A stretch of 64,000 nucleotides of DNA from Botryllus schlosseri. Taxonomy: Eukaryota. The notes below the pieces were generated by a model. That model did no database searches, was not told where the DNA came from, and was given only the letters and a program-made list of their open reading frames with translations. Each line of letters starts with the position of its first letter. Within the stretch, counting starts at the first letter, position 1. A program made the translations under genes and the position numbers. Location: NCBI GenBank assembly GCA_051294905.1, contig CM119372.1:22136001-22200000 (forward strand), read 5' to 3'. Of this stretch, positions 1-64,000 are shown piece after piece.

Positions 1-653
1 CGGAGTATGATACTTTGAGTTCTAATTGCTTACAATTCTTTTGTCTCCAGAACATAGGCCTACATGTTGAAGCATTAAAGCAAGTGTAGCAATGTCTCTA
101 TTTTACGACAATAAAGCTACACTAAATATAAATTTTACGATCCACAATATTTGTTAATAACGTATACTAATCGCGCAAAGTGTTGAAACCGTATCCGATA
201 CAACTTTCCCGTATTGCCCTTCGCCTAAACTTGGGGCCTTGTAATATGGGGTAGGGGGCCATGCCATGATATTCTCTAAAACGAGGTCTCCTAGTAAACA
301 AATGGTTAGTATCGAATTTTCACATCAGTACTATAATTTGCATCCCATGATGCGAAAGAATGCTTATTCTGTTGAAAATTTATACTTCCTGGGATGCATT
401 TATACGAATAAAGCTCTCTGCACCTTCCGCATAGCTCAATTTGCAGCATTTGACAGTCCATGCGAACTAATTAAGACTGTCTCAAAACTACTTACTTACT
501 TGAGTAGATTTAAAGTCAGTCAATTCTACTTCTACTTCAAGTAGTTTTAGGTGGCTTATGGAAAAAGTACTTCTACTTGTACTTGAGTAGATTTTTCCGT
601 CGCTACTTCTACTTCTACTTGAGTAGCTTTCTTGACTACTTTGACCACCTCTG
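1..653. mobile_element. Right part of a non-autonomous hAT-type element (CAGAGGTGGTCA-TIR family), truncated by the window edge
   Basis: Ends in TTTGACCACCTCTG (653) with subterminal TACTT/CTACTT repeats. Alignable along its length with the complete copy at 17270-18518. Confidence 0.85.
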
Positions 654-1051
654 TTCTTAATACGGAAAAGTACAGTGGTGTATGCGCAGCAGCTATGAAG
701 GTTACAAGCGTCTATGGTTCAACTTATCGTTGTGAATCAGCCTTTTCGCTCATGAACTTCATCAAAAACAAAGACAAAACACGCTTAATTAATGCACATC
801 TGAAACACTCACTCAGAATTGCAGTGTCAAGTTAAATACCAGAGTACAGCGCACTAGTTGATATCATACAATGCCAGGCTTCCCGCTGACCGCTATAGAA
901 ACAGATAACATGATGTCTAGTCCTGCCCAGTGCTGTGAATATCAAAGCGGAAATTCAGTGTGGTACGGGTAAACGGCGGGAGTAAAAAGTAGCCCGCCGC
1001 TTCAATCATTACGCAAAAGTAGCCCTCGGATGCAAAAAGGTTGGTGACCCA
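654..1051 (+). pseudogene. Decayed hAT (Buster/Charlie, GTF2IRD2-like) transposase C-terminus and element right end
   Basis: Translation STYRCESAFSLMNFIKNKDKTRLINAHLKHSLRIAVSS*IPEYSALVDIIQCQASR* resembles the hAT dimerisation domain, with a premature stop at 833-835. AAAAAGGTTGGTGACCC at ~1034-1050 resembles a Charlie-type terminus. Confidence 0.75.
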
Positions 1052-1430
1052 TTCTAACAATTTTAAGAAGTAGCCTCTTTTTTGAGATTCTGTCTTCATT
1101 TTTGAGAATTTTTTGGTAAATGTAGGGCAAATTAGAAGACAACAGTAAATCAGCACTAAAGTAACGCTCCGGCGACTATTTCGGCAGCTGAGCAGGAAAG
1201 TTGACCTTTTTTCTGGTCAACTACCTGATATAATACGAAAGATAAACTGTTCCTCTACATAAACGTTTATCTGTTGATTCTTTTACCAGCTTGTATCTAG
1301 CTAGACGTGAATTCGTAGGTCCTCTATCAGATAGTATGTAGACGTGAATTCGGTAATTCTCTATAAGCTATTTCTGAGCGGTCGTCGATGTCCTCGCAAT
1401 AAAAACTGAATGCTTTTATTTGTGATATAT

Positions 1431-1625
1431 CATCATCATCATTGGTTTATTAGCAATTTTATCAGTTCAATACACCACAAAAAATGCGATACAATGAATA
1501 GACAGGAAGATGTCAAAGCGACTTGGATTTGTCTATGGAATCGGACACCCACCTTGGCCTAGGCGTAGTAAAGAGGAGGCATGCACACTGAATGAAAGTA
1601 AAGAATACAGTATAGAAAAAGAAAG
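1431..1625 (-). repeat. Dispersed non-LTR retroposon (LINE/SINE) 3' end with AATAAA and (ATG)n tail
   Basis: The minus strand ends ...TTGTGGTGTATTGAACTGATAAAATTGCTAATAAACCAATGATGATGATG. Related copies lie at ~16830-17110/19593-19630, 34590-34670, 61660-61812, 62640-62770 and 63055-63140. Confidence 0.6.
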
Positions 1626-1811
1626 ACTGACAAGACTGATATTTGATTTAAAGTTCTAAGATTAGTAACGTTATCGTATTGGCGGCCTGTCTCGTCTATC
1701 TGTAGCATCGGTATATGAGGCCAGGAGCTGTCTGTTATCTGCCTAACTAAATAAACTTGTGCGATATCACCCAAGCAGGATTGAAAACATACGTTGAACA
1801 TGACTTCAATA

Positions 1812-1986
1812 CTGTGACTTGGACTCGACTCGAGTTATAAGACTATGACTCGGACTTGACCCTTAAAACGGTGACTTGGACTCGGACTCGAGTCGGTGAT
1901 GAATTGAAAATGACTCGACTCGAGTGAAAACCACAAAAGTCAGATTGACTCGTGACTCGGAACCATGTGACTTGGTTACAACCCTG
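1812..1986. mobile_element. Right arm of a GACTCG-repeat hAT MITE (same family as 14843-15345), left end missing
   Basis: Ends GACTTGGTTACAACCCTG, identical to the end of the 14843-15345 element, with many GACTCG/GACTTG subterminal repeats. A related right end lies at ~2420-2523. Confidence 0.75.
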
Positions 1987-2689
1987 CGTTTTACTCCGCG
2001 GGAGGGGTAGGCGTTTTAGCCACGAGGTTGCCATCATTTGCCGATCAGCTACCAGGTGGTTATTATGTGAATTCGCCTCCGGACCGTGGCTTAAATCCAA
2101 CCTCGCGCTGGTAAATAAGTCATAAATAGAACCGGAAAACTATCTGCAGCATCCGTTAAATATGACATTTCACTTGGTTGTAAAAGGCTTTTTTTGCTAA
2201 GAATATGTGTCAAAGTCATACAATCACATACAACGTTACAAATCTTCAATAGGCCGTGGAAATCAAAGTGGCATTTTTGTCTGACCATATTAGGCGATAT
2301 TTGCAATACTGTGACGCATTCAACCCTAGCATTGTTCTAATATATTGCTGGTAGGCGTCTTACCTTGCCGGTGCGTCTTACCCCACTCTACCCTAATCAT
2401 GCCTCATACTTCAAAAAGGCAACTTGACTTGACTCGAGTCACCTCCGAAAATCGATTGACTTGACTTGAGTCAAAATGTGCAATGACTCGTGACTCGAAG
2501 GTAGTGACTTGATCCCAACACTGCTGTAAACTCCGATCGCTGCGTTTGCGGTCAATTCATTTGTTATAACAACGGAGGCTCCAGTTGGTTCGTGGTACAG
2601 AACTTGAAGATAGCTTTCAATACAACATCCATTGTAGTAAAATATTTATTCAACTCGAAGACTTTTCGGGTGCCTCGAGAGTGTAATAT

Positions 2690-3606
2690 ATGTTTTTAAA
2701 AAAATTGAATTGTCTCCACCCAGCTCTACAATTTACTGTGGAGAAAGAAACTGATTCAGCATATCCATTTTTAGACGTGTTGGTTGAGAGATCTGAAAAA
2801 ATGTTTTTGACGTCAGTGTATAGAAAACCGACGTTCACTGGCCATTATATCCGTTGGGATTCTTTCTGCCCGAAGTGGCGAAAACTCAACCTAATATCAA
2901 CTCTGGTTCAACGGGCCTTGCGCATCTGTTCGCCAGAAAAATTGCCACGTGAATTGGATGAGATCCATTCTATCCTATCAAAAAATGGCTATCCTGAGCA
3001 TATATTGAAATGCTCCTTCGCAAGAGTGCTAAAACGTTCGGATCAACCTCCCAATTATGGACCAGAAAAATGCCCGGCATTTTTACATCTACCTTGGCTA
3101 GGCAATGTGTCCAATCGGTTTGAAAAGTTGATCAAATCGGCGGTGCACCGTTGTTATTATAGTGTAAATGCGCATGTAGTGTATACAACCAAACCACTTC
3201 TGCCAAACTTCCGAAAGGATGTGCTTCCTGCTTTAAATGCAAGTAACGTCGTCTACGAATTTAAGTGCCACTGTGATAGTAGGTATGTGGGACGTACATC
3301 ACAAAGATTGTTTGAACGGATAACGCAACACGTTCCCAAATTGATTCGCTAAAAAACTTGCGCAAATGACCGTACGGAGCTCGCACGACAATGTAAATCA
3401 GCCGCCAAAACCGACTGTTACGACGATTACCAAGCATACGCTTCGGCAATTGGCCAACATTTAAGTGAGAACCCTTCTTGTGCTCAAAACTATAATGACC
3501 AAATGTTTACTGTCATTGCGCGCGGCAGATCCTTGTTTCATTTGAAAGCCCTAGAATCACCTATCATCCAATTGACCAAGCCTATTTTATGCAGACAAAA
3601 AGATTT
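2690..3606 (+). pseudogene. PLE RT-GIY-YIG ORF fragment, copy 1 (premature TAA at 3350-3352)
   Basis: ORF 2690..3352 continues in frame past the stop (SAIGQHLSENPSC...HLKALES) and breaks at 3606. Confidence 0.9.
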
Positions 3607-3911
3607 GTAACGTTGTATGTGATTGTATGACTTTGACACATATTCTTAGCAAAAAAAGCCTTTTACAACCAAGTGAAATGTCATATTTAACGGATGCTGC
3701 AGATAGTTTTCCGGTTCTATTTATGACTTATTTACCAGCGCGAGGTTGGATTTAAGCCACGGTCCGGAGGCGAATTCACATAATAACCACCTGGTAGCTG
3801 ATCGGCAAATGATGGCGACCTCGTGGCTAAAACGCCTACCCCTCCCGCGGAGTAAAACGCCCCACCCCTTAAAGTCCAGTGGATTGAGTAGTCGTTTATG
3901 GGTTCCTCAGG

Positions 3912-5709
3912 GTTTTTGACGTCAGTGTATAGAAAACCGACGTTCACTGGCCATTATATCCGTTGGGATTCTTTCTGCCCGAAGCGGCGAAAACTCAACC
4001 TAATATCAACTCTGGTTCAACGGGCCTTGCGCATCTGTTCGCCAGAAAAATTGCCACGTGAATTGGATGAGATCCATTCTATCCTATCAAAAAATGGCTA
4101 TCCTGAGCATATATTGAAATGCTCCTTCGCAAGAGTGTTAAAACGTTCGGATCAACCTCCCAATTATGGACCAGAAAAATGCCCGGCATTTTTACATCTA
4201 CCTTGGCTAGGCAATGTGTCCAATCGGTTTGAAAAGTTGATCAAATCGGCGGTATGCACCGTTGTTATTATAGTGTAAATGCGCATGTAGTGTATACTAG
4301 GGATGGTGTGAACGTGAGGTTCACGTTCGTGTTCTGTGTGTGAACCTCGGAAAATTTGAGGTTCGCGTTCACAACAGAACCTTGGTAGGTTCTGCACTGT
4401 GAACCTTTTTCATATATTTCAATTTTCACTTCATTATAACATCTTTGGTTCAAATTTATTGACTTTCAACTGCGGGCTACTCTATGCATGGGGCTGGCAG
4501 CATAAACATTCAACACTAAACGAGCATGCCCTCGACAATCTCAAAAATTTACTTGTATTGTTATAAAAGTTTGCTCGAAATATCCAGCCTTCCGTTTGTG
4601 CATATTTAGTGTCTCTGTGCTGTGAGCTTGACCCGCAATCACATGACATCAAGAGCGAAATACACTGTATTTGGTCAGCAAATGATCCTTATTCAACCAA
4701 TCAATGAAATTGATATTGACTTCGGATGTAAAAATTCTAGCAGGCGTACGGGGTCAATCTTGACTACATATGTATACTGTATCATAAAAACTAAATCCGT
4801 GCGACTGGGGTGTTGGCTATACTGCTGTATAACTTGTTAATCGGTAGCAAGTATAGAAACCCATTTTACACTCTGCTCAATATCCATGTGGCAATACTCA
4901 GACGCCGAATACATTGTCCGATCAGGTCGAAATTGTTGGCAAAGCGACGCAAGATACTGATTTTATGGGATTATTATATCATTTGATTGCCCCAGTTGAT
5001 ACATTTGGCGACGTTTCAAACGTCAATATGTACTTAAGTACTGAGCTATTATGTGGCCCCGAGTCATCGCTCGGTATCGTGTACACTGTACAGTAGATTA
5101 ATATAAGCAATCACCTAATTGAAATATGGGGTTTAAATTAGCAATATGACGTCACGTGACGTCATGAGGTTCACGTTCGTGTTCACACAGAACCTTTCAA
5201 AAAGGTTCACGTTCACACGAACCTGAACCTTTCAGAGGTTCACACCATCCCTAGTGTATACAACCAAACCACTTCTGCCAAACTTCCGAAAGGATGTACT
5301 TCCTGCTTTAAATGCAAGTAACGTCGTCTACGAATTTAAGTGCCACTGTGATAGTAGGTATGTGGGACGTACATCACAAAGATTGTTTGAACGGATAACG
5401 CAACACGTTCCCAAATTGATTCGCTAAAAAACTTGCGCAAATGACCGTACGGAGCTCGCACGACAATGTAAATCAGCCGCCAAAACCGACTGTTACGACG
5501 ATTACCAAGCATACGCTTCAGCAATTGGCCAACATTTAAGTGAGAACCCTTCTTGTGCTCAAAACTATAATGACCAAATGTTTACTGTCATTGCGCGCGG
5601 CAGATCCTTGTTTCATTTGAAAGCCCTAGAATCACCTATCATCCAATTGACCAAGCCTATTTTATGCAGACAAAAAGATTTTCTGTATAACTTACAAATT
5701 TCCCATTAG
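3912..5709 (+). pseudogene. PLE RT-GIY-YIG ORF fragment, copy 2 (duplicate of 2803-3606 plus the natural 3' end)
   Basis: Near-identical to copy 1 and shares the same premature TAA (5425-5427). It has an extra 2-bp insertion near 4253 and a MITE insertion at 4298-5253, and ends KPILCRQKDFLYNLQISH*. Confidence 0.9.
4298..5253. mobile_element. Non-autonomous hAT (Ac-like TAGGGATG terminus) MITE, 956 bp
   Basis: Perfect 16-bp TIR TAGGGATGGTGTGAAC. 8-bp TSD GTGTATAC (4290-4297, 5254-5261). The empty site is visible in PLE copy 1 (~3179-3186). Subterminal GTTCAC/GAACC repeats. Confidence 0.95.
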
Positions 5710-5902
5710 TGCGTTCTAATTCGTGTTTGTTATTGTTTAGTTTCAAATTGATATGTTACTAGTACCGTACCGTACACTTCAAGTTTGTTATTGTTGCCAT
5801 TGTCACATTGCGGACTTCATGGTATGTAATTTCTGATTGTTGCGTCATACTTCGCCTTTCTGGTTTTGCTTTTCATTCTGTTTAAATCCCTTCAGTGTGC
5901 CG

Positions 5903-5943
5903 TTAACTCTTGAAAAGAGACACCCGAGAAGTCTTCGAGTTGA
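5903..5943 (+). ncRNA. Minimal type I hammerhead ribozyme-like motif in the PLE pseudo-LTR (degenerate: GAGA instead of GAAA)
   Basis: Stem I TTAACTC/GAGTTGA; core TTGAAAA (U3-A8 variant of CUGANGA); 1-bp stem II G..C; GAGA (GAAA in the inverted copy); quasi-palindromic stem III AAGTCTT; NUH = UUC. Confidence 0.6.
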
Positions 5944-6457
5944 ATAAGCATTTTACTACAATGGATGTTGTATCGAAAGCTAACGGAGGCTCCATAAAAC
6001 TCGCAGTCATTTGAGCGATTGGTCGCGCTCATAGGTATCACACCAGCGTATCGTTACCAATCAGGACTTATACGATATACAGCGTTTTGGTTGACACTGA
6101 TCACATACTGGCTTGTAAATTTTGCTTCCAGTCACGAGTCGATCCGCATTTCTGAAGCGTCGAGTCAAGTCATTTTTGCCAAGTGACTCAACGATTTCTT
6201 TGACCATCTCTGCTCCAGTGCTCATTGATGCCCTCGCCTCATGTACGCAAACGCATGACGGCAACTCACAAATTTCATTGTGACTTTCATATATTATAAT
6301 CAACGTAATTGCACATTACAACTATTTACAGCACGGCTTCATGAAAGATGCGAATAAAGTTAAAAGCAGCAGAGCACATGATGAAGTCTAGAGACACGTT
6401 CGCGTAAATGTAACATTCACTCGGCTAGGTCGCGGTTCCAGTCGCGCGTTGAGTTCC

Positions 6458-9400
6458 TTACACATTGTTTATATTCCGAGGTGAGTAACTCGGCGTCGAC
6501 GCATGTAATACCTCTTCAATAAAGCTGTGAAAAACATAAGTGAAAATCGAAACCACTGCTAGCTATAAAATAATCTACGGAAAGGCATTGGTTGAAACGG
6601 CGGAAAGAGGTTTAAACAACTGTACCTTGCACCATTATGAATAGTCGTTCCTCCTAAAACCACCCGGTAGCCGGCGTTGGAAGAATTCAATGTGTGCACG
6701 CAGTGCGATTCTTCGTACGTACAACCGCCAACAATAAATACGATGATATCTTGAGGCCTGGGATGCGAACGAACGACACTTTCATTAAGGCGTGTTGCTT
6801 TCAAAACGATGTACATGTCCTTCAGTAAGATCGCCATTCCAATTAGATATCACCAGGCCGTGTTATTTTTGGCATATGCCAAAACTGCCAAAAATAACTT
6901 ATTTTTGGCATTTTTCGATTTTTATTTTTGGCAGTTTTGGCATCATCCTCTAAATAGATAGTTTCAGCCTCGAATTAGTCACAAAAACGCTTTATTTGGG
7001 TTAGTTTGTCAAAAGACACCACAAAATGTGCAGCATCCACGTATAATCAGTGCCAACAAACAATAAGAAGAAGAAAAAACCTAGCGATTTCATAGGTTAA
7101 TAATATCAAACGAAACCACAAAATGTACAGTATCCATCGGAATCGGTGCCAATAAGCAAAAAAAGAAAGAAAAGCCTAAAAACACGCTCAACAGCTGATT
7201 GTTACAGCTGTTGAATAGACTTAACTCGTTTGCACTGTAACAATGCTTCCAAACTCAGGTCAGCTAAGTTTCTCCTAAATTCATTTCTCGCCCAGCGAAT
7301 CTGGGAAATATCGGCTTCAACGGTAGCCGTTGAGGGAAAGTGTGTTGCCAGTCATCCACAAAAGGTTTTCAGAGCTTCCATGCATCATGAGAAAAGATCA
7401 CTTCGCCAGTGCCATCGATCTCATCGCGGAAAGAATTTTATTCCCGATCCTTTTCCAGGAGTTTCCTGTGTTGTCTCTCAACACATTCTACTTAGTAGCC
7501 CGACTATCATTTCTCCTTCAGTCTACCGATATATTTTCGGAGGACTTTTGTCACTTCAGGTGGCTTTAATATTACCAACTCGCATGGAAGAGTCCTGGGA
7601 AGGTTAGCTTAAGAACATTGACGCAACAAGACTGTCTGGCAAAACGAGACTATGCAGCTCAGAAATAGCCAGATAGTTTGTTGCGTCACAATATTCAACT
7701 CGATCACAATGCAAAAATCGTGGTTAATTTTGGGGGTTCCAGTTCCATGAGCAGAATATAATTTATATTTTAATAATCAGTACTGCGGCAGCTTCTCATT
7801 GATACCCGTTTTATCAAATTTAGCGCTCGACAAGCCGGTCAAAAATGGTCGTAAAATTGCCTTTGGACAAATGGAAAGTATGACGTAAATCAAATGCAGT
7901 CAGCCGTTCAATCTCGCTGTGCCCACACTATTTAGGACACCATGCTTTCACTCCTAATGGGTGGGCTGGACCCAGATTAAGAAACCTGCCTTTCACAAAC
8001 GCTCTTCTCGCTTGTAACGCGGTCCTGTTAACACAACACCATGAACGAAATACACTATTTGGCAGGCCGTGTTATTTTTGGCATATGCCAAAAATTGCTT
8101 ATTTTTGGCATTTTCAAATTTTTATTTTTGGCAGTTTTGGCATCTGGCTCCTGAAATGCCAAAAATAACACGGCCTGGATATCACTCAGACATTGCAGGT
8201 CTCACGTCTGAAGTGTCTGGTTTTCAAGTCCGCCGAGAGATCGGTTATCATGTCTGGGTGTGCAACTGTGCATATTGTACAAGTTTGTCTAGGAGTCAGG
8301 TATCACGTCTGGAGCGTGTCTAGGGCAGTGGTTCATAAACTTTTTGTCCCAAAATCTGAGTTTTAATGGCTTCTCGCGACCCAAGCCTCGCACATCAAAA
8401 TGAATACATTTAACATTAGTATGCTACGTTTTTATGGGCATGTTTGAGATAGAGAACGAACAGGCAACAGTTGTACGAAATGCAGATCTATGAAACATGT
8501 CTGACGCACGCGATTTCAAATTGAGGAGCATTATTTTCCTCTGGGGTCGCATTTGTACAGAATATACACTACTGTCTGCTCAGAGATTGCAACGACGGGA
8601 CTATTCGTGGCCGACCATTTCGACGACAGGACAATTAAAACCGGAGGTTTTGGCCAACCAGCAACGGTCAATTTTGGTCAAGGTTTTATCACTGCTGTTA
8701 TGTTTGGCACCGCACTTTGGTAGGCCTTAAATACCTGTGTGTCATACTATTACCCTCCCCCCCCCCCCCGCTTGTTGCACACCCACAAGCTAAAGCTTAC
8801 CAACGTTATCCGACGGTGTTTTCCAGAGAAACCAATGTCAGACTAATGTATCTTGAATTCGAACCAATTTGTGTGATGTAAAGGACGCCCAATTTTCATG
8901 ATCAAGCCATATTACCAGCTATATAGTACCCAACACAGTGAGAATACCTGGTCTAGGCTGTGTTCAGTTCGGTCTAACGATTAGGCATCATGTCTGGAGT
9001 GTTGACAAGTCTGTCTAGCGCTCAGGTATCATGCCTGGAGTGTGTTCAATTTTGTCTAGCACCCAGGTATCATGTTTGGGGTGTGTTCAAGTTCATCTAG
9101 AACTGAGTTATCGTTGAAGTCGGTCTAACGCTAGATGATCAAGTCTTGAGTGCGTCTGGAGTGTATTTAAACCTCCACAGACAGACATGACACCCGAGCA
9201 ATACCTGCGATACCTGAGTGATACTGGCGTTACCTCAATATACTCACACACTCATAAGCATATAAAATAGGCATTAGTACAGTAGTTCTTAACCATGGTT
9301 CAAACGAACTCCAAGGGTTCGCGGAGCCCCAGTCTCAGGGGTTCGACAGCCGTCAAGACACACACTTATTATTATTCATGATGACACGCCCGTCTTGGCC

Positions 9401-12400
9401 ATCATTGACTGCTGTGAATAAGGTTGAATCAGTAGTATAGATAATGAGATGGCTTTCTTGAATTTTTGCCTCATTCTACTAACGCACTCAGTCAGTTGGT
9501 AAATATTTGGTTTGTGATGGAGCTAAAATTAGGGGCCCGCCTAACGCTTACGGATTTTGGTAAGGGTTCGTCAGGTTAGTAAAGATCAAGAACGTCTGTT
9601 GCATTGAATTAGAAAATTGATCATGTAAACAGACTGAAAGCGAATCACCTGAAGAGACACAAGTAGAGTAAAGCAACTGGAGCATTTGGCTTGGAATCGT
9701 TATCGCAATATATTTTGATCTCGACTACAGTACCTGTCAAGCATAGACGCAGAGCCTAGAAATGGATACTCCATGTCCTTCAATCGATTTTTCGCCAATT
9801 GTTCAATAATATCTTTGAGCAGAGGCGTGTGTTGTGTGTAAACATTTTCTACACCCTAAATAAAACATGTGCAATAAAAGCAAAAGAACAATAGTGGAAT
9901 CGACATAACCAGGGTACAATCGCACAGTTTCTTAGATATGCGCAGCATAAGCATAGTTGAGTGCCGCTTCATGATAGCAAAAAGCTCTTTACAGTTACGG
10001 ATTGCATAACAATATCATCAAATTCCTCATAAATATGACAAAGATTTGCTCCGGGTGTCTGTCTTCGAAGTTTAATGCTCTTACATAGACCCGGGAAGAC
10101 ATTAGACGTGGAAAACAGCTCGCTTATAAAGCCCGGAATATACGGTACAGATATCTGGTGACAGCTGTGCAGTGCAAAGCACAAACCTGAAGACCCTTGA
10201 AAAATTTCTTCGTAAAGGAAATAGCGTCCTTCGACCCGAAGATGTCGCTTGATCTCGCCGATGAACCTCCGTATTTTAAGAGAGCACTGATGAGCTGGAA
10301 ATATTTCGCTATTGAGAGTTTGGTGGAAGGGAAAAAATTTTCAGGTAGGCATGCCACGGGGCACAGGACGCCCTCACCTTTTTGCTACGTTGGTCCTTCG
10401 AATTGAGCTGGTCGATCAACGATGTGGTGGCGTTGTTCGTATGCGTTTCGTACCTCAGAGAATAGAGAGCGACTAATCGCATTGCGTCCAATGGCGATGT
10501 TTTGGGATCTCGGATTAATGCGCGCACGGTCTAAAACACAAACACCACCGCAGTGTTAGTCATAGTAAGATAAAAGTAAGTTTTTTTGGTGACTGAGCAT
10601 CACATGACAAATAGGCGGTCACAGTAGCCAAAAGTAGAAGTAACACCAAACATTTCTACTCAATTGCAAGCAGAAGTGGCCGAATGCCAAGTTCATCAGA
10701 CCTGAAGATAGCTTAATCACGACTGTGAAATTTGCCAAATAAAATCATCGATGGATCCGCTTTGAAAAGCAGAAATTATAATACGATTTCACCTGCAAAG
10801 CAGTGGCGTGTTCGTTCCTAGCGACGATATCCTGTTCGCATTCCGATATCTGCAGCAAGTTGCCCTTCGATACCATTCGCGACAGTTCGCCGATGAGAGT
10901 GACGTGCTTCGCAACCGTGCCGGACATCTTCTTAAATTGGGGATAATTCTCGACGAAAGACTATCGAAAAAGTCACCGCGTAAAACATTGGACACCGAGA
11001 TGGACCGGAAGCGGCCAACCTTCATATCGTCGATCGACTGAATTTTCTGAGTGCTCTTAGACTTTTCCTGGAAGGCCTGCATGAGTTCTTTGATGCTAGT
11101 ACCGATTTCACCGAAATTGTGATACATGTTCTTCGGTGGTTAGACGAGAAGTCAGAACAAGTCGTAACACGTATGAATTCAGGAGCATACTTACGTCGCA
11201 ATAGAACTGGTCGTGCAATTCGGACAAGACTACTTCGCGTAACTCTTTGCTAACACCCGGGACGTCTGATAGGTCAACGCGACCGTTGGAAATACCGAGA
11301 ATCTCGTGCACCATCGCTTGATATGTCCACTGTAAATTTTATATTACAATGGCTAAAATTGACACGGCTAAGGCGGGGTGTTTTTACTGACAAATACAAT
11401 CTGTCCACCTAGAATTATGTAGGTGCCAACTCAAGCATTGGCAAAATCAGTTGAACAGAGCTGACACAATACTCGCAATGTCGTGGCATTGCTGGATACG
11501 GAGAGTTCTATTGAGATTTTCAATTACGACAAACAGACCTGATTTAGTAAAGGCGTAACAGCGTCATTTCTTCTGTCCATGATTAGGAGGACTGGCGTTG
11601 AATCTGTCTTTCTGAAGTCAAACAGAGATGCCTCCTTTGTTATCACTAGCTGGAAAGAAACAGGATCAGCAAGTTACCATGGGCACATTACTCTGAAGAT
11701 GCAAATTAACACTAAACAAGTGAACATTCAATACAAATCCTAATTATTTTTATGGAATATGTATGCAGAACGAAACATAAAAGACAGTACCTACCTAATA
11801 TGAAACATCACCAGAACTGGGGTTATGTGAATAAAATATTGAGTTAATCACCAATTATCCAATAATGGCAACACATATCGATAGGTGTCCAGGCATCTCA
11901 AATCTCAATACCTTCACGTTCTCTGCTAGTCGTTTTGCCATTTGAGAATTATGTTGGTACCGGATCACAGGACATTTTTTCAGAGCAAGAAGAACCGATG
12001 AGACAGCACGACACGCTCTTTGCAGATGATCCGGAGACCACGTAAAGCCCTGAGAAATTGATCAGATCAAGTGAGATTCATCGAAGAATCTATTTTCAAC
12101 AATCAGTAAATTGTATAATATCAGGTAACAAAAAGATTGATAAAGTGCAAAACCTCACAGCTCCATTCATCATTTCAAGTTTGCATTTAACAATGTGATC
12201 AGCAATAATATATACATATTAGGGTTGTCCAAAATTTGGAAAATCTCAAAAATGATGGATATCAAAGTCTCATTCTATAAATTATTGATAAAAACACCAA
12301 TGAGCCTACAACAAGTTAAAATGAAAGTCTTTAAGATTTGTCGCAAAGCGTTTGAAAGTAGCTACCAACGAGCGGGCGTGCCAGCGACCATAGAGCCGCA

Positions 12401-14636
12401 ACTAGTAATCACGAATTCACAGCTCTTGATTGGCTAATCGGCTATGCTTCAATGATCACGATGGTGGTTGCTTGCTGATTAGTTGTTAAAGGAGGCTGCT
12501 AACGACGATGATTCTGTAAGTGCATTGTAGGTTGTGGGCAGATAATGATTTAAGATCAATTCAGGACATGTTGAGAAATACATGATGATGACCAAACAGC
12601 AGCTGCTTCACATAAACTTTTAAAGCATGACGGGCTTATTGTGAAACAAAACCCCCATAGACTACATGCCTGTTTTGACCGAGGGAAAGCACAGAAAACG
12701 CAGATAAATACTTCAAAGGCGCTAATGCAAGTAGCAAACGAATTTCTCGTTTGAGAAGGGATGCATCATCATTGAATACAAATATAAAGCTTAACAATGA
12801 CACTACTTTGTCTGATCTTATTAGTAGGGACATTTTTATATGACCTCAAAAAATCAATAATATGACTTTATTTTTTGGAAAAGATGACTTTATATGAAAC
12901 TCGTGTATTTTTACATACAAACAACGTCACTCACGGAACTAAAGAGCAAAACATACGCAACATAAAAGTACTACACATCAATCTTTTATTTCAAACCACT
13001 GTTGTGCTACAGTCTCATGTAGTGTGGAATGTTAGAGTCTTTGTAGTTATGATTTGGACATAAAAATGACTTTAGTAAGGAAAATAAGCGCTCCACATAC
13101 GCTGATGCGGGTTGACGAAATATGACTTTATAACTTACTCAATATACCTCATAGGGATGCGGTTTTTGCATTAAAATTGATTTCACAACTTACTGATGCA
13201 CAGAAAAAAATATGACTTTAATGACTTTAAATGGCCCTACTTATTAGGCTCCAGTCGAGATGAACAGAATCAAGATTTGGATTCTAACCGGACAGGAATC
13301 CGGCATGTTTTTTACGAACAGGATCGGCTCCGGATCCAAATTTCCTGCCCGAGAGGTATCCAAGAAGCACCAGGTATAGGCCAACCACATTGATAAATTG
13401 CATTTGGGTGACTGGGATTACATTGTAAAATAAAAAAATTTAAATGCAACTCTCACCTTGGAGCAATTGGGCATATTGATTGAGAATAGATGAGGCGATG
13501 CCGCAATATAATCGGCATAAAACTCGTGGACATCTTGCACTACTTCATGTTCGTCACTTTCCGCTATTGTTTTCAAATCAACTTTGCTCAGAAAATGCGT
13601 GAAATCTAGATACAATACCAATGGGGTCAGTTGAAGGAATCATTGGTTACGCATGGGTAAGGACCACTCACAAAGATAGTACTGCGCATATTTCGGATGG
13701 TGCAATTCCTGCGCGATGAGACGGACATTTTCCTGCAAAAAAAATGAAGTACAATTACGATTTCTCAATGCTTCACAACACGCATACCTCCGTCGGCCTG
13801 ACGAAAACAAGAGCTTTGAGAGTTTTAAGGGGATCCCTTTTCTGTGAATCGATTCTTTCAAAGACATATACTTGACGCTGCAAGATTTCTGACTGAGCAT
13901 ATGCCATGCTTACAATGCTGGTCTGTAATGGTAATAAATGCAGAGCAATGTGAGAAATGAACATCAAGAGCTATAAAAACAAGAAAGATTAAATAACAAT
14001 GTCAAAATAGTTCATAGGTAGGGTGAAGTAAGCAGTTGCGGGCCACTGCAAAATCATGAGTCTGGGATATCAGTTAGGCCTACTTGCCTTGCTCTATGAT
14101 TGTGAAATTATGCCCACAGTCTAACTCACGCCACTTCCAGGTATAAAGCTTTCATTTTAGATCAAGAATATAAATTTTGAAAATGAACAACATCAATGCA
14201 AGTGTGATGATAGGCGTCTATAAATTGATTACTAAATGTTAATAATGTCAGATAAGGAGGCTTTGTAGATGTATCAACTTCCTCACGAAAAAATGCTGCT
14301 ATGTGGCTTTGAGCTTTCAAACGAGTTGTTTTTGTTGGCATTGTTGACAGATGTTTTCAACTGGGAACCGAATGTTGGCAGCATACAGTTTAGCTTTCAA
14401 CTTTTCATTGATAGCAAACAGGCAAATTTTTAGGCCTAGTGGTCCTACTAGACAGGCGTGATGCTGTTGCTGTGTGACGTGCGCTTGGTTGGCATATTAA
14501 GCATGTGTGTGTGTACGGTATGCGAAAATACAAAAGGACTTACAGTTTCTTTATCCATCAGCAGCATTTTCATTCCTTGACCGGAATCGTCAATCATCTT
14601 TGCGATGTATTTTTTAACCGCCAATACCACATTCAT
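6458..14636 (-). CDS. VPS45: Vacuolar protein sorting 45 (Sec1/Munc18 family), 14 coding exons
   Basis: Exons 14636-14544, 13922-13788, 13732-13672, 13605-13457, 12049-11912, 11649-11539, 11329-11195, 11130-11020, 10960-10793, 10530-10378, 10294-10187, 9855-9734, 6757-6626 and 6524-6458, all GT-AG and in phase. Motifs: [66 protein letters not shown]. Confidence 0.95.
6854..8177. mobile_element. Compound/internally deleted hAT-like DNA transposon in a VPS45 intron
   Basis: 22-bp TIR CAGGCCGTGTTATTTTTGGCAT. 8-bp TSD GATATCAC (6846-6853, 8178-8185). A second internal left end starts at 8063. Transposase remnant on the minus strand. Confidence 0.9.
7202..7720 (-). pseudogene. Degenerate transposase C-terminal (hAT dimerisation-like) fragment
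   Basis: Minus-strand translation [55 protein letters not shown], preceded by [11 protein letters not shown]. Contains stops and frameshifts. Confidence 0.65.
8178..9224. repeat. Degenerate ~41-bp tandem array bounded by imperfect inverted ends, interrupted by a hAT element
   Basis: Unit approximately TCAAGTTTGTCTAGCACTCAGGTATCATGTCTGGAGTGTGT at ~8200-8322 and ~8951-9165. TATCACTCAG at 8180 mirrors CTGAGTGATA at ~9214. Confidence 0.55.
8326..8950. mobile_element. Non-autonomous Buster/Charlie-type hAT element
   Basis: Starts CAGTGGTTCATAAAC and ends TGAGAATACCTG. Near-perfect TSD GTCTAGGG/GTCTAGGC (8318-8325, 8951-8958). Confidence 0.6.
9280..9598. mobile_element. Decayed Charlie/Buster-type MITE
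   Basis: Termini CAGTAGTTCTTAACC ... AAGATCAAGAACGTCTG with GGGTTCG subterminal motifs. TSD not recognisable. Confidence 0.5.
12220..13239. mobile_element. Probable decayed hAT MITE with ATGACTTT subterminal repeats
   Basis: TAGGGTTGTCC start and TGGCCCTA end. Repeated ATGACTTT motifs at 12860-13230. TSD unclear. Confidence 0.4.
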
Positions 14637-14842
14637 GATCGCTAACCAGCTTGAAAACTACTGGTTCTATCTCTTCTCGTGGTGGTATATATTCAAGTCA
14701 TCCAGAACAAATTTGCCAACAGCTCAGTCACCAATGTAAAAGAAGAGAATTGCCAGTAACCTAAAATCTATAGGTATAGGTTCTAATCCTGAGGTACAGA
14801 AATAAAACACTTTCAAAAACTGCAGTCCAGTTGACAGATTAT

Positions 14843-15345
14843 CAGGGTTGTAATGACTCGACTCGAGTCACGATTTTCGGATGACTCGTCTCGAGTCATT
14901 TTCTCAAAATACGGAAATGACTCGACTCGAGTCAATCCGTGTATTGACTCGACTTGGACTCGAGTCATTGCGCATGACTCGAAGCAAGTCATTGACTCGA
15001 GATTCAGACGGCCAAGACCGACATTTCATTGTCATTTCGAAGCCAACACACTATTGGGATTTCGTTTGTTGGTACTGGTGCTTGAAAATGCGACCAGAAA
15101 CTGCTAAAAGTGAGGAAAAATGATATAATATAATTGATATAAATGCGAACCATTCAATATCACCAAACAGAGTTAAAAAAAGTGGATTTAGGAAGACTTT
15201 AACTGGAAACTGAGCAGTCATCACAATGACTTGGACTCGGACTTGACTCGGTGGGAATTGAAAATGACTCGACTTGACTCGAGTCAAAAATATAAAAGTG
15301 AGATTGACTTGTGACTCGGTGCCTTGTGACTTGGTTACAACCCTG
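14843..15345. mobile_element. hAT MITE (GACTCG-repeat family), 503 bp
   Basis: TIR CAGGGTTGTAA. Perfect 8-bp TSD CAGATTAT (14835-14842, 15346-15353). Dense GACTCG/CGAGTC subterminal repeats. Confidence 0.95.
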
Positions 15346-16049
15346 CAGATTATTTATTAATATAGATGAGGAATCAGATGCAATCGAATGTGAATATTCT
15401 GCCTGTTAATCGGTAATTAGACTTATTAGAGCGAAATCCCGCCATCTTCCTATGCTCTCATTTTCATTCTAATCTAATCTCTCGTCCTCTAAATGCAGCA
15501 TATACAGCAACAGCAGAACTGTCTAATGCGAAACAAGCCAGGCTTGCTGCACAGCCATTGGCTATTCAGCCTATTCTCATGCTTATGAGAATGAACTATA
15601 TTATTTGATATGAACTAAACTTGATTCAATGCCCACCATTGCCCAAGTTTTCGCGAATTCTAATGGTAATTGCTAACCTAGTTTGGAATAGCTGATAAGT
15701 TTCTAGTCGTCCAAGTCTGTTTTCGAGGTTAATGAAGGCTTCAACGCGGTATTCTGCCTAGTAGTAATCGACAATGAGCGCACACACATTCATATATTCC
15801 AACCAAGCGTACATTTGCTGGAAGATCTGTTTATGTTTCGTTTCGAGTGAACGACAACCCTCTCCCATTATATACTTTTTGACAACAATCGCTCTCACGA
15901 CTAGGCCGCTGTAGCCGTTCCGGTTCATTGAAATATTTTCATCTTCCACCATCACCGTTTCCAGGAGAGAGGCTGCATCTGTATAGCTAAGTGATGGTTA
16001 TTCGCATCCACATTGAGTGCGAACACATCCATGACACAATTCCACGGAA

Positions 16050-16157
16050 CCGATATATTTGTCTGATCGCTTATAAGGCTTGTGGTGGTTGGCATCTCAG
16101 TATTGTGGTGTTTGAATTAATGGACATATTTAAATAAAGCTGAACTTGAACTTGAAC
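16050..16157 (+). repeat. Probable non-LTR retroposon 3' tail
   Basis: AATAAA immediately followed by a (TGAACT)3-like microsatellite tail at 16134-16157. Confidence 0.45.
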
Positions 16158-16189
16158 TAGGCTCATTTCATACTTTTCCTTGTTATTTC

Positions 16190-16741
16190 TAGGGCTGGGC
16201 AAAATGATTCGAGTACTCGAATCTGAATCGAGTAGTAATTTTAATGATTCGAGTCGAGTAGTAAAAGACGTTTTTTTCGAGTACTGAAATTATACGGTCC
16301 TCGCAACTGAAAGTCAATTTACTGAGGAGAATTATAGTTTTGATATTATTTTCCACTGAGGAAGCCGTGAAACCATAGCAATTTACAACGTTGTAAATTG
16401 CTATGGTGAAACCTTGATTGGCCGTGTTCCAGCACACCAGGCACAGTTGAAAGCTACGAACGTTACTGGAAATAACACATTTACGAAGTCATTATCATCC
16501 ACCAAAATTGTTAAGAAGTGCAATGAAATTGGTATGGTCGAAAAAATACCAAAGTATCTTTAATGTGATGGATAACAGGCATTACGTTCTTTGTGGTGGC
16601 ATATAAGGTTCATATTTGGACTTCGACATAGTACATCCTGCTGTGACGTCATAATGAGTGATACTCGATTACTCGACTCGACTCGAAGCATAACGTGATT
16701 CAGAACCGAATAACTCAGGTACTCGATTTTGCCAAGCCCTA
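16190..16741. mobile_element. hAT MITE (TAGGGC-TIR, ACTCGA-repeat family)
   Basis: TAGGGCTGGGCAAAAT ... ATTTTGCCAAGCCCTA. Perfect TSD GTTATTTC (16182-16189, 16742-16749). An inverted family member lies at 25070-25597. Confidence 0.93.
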
Positions 16742-17111
16742 GTTATTTCTCATTTAGGGCTAATCATCCATATTTTGCATGCTTTTCTAGTTCTGATTTG
16801 TTTTATTAGTATTTTCATCTATATTAAACACAATATTACGATAACATGCAAAGATAGGAAGGTGATGAAACGACTTGTAGTAGTCTTTCAGTCAGACACC
16901 CACTTGGGCCTAAAACGTTAATAAGAGGCACGCGCAGTTGCGCACATTGCACATTGTATGCAAAGTAACTGAAGATAAAAATAAACAGTATCAGTTTATA
17001 ACAATGATATATGGAGTAATCAATAATCTCATTTCAAAACATCACAAGACTGCGATTCAATGAAAAGGTTTGGAGTAGTGTTTGAAATCAGACACTCACT
17101 TGGGTCTAGGC

Positions 17112-19584
17112 CAGGGGTTCTCAAAGGGTGGGCCATGGCCCACTGGTGGGCCACAAGAGCATTTGAGGTGGGCCACAGAGCTATTTGGAAAATTTTAGAA
17201 ATAATGTGAGTTTAGTAATATTTGTTGTGTTAATCGCTAAAAAATAAATTCATATTAGTTGATTATACGCAGAGGTGGTCAGTAACGAAGTACTTCTACT
17301 TTTTCGAAGTACTCAAGTAGTTTTCCTCTACTTCTGGTACTTACTCAAGTAGATCTGATTTTCGCTACTTCTACTTCTACTTCTTAATATTTTGTGATCT
17401 ACTTAGTTACTTTTCGCTATTTTCAGTTTGTCAAGTAGAAGTAGTTCAATCTTCCAATCAGGAAGATAGCCTGGGGAATTTCGGAGCCGTTTTCACGGAG
17501 TATTAACATTAGTTTAGTAAAGCACAGAATTTTCGTCGCGCTTCGCGCGCAGTGGATACGGAGTGGCCAGTATGATTTCACGAAATTATCGGTGAATATA
17601 ATTTAGGTGGAGGGTTGGCGTGGTTCCGTTCACACCACATTGTCGCCCTTCGTCCATGAAATAATTCATCACAGTATATATGGCTCATCATAACGTTTGA
17701 AACTGATGTTTCGCAATCCAGCATTTTTTGTCATATCGTAATCTAGCATATATATGTCCATGGCGTGTCCTAATCTGGAAGAGTGTTTTAGCATACCACC
17801 TTTGAAACTTTCTGGACTAAAAACATGAAATACATATTCTGCTTTTAGAAGTAGTATTTATATTTTTCTTTCAATTCTCAGTATCATATACTTTGAGTTA
17901 TAATTAATATCAGTTCTTTTGTCCGAATAACATACATGTTGAAGTATAAAAGCAAGCGCAGTAATGCCTTTAATTTCTGGAAATTAAGCTACACAATATG
18001 GCATTTTTACGGTCCACCATATTTTTTATTAACGTTTACTAATCGCGCAAAGTGTTTACACCGTATCCTATACAACTTCTCCATATTGCTTTTCGACTAA
18101 ACTACGGGCCTTATAGGGGGATGGCGCCATACCATGCTATTTTCCAAAACGCTTTGTTTGAGAAAACAGAGGATTAGTATCGCATTTCCTTATCAAAACT
18201 ATCATTTTCACCCCATGATGTGGACGAATGCTTATGCTATCGAAAATTGGATACCTGCTCTGGTATGCATCAATATGAATCAAGCTCGTCACCTATCACA
18301 TAGCTCAATTTGCACCTTTTTATAATCCATCCAATCAGGATCGTTTTCACAACTACTTACTTACTTGAGCACTTTTAAAGTCAGTCAATTCTACTTCTAC
18401 TTCAAGTAGTTTTAGGTTGCTCATGAAAGAAGTACTTCTACTTGTACTTGAGTAGATTTTTTCGTCGCTACTTCTACTTCTACTTGAGTAGTTTTCTTGA
18501 CTACTTTGACCACCTCTGATTATACGTAGGCTACGTAAAGCTTTTCATCCGACTCTGATGACACGTAGTAGTACGTATGGAGTCCGCATTTCAAGTCGAA
18601 TATGGGAGGCAGAAACGGTGGGTTTTTCCACTGGCTATGACTACCTATGTCTAACAGCAACTAAAATAATGTCGCGTATGTAATACCTGGAAGGTAATGC
18701 CGAAGTAACCAAGTATTTCGGCACGGTCATAATAATGTCGTATGCCGTTGAAAGGGGTGTGCAATAAACTCGGAATGAAGTGTAATTGATGTATAGATTT
18801 ACTTGACTTCGGCAAGTCGTATTATTGTAAGTTAAAAATGGCCATAACTGAAAATTATCAGCAACTTCAGGTGGAGGTATACTGCACCACCGCAACGAAT
18901 AGTAATGGATTGAGGATTCAGCGGAGCGCATTAATATTTGGAGTCTGTTTAAAATGTCATGCCTGGAAATCAATGTACATAATGTAAGAGTCACATGAAT
19001 TGATAGTATCACTGGATTGAATATTCCGACATCGCAACTTCAGTTGGTTCAGTACGTGACATACAATGTACATTGTACGGCATGCATAAAAGAAAAATTT
19101 TCTCCAGTCCTCTGTAGTACCCCATTCACCAATGAATTGTTTGAAGGTGGCCCAGAATGATTATACTATTCCCCTCAATAGTGGAACTAAAAGCCCAATC
19201 ACGCAGTGTATGCGGGAATCCGATCATTGCGTTTCGCGAAGCGAATGGAGCAGCGGACGATCATAAAATACTCAGAGAAGTTTTAGCATATGATCTACCA
19301 GAGCCGTAACTGCCGCCCCCAAACCCTCAATCGCGGGAGCTAAAAGGGGCCCATGATTATTTCGTTGGTCGTTTGTTGGGAGATATTCATTCAACTTGAT
19401 ATGCCTCGATATGTTTATATTTCAATTTCATCAGTAAATAAGGAGAAAAATGCGCATATTTTAGAGAAATAGGCATATCGGCGCCGTCGATTACCACGCA
19501 TTGAACAGGATTATGATTTTAAGATTAGAGGTGGGCCACAGCACAATTTCAAACCGGAAAATGGGCCATGGCCAAGAACCCCTG
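17112..19584. mobile_element. Buster/Charlie-type non-autonomous hAT element containing a nested hAT element
   Basis: TIR CAGGGGTTCT with GTGGGCCA subterminal motifs. Perfect TSD GTCTAGGC (17104-17111, 19585-19592). Confidence 0.92.
17270..18518. mobile_element. Non-autonomous hAT element (CAGAGGTGGTCA TIR), 1249 bp, nested
   Basis: 12-bp TIR. Perfect TSD ATTATACG (17262-17269, 18519-18526). TACTT-rich subterminal repeats. Decayed relatives at 1-653, ~27937-28550, ~50090-50220, ~54755-54850 and ~57040-57152. Confidence 0.95.
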
Positions 19585-20344
19585 GTCTAGGCGATGTAAA
19601 TAAGGGGCATGCACGCACATGGATGAAAGGAAACACGTTCAGAGTTGGCTTTCAAGGTCTTGACGATGTCCAGTTCAGAAGGACAAGCGATGAAAATGAA
19701 GTGTTATATGGCGGTACGCAGGTGAAGTCACTTGGGTCAGATCGAGGTCCGGTGACAGCGAGCACTTATATCATTATCTGTGGGACAAGATCACACAGTC
19801 AGCTATATTTATGATTTTCCTCAGCTCAAGACACGCAATATACGATGCGATACACAAGGCAAAACGCTATGTAATGAACATACGTCCAAACGACCAAGTA
19901 CGGTCTAGCAATCCAACGCTATGCCCAGCTCTTTCCATCAAGTTTCTTACGTTCGTCTTCCACCTTCTACAGTATACATCCCTGAAAGGATCTCATCAAG
20001 ACTCCGCAAAAACAGCGACAGAAAGCTATTTCAATTCGTTTCTACTCTTTCCTGTCTTCTCATTGTCCTTATATTCATTAATTCACCAACTGATATTTTC
20101 TATTTATATCTATCTTTTCTAATAGCCCTGATTGCAACCAGGTTACATTAAAAGATGGCGGAGATAATTGTATGGTGGTGATGTAGGCTTCCGATTCTTT
20201 TCCTAGACATGAATGTGAAAGCGAAAACTTGCATAACATATTTTTCTCAAAATCCAGTACCAAAAATAAAAATGTATTCAACGGAACGAACAGTGAATGC
20301 TAAATATCTGCATAAAGCGCGATAATGAACACGCACATTTGAAG

Positions 20345-23300
20345 TTACGATTTCTCCAAGTGGTGAAGTAAACTAAATAAAGGCTTATTATGGAAACATT
20401 TAACTTCAAATATGCTTTCAACATTTTGTTTTTTGATCCCCAGACAATTCTCCAATACAGATGAATGCACAGGCGTGGAGGTCGATATACGAACAGCTTC
20501 AGCCTGAAAACATAAATCAGATTTGGTAATCTTCACACAACCAGAGGTTGTCTAAATAGTCTTTCTTTTAGAAATAGCTAATTTCAAACCATAATCATAA
20601 TACTTCAAGTACAGCTATATAAAAAATGTCTGAGAAGTACTCAAAAAAGTTATCTAAAGTAGATTGGATTAGGAGCCACATACTTTTGTTGGTCTATCGC
20701 CACTGACAGGTTTTAACATTGCATAATGTGTCCTTGCACTAACTGACAGTAATGCGAAGCTATTGAAATTACTTGACAAAACCTAAACGTGAAAAGTAAG
20801 TAGTTTGGCTTCATAGAAATTGTAGAGTTAGAAGTGGTAGTAGTACAAACCCAACCAAGAACTTCAAAAAAGCTGTATTTTGTTTCTCCCCACCTCTGCA
20901 CAATACCATATCTTACATACTGTGTGCAATGCACAGTTGACCAGAACAGCAGGATATATAAGAGCATGTTATGCAAGGTATCTACCTTACGCAATTAACA
21001 AGAATTCGTGCAGGATGCAATCGACACCATAATATTGTATAACGTGAGAATGGGTTCTTTGGTCAAATGCAGAACGACTTTAATACCATTGCAATAGAGG
21101 AGTGACGTGACACTTAGAGTCACTGGGAGTTCTTCGATATTTATACAATTGGGCAAACGACGCCTCAAAATCTAATCCACTTATCCTGGATTTTATGATT
21201 AGAGCACAGTTCCACCTAATGGTAGGGAGATTGGGTCAGTGATTCGCCTCCATGCAGAGAGACAACTAGGAAACATTGTTATGTCTCATTCAAGTGCCAA
21301 TAGTATGTTATTGCCCACCCTGATTGCAATATAATGATATGACAAGTTTGGATATGATATAGCGTAACAGTAAAATATAAATAGATTTGACCTGTAAATA
21401 TTGTACTGTTTTGAAAGGACGCGATTCCGTGACGCTCAAGTCTGAAGTAGTTCCGATCTTGTGTAAAATCTCCTTGAGATCACCAATATTGAGGTAAGGT
21501 ACGACGCTAGACATCTCCAGCACGCGAAGGTAATCTGTTGAATGAAGCATGAGACTTTTAACGAAATCTATACGTTGATGTTGGCAGTTAGGTGGTAGTC
21601 AATAGACTTCGTCATTACAATCCGAGTCTAACATAAGCCGCATTATAAATTATTTACAGCGATATGTCAATAAATTCAAGAACTACTACCTGGGTATGAT
21701 ACCACTTGGAAACCATTCTTTAAAATTCGGTCATCTTCAATTTCAAAATCCGACAGACCAGAATCTGTACTCGACTTCCTCACAACTTCCAGTCCAGTCA
21801 ATTCCTTGAATGATAGATTTGTAGTATATATGTCAATGGGATCTGGCAGCCGTCTTCTTGAAACTGAGTGACTCTCCATTAGGCTGTAAAACAAGGTTTT
21901 CAATCTCAACTTGAGTCGTGGACTGGACTCAAATCATTCGCTTGCGGGCTGGACCAGTCAAGTCATGCCAAAAGGCTACCTCCAAATCTATACCTTTTTC
22001 AGATAAATTCTTCATTATTAAGTCTAATAGTAAGTGTTCTATTTGAGAGGATGTGAACGTTTTGAGCCAGTAGTTATATCGCAATGTCACCACTACGTTC
22101 GCTTCTGTGAATAACTACCTTTTAGTCTGTACCTTCTGAAAACTCTGAACCCAGTGTGAGCTTCTTTACCTTCTGAGAATTTGCATCTATGTCTCTCGGG
22201 GTAGTTATGTCCTCTTCTCTCGATACAATTTAAGTGTCCTCAGGGGACGCCCAAACGTTCTCTTTTTGCATGTTGTCCTCTTTTTTTTGATTTCAACAGA
22301 CTTTTAGGCGATCAGACAACGAAGACTAAAAAGTGGTCTATCCCACACAAGCTATTGGCTAAAAAAATGGCTGACTCTTGAACTCCAACTTACTTGGTGA
22401 ATATTTTCATCTCTTGAAGACGTAAAATATTGACGAGGTATAGGGCTTTACAAGTACCATCAAACACAACACCCCCTTTAACATCTTTCAACAAACCAAC
22501 CGACGTAAAACACGGATCCTTCTGAAAGGGACAGTTATAAAACATAAATCTGATCCCTACAAATATTGCCACATGCAAAGTACAACCTCAATACCCGCCC
22601 GTTCCATCGAGAAATTTTTTTTCACAGAATCAAAATCAAACTTCAATGTCCTCTCCTGACCGTCGAAATATTTATGAGTAGGAAACGTGTTGTTCGTCCT
22701 CGCCGTATCTTGCGACGATGTATCCATAGGACGGTTTTCTTTGTCAGTTTTCGAAATCCAATTTGCAATTGAGGGGGTCCTATATCCAACAGGCCTCCGG
22801 CAGCTTGAGTCTTTCTGTGTGGATTTAGGAGTCGAACTGCACACGGGTGATGATGATATTCTCCAACTTGCAAGACTTTCATAACCAGATCGACTCTCCC
22901 TTGCAGAGTGCCTCTAAAAAGATCCTATTTTCGAGTAGTAGTCACTAGGAATTGGATTAATTTGCTTACCTTTCGTGAGGGTGTGGATGCATTGTTACCC
23001 CCTGAGGTTTTTGAAATCATGCTATGCCCGTCTCTATTAGATGGCCGCACTGAAGCCAAGACACAACACGTTTAAATTTCAATTCATAAATATCAATTGA
23101 AGTCCTATTACTTGGTAAAGATTCATCAAGAGACTTATTTCTTGCCAAATCCCGTACCAGAATCCCAACAGGTTCAATACACTCTCCATGTGAATCTACT
23201 GCTCTTCCTTTGCTCCACCATGCTGTACCAGGATGACCCACGCCTAAATTAAATGACTTGGCCTATGTATGTACCATATGCATTCAATCATATCCATCTA

Positions 23301-26300
23301 TCTATTTCAAGAAATTCACAAATAAAAACTCTTCTGTTGGCAACGGAGCGATTACGTTGTTCGTATCATCAGTGTTTAATAATGTAATTTTAATCACATA
23401 AACAACTGGGATCATTTCTGAAATACAATCATCCGCTAGAAGCATGGGCAGTGCCTAAAGCAGTGGGCTTGATATCCATGATTAATAGTCTCTATGCCAT
23501 GCAATCAATTGACATATTATCATATATGAAATAAACCATGTGCCAATGTGGTGCTGCTGTGTTTGCTATTGATGTATTGCAACACAAGCTGGTTAAAATA
23601 ATTAGCACATTTGGTAGTGATTATGGATTTCTCGACTGGACTGCCAGTATTCCACAATGAGAAACAATTACAATTCCTTCGACATTAACGTATAGTTAAT
23701 TCAACCACCAAAATATTAGCAAGTTGCAGTTACCTTTCTCAGCCGGATCATTAGTTGCTGACATATTCACCAGGTTTGAAGCCATATCTCTAACACATAC
23801 TCGATTCAATACACCCCTGTCGTTAGGATCTTGATTCTTGGCCCGCCCACAGTCTGTTGCATCATGAACTGAGGACGCGTGCTTCGCAGTGGAGAGGTCT
23901 GAAAGTTTTTTATGTCTCAAGAGATAGCACATATTAAACAACCACAAATTACATTATTGCATTAAACTAAAGAAAGAGAGGTTTGAACGCTTCCAGGCTA
24001 CGCCCCATCGCATTTTTGGCATCTGAATACAGTATCACCCTTCGTGCCTTGTTTATGAGCTGAAAGTGCACAAGAAACGCATTCATTATATTATCTCCCT
24101 ACACATATTCGGCCTCTTCTACCAAGGTGCTGTTGTTCAACGTGCATAATGGGTTGGGCATTCGGTCACCTGTGAAGGCGCGAAACCGAACTGACTAAAA
24201 TATCTTGGTTGAATGGGCCGATGATAGCGAATGGCATTCTCCTGCTATGTACAAAATTAAAATATATTGTTCACACCAAATGACAAGATGTGAGTGGGCC
24301 ATGCTCAAAGTCAGGGGATGAGGATTCAGTCATGGACAAGTTCTTAAGTGACCATTGAAGGTCGACACACCAAAAGTCAATCAACACGAGAAAGGGTGGT
24401 GGAGTCACGGAAATAACCGAACCCTAAGATTCACATCACCACTTCTGTATGGCCGTTTCGACAGAGGTAGTATCTGTTCTGGCATTGAACTTCTGGCTGT
24501 TGCAAGATTCATCTGCAGTAGATAAATGGTTATACCAACATACGAACAAAGATATTCAGCATTGAAAAGATATATTGTAACAGGGCAAAAGTAAGAGTGT
24601 TATACCCCTGACACGCTCGACCATGATTAGTGTCTCAGTATGGTACCTTCCCGGCGATGCCAGTCCTAGTTTTCCTATCGTCACAGCAGACTATGGTAAC
24701 ATTGTTCCAGCTACATATATCACATTGTAACCACTTGAGGTATTATTCTTCCGAACAAATTATTACAGACCGGAAAATATTACTCAAGTTTCCAAAATTT
24801 GGTTATTTTGTTTCAAATTAGTCCAGGGTTTCGCGTCGTAGCTCAATGTAACTTCAGGTATGTTAGGAGACATAAGTACCGCATGCGCACTCAAAATATC
24901 AAGGGGATTTCTCCACCCTTAGCGGTGAGGGCGATTGTTACATTTGCCCCCAGTTACATTTGTCCCAGGTCTCCCCTACAATTTGAAAATGCTCTGTGGC
25001 CCACCTCAAAATTTGGTACGCTGATCACCAAATAAATGGTCAGCACATTGGCCCAGACTTACTCACGGCTAGGGCCAGGCAAAATCGAGTACCTGAGTGA
25101 TTCGATTCTTTATCACACATTACACTTCGAGTCGAGTCGAGTATTCGAGTATCACTCATTATGATGTCACAACAGAATGTAGGCTACTATGTCAAAACCT
25201 CAAATATGTACCTTTTATGCCACCACAAAGAACATGATGCCCGTTGTCCACCACATTAAAGATACTTTGGTATTTTTTCGACCATACCGATTGCATTGCA
25301 CTTTCTGACAATGTTGACGGGTGATCATGAGATTCACGACTTCGGAAATGTTATTTCCAGTAACGTTCGTAGCTTTGCACTATGTCTCGTATGCTGTGAC
25401 ACGGTCAATCAAGGTTTCAAAGCTTTCTCAGTGGAAAATAGTATCAAAACTATAATTCTTGTTGGTAAATTAACTTTCAGCTGCGAGGAGCGTACAATTT
25501 CAGTAGTCGAAAAAATGGTCTTTTACTACTCGACTCGAATTAATGAAATTGATACTCGATTTAGATTCGAGCACTCAAATCACTGCGCCGAGCCCTACTC
25601 ACGGCCTATGTTAGAATCTGATCAAGTTCAACATCTTCGCGATCCCCAGAAAGGGGCAAACGATCCCAAGATTGAGAACCACAATCTTTGACTAATGTAT
25701 TAAAACGGCCTTACCGACACTAGGAATATTCGGTTTCTTAAAATTGCGATAACAATTATTCTAATCAGAGTAATTGCTAGTTATTCCCAGATATTTTGTA
25801 TTGTAGATTTTTTGAGGACAGGGCACCCATATTAAAATCAACATATGTGACACTAAAAAAAATTTCAAGTAGCATAAATCTTCCCCACAATAAGATATTG
25901 TTTTTGTTGATTCCCGAAAAAAATGTCAACTCCATTCAAGCCTTCAAAATCCAGGACATTTAAGCATATCTCCGCATTTCCTCCCGGATGCAGTTTAAAC
26001 AGGGAAATTCCAGACTTATGGCAACCCTAGTGTAGCCAAGGGGGCAAAAATTGTACTTTGCCACCCAAACTTTTCATTACACCCTGCCACACTAATTTGT
26101 TTAGAGATAATGATGGTGTAGCTGCTTGAGAGTGCCTTCAAGCATTGCGCTTCCAAATGGATGAATTATTCCAAGAATAAAACAAAAATATTTGTCACGC
26201 ACTGCCTTCGGCTTCTTTCTTTTTATCGACTTGTTCTTGAATACTGGCGTAAGCCTCTTTCAACATAACATCGATGGCTTCATGCAGTGAGGCTTTATCA

Positions 26301-29300
26301 TCGATGAACACCGTGGATTTATCAGACTCCACATTAACATCAACATTTTGAGTTGGTATCTGTAACAATAATCAACATAACAACATACAAATATCACTAT
26401 CATATAAGTAGGTGAATACCTCAGCCTTTAATATTGCCAATGGCCAATTGGCAGAGCTATTGGCAGCTTGTGGATCACATGTATGCTGTTTTATCAGATT
26501 TTCGATTTCCTTGTCTCGAACAGGTCTCTTATTCACAAATAAGAAGAGTTTATCGGCAGATTTTCGGAAGTGTCTTGTATCTGATTCAAGAGAGACAATC
26601 ATCATGAAAGATAATTTTAATATATGGCAACCCATTTATAGGAAGATGGAGCATTGCCAATGGCAAAAGTAGAATGCATGATGCATGTTTGCGACTAACA
26701 CAAAATGAATCACGACACTTTAAACTGGTGCGATTAGCGAAAATGTGTAGTTACCATCATACAGGGGCCATTTCACTCATAATCATGATGGAAACATATC
26801 CCCCAAAACTGCTTTCTACAATACAAAATAAAAAGTGTAAAAGGAAGTAGCTTTGTCTTAAAAGCTGTTAAGTAGAAATATCAAAACCTACTTGATTGCT
26901 CCGAAAAAATATATATAGTACTTTATTACTGACCAGTTGACGAAATCTGGTTATGCAGCGCACACACCCTGCGCAAGGAGAGTTCAAAGATAAAATATTA
27001 CCTGTTGTTGTTGGAATGATTGCCGAGACACTAATACCGGAACTGGGGCGATGATGATGCACTTCTATCATCTGCGACGCGATTTGAGGTCCAACGATAT
27101 TCTGTAAAGCCGTCTGCCAATTTTTGCAAGATGGTTTCTGCCACACTACTGACTGAAAGCAACACAATTTGTTTCAAAATGTTCTACAAATCAGTTGGAA
27201 AAATTTAGGCGCAGAAATGCGTAGTTCAATTGTATGACTAATGCTACAATACCACAAGCAAGAGTGCTTGAAAAATATTCACTTGCCTTATTGTGAAGGA
27301 AAGTGAATTTCTTCTCCGGATGAATAAGCCCGAATGCGGTCAGGATATCTTCAGTATTTTTCAGTATGAGCTTCTTCTTGGACTCGGTTTGATAGTACTG
27401 CAATCGTACAGGCATCTTGTGAAATATTTTGCTTGCAACTACGGTAGTTCCCTGAAAACAGAAGTATATTCTTGAGTTTTTCACGGCATGCCAATTTCGC
27501 TATCAAATAATCAACATCTATTTTATATCAGTATTGCTGTAAGCAAGTATTCCGTTATAAAGTAGGCTGCAAGGATTGCTGTAACAACCAACTTAGTAAA
27601 TGTTGCGCCACAGTGAAAATTGAATGATCGTCATGCAACCATTCAAAATTTGAAGAAAAAATTATCATGTTGATTGTTGGCATGAAGTGTTCATTCTGAA
27701 ATACCCTTCTTCGCATCATCTGTTATATAATTTTCCATAACCAGAATGAAAAAATGTCAGAACATAGGCAAGCATAGAATATTTCAATATGTACTACTCA
27801 TTCCATCATAAGATATAATCCACCCTGTAGTTAAATACTAAAATATGGATTAAAAGCAGTGTATTGAGTCAGCAACTCATTTAGAGAGGTACAAACCCTC
27901 CTGATGACGACAAGCACCCACTCTATCAGTACTAATCAGAGGTGGTCATTTAGGAAATACATTCATATTTAGGGTGTGCTCGAATAGGCTTTGTCTACAT
28001 GCACTACATATTTGGGTGGTATTCACGGAAGCCTACTACTTTACATAGTAGGTCAGTAACTGAGTACTTCTATTTTTCAAAGTACTCAAGTAGGGGTGGC
28101 ACTTACTCAATTGCTCATGCTTGCACAATGCATCCACTTCTACTTACCTTTAACGGTTTGACGTTTGTAAAGCAGAAAGTAGTTAGAATCTGGAACGGTT
28201 GGTATCACTCTTGAGAGTGAAATTTAATATCAACAAGGGGAAATAGCATCAGCATCAGTATCATGGTGATGGAATATATTTATGAAAATTGCGTTATTTG
28301 CGGTGTCATCAGTCCTTTAGTGTGGTGTATTGTACAATCCCAGAAGTAGCCCTCCTCCGATTTACTACTGAACTATGTGACACCTCAACCAATCTACTTT
28401 TTAAAATGACTTGCTAGAGTACTTTTTTACCTTTCATTTGCTACTTCTACTTGGAGAAATGTGTTGGATATTGTTACTTTTACTTGTAATTGACTATTAG
28501 ATCAAGACATTACTTCTCCTTGAGTAGGAAGGCTGATTACTACGGCCACTTCTATTACTCCCAGCAGATTTTAGACCCAAGCTGCTTACGCTTTTTGTTT
28601 TTGTCAAGTGCAGAGCATAGTGTTTGGATAGATTTTCATCAGTTACACCTGTGATATTCTCACAACAACCGGGCGATGCAATCCCTTTTAGAGCGTTGTC
28701 GGGATGACTCGATGCAACTGTTTTGCATGACTTGACTTGGTCGCTTTGCAAATATGACTTGACTCGGCGTTTCAGAAATGTGGATAACTCGGAGCAAAAT
28801 TTATGAGTCAGTTTCAAGTCAAGTAAACGGTATCGACTAACTTGTTGCATCTTGTATAATGTATATGTTCAGATTATTCGCGATACGCTGGTGTGACTCG
28901 TGAGAGGAACCAGTCATTCAATGATTGGTTAAACAGTTCCACAGGGTAGTAGTAAAACTTGAGCACATTACATTTTTATTTAATCGAAAACTTCTTCCTC
29001 TTTTCGTAATGATTATACAGGTTGGAATTGATGCAAAATTGGTGTGCAGCGTTTTTAGGCAACCTAAAAATTATATCAAATAGCTAGCAAAATTTGAAAA
29101 CATTAGTTATTTTTGAACAGCCCTATTGAGCAATTTCATACCTTGTGTTCTCTAAAAATAGTTTAGGCTTTCCTTAGAAAATTGTTACTTTTAAGTGTAA
29201 TAACAAGCAAAGATTGAGGGAATAACTTAGAGTTGCAATAAGTTACCTGGGCTAAATGTGAGGGTTTCACAGCGGTTATAATTCCCTTGTCGTTAAACGA

Positions 29301-30405
29301 GTACTTGCTACTAAAATGGTCCGTCTCTGTCCTTGTAGTGATAAATACCTTCAAAATAGTTGCTATGATTGGGAGGTTAACAATATAAAAGGAATCAACA
29401 TTACATCAGCAACGTGACAGAGCGAGCTCAGTGCCTCTCCACGAAAACCATAAGTCGAAAGCGTCGCTAGATCTGTCGTTGACGTTATTTTCGAAGTGTA
29501 ATGACGCTGAGCTGCAAATTCGACACCATCCTGCTTGATACCTTTCACAGCACATAACACAAAAGCATAGATGAAGGCCAAGGCGTACTACTGTTGCTCA
29601 ACAGCATACCCGTGCCATTATCGCGCACTTCAATTCTCGTCAGGCCGTAATTCTCAAACTTCACCTCAATGCAAGTTGCGCCCGCATCCAGCGCGTTTTC
29701 AACCAGCTCTTTCACAACACTTTCAACTTTGGTGATTACCTGAAATCAATTTTGAACTCTTCATGGGATCAAGTCGGGTTGGTTTACTACTAATGCCAGA
29801 AAAATAGCTTGAAATTACGACCTATGGCATCACTGAATGCAACACAGTCTTCAACCAAGATGTGGTCAGAAAAAGCATACCGTCAATTTACTAGTTAATG
29901 GTACAGGTTGCCTTCTCTCACGCTGCCAATCGACTATTTAACTCTACTAATACTTGACTGACCAATTGTTGTGCTATAGAAAGTGGTAAATTCATGGACT
30001 ATCACATTTACAGTACCACTATATCAATCACAATCATAAATCCAATTTTTGCAGCTTCAACATCTCACAAAAAGTTGCTTTTCCCAGCTCTCAATTACAT
30101 CTCAGATAACTACTTTTCTACTTCACTGAATTAATTTGGGTATGCTTACAAGAACTACATTTACACAAGTAGAACCAGTGTCTCAATGATCATCATTATT
30201 TCGTTAAGCAATATTTCAACAACTAGAATAATGCAACAAAGCCACATTCTGGTCATAGCAACGCAGATCAGTAATACATAAGAATTTTTAAATTTTGGAT
30301 TTCATTTTTTTTCCCTGTTACCTCTCGAAACCATTGTACTAAATAGAACCTCACTTGTAAACTTGAAAGCAGCTGGGCCGTGTCCTTTGACAGCTTATTC
30401 ATCAT
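20345..30405 (-). CDS. PMS1: MutL-family mismatch repair protein PMS1, about 17 coding exons
   Basis: N-terminus [46 protein letters not shown], then [13 protein letters not shown] and [12 protein letters not shown]1-specific [12 protein letters not shown] and C-terminal AEAVRIS..CFHNKP. Exons include 30405-30355, 29739-29610, 29541-29405, 29348-29247, 27451-27287, 27152-27002, 26580-26420, 26359-~26200 ... 22522-22393, 21884-~21690, 21534-21392 and 20502-20345. Middle exons are approximate. Confidence 0.9.
25070..25597. mobile_element. hAT MITE (same family as 16190-16741, opposite orientation) in a PMS1 intron
   Basis: TAGGGC...GCCCTA termini. Perfect TSD CTCACGGC (25062-25069, 25598-25605). 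Confidence 0.93.
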
Positions 30406-30977
30406 CAAGCACAGTACTTTAATACTAATGTATATATTTCAACACCCAGAGGGATATGCATAAATTGTGTCTGTACCTGAAACAGAAAACATTTGAATGA
30501 AACCATGATACTTTGAGGTACCAATACTGAGCAAAAAACTTAATTCTTGTGAAAAGTGATTGAGTGAGATAATCTCGAATTTGCCGATGATCGAACCTTG
30601 ATCTCAAAGATCTTCTCAAAGTTGAAATGAATGTAGTACCACTGTACCAGTACTTCAAACTTTGCACCACACTGTGCTAATAATATAATGTTGTCCATTA
30701 CACAAAGAATCGGGGGGTTAGAAATGACATTTCATTTTGAAATTAACAGTAAAATTATTACTCAACTCTCAATTTAAACTTTGTATTTAACTAATCATTT
30801 CTGGCAAGCCAATAATATCATTGGATAGTTGGTATTTATGGGGTGTTTGACACTCTCTCTAGCCAAATCTCAACACGATCAGGCCAACCTTCAATACCAT
30901 GCGTTCATCAATTCAATTGCTTCTAACAGCGGATTAGCAAGGGGATACCATAGAAATTTCCTACAGCCCCAGCACAA

Positions 30978-31397
30978 TTATAAATCTTTTGGCAAAGATT
31001 GGAGCAACCTCTGTTTTATCGAGGGCAAAACAGCCAGATGCTCATCGGCACATTTTAACAGACAAGAATCGAAGTTTTGTTTCGCCCTCTCTTCTCCGAC
31101 GGCCGACAAGCTGTCCTGCGCCGCGTCCTGGCAAGTCATAATACATCTTTGTATTCGGTTTTGGAATCTCTCTAGTTCTTGTTTCACGTTACTCTGCAGT
31201 TCCATCAGCGGCCTCTGACACGACTGAATGCATCTTTGAACATCTTCAGCGGTTGAAATTGAGTCTTCACAACACTTTGCTCCACACAGGTAAGATTTTC
31301 TTTGCAAACTACGTACATGTTTTTTCTCCAGTTCCCTCTGCATGTCATTGGCAGCAGTATCAATCTCTGCCATTTTCTGCTTGACATGTTCGCCCAT
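30978..31397 (-). CDS. FAM136A: FAM136A (DUF842) mitochondrial intermembrane-space protein, single coding exon
   Basis: 139-aa ORF with VRSLQRKSYLCGAKCCED, VQRCIQSC, ELERFQNRIQRCIMTCQD and CLLKCADEH (CX3C pattern). Confidence 0.93.
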   Translation of the reverse strand: MGEHVKQKMAEIDTAANDMQRELEKKHVRSLQRKSYLCGAKCCEDSISTAEDVQRCIQSCQRPLMELQSNVKQELERFQNRIQRCIMTCQDAAQDSLSAVGEERAKQNFDSCLLKCADEHLAVLPSIKQRLLQSLPKDL

Positions 31398-32327
31398 TTC
31401 AAATGCAATTAGTTAAAACCACCAATTTATCAGGAGAAACACTGTAAACATAAAGTGAGCACCATGATTGATCTAAAAATTCGTTTCAATCCAAATTTGA
31501 TCACTTAGACAGTTCATACCGTATATTTGACTGAAGTTACTACAGCATGTTGTAGTACACCAACTTGAGAAGCAAGTATCCCATGGTCCATCCCAACAGT
31601 AGGCAATCTGGGCATACACATTACACATTGACCAGAGTATAAGGATTTAAAATCCTTAATTTGGATTCTCACAACCACTCTCAATATGAAATAGAGACAA
31701 TGCTTGCTCTAATGCTCATCCTGAAGCTAGTTCCTAGAAGTCATAAAGCACTACTGTGGTCACTGCTACTGATCAACTAATCAACAATATCTTATCTTCA
31801 GGTAGGCCAAGTATACGAGATGCTTTTTGCCAATGACTTGACAAATACATGGAAATAAAATGCACCCGTACTGTGACAGAAACCAAAACAATCGCAAAAC
31901 CCATATGCACTCGCACCCAAATAATCTTCACATTCTTGTTGCTAATCAACCAGAAGTTTTTACCGAAAGCAAACAGTGATACTTATTACACCAACATTCT
32001 GGGTGTCGTATTGTCTAGTGATCAGATGTGATATTTCAAATTTTCGTTGCATTTGTTGAGTAAAATATGAAACACATAGGACAAATGATACGAGGCAAGG
32101 GGGCAGGGCTCCAGCATTGTCCAGCGACTTATTTTTAAGCAAATGTGTAGCCCAGAAATTGCAATTACAGTTATAGTTGATTTGTTACAACATGTAGCAT
32201 GTCTCAAAATTTGGTGTGCTAGGATGTGTCGAGTCCATCACACTACTTTTCTCTAATCTTGCTCCGAGCTTGAGTATCCCCTTTTATTCAAGCTTGTCAG
32301 AAAGTCGAGTTTCATACCACAAGCTTC

Positions 32328-33032
32328 TCATGATGTCACACCAGATGCACAGTTGTTTTCATATTCCGTTTTATCCATCAATCCCTCAATGGTTTGGGCT
32401 CTCTCATCTAGTTTGATCATCACGACGGCAATATACCCATCCGTGTCATGTTTCTCCTTCAATAATGCCGGGTTCTCTACAAGCTTCTCATTAACCTCCA
32501 CCAGATTCCCTCGAATTCCTGACCGAACAGTATAAGCAGCATCATCATTGGTCGTAACAATACACAAGGGACTTTCCGGATTCAACCATTGTGCGCCTCT
32601 TTTCCTTTTACCAGAGACAACATTTCTGGAACGATCGCACTTATCGGTCACTCTGAAACTGACACTTTTGATACCAGACTTGCTCGTCAGCGACGGGTGG
32701 CTAGGAGCTAGGGTAATAATGCATAGTTTGTTTGAATGCATCAAGACCCTTACATGGTTCTGTTCCGAAAATGGCAAGGTCGCAAATCCCAAGGCAGGTA
32801 TATTCATGCTATAGTATTGAGAAAAATATCTTTCCACGACTGATGGATAGAATTTGCATTCCTTCTGAAAATCCCCAACCTGGAGGGTGCCAATTTGCTC
32901 TGTGTGCATCATGTCTGTTGCGTTATGCATTTCTGAGGAGTCATTTTTTATATCACTGTTTTCTTCAGGAGAGTCATACGAGGTATTTTTTTCTTCACCC
33001 AAGCGTGTTCCTACTTCTGCCAGGGATTCCAT
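32328..33032 (-). CDS. ABITRAM: Abitram/Simiate (FAM206A; glycine-cleavage-H-like fold), single coding exon
   Basis: YPSVVERYF, HSNKLCIITLAPSHP, DRSRNVVSGKRKRGAQWL, IRGNLVEVNE, GYIAVV. Confidence 0.92.
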   Translation of the reverse strand: MESLAEVGTRLGEEKNTSYDSPEENSDIKNDSSEMHNATDMMHTEQIGTLQVGDFQKECKFYPSVVERYFSQYYSMNIPALGFATLPFSEQNHVRVLMHSNKLCIITLAPSHPSLTSKSGIKSVSFRVTDKCDRSRNVVSGKRKRGAQWLNPESPLCIVTTNDDAAYTVRSGIRGNLVEVNEKLVENPALLKEKHDTDGYIAVVMIKLDERAQTIEGLMDKTEYENNCASGVTS

Positions 33033-33203
33033 GCCGCGTTATTGCTAAGTACTTCTAATTTGAATGACCTTTTTCCATTAATTGACTGATGATATTTGCC
33101 TCCAACCGCTAGATATTGACCAAGAGTAGATTATATCAATATCCTGGATAGACGCAACAATAAAGTTTATACCAAGTAAACGATTATCCACACAGGCAAT
33201 ATT

Positions 33204-33446
33204 CTATTGCTCCTCTTTATAGCCTAAAGATTCCAAAGGTTCCTTGACCATCAAGTTGTTATCCATGCGACATGACAAATAATTCTTTGCCTCGATCCGA
33301 CAGGCGCTGCTGTCGAACTTATTGGCCTTGAGACAGTTCATAAATGCATCCTTGAATTCGACACATTCACCCAAGTGATCCAGAGGGAATGCACCTTTGG
33401 CCGGAGGCACAGGCTTGAAGGTTTTTTGAAATGGACCGGCTGACAT
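33204..33446 (-). CDS. COX19: Cytochrome c oxidase assembly factor COX19 (twin CX9C), single coding exon
   Basis: PPAKGAFPLDHLGEC..FMNCL..CRIEAKNYLSCRMDNNLM..LGY. Confidence 0.95.
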   Translation of the reverse strand: MSAGPFQKTFKPVPPAKGAFPLDHLGECVEFKDAFMNCLKANKFDSSACRIEAKNYLSCRMDNNLMVKEPLESLGYKEEQ

Positions 33447-34013
33447 ACTTTAATCGAATTGAACAGCCACGAATTTAGTGAATATAGTCCACTCTATGCC
33501 ACCTCTTTTATTCTATCATCTGAAATATTATTAACATCTATGTTCATGCAAGCAAACAAAGTTCGCAATGAGCACGAAGGACTATAGATTTATATGACGT
33601 CGATCGCAAAATACCTCCCGTTTTTTTGCAAGACAAAAGAGAAATCAAGCGAAATATGTTAAATAGTCAACGATTATAGCTTAAACATACCCCATAACTT
33701 TACATGAGATAGGCAAAATCTAGTGGCAACTGGCAACATTGATTGTTTCTTATTAACTAGAATCATTTTGAGCATAATTTCAGCAATTTACAGTTTTTTG
33801 ATTCCATGCCTAAAGTAAAGTAACTGATGATCAAGAGTGGAATTGGTGGTCATGTCACCCGCAACTTTCCATTCAATTACCTATTTATCCTACGCAAGAA
33901 ACATTTTTGTCATGCGCAACGTTAGCGACCTAGCAACCAAACCACTGTTACGAGTCTGGCTGATGACTAGACAAGACAGTCACAGACTCACAGTTCCACT
34001 CATGACGTAACTA

Positions 34014-34374
34014 TATGCTTACCATATTTTGGAAATCTAAAAAGAGGACACTTTTTCAGAAATTTGCAACTTGCAAAACCGGAGTAGAATTCTCAAAATC
34101 CGGTGAATTTTTCCCACTTTGCGATATGTTGACTAAAAAAAAAAAGGTCATCTTTTCGCTCAGAGCTAAAATCACCGTTTTTCACTACGAAATACCCGCC
34201 GGAGCGTCACTTCTGTGCTAATATGCGGCATATCACTCGCAATTTGCTCTAAATCTGACCTAAATTTTCAAAAAAGAGGACAAAATCTTAAAAAAGAAGA
34301 CAAAAGGGCGTCCTCCGAGGACACTTTCAAAAAAGAGGACAAATCCTCTTAAAAGAGGACGTATGGTAAGCCTA
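34014..34374. mobile_element. hAT MITE (Blackjack-like), 361 bp
   Basis: TIR TA(T/G)GCTTACCATA. Perfect TSD CGTAACTA (34006-34013, 34375-34382). AAAAGAGGAC subterminal repeats. Confidence 0.92.
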
Positions 34375-35135
34375 CGTAACTATCAAAGGATGAAATGTTT
34401 TTGTAGTTTCTCAGTGACATATCCCCTTTCACCGACCGCCTGAACGCTATAAAACTATAGTACGCGTGCCCCTAAGGGACTCCCCCCTCCATGGACCCTA
34501 AACCAATCGTTCTCTATTCCACTTCCGCAAAACCCTTCCATGACTTGCCAACTGATTTTGTCGCTTGTCATTTTATATTATCTTCTTCTACTTTCATTCT
34601 GCGTGCATGCCTCCTATTTACATCGCCTACGTGGCACGCCCAGGTGCATGTGTGTCTGACTTGAACCACAACGTACAAAGTTATAACTATGGTATACCGT
34701 AACGGTGCGGCGACCCGGCGACATATGCCTATAACAATATTTTCAAGTACCGGTCAGACTTTATATGCGAAAATTCCAGCAGCGTATTGATCTGAAGTAG
34801 TAACGAAACAACTGCCACCACCGACACACAATAATATGACACTCTATCGCTACATGAAGGGCATGTAAGCAACGTGCTGCTGTTGCGCTAGTCGTGTGGG
34901 GTCAGCTGTACTGCTGTAGTAAATATGAAGGTTGCACTGCAAATCATCCGTGAAGTTTTGCCAAATGCCGATATCAAAAACCAGTTAGGGGCAAAGCATT
35001 GCTAGCGCCACAGATATATTAGTAATCATAATCACTAATCATTAATTAACGTATCAAAAGAGATTTTGCGGTTTCCTTGGAAAAATAGTACGAAATTGTC
35101 ATTCACAAACCAATCCATATTCCAGTTTGCCGGTC

Positions 35136-35207
35136 GACTCCGTGGCGCAACGGTAGCGCGTCTGACTCCAGATCAGAAGGTTGCGTGTTCAAATCACGTC
35201 GGGGTCA
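35136..35207 (+). tRNA. tRNA-Trp (anticodon CCA), intronless
   Basis: GACTCCG..TGGCGCAACGGTAGCGCG TCTGA CTCCAGA TCAGA..GTTCAAATC..CGGGGTCA forms a full cloverleaf. A and B boxes present. T5 Pol III terminator at ~35220-35224. Confidence 0.97.
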
Positions 35208-35418
35208 ACTTATCGCATATTTTTCTTTCCGTCTTTGGTGATGTAAATATTTAGCAGGATTCCAAAGTTCTGGTTTGTTTCAAATAGTACCAATTGAACC
35301 ATGTTGCAGATATGTCTCTGCCAAGGTGAGGCTTATCTCTTGCCTCCAAATGTAACCAATGGTTCGAAAACCTCACACTATCTTCATCGTTACTAATATT
35401 TTTTCACCTCAGTTTATC

Positions 35419-35462
35419 TATAGATAACTAACCTACGTAGGGTCGTAGGTTAGTTATCTATA
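35419..35462. mobile_element. 44-bp collapsed TIR element (perfect hairpin) with 7-bp TSD
   Basis: TATAGATAACTAACCTACG-tagggt-CGTAGGTTAGTTATCTATA flanked by GTTTATC at 35412-35418 and 35463-35469. The same TIR end recurs at 62274-62289. Confidence 0.75.
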
Positions 35463-36129
35463 GTTTATCAGTTTGTCGCTCAGTGCGGTATCTCCGGCGG
35501 ATAAGATAAAAGAACGGAAATTGTATGAAATAGTGCTCCTCATGATCGAATACGATGGTTCACATTAATGCAGAAATAGTTTCGCCGGAATGGAATCGTG
35601 ATCACCGAGATTATATATGCTTGCCTCGCTCGCAACAATATTTCGAGTTGATTAAATCTGGTTATAAAATGATTCTGATTTTTCTTGCGTGACAGGACGC
35701 GGCCCATCGTATTCACTGTGTTGGATGTGTTCTGTTCTGCCGCAACGGCGCAACGTTCGGAATGGAGTCTCCCAGACTGGAATTAGTGGTTGTTTTCGGC
35801 AATAAGTTGCGCGCGACAGAAGGGTTTCTTCCATAGAATAATTAAGGAATTAAATGGAAAGTTGCGCGTGACGTTTGCCACCAATTCCACTCTAAAGTCC
35901 TATAATGCAAATTGCAAGTCAAACCGATTCCATCGTATACTTATCAAGCAATATAAGCTCAAGGCTGGTGACAATATTGATATTTATGTTGTCTGCTCAT
36001 TTCAACAGAAATCGATTTATAGCATTTGTATATATAGTCATTCATTCATGCCATATGAATTTACTTTTTTTGGTGTCCTGTATAAGCCAGGGGCTCCCAA
36101 CCCGCCAACCGGTGGTACCTAACCATATA

Positions 36130-37687
36130 GGGTAACCCTAAAAGGAGGGACCGCGGAAACTGCGGAAAACGCGGAACTCGCGGAAACGGCCCCTAAAACG
36201 CGGAAACTGCGGAAAATGCGGGAAACCTCGATTCCTAAAGCGCTGAAACAAGAGGAAAACGCGGAACGCGGAACAGTCGGTCATTGACCTCTATAGATCA
36301 CAAAGTAGCCACTAAAACGAGGAAACAGAGGAAAAGGCGGAACGCGGGACAGTCGGTCATTGACATTTGTGGATCTCATAGAGGAGCTCTGAAGTCTAAA
36401 ACGACGAAACTGCGGGACACCAATGTTAGAGTGAGGCGAAGTAGAACTCATAAATGGCAGAGAACTGTTGATGGCGCTTCTTCGTTTTACAATACAAAAA
36501 TTTATAAACGTCAAAATAAATTGTTTTTTCCTTGGGAGAGACGGATTAGGGTTGGCGGAGGGGGTATATTAGGGTTACGTGAGGGGGATATTAGGGTTAG
36601 GAGAGGGGAGATATTAGGGTTGGGGGAGAGGGGGATGTTAGGGTTAGGAGGGTTAGGGTTAGGTTAGGATTAGGGTTAGGTTAGGGTTATGATTAGGGTT
36701 AGGGGAGGTGGGATATTAGGGTTAGGGGAGGTGGAATATTAGGGTTAGGGGAGGTGGGATATTAGGGTTAGGATTAGGATTAGGGGAGGTGAGATATTAG
36801 GGTTAGGGGAGGTGGGATATTAGGGTTAGGTTAGGGTTAGGGGAGGTGGGATATCATGTCCCTAACCCTCTTCTCCAACCCTAATATCACCTCTCTCCCC
36901 AACCCTAACATCCCCCTCTCTCCAACCCTAATATTCACGTCCCCTAACCCTAATATCCCACCTCCCCTAACCCTAACCTAACCCTAATCATAACCCTAAC
37001 CTAACCCCTAACCCTAATATCCCACCTCCCCCAACCCTAATATCCCACCTCCCCCAACCCTAATATCCCACCTCCCCTAACCCTAATATCCCACCTCCCC
37101 TAACCCTAACCTAACCCTAATCATAACCCTAACCTAACCCTAACCCCTAACCCTAATATCCCACCTCCCCTAACCCTAATATCCCACCTCCCCAACCCTA
37201 ATATCCCACCTCCCCAAACCCTAATATCCCACCTCCCCCCAGCCCTAATATCCCACCTCCCCCAGCCCTAATATCCCACCTCCCCAACCCTAATATCCCA
37301 CCTCCCCTAACCCTAATATCCCACCTCCCCCAACCCTAATATCCCACCTCCCCCAACCCTAATATCCCACCTCCCCCAACCCTAATATCCCACCTCCCCT
37401 AACCCTAATATCCCACCTCCCCCAGCCCTAATATCCCACCTCCCCAACCCTAATATCCCACCTCGATGATCGACTGTCCCGCGTTCCGCTGTTTCCTCGT
37501 TTTAGTGCCTACTGTGTGATATATAAAGGTCAATGACCGACTGTTCCGCGTTCCGCGTTTTCCTCTTATTTCAGCGCTTTAGGAATCGAGGTTTCCCGCT
37601 TTTTCCGCAGTTTCCGCGTTTTAGGGGCCGTTTCCGCGAGTTCCGCGTTTTCCGCAGTTTCCGCGGTCCCTCCTTTTAGGGTTACCC
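36130..37687. mobile_element. Foldback (Mutator-like) non-autonomous element with telomere-like internal minisatellite arms
   Basis: Near-perfect ~220-bp outer TIRs (GGGTAACCCTAAAAGGAGGGACCGCGGAAAC...). 10-bp TSD TAACCATATA (36120-36129, 37688-37697). G-rich TTAGGG-containing array at ~36545-36853 mirrored by a C-rich array at ~36860-37463. Confidence 0.92.
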
Positions 37688-38477
37688 TAACCATATACCA
37701 CTAGTGGTACACAGCGTTTTTTTTCTGGTGCCAGGTGGTACCCGAGTATCTTCGGTTTCTTTTGATTAACGAAACCTGGATGTAGATGTAGGTGTAGCCC
37801 AGAATTGGTGGAAACGTCACGCAGAACTTTCTGTTTAATTACTTGATTATTCTATGCAGAAGAGCTCTCATATCACAGGATTTATTTCAAAAAAATGAAC
37901 CGAGATTCCATGGGGGGCTGTAGCTTCATATTTTGTTGATCTTTTTTGTTTACAAGAAGTACGTTAGTAAGTAAGTATAATCTTTTAGCTCAAAAAACTT
38001 CTGGCTCAGTGTCGTCTTTTCGTATATTTGCATGAGGCATGCTGTTCCACAACCACTGATTTTCCCTTCCACGTTAGAACGTGTGATTTTCAGACTTCAA
38101 CATACATCAAATAATAAACATTAAAACTTACTAGATGAACATGGAAGCTGGAAATGCGATATAACCAAAATCTTATTCAATTTATTTGTGGTGATTTCGT
38201 GTTATTTGAATAAGCCAGTAAAACATCAAGTTCCCAAATATTAGCTGTACAGAATATTCAAGTGGTAAGAGTTTGATTGGGATCCGTGCTAAAATAATCC
38301 CACACTACAAGTCCGTGCCCATTCACAGGAGTAACTGAGGCTTCTGGTATTGAATGTCACAGCTTAAAACTTATGAAATATTCTTTCAAGTCAAGTTATT
38401 TTTCTCTCACTTTCAATTTTGTTTGCAGATATATACTGATATGATATAATGCAACTCATCAAGACCTATTTACTATA

Positions 38478-41400
38478 ATGGCAGACGGTAGCCCCGAAAA
38501 AGCTAGTGACGATGAGTTACTGAGCGGACAGTTTGTTTTGCACACTCTCATTACGGAGTTCATTGCTCAGGTAGATAAAAAAGTGGATCACCTTCTCAAC
38601 AATCAGCTAAAAAATTCCCAATCCCTGACAAAGGATAATCTCGCGAAGTCACTGCAGCGGGGCGAGGACCCTCAATTTGACCAACTGCTGTGTTCTCTGG
38701 GATGTGTGGCGGAATATTGCCTTCCGTGTCTTTTAGAGACTTTACTCGGCTGGTACAATCATCAAATACCAGATAAGAAAACTGGCCATGCCGAATCTGT
38801 CAATGAAAAAGTACAAAAATTGGAGTGGAAGGGGAAGAATGATTCTAAACAAGTCACGGATTATGTTAAAGATCGATATCGCGAGTTTGCTGTTGAGTTC
38901 GTCTTCTGTTTGGTGCTCATCGAAATTTTGAAACAAATACCGGTCCACCCGCTTCCAGACAGTCAGATTCGAAGCATTTTGTCGAAAGCTTTCAACAGCT
39001 TCCATGCGTCTGCTCACCCAAAAGACAGCGATGTCGAAATAAGTATTATAGCTGATCTGTACGCCGAAATGATTGGCGTACTCGCACAAACAAAATTTCT
39101 GGCGGTACACCACAAGTTCATGTACGAACTACTGAAAAAAGACACGCCTGCGAACACTCTCATTTCCCTCATTATGGGCATGAAGTATTTCCGCGTGAAG
39201 ATGTTTCCGGTTGAAGATTTCGAAGCGTCGTTCAGGTTTATGCAGGAACTGGCGAATTTCAGTTTGGAGAGCAAATATCGCGATGTGAAAAACGCTCTGG
39301 CTGGTATGTTTGTTGAAGTGTTAATTCCTGTCTCAGCTGCCGTGAAAACGGAAGTGAACGTTCCTGTCTTGCGTGATTTTGTCGATTCCTTGTATCCCAC
39401 GAGTTTAGAGTTGTCGAAGCGAGCTAAGAACAAGCCTGTGATTTTCCCTCTCGTCACCTGTCTGTTGTGCGTGTCGCAGAAAACTTTTTTCTTGAACAAC
39501 TGGCACATATTCTTGGATATTTGCCTGTCGACTTTGAAGAAAAGCGACTCCAGGCTTTCGAGGGTAGCGTTGGAGTCTCTGTACCGTCTGTTGTGGGTGT
39601 ACATGGTCCGTATCAAATGCGAGAGCAACACGACGACCCAAGCAAGATTGCAGTCGATTGTGAAAAACTTATTTCCCACTGGCTCCAGAAACGTTGTCCC
39701 CAAGGATATGCCCATCAACATATTCGTGAAGATCGTACAGTTTATTGCGCTGGAGCGTCTCGATTTCGCGATGAGAGAAATCATATCTGACTTGCTTGCA
39801 ACGACCGGTTCATCCTCAAGAGCCGCTAAACCCGTTACGTTATATCCAGAAAGAATGAACATAGGTTTGAGGGCGTTTTTGGTGATCACAGACAGCCTAC
39901 AGCAAAAAGACGGTGCACCGCCTATGCCGTCTACGATGAACGTCATGCCGTCCGGGAATACAATCAGAGTAAAGAAAACATTCTTGAATAAAACTCTGAC
40001 AGAGGACGACGCCCGTTCTATCGGCGTGCTGCATTATTTGCGACAAGTGCAAAGAGCGCTGGCCGGTATTTTGTTATCGCTGGACAGCCAAGTGGGTATG
40101 AAACTCCTGCAGACAAACACTCAATTTCACAACAAAGACCCACACGACTTCATCACCAGCGAGCAGAAGCCTAAAATCGAGTTATTTCGGACTTGCGTTG
40201 CAGCGTTGCCGCGATTGATGCCTCATGGCATTCCGCATGGAGACCTGCTGGATATCGTATGTCGTCTTACGATTCACGTAGATGATGATTTGCGCAGTCG
40301 CGCCATCGCTGCACTGCAAGCATTTATTATCGACTTCCCAGTGCTGAGCGAGGAAGTCGTGGCTTCGTTTGTTTCGTTCGTTCAAAGCCAGGTGTCCGAT
40401 ATCCACCAAGAACTGCTGAACAATTCGTTGAAAATAGCGTCCTCGCTCGTAAGCACTTGGAGAACTAGTATCGTCGGTGCCGAATCGAACAAAAGCCCTA
40501 AGAAACAATTGAAAAAATCGGAAGAAAAGACACAATCTCCATCCCCCATCTCACCAACTCAGTCGCGCTGCACGTACGCTTCTGTAATCAACAGGCTTGA
40601 GGGTTTCGCGATCGTATATCTATGCAGCTCGAGGAATCTTACCAGAAAACTTGCGTGCCACCTTCTCAAAGAAGTGAGAAGTCTTGCGGGCGTTTTGGAG
40701 TACGGAAAACCGGAAGAGCCTCTTTGTTTAGACATGTTGGATCAATTGTGCCCGGAAGTGTCTGCCGAGGTTTTGAAGGAAGAAAAATACTTCAAGCGCA
40801 TGGAGACTCACGATGTCGAAGCTATTTTGGCGACTGGGTGCGAAAGAGAATTTTCTAGTCTGGTTGAACTGTCGAGCAATTGGTTGGAGAGCGAAGGCGT
40901 CCATCCTTGGATCTACTTCATGGTCCGTTTCATTGACGTGTCGCGGCTGCAAAGGACTTGCTCCAGAGCTCTTCTTTACTCCTGGCCCGACGCTTACATC
41001 AGGGCGTCTCAAATTCAGAAGTACATCGAACCGTTCATGACTTCGGGTAGCAAAAAAGTCACGTCGGCCCCACTGGTGAGCGGAGATCAAATCTTGATAT
41101 TATGGACCCATTACTTGATATTGCTTTGCCGGTCTGCACTTTCGAACACGTCGGTGAAGCAAAGGCGTAATGAAGAAGCAGCTGTGCCCGCAGGCACTCC
41201 CGATTGGAAAGTGAAGTTGATTCGAGATGGGAAGATATTGGACGCGGTGCCTTCCAATTTATTTCAGAAAATGATAGGGATAGTTAGATCGGACTTGTTT
41301 CCGCCAGCCTACAAAGAGAGCGTTGTGTTGGGCCTTGGCTTTACGAGCACAGCCGCATTTTACGACCTTCTCTGCGAGCTGCAGCACGTCATCCATGAAG

Positions 41401-44400
41401 GTGGCGAGAGCAAAAAACAAGAGAATGTACGCAGAAGGCGGAAGCGCGAAAACATTCGTATATTTCTGATAAAGTTGTTCTCCAATTTGGCGATTCACGA
41501 GGCGCTCAGCAAAGGCATCTACAAGCAAGTGGACAAGCTTCCGGATAGCAAGAAAATTCCGAAAGAGGTGATCCAAGAGTACGTGAGCGACACACAGATG
41601 ATTCTAGACTCGTTGGATCGATCTGAATCAGCCTTGGTCACGAGTTTTTCTTCACAGCAATACAGTTCGTCATCGCCTTTTGGTCAGATAGCGTTAGCCC
41701 TGAACTCGGCCGGAATTAAGGAAGAAATGAAGCTGAATTTCGCCGACATCGTGATCAATCTTGTGAAATACTACCGCGTCTCGTCCCGGCCGAATCTGCT
41801 GACTCAAGACACGAAGAGACGTCTTTTTCACATGTTCAGCTCGTGGTACGACAAATACCTGAAAGACAAGGAGAGGTATTCGAACAATTCGTACTTGGAC
41901 TGCGCCAAAAAAATGCTGAGCGCCCGGTGCTCGGTGATGTGCTGCGGACCCATCTTCGAGGAGGCGGCATTGGCCAAAAACGGATACCTGTACGACTATC
42001 TCGAGTTTCTGCTCAATTCCGGCGATATATTTATGCGACAGCTGGGACAAGAGAGCATAGTCATGTTGCTACACTTTAATCCGAATTTGTCGCAGTACCT
42101 GTCGTGGATTTTTGAAAAGTGTTACACATCGTCAGATATGGTCGCGAGAGCCTGTTTCTTGGGCTTGGCATCGGCCTACTCGAACTCAAACTTCAACGGT
42201 AGCGTGACTACGATTCTCACGCTTTCTCTCTTCTATACGACAGATACAGACGCAGAAGTGTCGCAAACAGCCGAACTTCTGTTGAACTCTATTCTTTCTA
42301 AGGACTTCATAAAGCCTGTGGAGGAACGGATTGGCGCTCCAACCAGCGGCACTTCCTTTCAGAACAACGGAATATCTCGGAAATCATCCATCATCAAGTC
42401 TTCGACGTCTAGCTATTCACACTCCTGTCTGAAAGTGACGGAAGACCTTGCCCGTTCTCATCAGGAGCTGACACATTGTATTTTGTCCGAGATATTTATG
42501 AGATTGCCACGGGCAGACGATACGAAAAAACGCAGACTTTTGAAAGTGATCCATCCGTGGTTGCAGAATGTTGAGCTTATCCCCGTTGGCGATTACAATT
42601 CGGAATATTCTGACAGCGAAAACTGTTGCGATCACAGGCACCAGTGTCTACCGGGGAAAGGCTGGGGAACAAACGCTGCGAGTCTTCACGTTCTCAGTAA
42701 CGTTATGTATCTGACGACACATTATCACCGTTACTTGGAGGAGGAAATCCAAACTTGCTGGTCTGTGCTGTGTGGCACGTGGCACGCAAACTTGTTTGCT
42801 TGCTTGCAATATTTGACGGCGTTGTACTCTGTCGAGTCGCGAGACCTGCTCAGAAACGCGATCAGGCAGGCAGTTACTTACATCAGTAAAGCGAACGGGG
42901 CACGGGTGCTTTCCACACTGATAGAGCAGTGCTTGCGATCAGAGCCAGTGGATGTAACGGTTGAGCCGTGTGTCAATGAGCCGTGTTACAAAGTTGTGGC
43001 ACGGAATCCCAAATTTGACGGTGACTCGCCTGCTAAAAAATCGTGCGAGTCCAGCTCGAACACGGAAATATTTTCTGATGATACCAGCGAGTGCTCTGCC
43101 GAAAACAAATCCCAGCACTCGAATTCCGGTGCCGAACAGGCCAACACCGAAAACAAAGACTCTTTCAAATCATCTGTAGCTCTGCGGCGTGTCGTCGCTC
43201 GGAGCAGTCGTCCTAATTTCAGACTATCTCTTCAAATCCCGGGCAGCGACAAGTCTGGATCCATGAACCAATCGTTGGGAATGATGTCGAAACGTTCCCC
43301 GATGTTATCGTCTTCGATGATGTCATTGACGAAAACTTCGTCAGATCAAGGCATGTCTGGCGAAGAATCAGGTCTGCTGCGCTTCAATACAATATCTCCC
43401 GGCCGTCCTGGTGAGACGGATCAAAGATTCTCGGGATTCGAAGCTCTTACTAACAAAATTCCCTCGAAATTCGCGTCTCCAAAAGACAGACGATCAAGTT
43501 CGCCTCTTCGAAAATCGGAAAACAACAGCGACCTGTCTCGGTCGAATGCTTCGACCAAAGATAGCAGCATGCTCAATGCGACAATTGACGGCAGCTACGA
43601 AATTTCCGAGTTATTAGCGTGGCTTGAACATCACTGTACCGACAAGTCACCCAAACCGTTACCTTTACCATTATCTTCCTTCCATCTGCCATTGCACAAA
43701 TTAATCGTATGCGATCCGGTCGACGGGCTAATGTACTCCAACATATCGTGCATATTCCTGTCGCAGCTGATTATCAATCGTAGTTTGGATATCAACTGGA
43801 ACATTCATCTGCCCCTCGTCTCACTGGCTTTGATTCTCAACATGGACGACACCGATGTGCTAAACGTGCCGTTCTATTGTAAAAAAATGCTGGCACACAT
43901 CATCCTGATACTGGCGAGGGATAAGATTCCCAAGGATTTGATCAGACCGATACTGTCCTATTCGCTGGAATCATGCGATACTATTTTGGGCTCGTCTCGG
44001 GACACTATACCTTGTGGCGGTGAGATTGTTGTGTATAAGCTTTCTGAGAAAAGTATGCTCGAATCGTCTTTGAGCTCTGACGGATTTGTTGAGGATGCGG
44101 TGAAGAGGTTATTGACTGAATTGGTACTCGACGGTACAAGAATGTGGAACTTTGAAGACGTGGGTCCTAAAGTGATCGTCCTGAAAAGTACCGAACGACT
44201 CGCTCGATTCGTAACCCTGTTAGCGGACATCGTCGAAAGATGCAGCCCACGTATCAAGTTCAAACAGCGACTGGCCAGCGAGGCCGCGAAGCTAACAGTA
44301 TCAACGCCGCACAAGCATCACGCATGTCGTGCCTTGCAAGTCTTTCGCGCCTTGGAGCTACCACTCGCGACATCTGTGTTCAGTAAACTTATCCGCTGTT

Positions 44401-47400
44401 TGGCAGGAAGGATTGCTTACGGCGTGGACACGGATAACCAGTCACACGTCATTGAAATATTGTTAACGCTAGTGCACGATTGTGATATAGGTTGCAGCAC
44501 GTCCGACGGCAGTCCGGTGTGTAAAGTTTCCGAGAAAATCGAGCCTGTGAATGCGAGTTTGTTCTCGTCGAATATAGATGCAAATCGGACACAGTCAGAC
44601 AAAGAACGCAAACAGCCCCGCTCTCCCACTCCCGGACGTGTACTCACTTTTCCCGGCAGCCCCAAAAGAAGCGCCCCCGCCCAATTTTCAGTGCATGTTC
44701 CCAGTCACGCGGGACAAAATACAGTAAACGGCAAGCAGGTCGACGCACCGAACCGGGGTCGCAAAGTTCACGCGCATCGCCGCTCTGGGTCGGTGACTTT
44801 AACGAAAAAGATGACCTCCGAACTGCTGAGTTCTGTGGCGAGCCACGGTGGATTCAACGTGAGCAGTAAGTCTGTGCCCGAGCTGCGACCTAACTTTGCG
44901 GTGCACGAACCGTCAGATACTTTAAGCCTGGCTCCGAGATCGCCGCTACACACCAAGTCTGTAGACGCGTCTCCTGTGCATGATGTGAGAAGGATATCGC
45001 AGGCGCTGTCGCCCAACACGTCCGGAGATCATGTCAAAGCTGCTATCAACAATAATGCTGGGGATGTCTTTGTACCGAGTGACGTGAAAAGCAGCGGTGC
45101 TAAGGAGAGAGACGCGACTTTCGCACAAATGTTTTGGATTGGAGTCGCGATGCTAGAGTCCGATTACGAACACGAGTACTTACTGGCGTTGCAATTGCTG
45201 GAGAGAGTCTTGACCCTTCTGCCTTTGGATTGTAAAGACAACAGAACGCTTATTGAGCGCTACTTGTCGCAGATCAAGTGGGCCTCGTTTCCCGGGGTTC
45301 AGAGTCTGCTGCTGAAAGGCCTGACGTCGTCTGCGACTTTTAATCCGACTTTCCGTTTGTTATCGTCGCTCACCGCACACTCTCATTTGCAATTGGTGTC
45401 TGGAAGTCGCAGCGAAAGCCACGGATTTGCTATGAATGTCGTCGCGCTGCTTCCGTACTTGCTTGACAGCTTTACAGATCCTGATTACGTATGTTCTAAC
45501 GCGGCGAAAAATGTCGCGGACGTGTGCTCGCAAAGATACTCGCGAGAGAAGAAACTGCAGAGTCTCGCGCACGTTATGCTGCTCTATTCGTCGCACACTT
45601 ACGGTCAGTCTTCGACTATCTGGATTAGCGTCGTGTCGAAGTATATCCACGAGACCTTCCCGGATAGCATACGTGAACAGTTGGACTTTCTATTGGGAGT
45701 GCTAGACCGCGGGCCCAGTTCAGTGCATCAATCCTGCCTGCGTATTGTACACAGTCTTTTGTTTTTGTCCGAGCTGCTGCTTTCGAACGAACAGTCGGAT
45801 GTGGCGTTCCATCAGAACATCTTGAAGACGGTGTCAAAGTTTGTGAACAACACCAAGCTTTGGAAGGACGCTCTGCAGATATTGAAGCTAGCCGTGTCCA
45901 GGTCGTCTGCGATTACGACTCCTGCTGTTTCCAGCTCGATGCTGTCGGTTTCTGACAGCGATCGCATCTCTCTTCCGGGCAGGACGCTGACTTTCAAATT
46001 CAATTTGTCGGACACTCCGATCATAGGACGCCGTAAAAACGAAGACCAGCTCAACAAAAAGTCTCCCTACGCGGGCTCGCCTACGTACCACCCCAGCACT
46101 GCGTCAATGATAGTCAGCAGTTGGAAAAAACCGATGTTCTCGCAAAAACGCACCTATGAGCGGATGTCGTGCATCGCGCAAATTTGCGGTAAACATCTCG
46201 TGGTCGCCAGAGATTCCGTGCCGGTGTTGGATCCGCCTGCCTCTAACGAAATAGCAGAGAAATTCCGTGAAGCCGCGAAAAATAACGGATTGGTAGAACA
46301 AGACGGTAACGACGCTGATCGGAACGAAGACGCAGAAAGCAGTGGTTCTGAGAATGAAGACGATAAAGAGATTGCAGGAAGCGGGGTGGACGACATTGTG
46401 GTTTTGCGGAACTTTGACTTTTTGGATGAATTCGACGACAACGATGATGGTTTTACGACCGGCTATCAAAAGCCGAGCAAAACAATTCACGACGGTAGCA
46501 ACATGGAAGATGACCCGGTGGACTGTAATCTCACGCCGGTGGCGCACCGTGACAGCATGCCCGAAGCGGATCCCACGCAATCGGAAGATTACTCTGATCT
46601 CAGCGACACCGGCGAGGTGGACATCACGTCGCATACGTCAGGAGTCCTGTCTCAATCTTGGAACGGGAACAAAAGCCATTTGACAGAAATGGGCTCTACA
46701 GAGTTCTATTCCTCTCTCGTCACGATATCATCGGCGGAAAAAGCAGAGATGCCGCGGGTGTCCTCCTGCGAGAGCATCAACAAGATCAACCCTCTGTCGC
46801 GTTGCTATTTACAGAACAGGCTCACGCAGAGCGAGATGCATCTGAACAAAAAGGCGAACTCTTCAAACGAGTCTTTGAAGAGCTTGCAATTTGATAAGAC
46901 CGACGAACTCGATGAGAACGACACCACAGACACTGAAACCAACCCCGAATCTGACCCAGAGCACTTTGACAGCAGGCCCATCTCGGTTAGCAAGGATTTT
47001 GTTGAGGATGAATACAACGAAAAGTACCATGACGATTTGATGTCTTCATTGGTTCAATTGACAACACCGCCGCCGCCTGTTTCAGAATCTCCAGACTTTC
47101 CGCAAAATAGTGATGGTACTACACCGGCGCATGATATCCCGATCGTAGAACCGCCGCCCGTTACTAACGACATTACATCAAATCTTTCGGCCGTACCGTT
47201 CGGTTTGCCCGTTCAATTTGTTTCGGTCGCGAGTGCGAACAAATCAGAGTCGAATAACAACTCTGATTCATCAAGCTCTGATCCTGTCGCGTACCAAGAT
47301 ACTATATTCACGGCTTGGAAATTGCATTTGGCTTCCATAGGGACTATGAACGATTCGGTTTTTGTGGCAAAGACTTTCGACTTGTTCCCGACGGTTTTCA

Positions 47401-48293
47401 AAGTGCTGTGCGTGGATTTCAGCGCTTTCAGCAAAAACGGCTGCACGTATTTAGGCGGGCAGCTTTCAAAAATCGCCGAGCATTTCAGTTCCATGGTGGA
47501 GCAGTTGCCTTCGCAAATCAAGTGTCCTCGGTGTCTGGCTTCTAAAATGGCGATCGATCCTGTGGCCGAACGCATCGTCGAAGGAATCCATGAGTTGCAA
47601 GAGCACTTTGAGGCGTACAATGCGAAAAGGAGGTTTGCAGTCGAATGTATCGACGCGATAAAAGAAATCGAATATAAGAACGGGAAGGGATCGATAAAAT
47701 CGCAAGGTATCGGACACAAGCAGTTGGAATTGTGCAGACTTCTGTACAGGCTTCATTATCAACTGCTGCTCTTGTTGAAATGCTTCAACCAGCTGATTCG
47801 CATTCTGGCTTCGAGTACAAACGAAAATGGAAAAAATGTCACCGGCCAACTGGAATCGCTCAAAAAGAAAGTGTTGACGATCGAGAAGACCTATCAGACT
47901 CACCGAGACAAGCAAGACACTGAACTACGACTGTATTTGAAATCACGAACTGTGGAGGAATCGGAGCAGGCGCTGATGTCTAGCATCGCGAACGAACACC
48001 TTCACCTGGCCATCCGGCAGCTGAACCTGTTGCGTCAATTGTGGCCGGCGCAGTATTTCGGGCACGTCGACCAGCCCGCCGGCGACTTCTTGATGAAGAT
48101 TTACTTCAACCACCTGGAGCAGCAGGGTGATGAACCCATTTTCGCCATTCTGGGATCGGAACAAGCATCGCACGACGTTTGCGAAAAACTGATGGAAGTT
48201 AATGGGCAGATTCAGCAATCTTTGGACTCTCTGGCGCTCAATGCCGGCGATATAAATGCGAGTCCAGCGCTGGTGAAAAAAACTCATTTTTAA
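38478..48293 (+). CDS. FRY: Protein furry / furry-like (MOR2-PAG1 family scaffold), 3271 aa, intronless CDS
   Basis: Uninterrupted ORF with furry hallmarks [74 protein letters not shown] and LPGRTLTF. A 3' splice acceptor TTTTGTTTGCAG ends at 38428 in the 5' UTR. Confidence 0.96.
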   Translation: [3271 protein letters not shown]

Positions 48294-49880
48294 GCAATGT
48301 TTCTCGTAGTTCCAACCACTATGTAACTTTGATATCAATCCCTCGTGTGAAGTGTTTCCTATCTCTTCTGTAGTCTACTCCTCAGCTCTTGACAACAATC
48401 CTTTACTGTTTGCTCTCTATGGAAAAACTCAAATTCAGATGGAAAAACTACTTCATCTTTCGAATAATAAAGTATTACAGTGTGTTATATCAGAAGATGC
48501 TGTTGGGATTCGAATCCTCTTTTACAGGCATTATTTGATTAGCTGCTTAAAGTATGTTTCGTGTAACGAAATGTTTCATCACGGACAAAATACAATTACA
48601 AGTAAAGAAAAACTCACTGTTGGTGAATTGAAGCATCTCGTATGTTGAACTGTAGATGGTGTTCAATTTCGTATTTTTTCAGTGTTCTCGCGTATAGTAT
48701 CTATGTCGCACTGCCATTATGTGAAAAAGGTCAGGAAGTATTTTGCATCTCATTAAAACAATATGTTATTGAATCAATATCGTATGACCCACTGATTGCT
48801 TTTGGTCAGTAGCCTGTTTCTGGTGTATAGCAACACCTGTTTGCTTGCACTTCGAATCAAGATTCTTGGTGACTGACACTTGAAAACGCTCCCTAGTGAT
48901 AAGTTGAGTTATAAAAATTTGGAAGTCTTAATTCGGTAGGATTTTTTCAGTCTGCACGTTCGTTATCGTATTATGCTGACATCTCTTCAAATATATATTT
49001 ATATCATATTTATGCGTAACCTATAGATGTACAGACATGTCAAGGGTCAATTTACACTGCCAATATCAAAAGAAAAAGTATCATATCTGATAATGAGCAA
49101 TGGATCATTTATGAGCACTATGTTAAAATATTATCACCATCTGTTCTCCTACTGCACTGTGGCGTGCTTGTGATGTAAACCAAAATTGTCAGTGCGAGTT
49201 TTTGATATAGATTCATTTGGGACAGAGCATGAGGGTGCTAGCCTTGCGTAACAAAACTGATGACCTCCAATCTACCGTATGCCAAAGATGTCTCGGAGAA
49301 CTTATGCTTCTAGTTGAATAATGTGCTGATAAATGGTATCGTTTGAACCATTCTCAAATGCTGTCACTGCCCTGCAGACCATCTCAAATCCAGCCCGACA
49401 TCCACTGAATTGAAGCCCGAGTTCATCCTGATATTCTCTAAATTAGAATGTGTACCTTAATATTCTTTAATTCTAGCGGGCTACAATGTAGATACACGGA
49501 GAATCAAATGTGTAATTGTGATGTTTTCTTCACTATAATGTTGGACACCTTTTCATCTTGCTGAAATGTAGCAATAGGGATGATTACAGTGAAACCATCT
49601 GCTACTGTTGCTGTGATGCTTTTGTGCGCAAGATTATTCTTCATTGTACCGTTCTTTATCAGGGTACTTGACCATGCCTGTTCAAAGTGTACAGCTGACT
49701 GTGTACTGCTGCATTACAACTTTCCATGTAATAAGCTCATTCATGAATGTGTCGATGTAATGCTTACCTGATTCAAGCTTGACAATATTTTTCTCTTTTT
49801 CTGTTCTATTACATAACCTACCATAACGTTGTAATCGATCGATCTGAACACTGTGGTTTTTTGGAAAAGTGACGGGAGCT

Positions 49881-52800
49881 ATGAATCACCAGAATAACAA
49901 CGCGGAATATGCAGATGCTGCAAACGGTACCACAGAAAGTGACAAAATTCTGTCTGGTCAGTCTTCGTCGTCAGCCAGCACGGTTCCTTACAGGTACTAT
50001 TCCAAGATTTGAATGGGCCTAACGACGGTGATCCCATTTATTAGTTAGGGTTAGGGCAGTGCTCCACAACCTTTTTTCTCTTATGATATGGTCAGTGACA
50101 AAGTACTTCTATTGTTTCTGAGAACTTACTCAACTTGATGGATTTTGAAGCAAAAGTATTTACTTTTTTTCACTTTGCTTATGTAAAATAGAAAGTATTT
50201 TGAGAATAGGTTGCATTACTTTTACGGGTGAAATTGTCAGTGACAATCATCTCGTGACAACGAGGTTGCGGAGTAATCGGTAAGGCCGTAAGGGAAACAT
50301 GAAATATATAGTTACTGGCCTGAGAATGTTTTTTTTACTTATAGAATGGCAGAACTTGACAAGTGATGCATCAGAACTAGAGCCCGACCGATGTCAGAAC
50401 TTCGCAATATTTCTTAATACAACGTTTTTGTCGATAAAGCTGACATCAATATGTGACATATTTTGACTTGATTTAAATTCTGTTTAATGGGAATAATTTG
50501 AAAAATATGTTCGAAAGAAAATGCCCGTCGATTTTGAAATTAGTACCTTCAGTCCGACAGGGACTTGAACGTATTTCATCAATTCCAAATAATGGAAATA
50601 GCAATCACGGATTTTCCGAGTACACCCCCTGTCCCTAGCTCGATGTGTTCCTTGCCTCGCGAATTTCCAGCTTTGGGCCCTTACTCGGCCTACAAATGAT
50701 ACATTGCTTAATTATGTAGCACAGATCCGGCCACTCAAGAGGCGTCAGACAGCCAGAAAGATTCCATACCCACGGGACCACCGGCGTGGGGCTCTTTATA
50801 TCCGATCGACCCAAGTTTTTACCCGATGGGTAATTTGCTTTCTGGTGTGTCACTCAAATTGATCTCAACAAGTCCCTTCTTATGCCAGAACTCTATGATG
50901 ACATGATTACGTTCGGCCGTGGGGAAAGATGTAATTATACTTTTGATGTGCCATCAATCAAAAGAAGCGGACACTATCAGCAATATAGCAAGGAGCATTT
51001 CACAATAACAAGGGTGGGTTACTTTCGGCAGTTACTTGAATTGCGAGGCAATGCAGCTCATTTCAAAATGGGTACATTGACCACAGGTTCTGTATTCACT
51101 AGCAAGTAGGCCTAGCCACTTCAGTAAATTCCATCACAATCACAGTTATCTTGTCAAAGCATAATGCTCCTTAGATGTGCAATTGCATTGTTGTCTCAGC
51201 AATTGATCGTTGCAAATTCCACTCATGCATTTTGACCCTTTCATTACTGAACCCAAGCTGGGTAGGGGAATTCAGTTCAAGTCCCCTATTACAAATCTGA
51301 ACCCCTCATCTCTTCCACAGTTGATTTTCATTCATTTTTTATTCCCGTGTTGTAACAATATAGGCTATTCCTTTATTATTACTCATTTCTGAGTTACACA
51401 GGTACTCTACCTTGTATCGTGATCAAAAGAGCTTTATCCAATCAGACTCTAGTTGACCAGATGATCAGTCCAAGTCTTAAACATTGCCAGTTCAATTTTT
51501 TACTGCATTTGTCCAATTACTTATATAACAAACTATAAACGGGACTTGTCTTGGCATGCTATCACAAGAAGGATGTGTATGTGTGCGCGGTTTATCATTA
51601 TGGCTTATAACAATGCAACCTTTTTGATGAATAGTATTATTTATAGGCCCAGGAAAAACTTCAAATTTCCACACGTCGTCCTTATAACTGGATACAGTTC
51701 ATTTCCAACTTCATTTTTTATCATATTTTAGTTGTCGGCCGACATTTTATTAAATCTAAAGATGAAAAGGAAATTGTTTCCCGTTATTTTCTGAATGCCG
51801 AGGTGCACCACGACATGTACCATGTCCATGCCTAATTGATCAATAGACTGGAATGATTTCTTGCCTGCCCATCTGGTTGTAGTCGTAACTGAAATCCTCA
51901 TTACCAGTTGGACACAAGTACACGGACCATATGGTAACTATGGCTCTGTGGCCCACTGAAAACAGTGCCTGGGCCTTGGCCTTCAGGTTGAAAACACCGC
52001 TCTAGTCAGTTCCGTATCTATGCCTAAATTCACTGGGGTATTACTTCAAATATTGCTTGATCAATGTATTTACAATCATTTCAGACACCGGGTAGCTCTG
52101 GTGGACATACTGTCATGTTGGTTGACACTAGTATGAACGGTGTGTTCGTCAATGGTGAGAAGGTGCCTCCAAAAATGCCCAGGCAGCTATGCAGTAAAGA
52201 CGAAATATCCCTTGCCTTCGAAAGAAATAAAGGTAATTGCAGTTTGGGAATTACTGTTTTACATGAGGTTCATCGTTTATTGTCGTTTTGAGTTGCTTTG
52301 ATTCAACACTGCCGCTACCAGCTTTTACGTCTACTTGTAATTGCATAGAAATTTACAGCGGAGTTACTTATACTTCTTTTCGGGAAGCCTCCCTGACTAC
52401 TTTGATCGCCTATGCCGTTGCATATATAGTTTAGATCATCCCAAACTCTTTTTCCAGTGTTATTCTATTATGACAAGACTGAAGAAGACGACCCTGACCT
52501 TCCGCAGAGTTTCAATGAGAAATATATCATGCACAGGGTGATTGGAAGGTAATCATTTCTGGCGATTCTTACTGTGATCTCAATTTTTAGGACATGCGGT
52601 TATAAAAGATGATCGTTACGAAGGCAGGCATTTAACTAAGCCGCCATAGGCGCCGAACCTGGGTATGCAAGGTATGCCGCGCATATCTAGACATTATTTT
52701 AGGTATGCGGCATACCTAGAATTCTGGTTGGCATGTATCGGCATAAATGTCAATTGCGCTATTTAGAGCAAATCGCAATGTATTTCCATTTACGACATTA

Positions 52801-55800
52801 CCCGCTGCCACTTATGTGAGGGAGGTAACACATTGTGCGCGCCAATTAGCGAGAAGCGTGTTGACAATCAGCGAGATTCATCTGTGCACTGCACAACGTA
52901 AAGCTACGCGATTTCCCGCTGAGATGATTGCGAAATTAGATCATTGATTGCCGCACGCTCGGCAATCATCGCTCGCCTGATTTATCGCGTGTCCAACAAG
53001 CCTAGTTTCGCTGGCTTGAAGAATCGCATCTGCGATAGTACTGGTGCGCACTATCCCATCGCTTGCCTACACAATCGCATCTGCAATAGGGCTGGTACGA
53101 AAGATATCATCGCTGTCCAATGTCCATCTATTGCGTCGCGGGCCTAGCATGCGTTGGCTCCTAACTGCCGATGGCTAGGAGACGATGCCGTTAAGTGTAT
53201 GCTGATTAGCGATTGTGATTAAAGAGTGACATCGCGAAACTGAATAATATCGAATGTCCCGGACATATGCGATTGTGAGTACGTAATTCAATTCCGCTAA
53301 TACCTTTAAACATTACCATCGGAAGGTGTGTGTCAAGGCTTGAGTTTTAAAAGACGAGAAAGGTTTAAACCACCTGAAATCGGTGCCGTTATAGAACAGA
53401 TTCCATAGCAACTCGGACATTTATACTTGCGCGAATTGTCGCCTAAGTTACGTAGTACGCGTTGATAAGCGGTGTATATAATTGTTCGCGAGAGATCAGG
53501 GACTCGCTAATTGACAGCACTTCCGGACTCGTTGACAAGCTTATACGCGTAAGTTCGTCAACACGATGAGATTGTATAATCGGCATTCACGCATGTACTT
53601 TACCCTAGTGAATCGATGCTATATGGACCCAAAATCATCAATTCTGTCACATTATGACATCATTCCTTTGTGACGTCGCCGAACCCGCATACCTAAGAAA
53701 AATTAGCGTCCGTGCCTATGTAAGCCGCTATTAATATAAGATCAGTTTGTCCGCCCTACAGGCTTTTCACAGCAAATGTTCTCCATTCCCAGTTATTCAC
53801 CTATTTGTTAAAAACATTTCATCAGGTATGATTCTCGAACAAAGCATGGGTGCCTATCCACCACCGAAATTGAATCAGACGTCCCGCTAATGTGCAGCCA
53901 CAATAAACAAAATCATTCAAACTGCTATTTTGTTGTTTTGCATAAAATCGTTCTCCGAGTCTCAAATGAGCGAGGGTCTGCCAAAACATTTTGTAGGGCA
54001 TGCAAAAACGGGATTAGATCGATTAGAACAGTGAATTACATTGCCTTGATTATATTGGAGTTTTCCCCTGTTAAAGAAGGCGTGTAGGTTTCACAGTTTA
54101 TCGGAATGTGTATCTAATCCGGTTTGATACGATCTGTATGATTCAATTTTGGTTTGGTTTCCATTCAAGATCCAAATTCTTCAGTAAGTCCCGTTTATGT
54201 CGAAGCTGCAATGGCTGAGCAATACCGATAGCTCGGTAATTACAAGCAAGATAACTGAGATTTGCTATACAACTTGGTGCAAACAAAACTTGATAATGAC
54301 CAATGTCGGTGCATTTTGAGACTCGATTGTCCGGTATTGCCCTACCAAGTATGAACCGTTTGTTAACGACAATTCCATCTGACAGCGGTGCCTACGGGGA
54401 TGTCCGTTGCGCAATTTCTAAATTCGGAACAGAAAAGCACGCAGTGAAGATTATCAACAAACAGAAGACCATATTTGGGACCAAGGATCAGGAACGTGTA
54501 TGTACGAAAAGTTCTGCCTCGTATGAATTTTGAATGGAGAGCCCAACCTATATAACGGGTTAATATCGGTTTCTATCATCGAGCTTCGTTGATGATTTAC
54601 TAGCTCGTTCAGATCAAACATCAGACGCAGTGATTCCTTTGATTCTCTCAATGAAACTAAGAAAATTGACTGCTAAAAACATATTATTTGAATACCAATG
54701 ACTGATCTGTAAACTTCCGAGCAGAATTACTAATTTCCGGGGCACGTCAATTAAAACTACTTAGAGTGGAAGTAAAAAATTAAGATGTGAAAACTACTCA
54801 AGTAACGTCAAAAGTAGATTTGGTCGTGGGATCACATAGTTTTAACAAGTAATCGCAGATTTCAGCTTTCGAAGCTGTAGGGTGCCATTCCGCGACCAAC
54901 AAGAAATGTCTAATAGTACAATACAAATACAAAAGTGCAATCTTTGAAGATGTGTTCAGTTGCTATAGCGGTTCCAGTCATAAATGTCATGCAAGCATAC
55001 AGAAAAGTAGAAGTTCCTAGTACTATGTTGCTGTGATATGCTACATTGTTTGTTGACTGGAGCAATGAGCATAGAAACGGCCGGGGAATGTCTGCGTGGT
55101 TGTCGGCAATGAATAGGTGGTTTTGTTGCATGTTGTATTGCGGTATGTATCATTGGAGTGTGACATCGTTTGAAGGATTTTTGTGGTAGATATTAGTGCT
55201 GTTCTGCGCCGAGCTGGGTTTACGTTGAATTGAAATTATGATGAAAGTGTTTGCAAGCCACATATTAAGGATCATGGTATAGCTTCTAAATTGCGGGGTT
55301 CAAATTTTCGCAAAACACATCGATCGAGGCATACATGATGTTGTTGTTATTGATATATTTTGGCACCATTGATCTTAGACAATGTTAAGTAATTCTTCAG
55401 GATTAGTTGTGAAGTCTTCAGTCTTTCAGGTATACGATGACATACTGAAGGAGGCAAAACTTATGCTGACGTTCCAACATCCTTGCATCATACCGGTGCA
55501 CGATGTACTCGACTCTCCAAAGTATTTGTACATTGTGTTAGAACTGTGAGTAATTTCATATGGTTTTTAAGCGCATTTTTCTTGTCATAAATTGTCCACA
55601 TCTTCATTAACGGCATACAATACAATGTATCACCAGATGTAGAAGTAGCAGTTCTTCATGTTGTGTTTTTATGTTGCTTTGGGTTCAATGATTAATATGG
55701 TCGAGTCCAAATTAAGAGTTTATACATTATCATTCTCACATCAAATCGGAAACAACTCAAAGTTTATTGAAAATTTTGTGAAAATTCAAAATGTTGGAAA

Positions 55801-58800
55801 TTCCGTGGTCGATTCTAATTTCAAAGTCCATTTTTACAAGAATCGAAAATGCAGATGTAAAGTCTATCAGAAATCGGAGATCCATTTTCTTTTTCAAATC
55901 CAAATCCATGCTTGTAAGCACTCAACAAATTCTTTAGGGAAAATTGAGTGGCGAAAATTTGAGAAGAGAGATAGGCACAGTTGTCATAAACCATATATAA
56001 ACCGGCGACACCCGAGTGGCTGGCACTTCTTTTTGATTGCAAATTTCAATGCGTAGTCCTTCTCTGTTTAGAGCGCCCGGCGGCGATTTGTACACTCGAG
56101 TATTACAGAAGCAATGGTTAGGCGACTCTGTCTCTAGCATCATGTTCTACCAAATGGTGTCTGCCGTTTCCTACCTGCACGACAAGAATGTCACGCACCG
56201 CGACTTGAAGCCGGAAAACATATTGATGATGTCGGACGAAGAGGAGTGCCTTCTCAAAGTAGGTGGTTCCACGTCGATGTCTCTATGTTTCCATGTCATT
56301 TCTGAAGATTTTTAAATTACCATTAGCCTTCACCCTTTTCTGCCGTTGAATTTTGTTTGCTTTATTGTATCTGAAGAGCTTCTTGGAGGTACAGAACGTC
56401 AATATACAATTGAATATTTTATTCATATTGAAATGAACCCGGATATTTTTGGCTGACACTCGTCAGGAGTAATAAGAACATCGTATATCAACAATCGTAT
56501 CACAAAATATGACGTCACCAGCATGGAATTTTGAATACGAGAGTGTTAAATGTACTATTTTTAGATGGTACACAAACTTTTTTCATGTTACGTTTAAATC
56601 AAGGCTACTTAATAATTCATCAGATCACTGACTTCGGAGTTTCCAGTCTGGTAGACGAAACGTCGTTTATGCGAACGCAAGCAGGCACGCCGTCGTATCT
56701 GGCACCGGAACTAGTTCAGTTAATGAAAGGCAGCGGTAAAGGGTACACGAAGCAAGTCGACTGTTGGAGTTTGGGAGTTATTCTTTACGTGTGGTAAGCT
56801 GATGGTGCCTACGCTTCTCATGATTTACATCAATGCTGGCAACATTTTTGAGGAGGTAGAATTTGTTATTGTGTTCCAAGTGTTGGTACATTACCAAGTT
56901 CGGACTGTAAAATAAAATATGATGCAAGAAACAAGAAAGTATCGTTTCGTACACAGACGGCGTTATGGTCTGGAATATAGTCTTTGTGTTGTCATGATGT
57001 ATGAAAATAAAAAGTGCGTTTTCTCACCTGGACTGGTGAAGTAGTAGTAGTAGTCTGAAATGTAACCACTTCAGTAGTAATGAAATTAGACGATTCCACT
57101 TGAGTGCTTAATTAAAGTAGAAGTACTTTGTTACTGACTTTGACCACCTGTGTTCAAACTACGATCCAATGATTCATGTGCTCGGATCGGATTCAAGCAT
57201 CAAGTGTACTGATTTGACTCTAGTATTGGGAGTCGCTTTTTTCGAGTTATGGAAACATATGCTTTCACACTAAGAGTATTATTTTAACAACAGTAAATAC
57301 AGTATGAATGGTTTATTACCACCGTTAGAGCCTCTAAACCTCAGTTACCCGTATCTCAGCATCGGAAAACTTGTTGCACGAGACTACGAATATTTATGGA
57401 ACAACGATTTCCGTCCAAGTTGTGATCAAACCTCACAATGGATACAGAGCGCTACCAAAATAATCATGGTCCAGAAATACAAAATTATTTTGCATGACAG
57501 GGGACTGGCATCCTTTGGACTCGGATTCAAATCGGCCCGCAAGGTTTTGAATGATCTACTCTTTGATCAAAAGTTGCCTTGCGCACAACTCAGAAATGAC
57601 TTATCTTATCAAATTAAATGATTGAGTAATGTATGGTAAAGTTGCATTCCTAGACAAAGAAATTCACATTTGTACTTTTCTGACTTTGGCTATTACTCAA
57701 TCGCCAGAGCTACAGCTGAAAATACTGTTTAGTCTGGCAGCCAAATTTGGGATGCTTATGTCTAAGAAAAAAAGGTCACGTCACCACCATGGCCCCAGGC
57801 CTAATCGCGGCATTGCTGTCATGTTGTGGCTAGCTTATGTCTTAATGCCTAAACAAAAAGATGAAAGCTGATGAGACCCACGCACCACATCTGCCCAAAA
57901 AGGTGCACACGGAGGGTACCAGGCACTGTGGTAAAATTTACCAGCATTATCAGCCGAAAGCGTGACCAGACCCTCTCATTATTTTCAGTCTGGTTGGATA
58001 TCCGCCGTTTGCCAGGAACCGGCCCGACACCCCCCAGGATTTGCTACAGCAGATACTGAGCGCCAATTACAATTTCAAGCATCCCAGATGGTCGAAAATC
58101 AGCGACGACGGTCGGTAGTTGGTCACGTAATTTGGAAAATCACGCCGTCAATGTCGTGAAAATCCATTTCAGCCAAAGACCTCGTGGGCAGCATGCTGGA
58201 GCTTGACCCGAAGAAGAGATTCACGCCTCATGAGTGCTTGCGGCATCGTTGGTTGAATGTGAGTGCCTGTTGTATCTGGGTCATAGGGATATGTGTTCAG
58301 GCGAGAGAGCGGACTTAAGGGACATGTAATAGATGAGGCTGCTTTCATTAGATTTTCACAGTGGATTCCCCTTGCTGCTCATTATTTCCATGTCACTATT
58401 ACTAATTGGAACACTGCTCACATGTTTTCCTTCTCTGAATGTTTGATCGGAGGTGGTTAAAGTAGTCAGTGTTGGTTGTCAAGTAACATTGACACCGTAA
58501 ATTGCACAAAACTACTTGCCAACTTGATATTAAACAATTTGATGAAGTTTTAGGTTGGTTGCATCGGTAAAGATGAGATTTACTTTGAAAAATGGAGGGG
58601 TGTAAATTTTCAAACGTACTAGTAAACTGTTGATGCTTTGACGATAGAGGTGTGAAGGAACCATTAGATAGTCGAGTCGGCACCACCAATTTTCCTCTCC
58701 GCACAATCCCAGTGTGCCTAGCGGTCAAACGTGTCTTTGTCCGAACCGACTGGGGTTCAATACTACCGTCTCGGTCATAACGTGTGGAGCACAAGACCAC

Positions 58801-59104
58801 AGCTAATGTTTTGAAGTGCACCCTTGCATTTTTTTAGAGCGACGCCTTGATGCAAAAATATAAAAAACTCACGAGACAAAGCGCAGTGTCCAGCCCTGCA
58901 TGCAGTATGAGCATAATCAAAAAGATCGAGGAACGGCATATCGAAAACAACAACGGGGTTGAGTTGAATTTGCAACGCGAAGAAATTAGCTGTTCGAGCA
59001 CCGATTCCAATCATACCTCACTGGAGCGGGTGCTGAAGAGACGGCTGTCCTCGGATTTTTCCGACGGTGGACATGCCGTTAAGAAGTTCATTCCCGGTGA
59101 TTGA
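49881..59104 (+). CDS. CHEK2: Checkpoint kinase 2 (FHA + Ser/Thr kinase), about 12 coding exons
   Basis: Exons approximately 49881-49993, 50720-50829, 50889-51013, 52086-52231, 52458-52548, 54386-54497, 55430-55546, 56072-56258, 56623-56793, 57989-58109, 58172-58258 and 58838-59104. TQE motif, FHA ([21 protein letters not shown]) and kinase ([39 protein letters not shown]). The start codon is less certain. Confidence 0.9.
52645..53720. mobile_element. hAT (Tip100-like) non-autonomous element in a CHEK2 intron, 1076 bp
   Basis: CATAGGC...GCCTATG termini with GGTATGC/GCATACC subterminal repeats. Perfect TSD TAAGCCGC (52637-52644, 53721-53728). Confidence 0.92.
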
Positions 59105-60535
59105 GGAAGGTGAAAATCTGCAATCGTTCGAAACTGAAACAAGCCGATCGTGTTGCGTTTCTTTACATCAACTTGGTCGAGACGATGTTCCTTTTGCCGC
59201 TACTGCCTGGTACAATTGATACATCAGTGCTTTTTGTAGGTATTTTCGTAATGTTCAACCTTTTCATCATGCCTGACAACTTTTTTACTATTACTGCAAT
59301 TACGTATTTGCGTTTTACTTTGGTATTCGTTGAAATCATGCTTTTGGCGGGATTTTGTTGTTTTTAAACTGGCGCCCGTAGCTCGATTTCTCTCGATGAA
59401 GAATGGAAGACAGGTCAAACTCATAATATTGAGGTACAATTGTAATAATCTTAGGCATTTATAGTTTCATCGGACCAAGACAAGCAATGTAGAATAGCAT
59501 ACATACACAAGACACAATGTGTTGTAATGAACAGACAGCAAGCAGGATGCCGAAACGACGAAGTAGTGTCTCTCAATCTGGCATCCACTGCTGCCCAACA
59601 TCCCTGATGTCGAATCGAGCTTAAAAATATACCTTCTGATGCAGAGGGAACGTTCAGGGTGCGCATGCGATCCCCAGACGAGCGAGTGCTATAGCAACCT
59701 ACGACTTCGGTCCCTGGTACATGCTTGGTATGGGTCGCGAAAGGCATAAATTTGTGTTGCCACCGTACCTGAGACTTTGTTTCATGTATTTAATATGGCA
59801 TAACTTCTTGCCACTCTTCTGAGGAAAGGTGACACGTGAAGAAGGTTCTTACGACAAAGTCGATCATAACAAATGTGCCCAACCTTGCATTACACGAGTT
59901 TCTCTGTTGTTGTATGTAATTTTGGCCCACTGGGTAGGGAAGGGAAGAGATAATCTTACTTTTCCCAGTTTGAATTGACTCAAAGTTGTTATGCATCGCT
60001 TTGTTAGACATTTTAACAATTTCACTTGGTTGCCAGAAAAATTGAATACAAACACATTGAATGTTTCACATTCGCCATGAATCCTATTAGAAGTTTCTAT
60101 GATTTGGACAGAGAGGAAAATTTTCAGTCATATTATGAATCTTTACAAATAAATAACCAAACTGTTGTGCTATGTCGTGTATTTTAGGTCGAAAGGAGTA
60201 GCCTACAGTCAAATAAGAGGCTAGTTCTACCTGTCTAACCATAATGTCACCAAACAAAATAATAATATTGTAACAAATAACAATATATCAATAATCCAAG
60301 ACATCATCCATCACACAAGTCGGTGAGATATGTAACTGAACAAAGCAAATTCATTTGCCAGACTGGATATCGCACACTATCTTTGTGATATACGCACTCC
60401 CGCCCGAATTTGTACGTCTAAATTGCATACTATATCAGAAAAGTGATGTAGAAAGTCAGACAACCTCATTCGAGCCGTACAGTACAACCTTTTCACTAAA
60501 CATTGCACTCGGAAAAACGCGACACCAGTTTTTAC

Positions 60536-61297
60536 TCAAGACCCTGGCGCGTCTACCTGATGCGAATTGTGAAGCCACAAACGCTTTTTCAAAATATACA
60601 GCACAGTGCTGAAGAACAGAGCCAACGCCAGAAAGATCAAGAATTTATCGGTGCACTCTCGCCGTGAATATTTAGTCAACAGCCGATGGCCTGTTTTGAT
60701 AACGCCGGATTGATCTTTCAGTTCTTCATCTGTCTTCCGTATAGTGCTTGAGGATTTCACTAAAGTGTTTAACGCTTCTCCACTCCTATTAACGTTATCA
60801 TTGATAACTCGGGTAATGCTCAGTAAGCTTTCTGTTAAATCGTTTGCAGTTCTCGCCACATTTTCTCGGCTTGCTTCGGCAGTACGCCGTCTCCTCAGCT
60901 CATCACCTTGATCAGTACCGAACAACGAATCTCTGTTTTTCTCCTCCAAGGAAGTCTTTTTCTCCATATACGCATTGCGTAGGAGTGAAGTGGTGTTCAA
61001 CAATTGCTCGCGAAACTGCTTGGCTGAAGATTCTATTTCAGATACCTGCTTCAGGTCATGTAGTTCTCGGCCAGAAAGATGATACTCCTCAATCGAGTCA
61101 CGGAGAAGTTTCAGTTTTTTGCGGGCTTCTTCATATTCCTTTTGCAAGTCGTCCAGTGGGCCGTTGTGATTCCATATATCACCAACTGCGGCCTTGATTG
61201 CGCAGTCCAACTCGACAATTGTCGACTTGAGCTTGTTTGATGAATCGTCGGACGTTGCCTTATCTGAGCCTTTGCTAAATCGACCGCGGAGACTCAT
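60536..61297 (-). CDS. BNIP1: BNIP1/SEC20 ER SNARE, single coding exon
   Basis: Coiled coil with TESLLSITR, LLTKYSRRECTDKFLIFLALALFFSTVLYILKKRL (Sec20 domain plus C-terminal transmembrane helix). Confidence 0.93.
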   Translation of the reverse strand: MSLRGRFSKGSDKATSDDSSNKLKSTIVELDCAIKAAVGDIWNHNGPLDDLQKEYEEARKKLKLLRDSIEEYHLSGRELHDLKQVSEIESSAKQFREQLLNTTSLLRNAYMEKKTSLEEKNRDSLFGTDQGDELRRRRTAEASRENVARTANDLTESLLSITRVINDNVNRSGEALNTLVKSSSTIRKTDEELKDQSGVIKTGHRLLTKYSRRECTDKFLIFLALALFFSTVLYILKKRLWLHNSHQVDAPGS

Positions 61298-61927
61298 TTC
61301 CGATTGTGTGATGACAAAAATTATTGCCGAAGGCGAAGTTCATATGTGGGTGTGAGGATTTCTTCAATAACGATGTAATGCGATGGTAGTGTCTATAGAC
61401 CTATATTATAATGAAATAGAATCAGCATAGAAGTCTATTTTGATATAGCCTACATCATGCATAGACAGAAAGCAACAAAGAAATCATCTGGTCCCCACCT
61501 AGCTTGATAATTAAACGCAACTGGATATTGCTGGCCGGGCCGCCAATAGTACCGGTACGGTATGGCCAATAATTCTAGCTAAAGCTAGGTATGAAAACAG
61601 ACCAAATATAGTGTAGCCATTACATCTTTTCGGGATGTATCAGTTTATTAATATTTTCATAATTTCAAAACACCAAAAAGTGCGATACAATGAAAAGATG
61701 TCGAAACGACTTGGAGTACGGTACCGTAGTCTTTCAAATCAGACACCCACCTTGACCAAACCCTAGGCGAAGTAGAGAAGAGGCATGCACATTGCACACT
61801 GAATGAAAAGTGAACTAAACCCGTGACATGACATTCGCCGTCTATTAAATTCTTGCAGGCGGCGACTGCGGACAGTGCGCTACGGCGAATCACATTAGTG
61901 ACAAGTGACATTACGTACTGGCCAATA

Positions 61928-62251
61928 TGGAATCGGTGTCTCGTGCACACCAAAGATTCTACTGACGGCACACAGGTGTGACGCCGAGTACCGCCTTGGC
62001 ACACCAAAGATATTTCGCTAAACGTACCGGGATTCCAACCTGGCGTACTGGTAGCCAGAGCCACTAAAGCTTAACTATTATTTCAGTGGCTACTATAAAG
62101 TTTGTGCTTCGTATACTACTATTCCTGATTGGAATCGCTGGCCTTTTTGCCTGATATATCAGGCGAGCAGCGATGATTTTCCAAGGTAAAGTTATTTATT
62201 AAAAATTAATTAAAAAATAAAACATAGCGGGAGCACAGGACACCGATTCCA
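61928..62251. mobile_element. Small MITE with TA-flanked TIRs (Tc1/mariner-like target)
   Basis: TA|TGGAATCGGTGTCTCGTGC ... GCACAGGACACCGATTCCA|TA (17/19 match). Confidence 0.55.
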
Positions 62252-64000
62252 TACAGGCTACTATTGTCAACTAAGGTTAGTTATCTATAATACTACGTAG
62301 TGCGGAAGTAAATGATACCGAGATGTCACGGATGGTTTGCTGCGGGCGCAAATGTTTACATTCAACAGAATGGGGAAGGTAAAGGACAAAGCTGCAGACA
62401 GTACAGAGTATGCAACAGCAGCAAATCAAACCACGGCCTTTGACTATCATCCGTGTGAGGACTTTCGCTTCATGTACCGGAAGGTTCGTTTCCTAATTTA
62501 GTTCACATAATAATAGAGCGGTGTCCCTTGGGCGCCAGACACGGCTAGTCAAGTTTACCGGACTACGACTTGACATATCGATCTCGCCTTCCGATACATA
62601 CCACCTCTTTTTGTCGCCTGTCCTTTTATATTACCTTCTTTTACTTTTCATTCAGTGTATATACTTCCTTTTTACATCGCCTAAGCCAGGTGGCTGTCTG
62701 ATTTCAGTCGTTTCGACACATTCCTATCTTTTCATCGTATCGCAGTTTGTGGTGTTTTGAAATGATGAAATTGTTTTCGTAATCTCTAATTTAAAACCTG
62801 CTAAGGTAGTAGGGAAGTGGTGACGATAAGCGACTGCTATCCGGCCCTCCTAGTTTGATTACGCGTCGGTGGTTTATGTGGGCTCCTCTTCCCCGACCCG
62901 CGCAAAAAAAAGCCCAGAAAAGACCCGTTGAAAGAACGACTCGCAAGTAATGCAAAGAGCACAAATAAAGATTCGCGGAACAGAGAGTAAATCGAAAAGA
63001 ACTGTAACATCGGGCACTAAGCCGAGGTGGATGCCAGATCAAGAGACCGAAACTGGACGTTTCGGCATCCTCCTATCTTTTCATTACAGCGCATTGTGTG
63101 CATTGTATCGCATTGTACACTATTGTGTGTGTCTTGGTTCAATGAAGATATAATCTCACGATGATTGATTGAATGATTTTCATGGTGTTTGGATAGACGA
63201 AACACAGCTGAAACAAACAACCAGTTGCCAAACCGTAGAAAAGATTTCCTCAGTTTTGCGAAGATTAACACCAACGTGGGAAAGACTTCGGCGGTCTGTA
63301 TGATTACTGTTTAGTTCTGCCAATTCAGGGTGTGAAAATTTGATTAGTTCGCAAAGGTTTTAATCATATCGAAGCTCCAACGATCCGATGGGTTTCGGCG
63401 ACCATTTCAGTTTAGTGCGAAATTATAAGAACTCATTATAGAATGTAGACAGAATTCTGTCTACATGTTAACATTCTATAAACTCATGCAAGAGTTCCGA
63501 ATTTTTAAAAATCTAAATTTAAAAATGAGGTATGATCACACTGTCGAGCAATATGACGTCACACCAGTAAAGCTTTGTCTATCGACGACCGGTGGTCACG
63601 ACCCGCGGCTCAGGAGTAGGCTATGTGGTTGTGTGCAGACTGCAGAGGTGGTCAGTAGGGTTGTTCAGATTTGGGCAATTTTTTGGAAACTTGTTTTGCG
63701 TAATTCCAAATGATAGTGTAGTGCATAAAAACACCTCTAAAACCGATTTTGGTCATTTTCATCGCGGTCTTCCCTGCGCGCAAAGCCCCCAAAGACCCAC
63801 GGATCAATTCTCCTTACTTCTGACGTGTTTACGTCATATCTTTATCTGTAGTGTTGACCGTGTCACTGGTTTGGAGCTTTTGTGAAGTTATCAGTTCAAG
63901 ACGGCTATGTAAGGATGGGAAATATATCTGTATTCATAACTGTACTGAAATGCAGTCCTATAAATGCCAGATGAATCTTCGTTATACCATGCAGAACCGG

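Follow-up and report, generated by a model that had tools for sequence, protein, structure and literature searches.

Four minus-strand genes of Botryllus schlosseri, encoding COX19-like, ABITRAM, FAM136A and PMS1 proteins, are likely to form an operon of the Ciona type, in which no intercistronic DNA separates one mRNA from the next. The genes lie within a 64,000-nucleotide stretch (the window) of contig CM119372.1 in assembly GCA_051294905.1, and an arrangement already known from Ciona is thereby probably present in another ascidian lineage. Since roughly one Ciona gene in five belongs to an operon of this kind (PMC1488885; PMC2760879), one more example is expected biology; what is added here is base-level read evidence for the same boundary in an ascidian with a 24-nt leader.

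Transcription was assessed from four of 24 sequencing runs, over positions 29200-34000 only: X1 (contigs, presumed RNA), X20 (3'-biased reads), X22 (a bulk run) and X24 (40 reads in all). Between 3 and 6% of each raw run was examined, and 15 of 44 rows of loose read ends were listed.

Gene content and layout of the array

COX19, ABITRAM, FAM136A and PMS1 are arranged head-to-tail on the minus strand, and the coordinates proposed in an earlier sequence-only reading, with gaps of 171, 930 and 572 bp, were all verified. Three of the four coding sequences occupy a single exon. The COX19-like gene (33204..33446; ATG 33446, stop 33204) encodes 80 aa with a CHCH domain (E 2.7e-6) and twin CX9C motifs at residues 28 and 49; it has two homologues without a name, at 76-83% identity, and no named match, and COX19 is the name that we assume, in line with the earlier reading. 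ABITRAM (Simiate; 32328..33032) encodes 234 aa with a GCV_H match (E 3.1e-7) and 60% identity to Styela clava 'Abitram-like'; in a tree the window's protein falls in an open fork, with Styela providing the closest named homologue. FAM136A (30978..31397) encodes 139 aa with four CX3C motifs, a DUF842 match (E 3.1e-38) and 61% identity to Styela clava FAM136A-like.

PMS1, a multi-exon gene of the MutL family (20345..30405; ATG 30405, stop 20345), has HATPase_c and DNA_mis_repair domain matches. Its first eight exons form an open chain of 351 aa with 41-46% identity to six animal homologues, and its last four form an open chain with 25-38% identity to homologues; introns 1-3 are confirmed by X1 joints, exon 4 continues into exon 5, and in the middle, from 26204 to 22521, more than one chain of GT-AG introns is compatible with the sequence and homology gives no guide. 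Absent from the last-four-exon chain is DQHA..E, which we take to be the endonuclease motif pattern of MutL proteins; six of the seven compared homologues also lack it, the plant protein being the one that has it. Most named homologues carry the label 'PMS1-like' and both chains match PMS1-named proteins, while the closest homologue, from Phallusia, is labelled 'PMS2-like' and yet is without DQHA..E. As judged from its sequence, the gene is a predicted member of the PMS1 subfamily of MutL with no endonuclease motif.

Self-BLAST of the window found no within-window repeat between the four coding sequences, where the earlier reading had recognised no transposons; the closest repeat to them lies upstream at 33834-33924, and others lie inside PMS1 introns at 25069-25597, 28051 and 28737. 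Rfam and ARAGORN detected a single feature in the window, the tRNA-Trp at 35136-35207; neither program found a gene for SL RNA there.

An AG precedes each ATG at all four of the places named in that reading: 33520..33521 (COX19), 33144..33145 (ABITRAM), 31442..31443 (FAM136A) and 30477..30478 (PMS1). Ranked with a matrix built from 11 PMS1 cis acceptors, the COX19 acceptor was first of the 31 AGs in the 600 nt above COX19, and those of FAM136A and PMS1 were first of 51 and first of 33 in their respective gaps; the ABITRAM acceptor ranked fourth of nine and is therefore the least certain of the four. There is no AATAAA or ATTAAA within 40 nt of any of the three boundaries. The variant TATAAA occurs at one, being present, as had been noted, after the COX19 stop (33166..33171), in the 3' UTR and 20 nt above the ABITRAM acceptor. 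The accompanying argument that this spacing leaves no room for a promoter is weak, because a trans-spliced gene can start within its upstream neighbour.

Leader, 3' ends and contigs across the boundaries

SL trans-splicing operates at this locus, at the COX19 acceptor. Twelve reads from one study (eight in X22 and four, noisier, in X24) have loose ends behind 33521, and the X22 consensus together with the AG contains exactly the published 24-nt 'Chordata 1' leader, which is absent from the window (longest common piece 11 nt). The putative outron of this first cistron would extend over 33522..33656, with a start at or above 33656; an X1 contig at 33503-33656 spans the acceptor, at a low depth of 2.4, and is weak evidence that could be DNA.

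At the FAM136A/PMS1 boundary (30477..30478), the PMS1 acceptor AG carries poly(A) on its G in five X20 reads, with a poly(T) loose end of median 29 nt before 30477, where the genome has no A run. The chance of poly(A) at this pre-named base is 1 in 572, and at any AG 33 in 572. Internal oligo(dT) priming was considered and rejected: the nearest run of at least six A is at 30312, and the next 20 bases hold eight A. The FAM136A 3' UTR (30478..30977, approximately 500 nt) has uninterrupted X22 depth and an X20 3' peak of 76.6 at 30488-30648.

The ABITRAM 3' UTR (31443..32327, approximately 885 nt) fills most of the 930-bp gap, with uninterrupted X22 depth and an X20 3' peak of 35.8-40.3 at 31454-31775. 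Reads from X20 (21 in number) extend across an allelic difference to approximately 31452, so that the ABITRAM 3' end is within about 10 nt of the FAM136A acceptor, the candidate boundary; X22 depth is down to 1.9 at 31454-31614, and X1 contig 1 spans the boundary. A weak X20 signal of 3.3 at 32420-32741 may be a second ABITRAM 3' end near an AATAAA at 32288. At the candidate COX19/ABITRAM boundary, X20 depth is 11.7 at 33225-33385, 3.55 at 33064-33224 and 0 at 32903-33063, which places the COX19 3' end within the one 160-nt bin 33064-33224; X22 depth dips to 3.8, and an X1 contig (32287-33524) spans the boundary. The X20 3' peaks are thus three in number and separate, and every one of them lies immediately above the acceptor of the following gene. 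The claim that upstream 3' ends abut acceptors is upheld to the exact base for FAM136A, and the COX19 and ABITRAM ends adjoin the next acceptor. With downstream 5' ends predicted from the acceptors, neighbouring mRNA ends would be less than 100 nt apart (exact at 30477, and approximately 31452 against 31443-42).

The X1 contigs tile 33524-30353 over all three boundaries, with depth 0 in PMS1 intron 1 and introns 1-3 skipped, although a contig across genes does not amount to a single transcript or molecule. Leader, poly(A) site, 3' peaks and boundary-crossing spliced contigs together indicate that the gaps are mostly UTR. Mapping of the leader, which the sequence-only reading had proposed at every acceptor, succeeded at COX19 and not at ABITRAM, FAM136A or PMS1 (none of three downstream cistrons, in 3-6% of the raw runs and among the 15 of 44 loose-end rows listed). 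These rows likewise include neither SL nor poly(A) at 33144-33145 or 31442-31443, and no SL at 30477, PMS1 being nearly without coverage; ABITRAM and FAM136A are deeper than COX19 in X22, yet have no listed SL row. A leader on the first gene alone is not evidence of an operon.

The polycistron that had been put forward thus gains from the leader at COX19, the abutting 3' ends and the boundary-crossing contigs of presumed RNA, but not in respect of co-expression. Depth over PMS1 exons 2-4 is 0 in X22, against approximately 6-26 over the other three coding sequences, and also in X24 (40 reads) and the 3'-biased X20; equal co-expression is unsupported because these exons are without reads in the sole informative bulk run. 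Members of Ciona operons accumulate independently (Satou 2006, PMC1488885).

Alternative explanations and the favoured mechanism

The AGs might instead be acceptors in conventional cis-splicing, each ending a 5' UTR intron that follows an upstream non-coding exon, and donor-like GT hexamers do occur in the gaps. However, the three splice joints listed from four runs are all PMS1 introns and none leads to one of the four acceptors, and read coverage of the gaps is that of exonic UTR. At 33521 a non-genomic leader is joined, which refutes this explanation for COX19 and makes it extremely improbable for the array. Slightly less remote, but still very unlikely, is that four tightly packed genes have their own promoters, are trans-spliced individually or not at all, and are connected by read-through or outron RNA. 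The lack of a downstream SL among the 15 of 44 loose-end rows listed and the widely unequal mRNA levels are consistent with this, and Nydam 2013 (PMC3691228) preferred read-through for linked transcripts across a 227-bp gap, where the second gene is without SL. Against it, the best acceptor of a 572-nt gap with no canonical signal has poly(A) precisely on its G, independent cleavage would have no reason to pick that bond (an argument of Satou 2006, PMC1488885), and COX19 and ABITRAM mRNAs likewise end beside the next acceptor.

A combination of one or two true abutting pairs, FAM136A/PMS1 at the least, with an internal promoter, for instance near 31638 in the ABITRAM 3' UTR, is unlikely but deserves more weight than either. 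FAM136A and PMS1 would then also, or only, be transcribed by themselves, with an outron of approximately 195 nt, a length in keeping with Ciona outrons, whose distribution peaks at about 100 bp and includes many below 500 bp. Six X22 reads define a leaderless 5' end there: the loose end behind 31605 is allelic sequence to approximately 31638, followed by template-switch oligo and no leader, and it could be a reverse-transcription stop or an internal start site. X1 contig 1 also starts nearby, at 31721. However, at its break it shares 30 letters with the next contig, like an ordinary graph fork, the six reads may all derive from a single truncated cDNA, and ABITRAM 3' ends continue to approximately 31452. 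An extra terminal G is a weak sign of a cap; there are three at the end of the 31638 consensus, compared with four for the SL end in X22, and the noisy X24 SL consensus also has three.

We favour the operon. A single Pol II transcript would start above 33521 and run through COX19, ABITRAM, FAM136A and PMS1, its outron being replaced at 33521-20 by the 24-nt SL seen in the reads. Each downstream cistron would start at the AG that also ends the upstream mRNA; SL attack at that AG would cap the downstream mRNA and probably release the upstream 3' end, to which poly(A) is then added without AAUAAA, as Satou 2006 modelled it. Thereafter each mRNA would accumulate independently, PMS1 being the rarest in the sole informative bulk run. 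The grouping of the genes is probably a matter of promoter sharing among housekeeping genes and not a functional module.

Comparison with other operons and conservation

The closest resemblance is to Ciona intestinalis (PMC1488885; PMC2760879), whose operons likewise add poly(A) at the G in the AG of the downstream acceptor, lack AATAAA within 40 nt, have single-exon genes at the 5' end and combine unrelated genes with unequal levels, although the Ciona leader is 16 nt and not 24. Poly(A) fell on the acceptor G in 41 of 55 upstream Ciona cDNAs, and AAT(T)AAA was absent in 16 of 18 operons (Satou 2006, PMC1488885). Single-exon genes are enriched in Ciona operons (38% versus 15%), of which 36 of 1,310 contain four genes (PMC1488885; PMC2760879). 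[quoted passage not shown] Oikopleura dioica, also a tunicate with a single SL, has upstream cistrons without AATAAA (PMC1488885) but 23-30 nt of intercistronic DNA, whereas the base-mapped boundary here has none. In B. schlosseri itself, the fuhc sec/tm pair combines close same-strand genes with linked transcripts, but has a 227-bp gap, no SL on the second gene and probable read-through (Nydam 2013, PMC3691228).

Neither this gene set nor any stolidobranch operon was found described in the literature covered, which included few subscription papers. Whether the upstream 3' end is produced by the trans-splicing reaction was left open by Satou 2006 (PMC1488885), and three consecutive boundaries with short intronless genes offer a compact test bed for upstream 3'-end formation. 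The unit also matters for annotation, because assemblies fuse these genes, as in the X1 contigs.

We tentatively raise the possibility, itself doubtful, that ascidians inherited this layout, with no intercistronic DNA, from their common ancestor and that it is not a peculiarity of Ciona, that several non-Ciona lineages have retained at least COX19-ABITRAM-FAM136A, and that trans-splicing makes the upstream 3' ends. If so, the transcript must choose between neighbouring cistrons, holding PMS1, the last gene and a repair gene, low, and selection might act to keep both MIA40 substrates together. The gene names were not found in those supplementary files of PMC2760879 and PMC1488885 that were consulted, and neither COX19 nor PMS1 of Styela is among the named matches. 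Indirect evidence suggests that homologues share contigs in other ascidians: three of 63 possible pairs seem to lie on the same contig, against 0.02 expected, and Styela ABITRAM and FAM136A, with accessions 16 apart, seem to do so.

Gene layout and acceptor sites

The four genes lie on the minus strand in the order COX19 (33446-33204), ABITRAM (33032-32328), FAM136A (31397-30978) and PMS1 (30405-20345), and the positions proposed in the sequence-only reading, with gaps of 171, 930 and 572 bp, four AGs (33520-21, 33144-45, 31442-43 and 30477-78) and a TATAAA at 33171-33166, were all reproduced. The coding sequences of COX19, ABITRAM and FAM136A are single exons matching the CHCH, GCV_H and DUF842 domains respectively, and homology searches gave 60–61% identity to the Styela clava ABITRAM and FAM136A proteins, which places the host among the ascidians. 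For COX19 the search returned two homologues only, neither carrying a gene name, and the name is our assumption, prompted by the twin CX9C motif. PMS1 yields two open chains, one of exons 1-8 and a C-terminal one of the final four exons. Both match PMS1-named animal proteins, and the MutL nuclease motif is absent from the C-terminal chain. Judged from frame and homology, PMS1 intron 5 has an apparent GC donor at 27286 (-). Self-comparison of the window found no within-window repeat between the coding sequences. Some within-window repeats lie inside PMS1 introns, and a MITE-like pair (83–85% identity) occupies a PMS1 intron (25069-25597) and a site below the gene (16190-16742).

A splice acceptor had been proposed before each ATG. 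Scored with a matrix built from 11 PMS1 cis acceptors, the AG ranks first of 31 candidates at COX19, first of 51 at FAM136A and first of 33 at PMS1, but only fourth of nine at ABITRAM. Three of the four predicted 5' UTRs contain upstream ATGs on the minus strand, opening frames of 3 codons in COX19 (33519, immediately after the leader), 7 codons in ABITRAM (33078) and 18 codons in PMS1 (30461, its stop overlapping the PMS1 ATG), which could damp translation of their genes.

Leader addition and transcript ends

Four of the 24 listed runs were aligned to 29200-34000: X22 (448 reads) and X24 (40 reads), bulk raw-read runs from one study; X20, a single-cell run with a 3'-biased profile (437 reads); and X1, a contig set guessed to be RNA (6 contigs). 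About 3–6% of each raw run was sampled, and results on loose ends, the read portions unmatched to the window, come from 15 of 44 rows. Between 30400 and 33300 the runs depart from the window at numerous substitutions and small indels, most concentrated in the 3' UTRs, which fits a species of high polymorphism; because of these differences, reads are clipped near 31450-31610.

Non-genomic letters are joined behind 33521 in eight X22 and four X24 reads. The X22 loose-end consensus, reversed and completed with the acceptor AG, holds the entire 'Chordata 1' spliced leader (SL) consensus, directly followed by what we take to be the template-switch oligo. The leader was not found in the window, the longest common piece being 11 nt; therefore COX19 is SL trans-spliced at the AG named in the sequence-only reading. 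Its 24-nt form is presumably the Halocynthia and Botryllus leader. The 'Chordata 1' consensus is that of Bitar 2013 (PMC3795323), and the leader differs from the 16-nt SL of Ciona (PMC7986045). An X1 contig upstream of COX19 (33503-33656, depth 2.4) may be the outron of this first gene (for outron lengths, see PMC4691747).

Upstream 3' ends had been expected to abut the next acceptor. They do so to the base at PMS1: in five X20 reads a poly(A) tail is attached to the acceptor's G (30477), a place with no genomic A run. At FAM136A, 21 X20 reads extend to ~31452, ten bases from the acceptor, and at ABITRAM the X20 depth peak places the COX19 end near the acceptor. X20 depth peaks just upstream of each following acceptor, at 76.6 (30488-30648), 35.8–40.3 (31454-31775) and 11.7 (33225-33385), and is 0 at 32903-33063; thus the 930- and 572-bp gaps are mostly 3' UTR (886 and 501 nt in an abutting model) and three separate mRNAs exist. 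Low X20 depth over 32420-32741 could reflect a minor ABITRAM 3' end near the AATAAA at 32288. In Ciona, upstream poly(A) fell on the G of the acceptor AG in 41 of 55 cDNAs, and AAT(T)AAA was absent within 40 nt in 16 of 18 operons (Satou 2006, PMC1488885). The present locus resembles these operons in the FAM136A poly(A) on an acceptor G and in lacking AAT(T)AAA within 40 nt at all three boundaries.

The probable operon and its alternatives

We consider it probable that the four genes form an operon without intercistronic DNA. One promoter upstream of 33521 would drive COX19, ABITRAM, FAM136A and PMS1 together; with the leader observed at the first acceptor, SL would also be added at the three internal AGs, and the trans-splicing reaction itself would free each upstream 3' end, leaving the poly(A) seen on the last acceptor and the separate 3' ends seen beside the middle two. 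RNA does cross the boundaries: X1 contigs together cover 33524 to 30353, continuing through spliced PMS1 exons 1-5, and 31-letter words spanning a boundary would require crossing molecules, because abutting mRNAs have at most the AG in common. These contigs do not establish one molecule spanning all four genes. That the four genes are independent we regard as improbable. A caution is a report of linked Botryllus transcripts whose second gene lacked an SL, interpreted as read-through (Nydam 2013, PMC3691228). That the AGs are cis acceptors is scarcely credible, given the non-genomic leader at 33521; the sole three joints among those listed are PMS1 introns 1-3, with depth 0 in intron 1.

SL on the downstream genes is the defining test of an operon. 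The leader predicted at every acceptor is present at COX19 (12 reads), and none was seen at ABITRAM, FAM136A or PMS1 among the 15 of 44 loose-end rows, drawn from ~3–6% of the raw runs; this may reflect rows beyond those 15, or better end recovery from the short COX19 cDNA. Against the operon, X22 depth is higher over ABITRAM and FAM136A (~10–26) than over COX19 (6–8), and PMS1 exons 2-4 have zero reads in all raw runs, X22 alone being informative there. A hybrid unit with an internal promoter is a rather unlikely reading, on which six X22 reads bear that begin without leader at ~31638, 195 nt upstream of the FAM136A acceptor; these ends are either stopped cDNA or an internal start.

Co-expression of two mitochondrial Cys-motif proteins, also proposed, found no backing. 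COX19 and FAM136A are not adjacent, and no sign of their co-regulation was seen. COX19 is a MIA40 substrate. FAM136A, with two twin-CX3C motifs, is a MIA40 substrate in human cells (PMC12557607), and members of Ciona operons accumulate independently (Satou 2006, PMC1488885).

Possible linkage in other species and the surrounding sequence

Linkage elsewhere, for COX19, ABITRAM and FAM136A, was judged indirectly from equal contig sizes of homologues: ABITRAM and COX19 share sizes of 1841 and 1418, and ABITRAM and FAM136A one of 4106, giving exact ties in 3 of 63 pairs (9 by 7 sizes) against 0.02 expected, a count made after setting aside the Styela contig, a single contig of 1.4 Mb and any row that lacked a size. 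On the 1418-nt contig the two coding sequences are at most 224 nt apart, and the three tied ABITRAM homologues sit in three separate parts of the ABITRAM tree. Styela clava ABITRAM and FAM136A (XP_039267728, XP_039267744) are each on a contig of 25,587,678 bases. For Ciona, 1,310 candidate operons are described, of which 36 are four-gene, and single-exon genes make up 38% of operon genes (PMC2760879). The portions retrieved of PMC4632506 and PMC11067885 hold no information on this ascidian lineage, and the texts returned by literature searches contained no description of this gene set or of Botryllus, Styela, Halocynthia or stolidobranch operons. The locus is of modest added value, as evidence that boundaries of the Ciona type also occur in ascidians using the 24-nt leader.

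Upstream of the putative operon and divergent from it lies an intronless Furry (FRY/MOR2-PAG1) ORF of ~3,270 codons (38478-48293, +), with an acceptor-like AG near 38428; FRY in vertebrates is split into dozens of exons, so either the introns were lost wholesale here or the ORF is a retrocopy. In the interval from the COX19 start to the FRY start lie a fold-back element (36128-37689), whose 206-nt inverted arms (97% complementary) flank head-to-head 23-nt repeats containing telomere-like TTAGGG; a tRNA-Trp(CCA) gene (35136-35207, +), 1.6 kb upstream of the COX19 acceptor; and a short MITE-like element with inverted ends (34010-34375), ~500 bp upstream of it. A multi-exon Sec1-family gene (14634 to ~6460, -; weak Pfam Sec1 match), presumably VPS45-like, begins 5.7 kb below the PMS1 stop, beyond several repeat copies, and was excluded from the operon. 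A single-exon Sec20-family ORF (60536-61339, -; Pfam E 2.1e-25) is one that we take to be BNIP1-like.

Follow-up and report, generated by a model that had tools for sequence, protein, structure and literature searches.

Mutator-like elements (MULEs) have terminal inverted repeats (TIRs) of more than 100 bp as well as target-site duplications (TSDs) that measure 8-10 bp, whereas the TSDs of hAT elements are mainly 8 bp (PMC5499845), and a G/C-rich composition of the three terminal bases is a feature described in PMC13359780. In Muta1 of Aedes aegypti, the 145-bp TIR combines GGGTCTACCC, a palindrome that is imperfect, with nine subterminal repeats of 12 bp; the palindrome and the subterminal repeats influence transposase binding, and extra repeats raise excision (PMC5499845). 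More than 300 non-autonomous derivatives of Muta1, with variable repeat numbers and varied interiors, have been described (PMC5225508). In chordates, MULEs have been reported to be scarce, with one Ciona savignyi sequence (PMC6446971).

We analyzed a 64-kb stretch of tunicate DNA (the window) that contains a foldback element resembling Muta1 in several respects: TIRs of more than 100 bp, a terminal palindrome of the form GGGT...ACCC, short subterminal tandem repeats, repeat numbers that are unequal between the two ends, heterogeneous non-coding interiors, and hundreds of derivatives. Unlike Muta1, which has an 8-9-bp TSD and 12-bp repeats, the present element has a 10-bp TSD and 9-bp repeats arranged in higher-order modules; its interior is an inverted G-rich minisatellite, and no transposase was found for it. 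Tetris of Drosophila virilis is likewise a non-coding foldback element with an 8-10-bp TSD that is assigned to Mutator by structure, and its arms contain tandem repeats sharing sequence with the outer TIR, but these repeats are ~220 bp long, whereas those found here are 23 bp, strand-biased, and G-quadruplex (G4)-prone by prediction (PMC4079207). Telomere wording appears once in the available text of that paper and does not concern Tetris. In Tm1 of Meloidogyne, the TIRs are composite and vary in motif number, and the TSDs are 9 bp long; unlike those of the present element, its terminal motifs are asymmetric (PMC3169594). The Phantom group, which includes Tunicata, has 8-10-bp TSDs, and Rehavkus carries a minisatellite ahead of its 3' TIR (PMC6446971). 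The available parts of these two papers describe no telomere-like or head-to-head arrays for Tm1, Phantom, or Rehavkus (PMC3169594, PMC6446971).

Outside transposons, the interstitial telomeric sequence (ITS) at the human 2q13-14 fusion resembles the interior of the element in that its degenerate TTAGGG-containing arrays run G-rich and then C-rich, head to head; however, it joins two chromosome ends, whereas the arrays here are a 23-bp minisatellite enclosed by TIRs and a TSD, with an apparent empty allele (PMC6410037). Our search of the open literature (with few subscription papers, and exclusive of Repbase and supplements) found no Mutator/foldback element with head-to-head TTAGGG-like arrays, and none is present in the available text of PMC6947457, PMC9071541, and PMC6431247. 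For a Muta1-like foldback element, the G-rich, partly telomeric minisatellite in both orientations is unusual. A foldback element of Ciona was reportedly treated by Simmen and Bird in 2000.

Boundaries and terminal repeats of the element

The element spans positions 36130-37687 of the window (1558 bp), begins with GGG and ends with CCC, and is flanked by two identical 10-mers, TAACCATATA, at 36120-36129 and 37688-37697; the originally noted span of 36120-37697 comprises the element and both 10-mers. The duplication is perfect, with a by-chance probability of ~1-2 x 10^-6, and 0 of the 60,581 other position pairs at equal spacing showed one. The window by itself allowed TSD parses of 10, 8, or 6 bp. 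Other copies of the element cease matching exactly at 37687, not at 37688 or 37689, and the length was accordingly fixed at 10 bp, with a single TSD pair seen in full. The 1558-bp length, the GGG...CCC ends, and the 10-bp TSD claimed by the earlier note were thereby confirmed.

This boundary also bears on the superfamily, since the same anatomy might belong to a hAT element (8-bp TSD, ends AGGG...CCCT) or to a P-type foldback element like Galileo. The 8- and 6-bp parses fit the window by itself, and foldback structure is found in P elements too, Galileo having long, internally repeated TIRs with 7-bp TSDs (PMC3573991). The ends of the other copies at 37687 disagree, however, with the mostly 8-bp TSD of hAT elements and with the 7-bp TSD of Galileo, and we regard an assignment to either superfamily as improbable.

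The left TIR (36130-36363, + strand, 234 bp) and the right TIR (37463-37687, - strand, 225 bp) agreed at 217 positions when aligned, differing by 8 mismatches and a single gap of 9 bp, and their outermost 87 bp matched perfectly. The left TIR opens with the imperfect palindromic terminal motif GGGTAACCC at 36130-36138, followed by modules that begin with CTAAA(A/G)C at 36193, 36235, and 36312 and are filled with 9-bp GCGGAAAC-type repeats. GCGG(A/G)A(A/C) motifs were counted 12 times in 36130-36420 and 11 times in the right TIR, compared with 15 times across the remaining 62,442 bp (both strands), which bears out the modular outer arms of the original description. The right TIR lacks one 9-bp module and abuts the array without a spacer. 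On the left, an unpaired non-coding spacer of 179 bp (36364-36542, + strand) with an extra partial module at 36396 lies between the TIR and the array; it has no counterpart in the right arm, which has lost ~180 bp. A second copy of the TIR, the spacer, or the array was not found within the 64-kb window. Exact-pattern scans with a TIR-end 20-mer and an array 21-mer in metagenome contigs, and with a subterminal 21-mer in viral contigs, gave no match, in collections where DNA of this animal is hardly to be expected.

The element has no coding capacity: a 142-codon frame across the left arm including the spacer gave no Pfam match, and no Rfam families were found in the element. Furthermore, no MULE-type DDE transposase was found among the 12 frames scanned in the window. 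The TIR lengths (234/225 bp), the 10-bp TSD within the 8-11-bp range, and the G/C-rich three end bases are those of a MULE; the palindromic terminal motif with subterminal tandem repeats is that of a type-2 foldback element, and the inverted arms constitute most of the element (1118 of 1558 nt paired). The superfamily was assigned on structure because no transposase with these ends was found. We consider it likely that this is a non-autonomous, cut-and-paste Mutator (MULE) element of the type-2 foldback class, not a fusion, whose interior is passive cargo and most likely has no telomere function.

Family copies, the empty site, and the host locus

Four of 16 listed sequencing runs (X1, X5, X6, and X8) were compared with 37475-39274, a segment that extends from the right TIR through the flank into the beginning of the FRY gene, and the evidence was drawn from the 32 of 684 pieces and 24 of 193 loose-end rows listed. 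TIR-like contigs were present in all four runs compared. In X1, a DNA run, the summed depth of the three bins lying entirely within the TIR was 3197-6807, compared with 13-15 for the single-copy flank; since depth is not equal to copy number, the resulting ratio of 210-520 was taken as hundreds of ends. Copies ending exactly at 37687 and continuing into different sequence were observed in X5 (at least two contigs), X8 (at least one), and X6 (record 17), the last of which is probably a related species, its FRY sequence differing at 41 of 617 letters. Multiple TIR copies, other flanks, and an empty-site-type contig in X1 support a TIR family that is mobile and multi-copy. The earlier note had named a single-copy sequence without TSD-bearing relatives as one finding that would speak against it, and for the TIR this is contradicted by the depth and by the other copies; its second such finding, an assembly artefact, did not emerge for the TIR either.

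These runs also distinguished the two arms. At 37521 and 37568, ~82% of the X1 depth showed the left-TIR letter, and the 9-bp module missing from the right arm was present in at least one contig each of X5 and X8. Hence, the right arm was taken as the degraded arm of this copy, and, judged by these letters, the left TIR is nearer to the family majority than the right TIR.

One X1 contig (record 2) with a depth of 13.7 matched 37686-37831 without difference, whereas its preceding 255 letters did not fit the TIR; at the right TSD, this single-copy-depth contig thus joins the flank from different sequence. The left flank has two letters in common with the end of the element, so that the match of an empty site should begin at 37686. 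The simplest reading is that the X1 individual lacks the insertion, and presence/absence polymorphism is strongly indicated. Full-depth differences between X1 and the window at 38420, 39125, and 39149 mark X1 as another haplotype. Less in keeping with an empty site, the corresponding X8 contig begins at 37695, seven bases inside the TSD. X5 and X6 gave scant or zero cover at the flank junction. The insertion is probably recent. A preference for telomere-like targets was considered, as the target overlaps CCTAACC, but was rejected because the listed X5 and X8 flanks do not start in this way.

No filled junction was found among the pieces listed (32 of 684) from the four runs, as might be the case if the palindromic interior or the entire insertion were an assembly artefact. 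The X1 individual, however, is another haplotype, and the two TIRs differ at 8 positions and by a gap. The private unit variants of the arrays (3 and 5 in the right array, 3 in the left) would be unexpected from a mirrored read. With a perfect TSD and, in each array, unit variants that the other lacks, an artefact is very improbable.

The gene on the right, FRY/furry (38478-48293, + strand), consists of a single open frame encoding 3271 aa. Among its named relatives, that of Styela clava ranks first (72% over residues 50-700), followed by that of Clavelina (63%), which makes a stolidobranch ascidian the most likely host; the ATG at 38478 lines up with the starts of both. The distance from this ATG to the right end of the element was measured as 791 bp, in agreement with the ~790 bp originally given. 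A pyrimidine tract with an AG ending at 38428, 50 bp upstream of the ATG, looks like a splice acceptor; the FRY transcript may therefore begin further upstream or be trans-spliced, and the element may sit in an intron or outron, not in the promoter. FRY is separated by 5.4 kb from a divergent frame whose end is at 33032, and the element lies within this interval. The host sequence to the left of the insertion (36088-36119, + strand), which we take to resemble a hAT-type MITE end, appears to resume at 37696-37709 and has no second copy in the window. An unrelated high-copy repeat at 37802-37911, with an X1 depth of up to 7323, has an inverted partner at 35827-35887 (86% over 63 bp), suggesting from their positions on both sides that the element may be nested in that repeat.

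Internal arrays and their likeness to telomeric DNA

The left minisatellite (36543-36852, + strand, G-rich on +) contains 21 TTAGGG copies (41% cover) and 4 G4 motifs, and consists of degenerate GAGAG-type units at its outer edge (36543-36634), a mixed TTAGG/TTAGGG run, and GGTGG-type 23-mers. In the right minisatellite (36860-37464, - strand, G-rich on -), 39 CCCTAA copies (38% cover) and 14 G4 motifs were found; it has ~26 units, its inner edge (36887-36956) is made of the GAGAG type, and TTAGG-rich runs occur twice. The TRF program gave ~9.4 and 2.4 copies of the 23-bp unit for two rows on the left and 25.9 copies on the right. The strand bias flips at the centre (36848-36862, GGGATATCATGTCCC), whose flanking sides are not mirror images. 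The 23-bp unit, the flip near 36855, and the unequal copy numbers that had been described hold.

For chordates, the telomere motif is given as TTAGGG (PMC6305377). In the arrays, in-phase telomeric tracts reach 15 nt at most, and (TTAGGG)3 is absent. The 12-nt telomeric tract of the regular unit was matched by 14 of 20,000 shuffles in an exact-tract test, whereas a gapped alignment of the unit with the pure telomere repeat did not rise above shuffles (68 of 300). The cores of the right array include 15 that read TTAGGG(T/C)T(T/G) and 14 that read TTAGGGTTA. The arrays constitute a 23-bp minisatellite whose telomeric core measures 9-12 nt; the interior is telomeric beyond chance but short of a telomere. 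The description of telomere-like arrays stands for the 12-nt tract and the ~40% TTAGGG cover, but not as a telomere repeat proper, the unit being a 23-bp minisatellite that lacks (TTAGGG)3.

The 4 G4 motifs on the + strand and 14 on the - strand of the element contrast with 1 elsewhere in the window, and mean G4Hunter scores were +1.45 for the left array and -1.60 for the right array, predicting G-quadruplex potential on both strands. The minimum free energy (MFE) fold of the single-stranded DNA had 1118 of 1558 nt paired at -578 kcal/mol, although the in-register match is confined to the TIRs; a long hairpin is thus predicted in single-stranded DNA. These predictions agree with the G4 and hairpin potential originally proposed. 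Folding of the left arm by itself was not better than that of shuffles (z -0.87), and the MFE fold contained no helix of 8 bp or longer within 36855-36952.

A stronger reading of the interior would be that head-to-head telomere-like arrays occur throughout the family as a mobile interstitial telomere, which recruits TRF/POT1-type proteins, is fragile or seeds healing, and may shield itself or alter nearby genes such as FRY. Within the 920 bp of the arrays, we counted 40 matches to YTAGGGTTR, which we take to be the pertinent motif, and 23 TTAGGGTTAG sites, compared with 4 and 1, respectively, in the rest of the window. The sequence TAGGGTTAG is, according to the title of a paper, said to be the minimal site of human POT1. 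The excess of G4 motifs and the chordate telomere motif also favor this reading. At the human 2q14 fusion, the degenerate array is bound by the shelterin proteins TRF1/TRF2/RAP1/TIN2, and an origin of ITSs by transposition has been proposed (PMC6410037). Telomere-protein binding at the arrays may therefore be possible, as predicted from the 12-nt tract beyond chance and the 23 TTAGGGTTAG sites, and by analogy with the 2q14 array weak binding may occur. However, how conserved and how long an ITS is affects its binding by TRF (PMC6410037), and the longest pure tract here is 15 nt. In the right arm, half of the cores now read TTAGGG(T/C)T(T/G), a drift which indicates that the telomeric match is not maintained. 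Furthermore, the arrays are asymmetric and part-deleted, and the interior was seen in this copy only. We therefore consider a mobile interstitial telomere unlikely and retain the passive minisatellite cargo of a Mutator/foldback-type element as the preferred reading.

The G-rich then C-rich order on the + strand is also the orientation of the human 2q13-14 fusion ITSs (PMC6410037), and the interior might accordingly be a relic of an end-to-end telomere fusion, or of a telomerase insertion at a break, that was flanked later by transposon ends. The head-to-head orientation is indeed present, but (TTAGGG)n arrays joining two ends at a fixed locus are not. Instead, matched TIRs and one TSD enclose the arrays, the site is apparently empty in another individual, single-copy gene-bearing DNA continues across the site, and the arrays repeat a unit of 23 bp and are not (TTAGGG)n. 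A fusion relic is thus exceedingly improbable. The proposal of the earlier note that the sequence is a mobile, multi-copy element of Mutator/foldback type, not a fusion relic, is supported at the level of sequence by the TIRs, the TSD, and the copies.

Origin of the arrays, proposed mobility, and meaning for the family

The terminus of the element carries TAACCCTAA at 36133-36141, the reverse complement of the array core, a match that was spotted post hoc; any of the 46 9-mers of the unit is contained in 73 of 62,355 window 25-mers. This identity suggests that the array may derive from the terminal motif, and the source may be either the amplified terminal motif or captured telomere-type DNA. 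For the repeats of Tetris, growth from terminal sequence has been proposed (PMC4079207).

The two arrays are inverted yet are not mirror images. The GAGAG-type units of both arrays share a 20-mer but lie at the outer edge on the left and at the inner edge on the right, and the exact inverted arms of at least 12 nt closest to the centre are 49 nt apart. The earlier description of a near-palindrome therefore applies to the TIRs, which match in register, but not to the unpartnered 36364-36542 or to the arrays. Two histories fit this layout. In the first, one direct array that carried degenerate units along each edge was partially inverted in place; a staggered break behind such an inversion is weakly hinted at by the central ATCAT (36853-36857), whose reverse complement, ATGAT, stands at the right junction (37466-37470). 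In the other, a symmetric foldback element lost inner sequence from its left arm and outer sequence from its right array. A snap-back at the centre was ruled out, as the sequences to its left and right do not mirror each other. The fusion-like head-to-head appearance may be private to this copy.

By analogy with Muta1, a transposase encoded elsewhere would bind both the terminal palindrome and the subterminal repeats of 9 bp, excise the element, and reinsert it with a 10-bp staggered cut. As passive cargo, the interior would be an unstable, G-rich minisatellite of 23-bp units, with a telomeric core of 9-12 nt that came from the amplified terminal motif or from captured telomere-type DNA. Such a minisatellite may expand and contract by slippage, probably assisted by G4 formation. 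The head-to-head layout would have formed within the element, through either the in-place inversion of part of the array or two deletions in a symmetric foldback.

The element adds a clear Muta1-like foldback family to the tunicates, where MULEs were reported to be scarce (PMC6446971). It also indicates that a transposon can create a false signal of telomere fusion; hence, where TTAGGG-rich DNA is found head to head in the middle of a chromosome, TIRs and a TSD should be looked for before a fusion scar is called. A more far-reaching possibility, to which the sequence lends a small chance, is a still-mobile chordate Mutator family in which most copies carry G4-forming telomere-like arrays that bind telomere proteins, as might the terminal motif. 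If this were true, that family would have scattered hundreds of telomere-fusion mimics that are polymorphic for presence and absence, and it would represent a direct case of a DNA transposon spreading interstitial telomeric sequence, as well as a natural set of alleles for the study of fragility and position effects. If the arrays are family-wide and protein-bound, the many loci with filled and empty alleles would allow the proposed spread of ITSs by mobile elements (PMC6410037) to be put to the test.

Target site of the insertion

The foldback element (36130-37687), probably a non-autonomous Mutator/foldback-type transposon, split a short fragment, now at 36088-36119 and 37696-37709, that seems to resemble a hAT MITE end. 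In X8, one of the four sequencing runs compared, the allele departs from the window inside the first seven bases of the 10-bp target, and this difference is perhaps an older footprint.

Repeats and genes in the window

A second high-copy repeat family, distinct from the foldback element, showed abrupt ends in all four runs and reached a depth of up to 7323 in X1, a summed contig depth rather than a copy number. Three pieces of this family lie in the window (37802-37911, 35827-35887, and 33840-33896), and two of them, mutually inverted, flank the foldback element. Approximately 0.9 kb to its left is a tRNA-Trp(CCA) gene (35136-35207, + strand). FRY occupies 38478-48293 as one unbroken frame of 3271 codons; as with FRY, the DUF842 (30978-31397), GCV_H-like (32328-33032), and Sec20 (60536-61297) frames look intronless.

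Separately, 1986-5917 holds shuffled pieces, 99% alike, with direct copies at 2803-3186/3912-4297 and 3177-3606/5252-5681 and an inverted copy at 1986-2246/3600-3860. The open frames borne by these pieces seem to encode a retroelement-type protein; a Pfam search with them gave no match. Two pairs of older repeats, 570-650 bp long and 78-79% identical, lie at 16190-16742/25069-25597 and 10-653/17888-18518; one pair is inverted, the other direct. At 8959-9090 there is a 41-bp tandem repeat of 3.2 copies, and at 8740-8787 a run of C that contains a G4 motif.

Loop-back contigs within the TIR

Contigs of X1 and of X6, the latter probably from a related species, turn back inside the TIR (37522-37624) with differing linkers. 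These loop-back contigs suggest that there are relatives whose ~120-bp TIR modules form longer tandem arrays.
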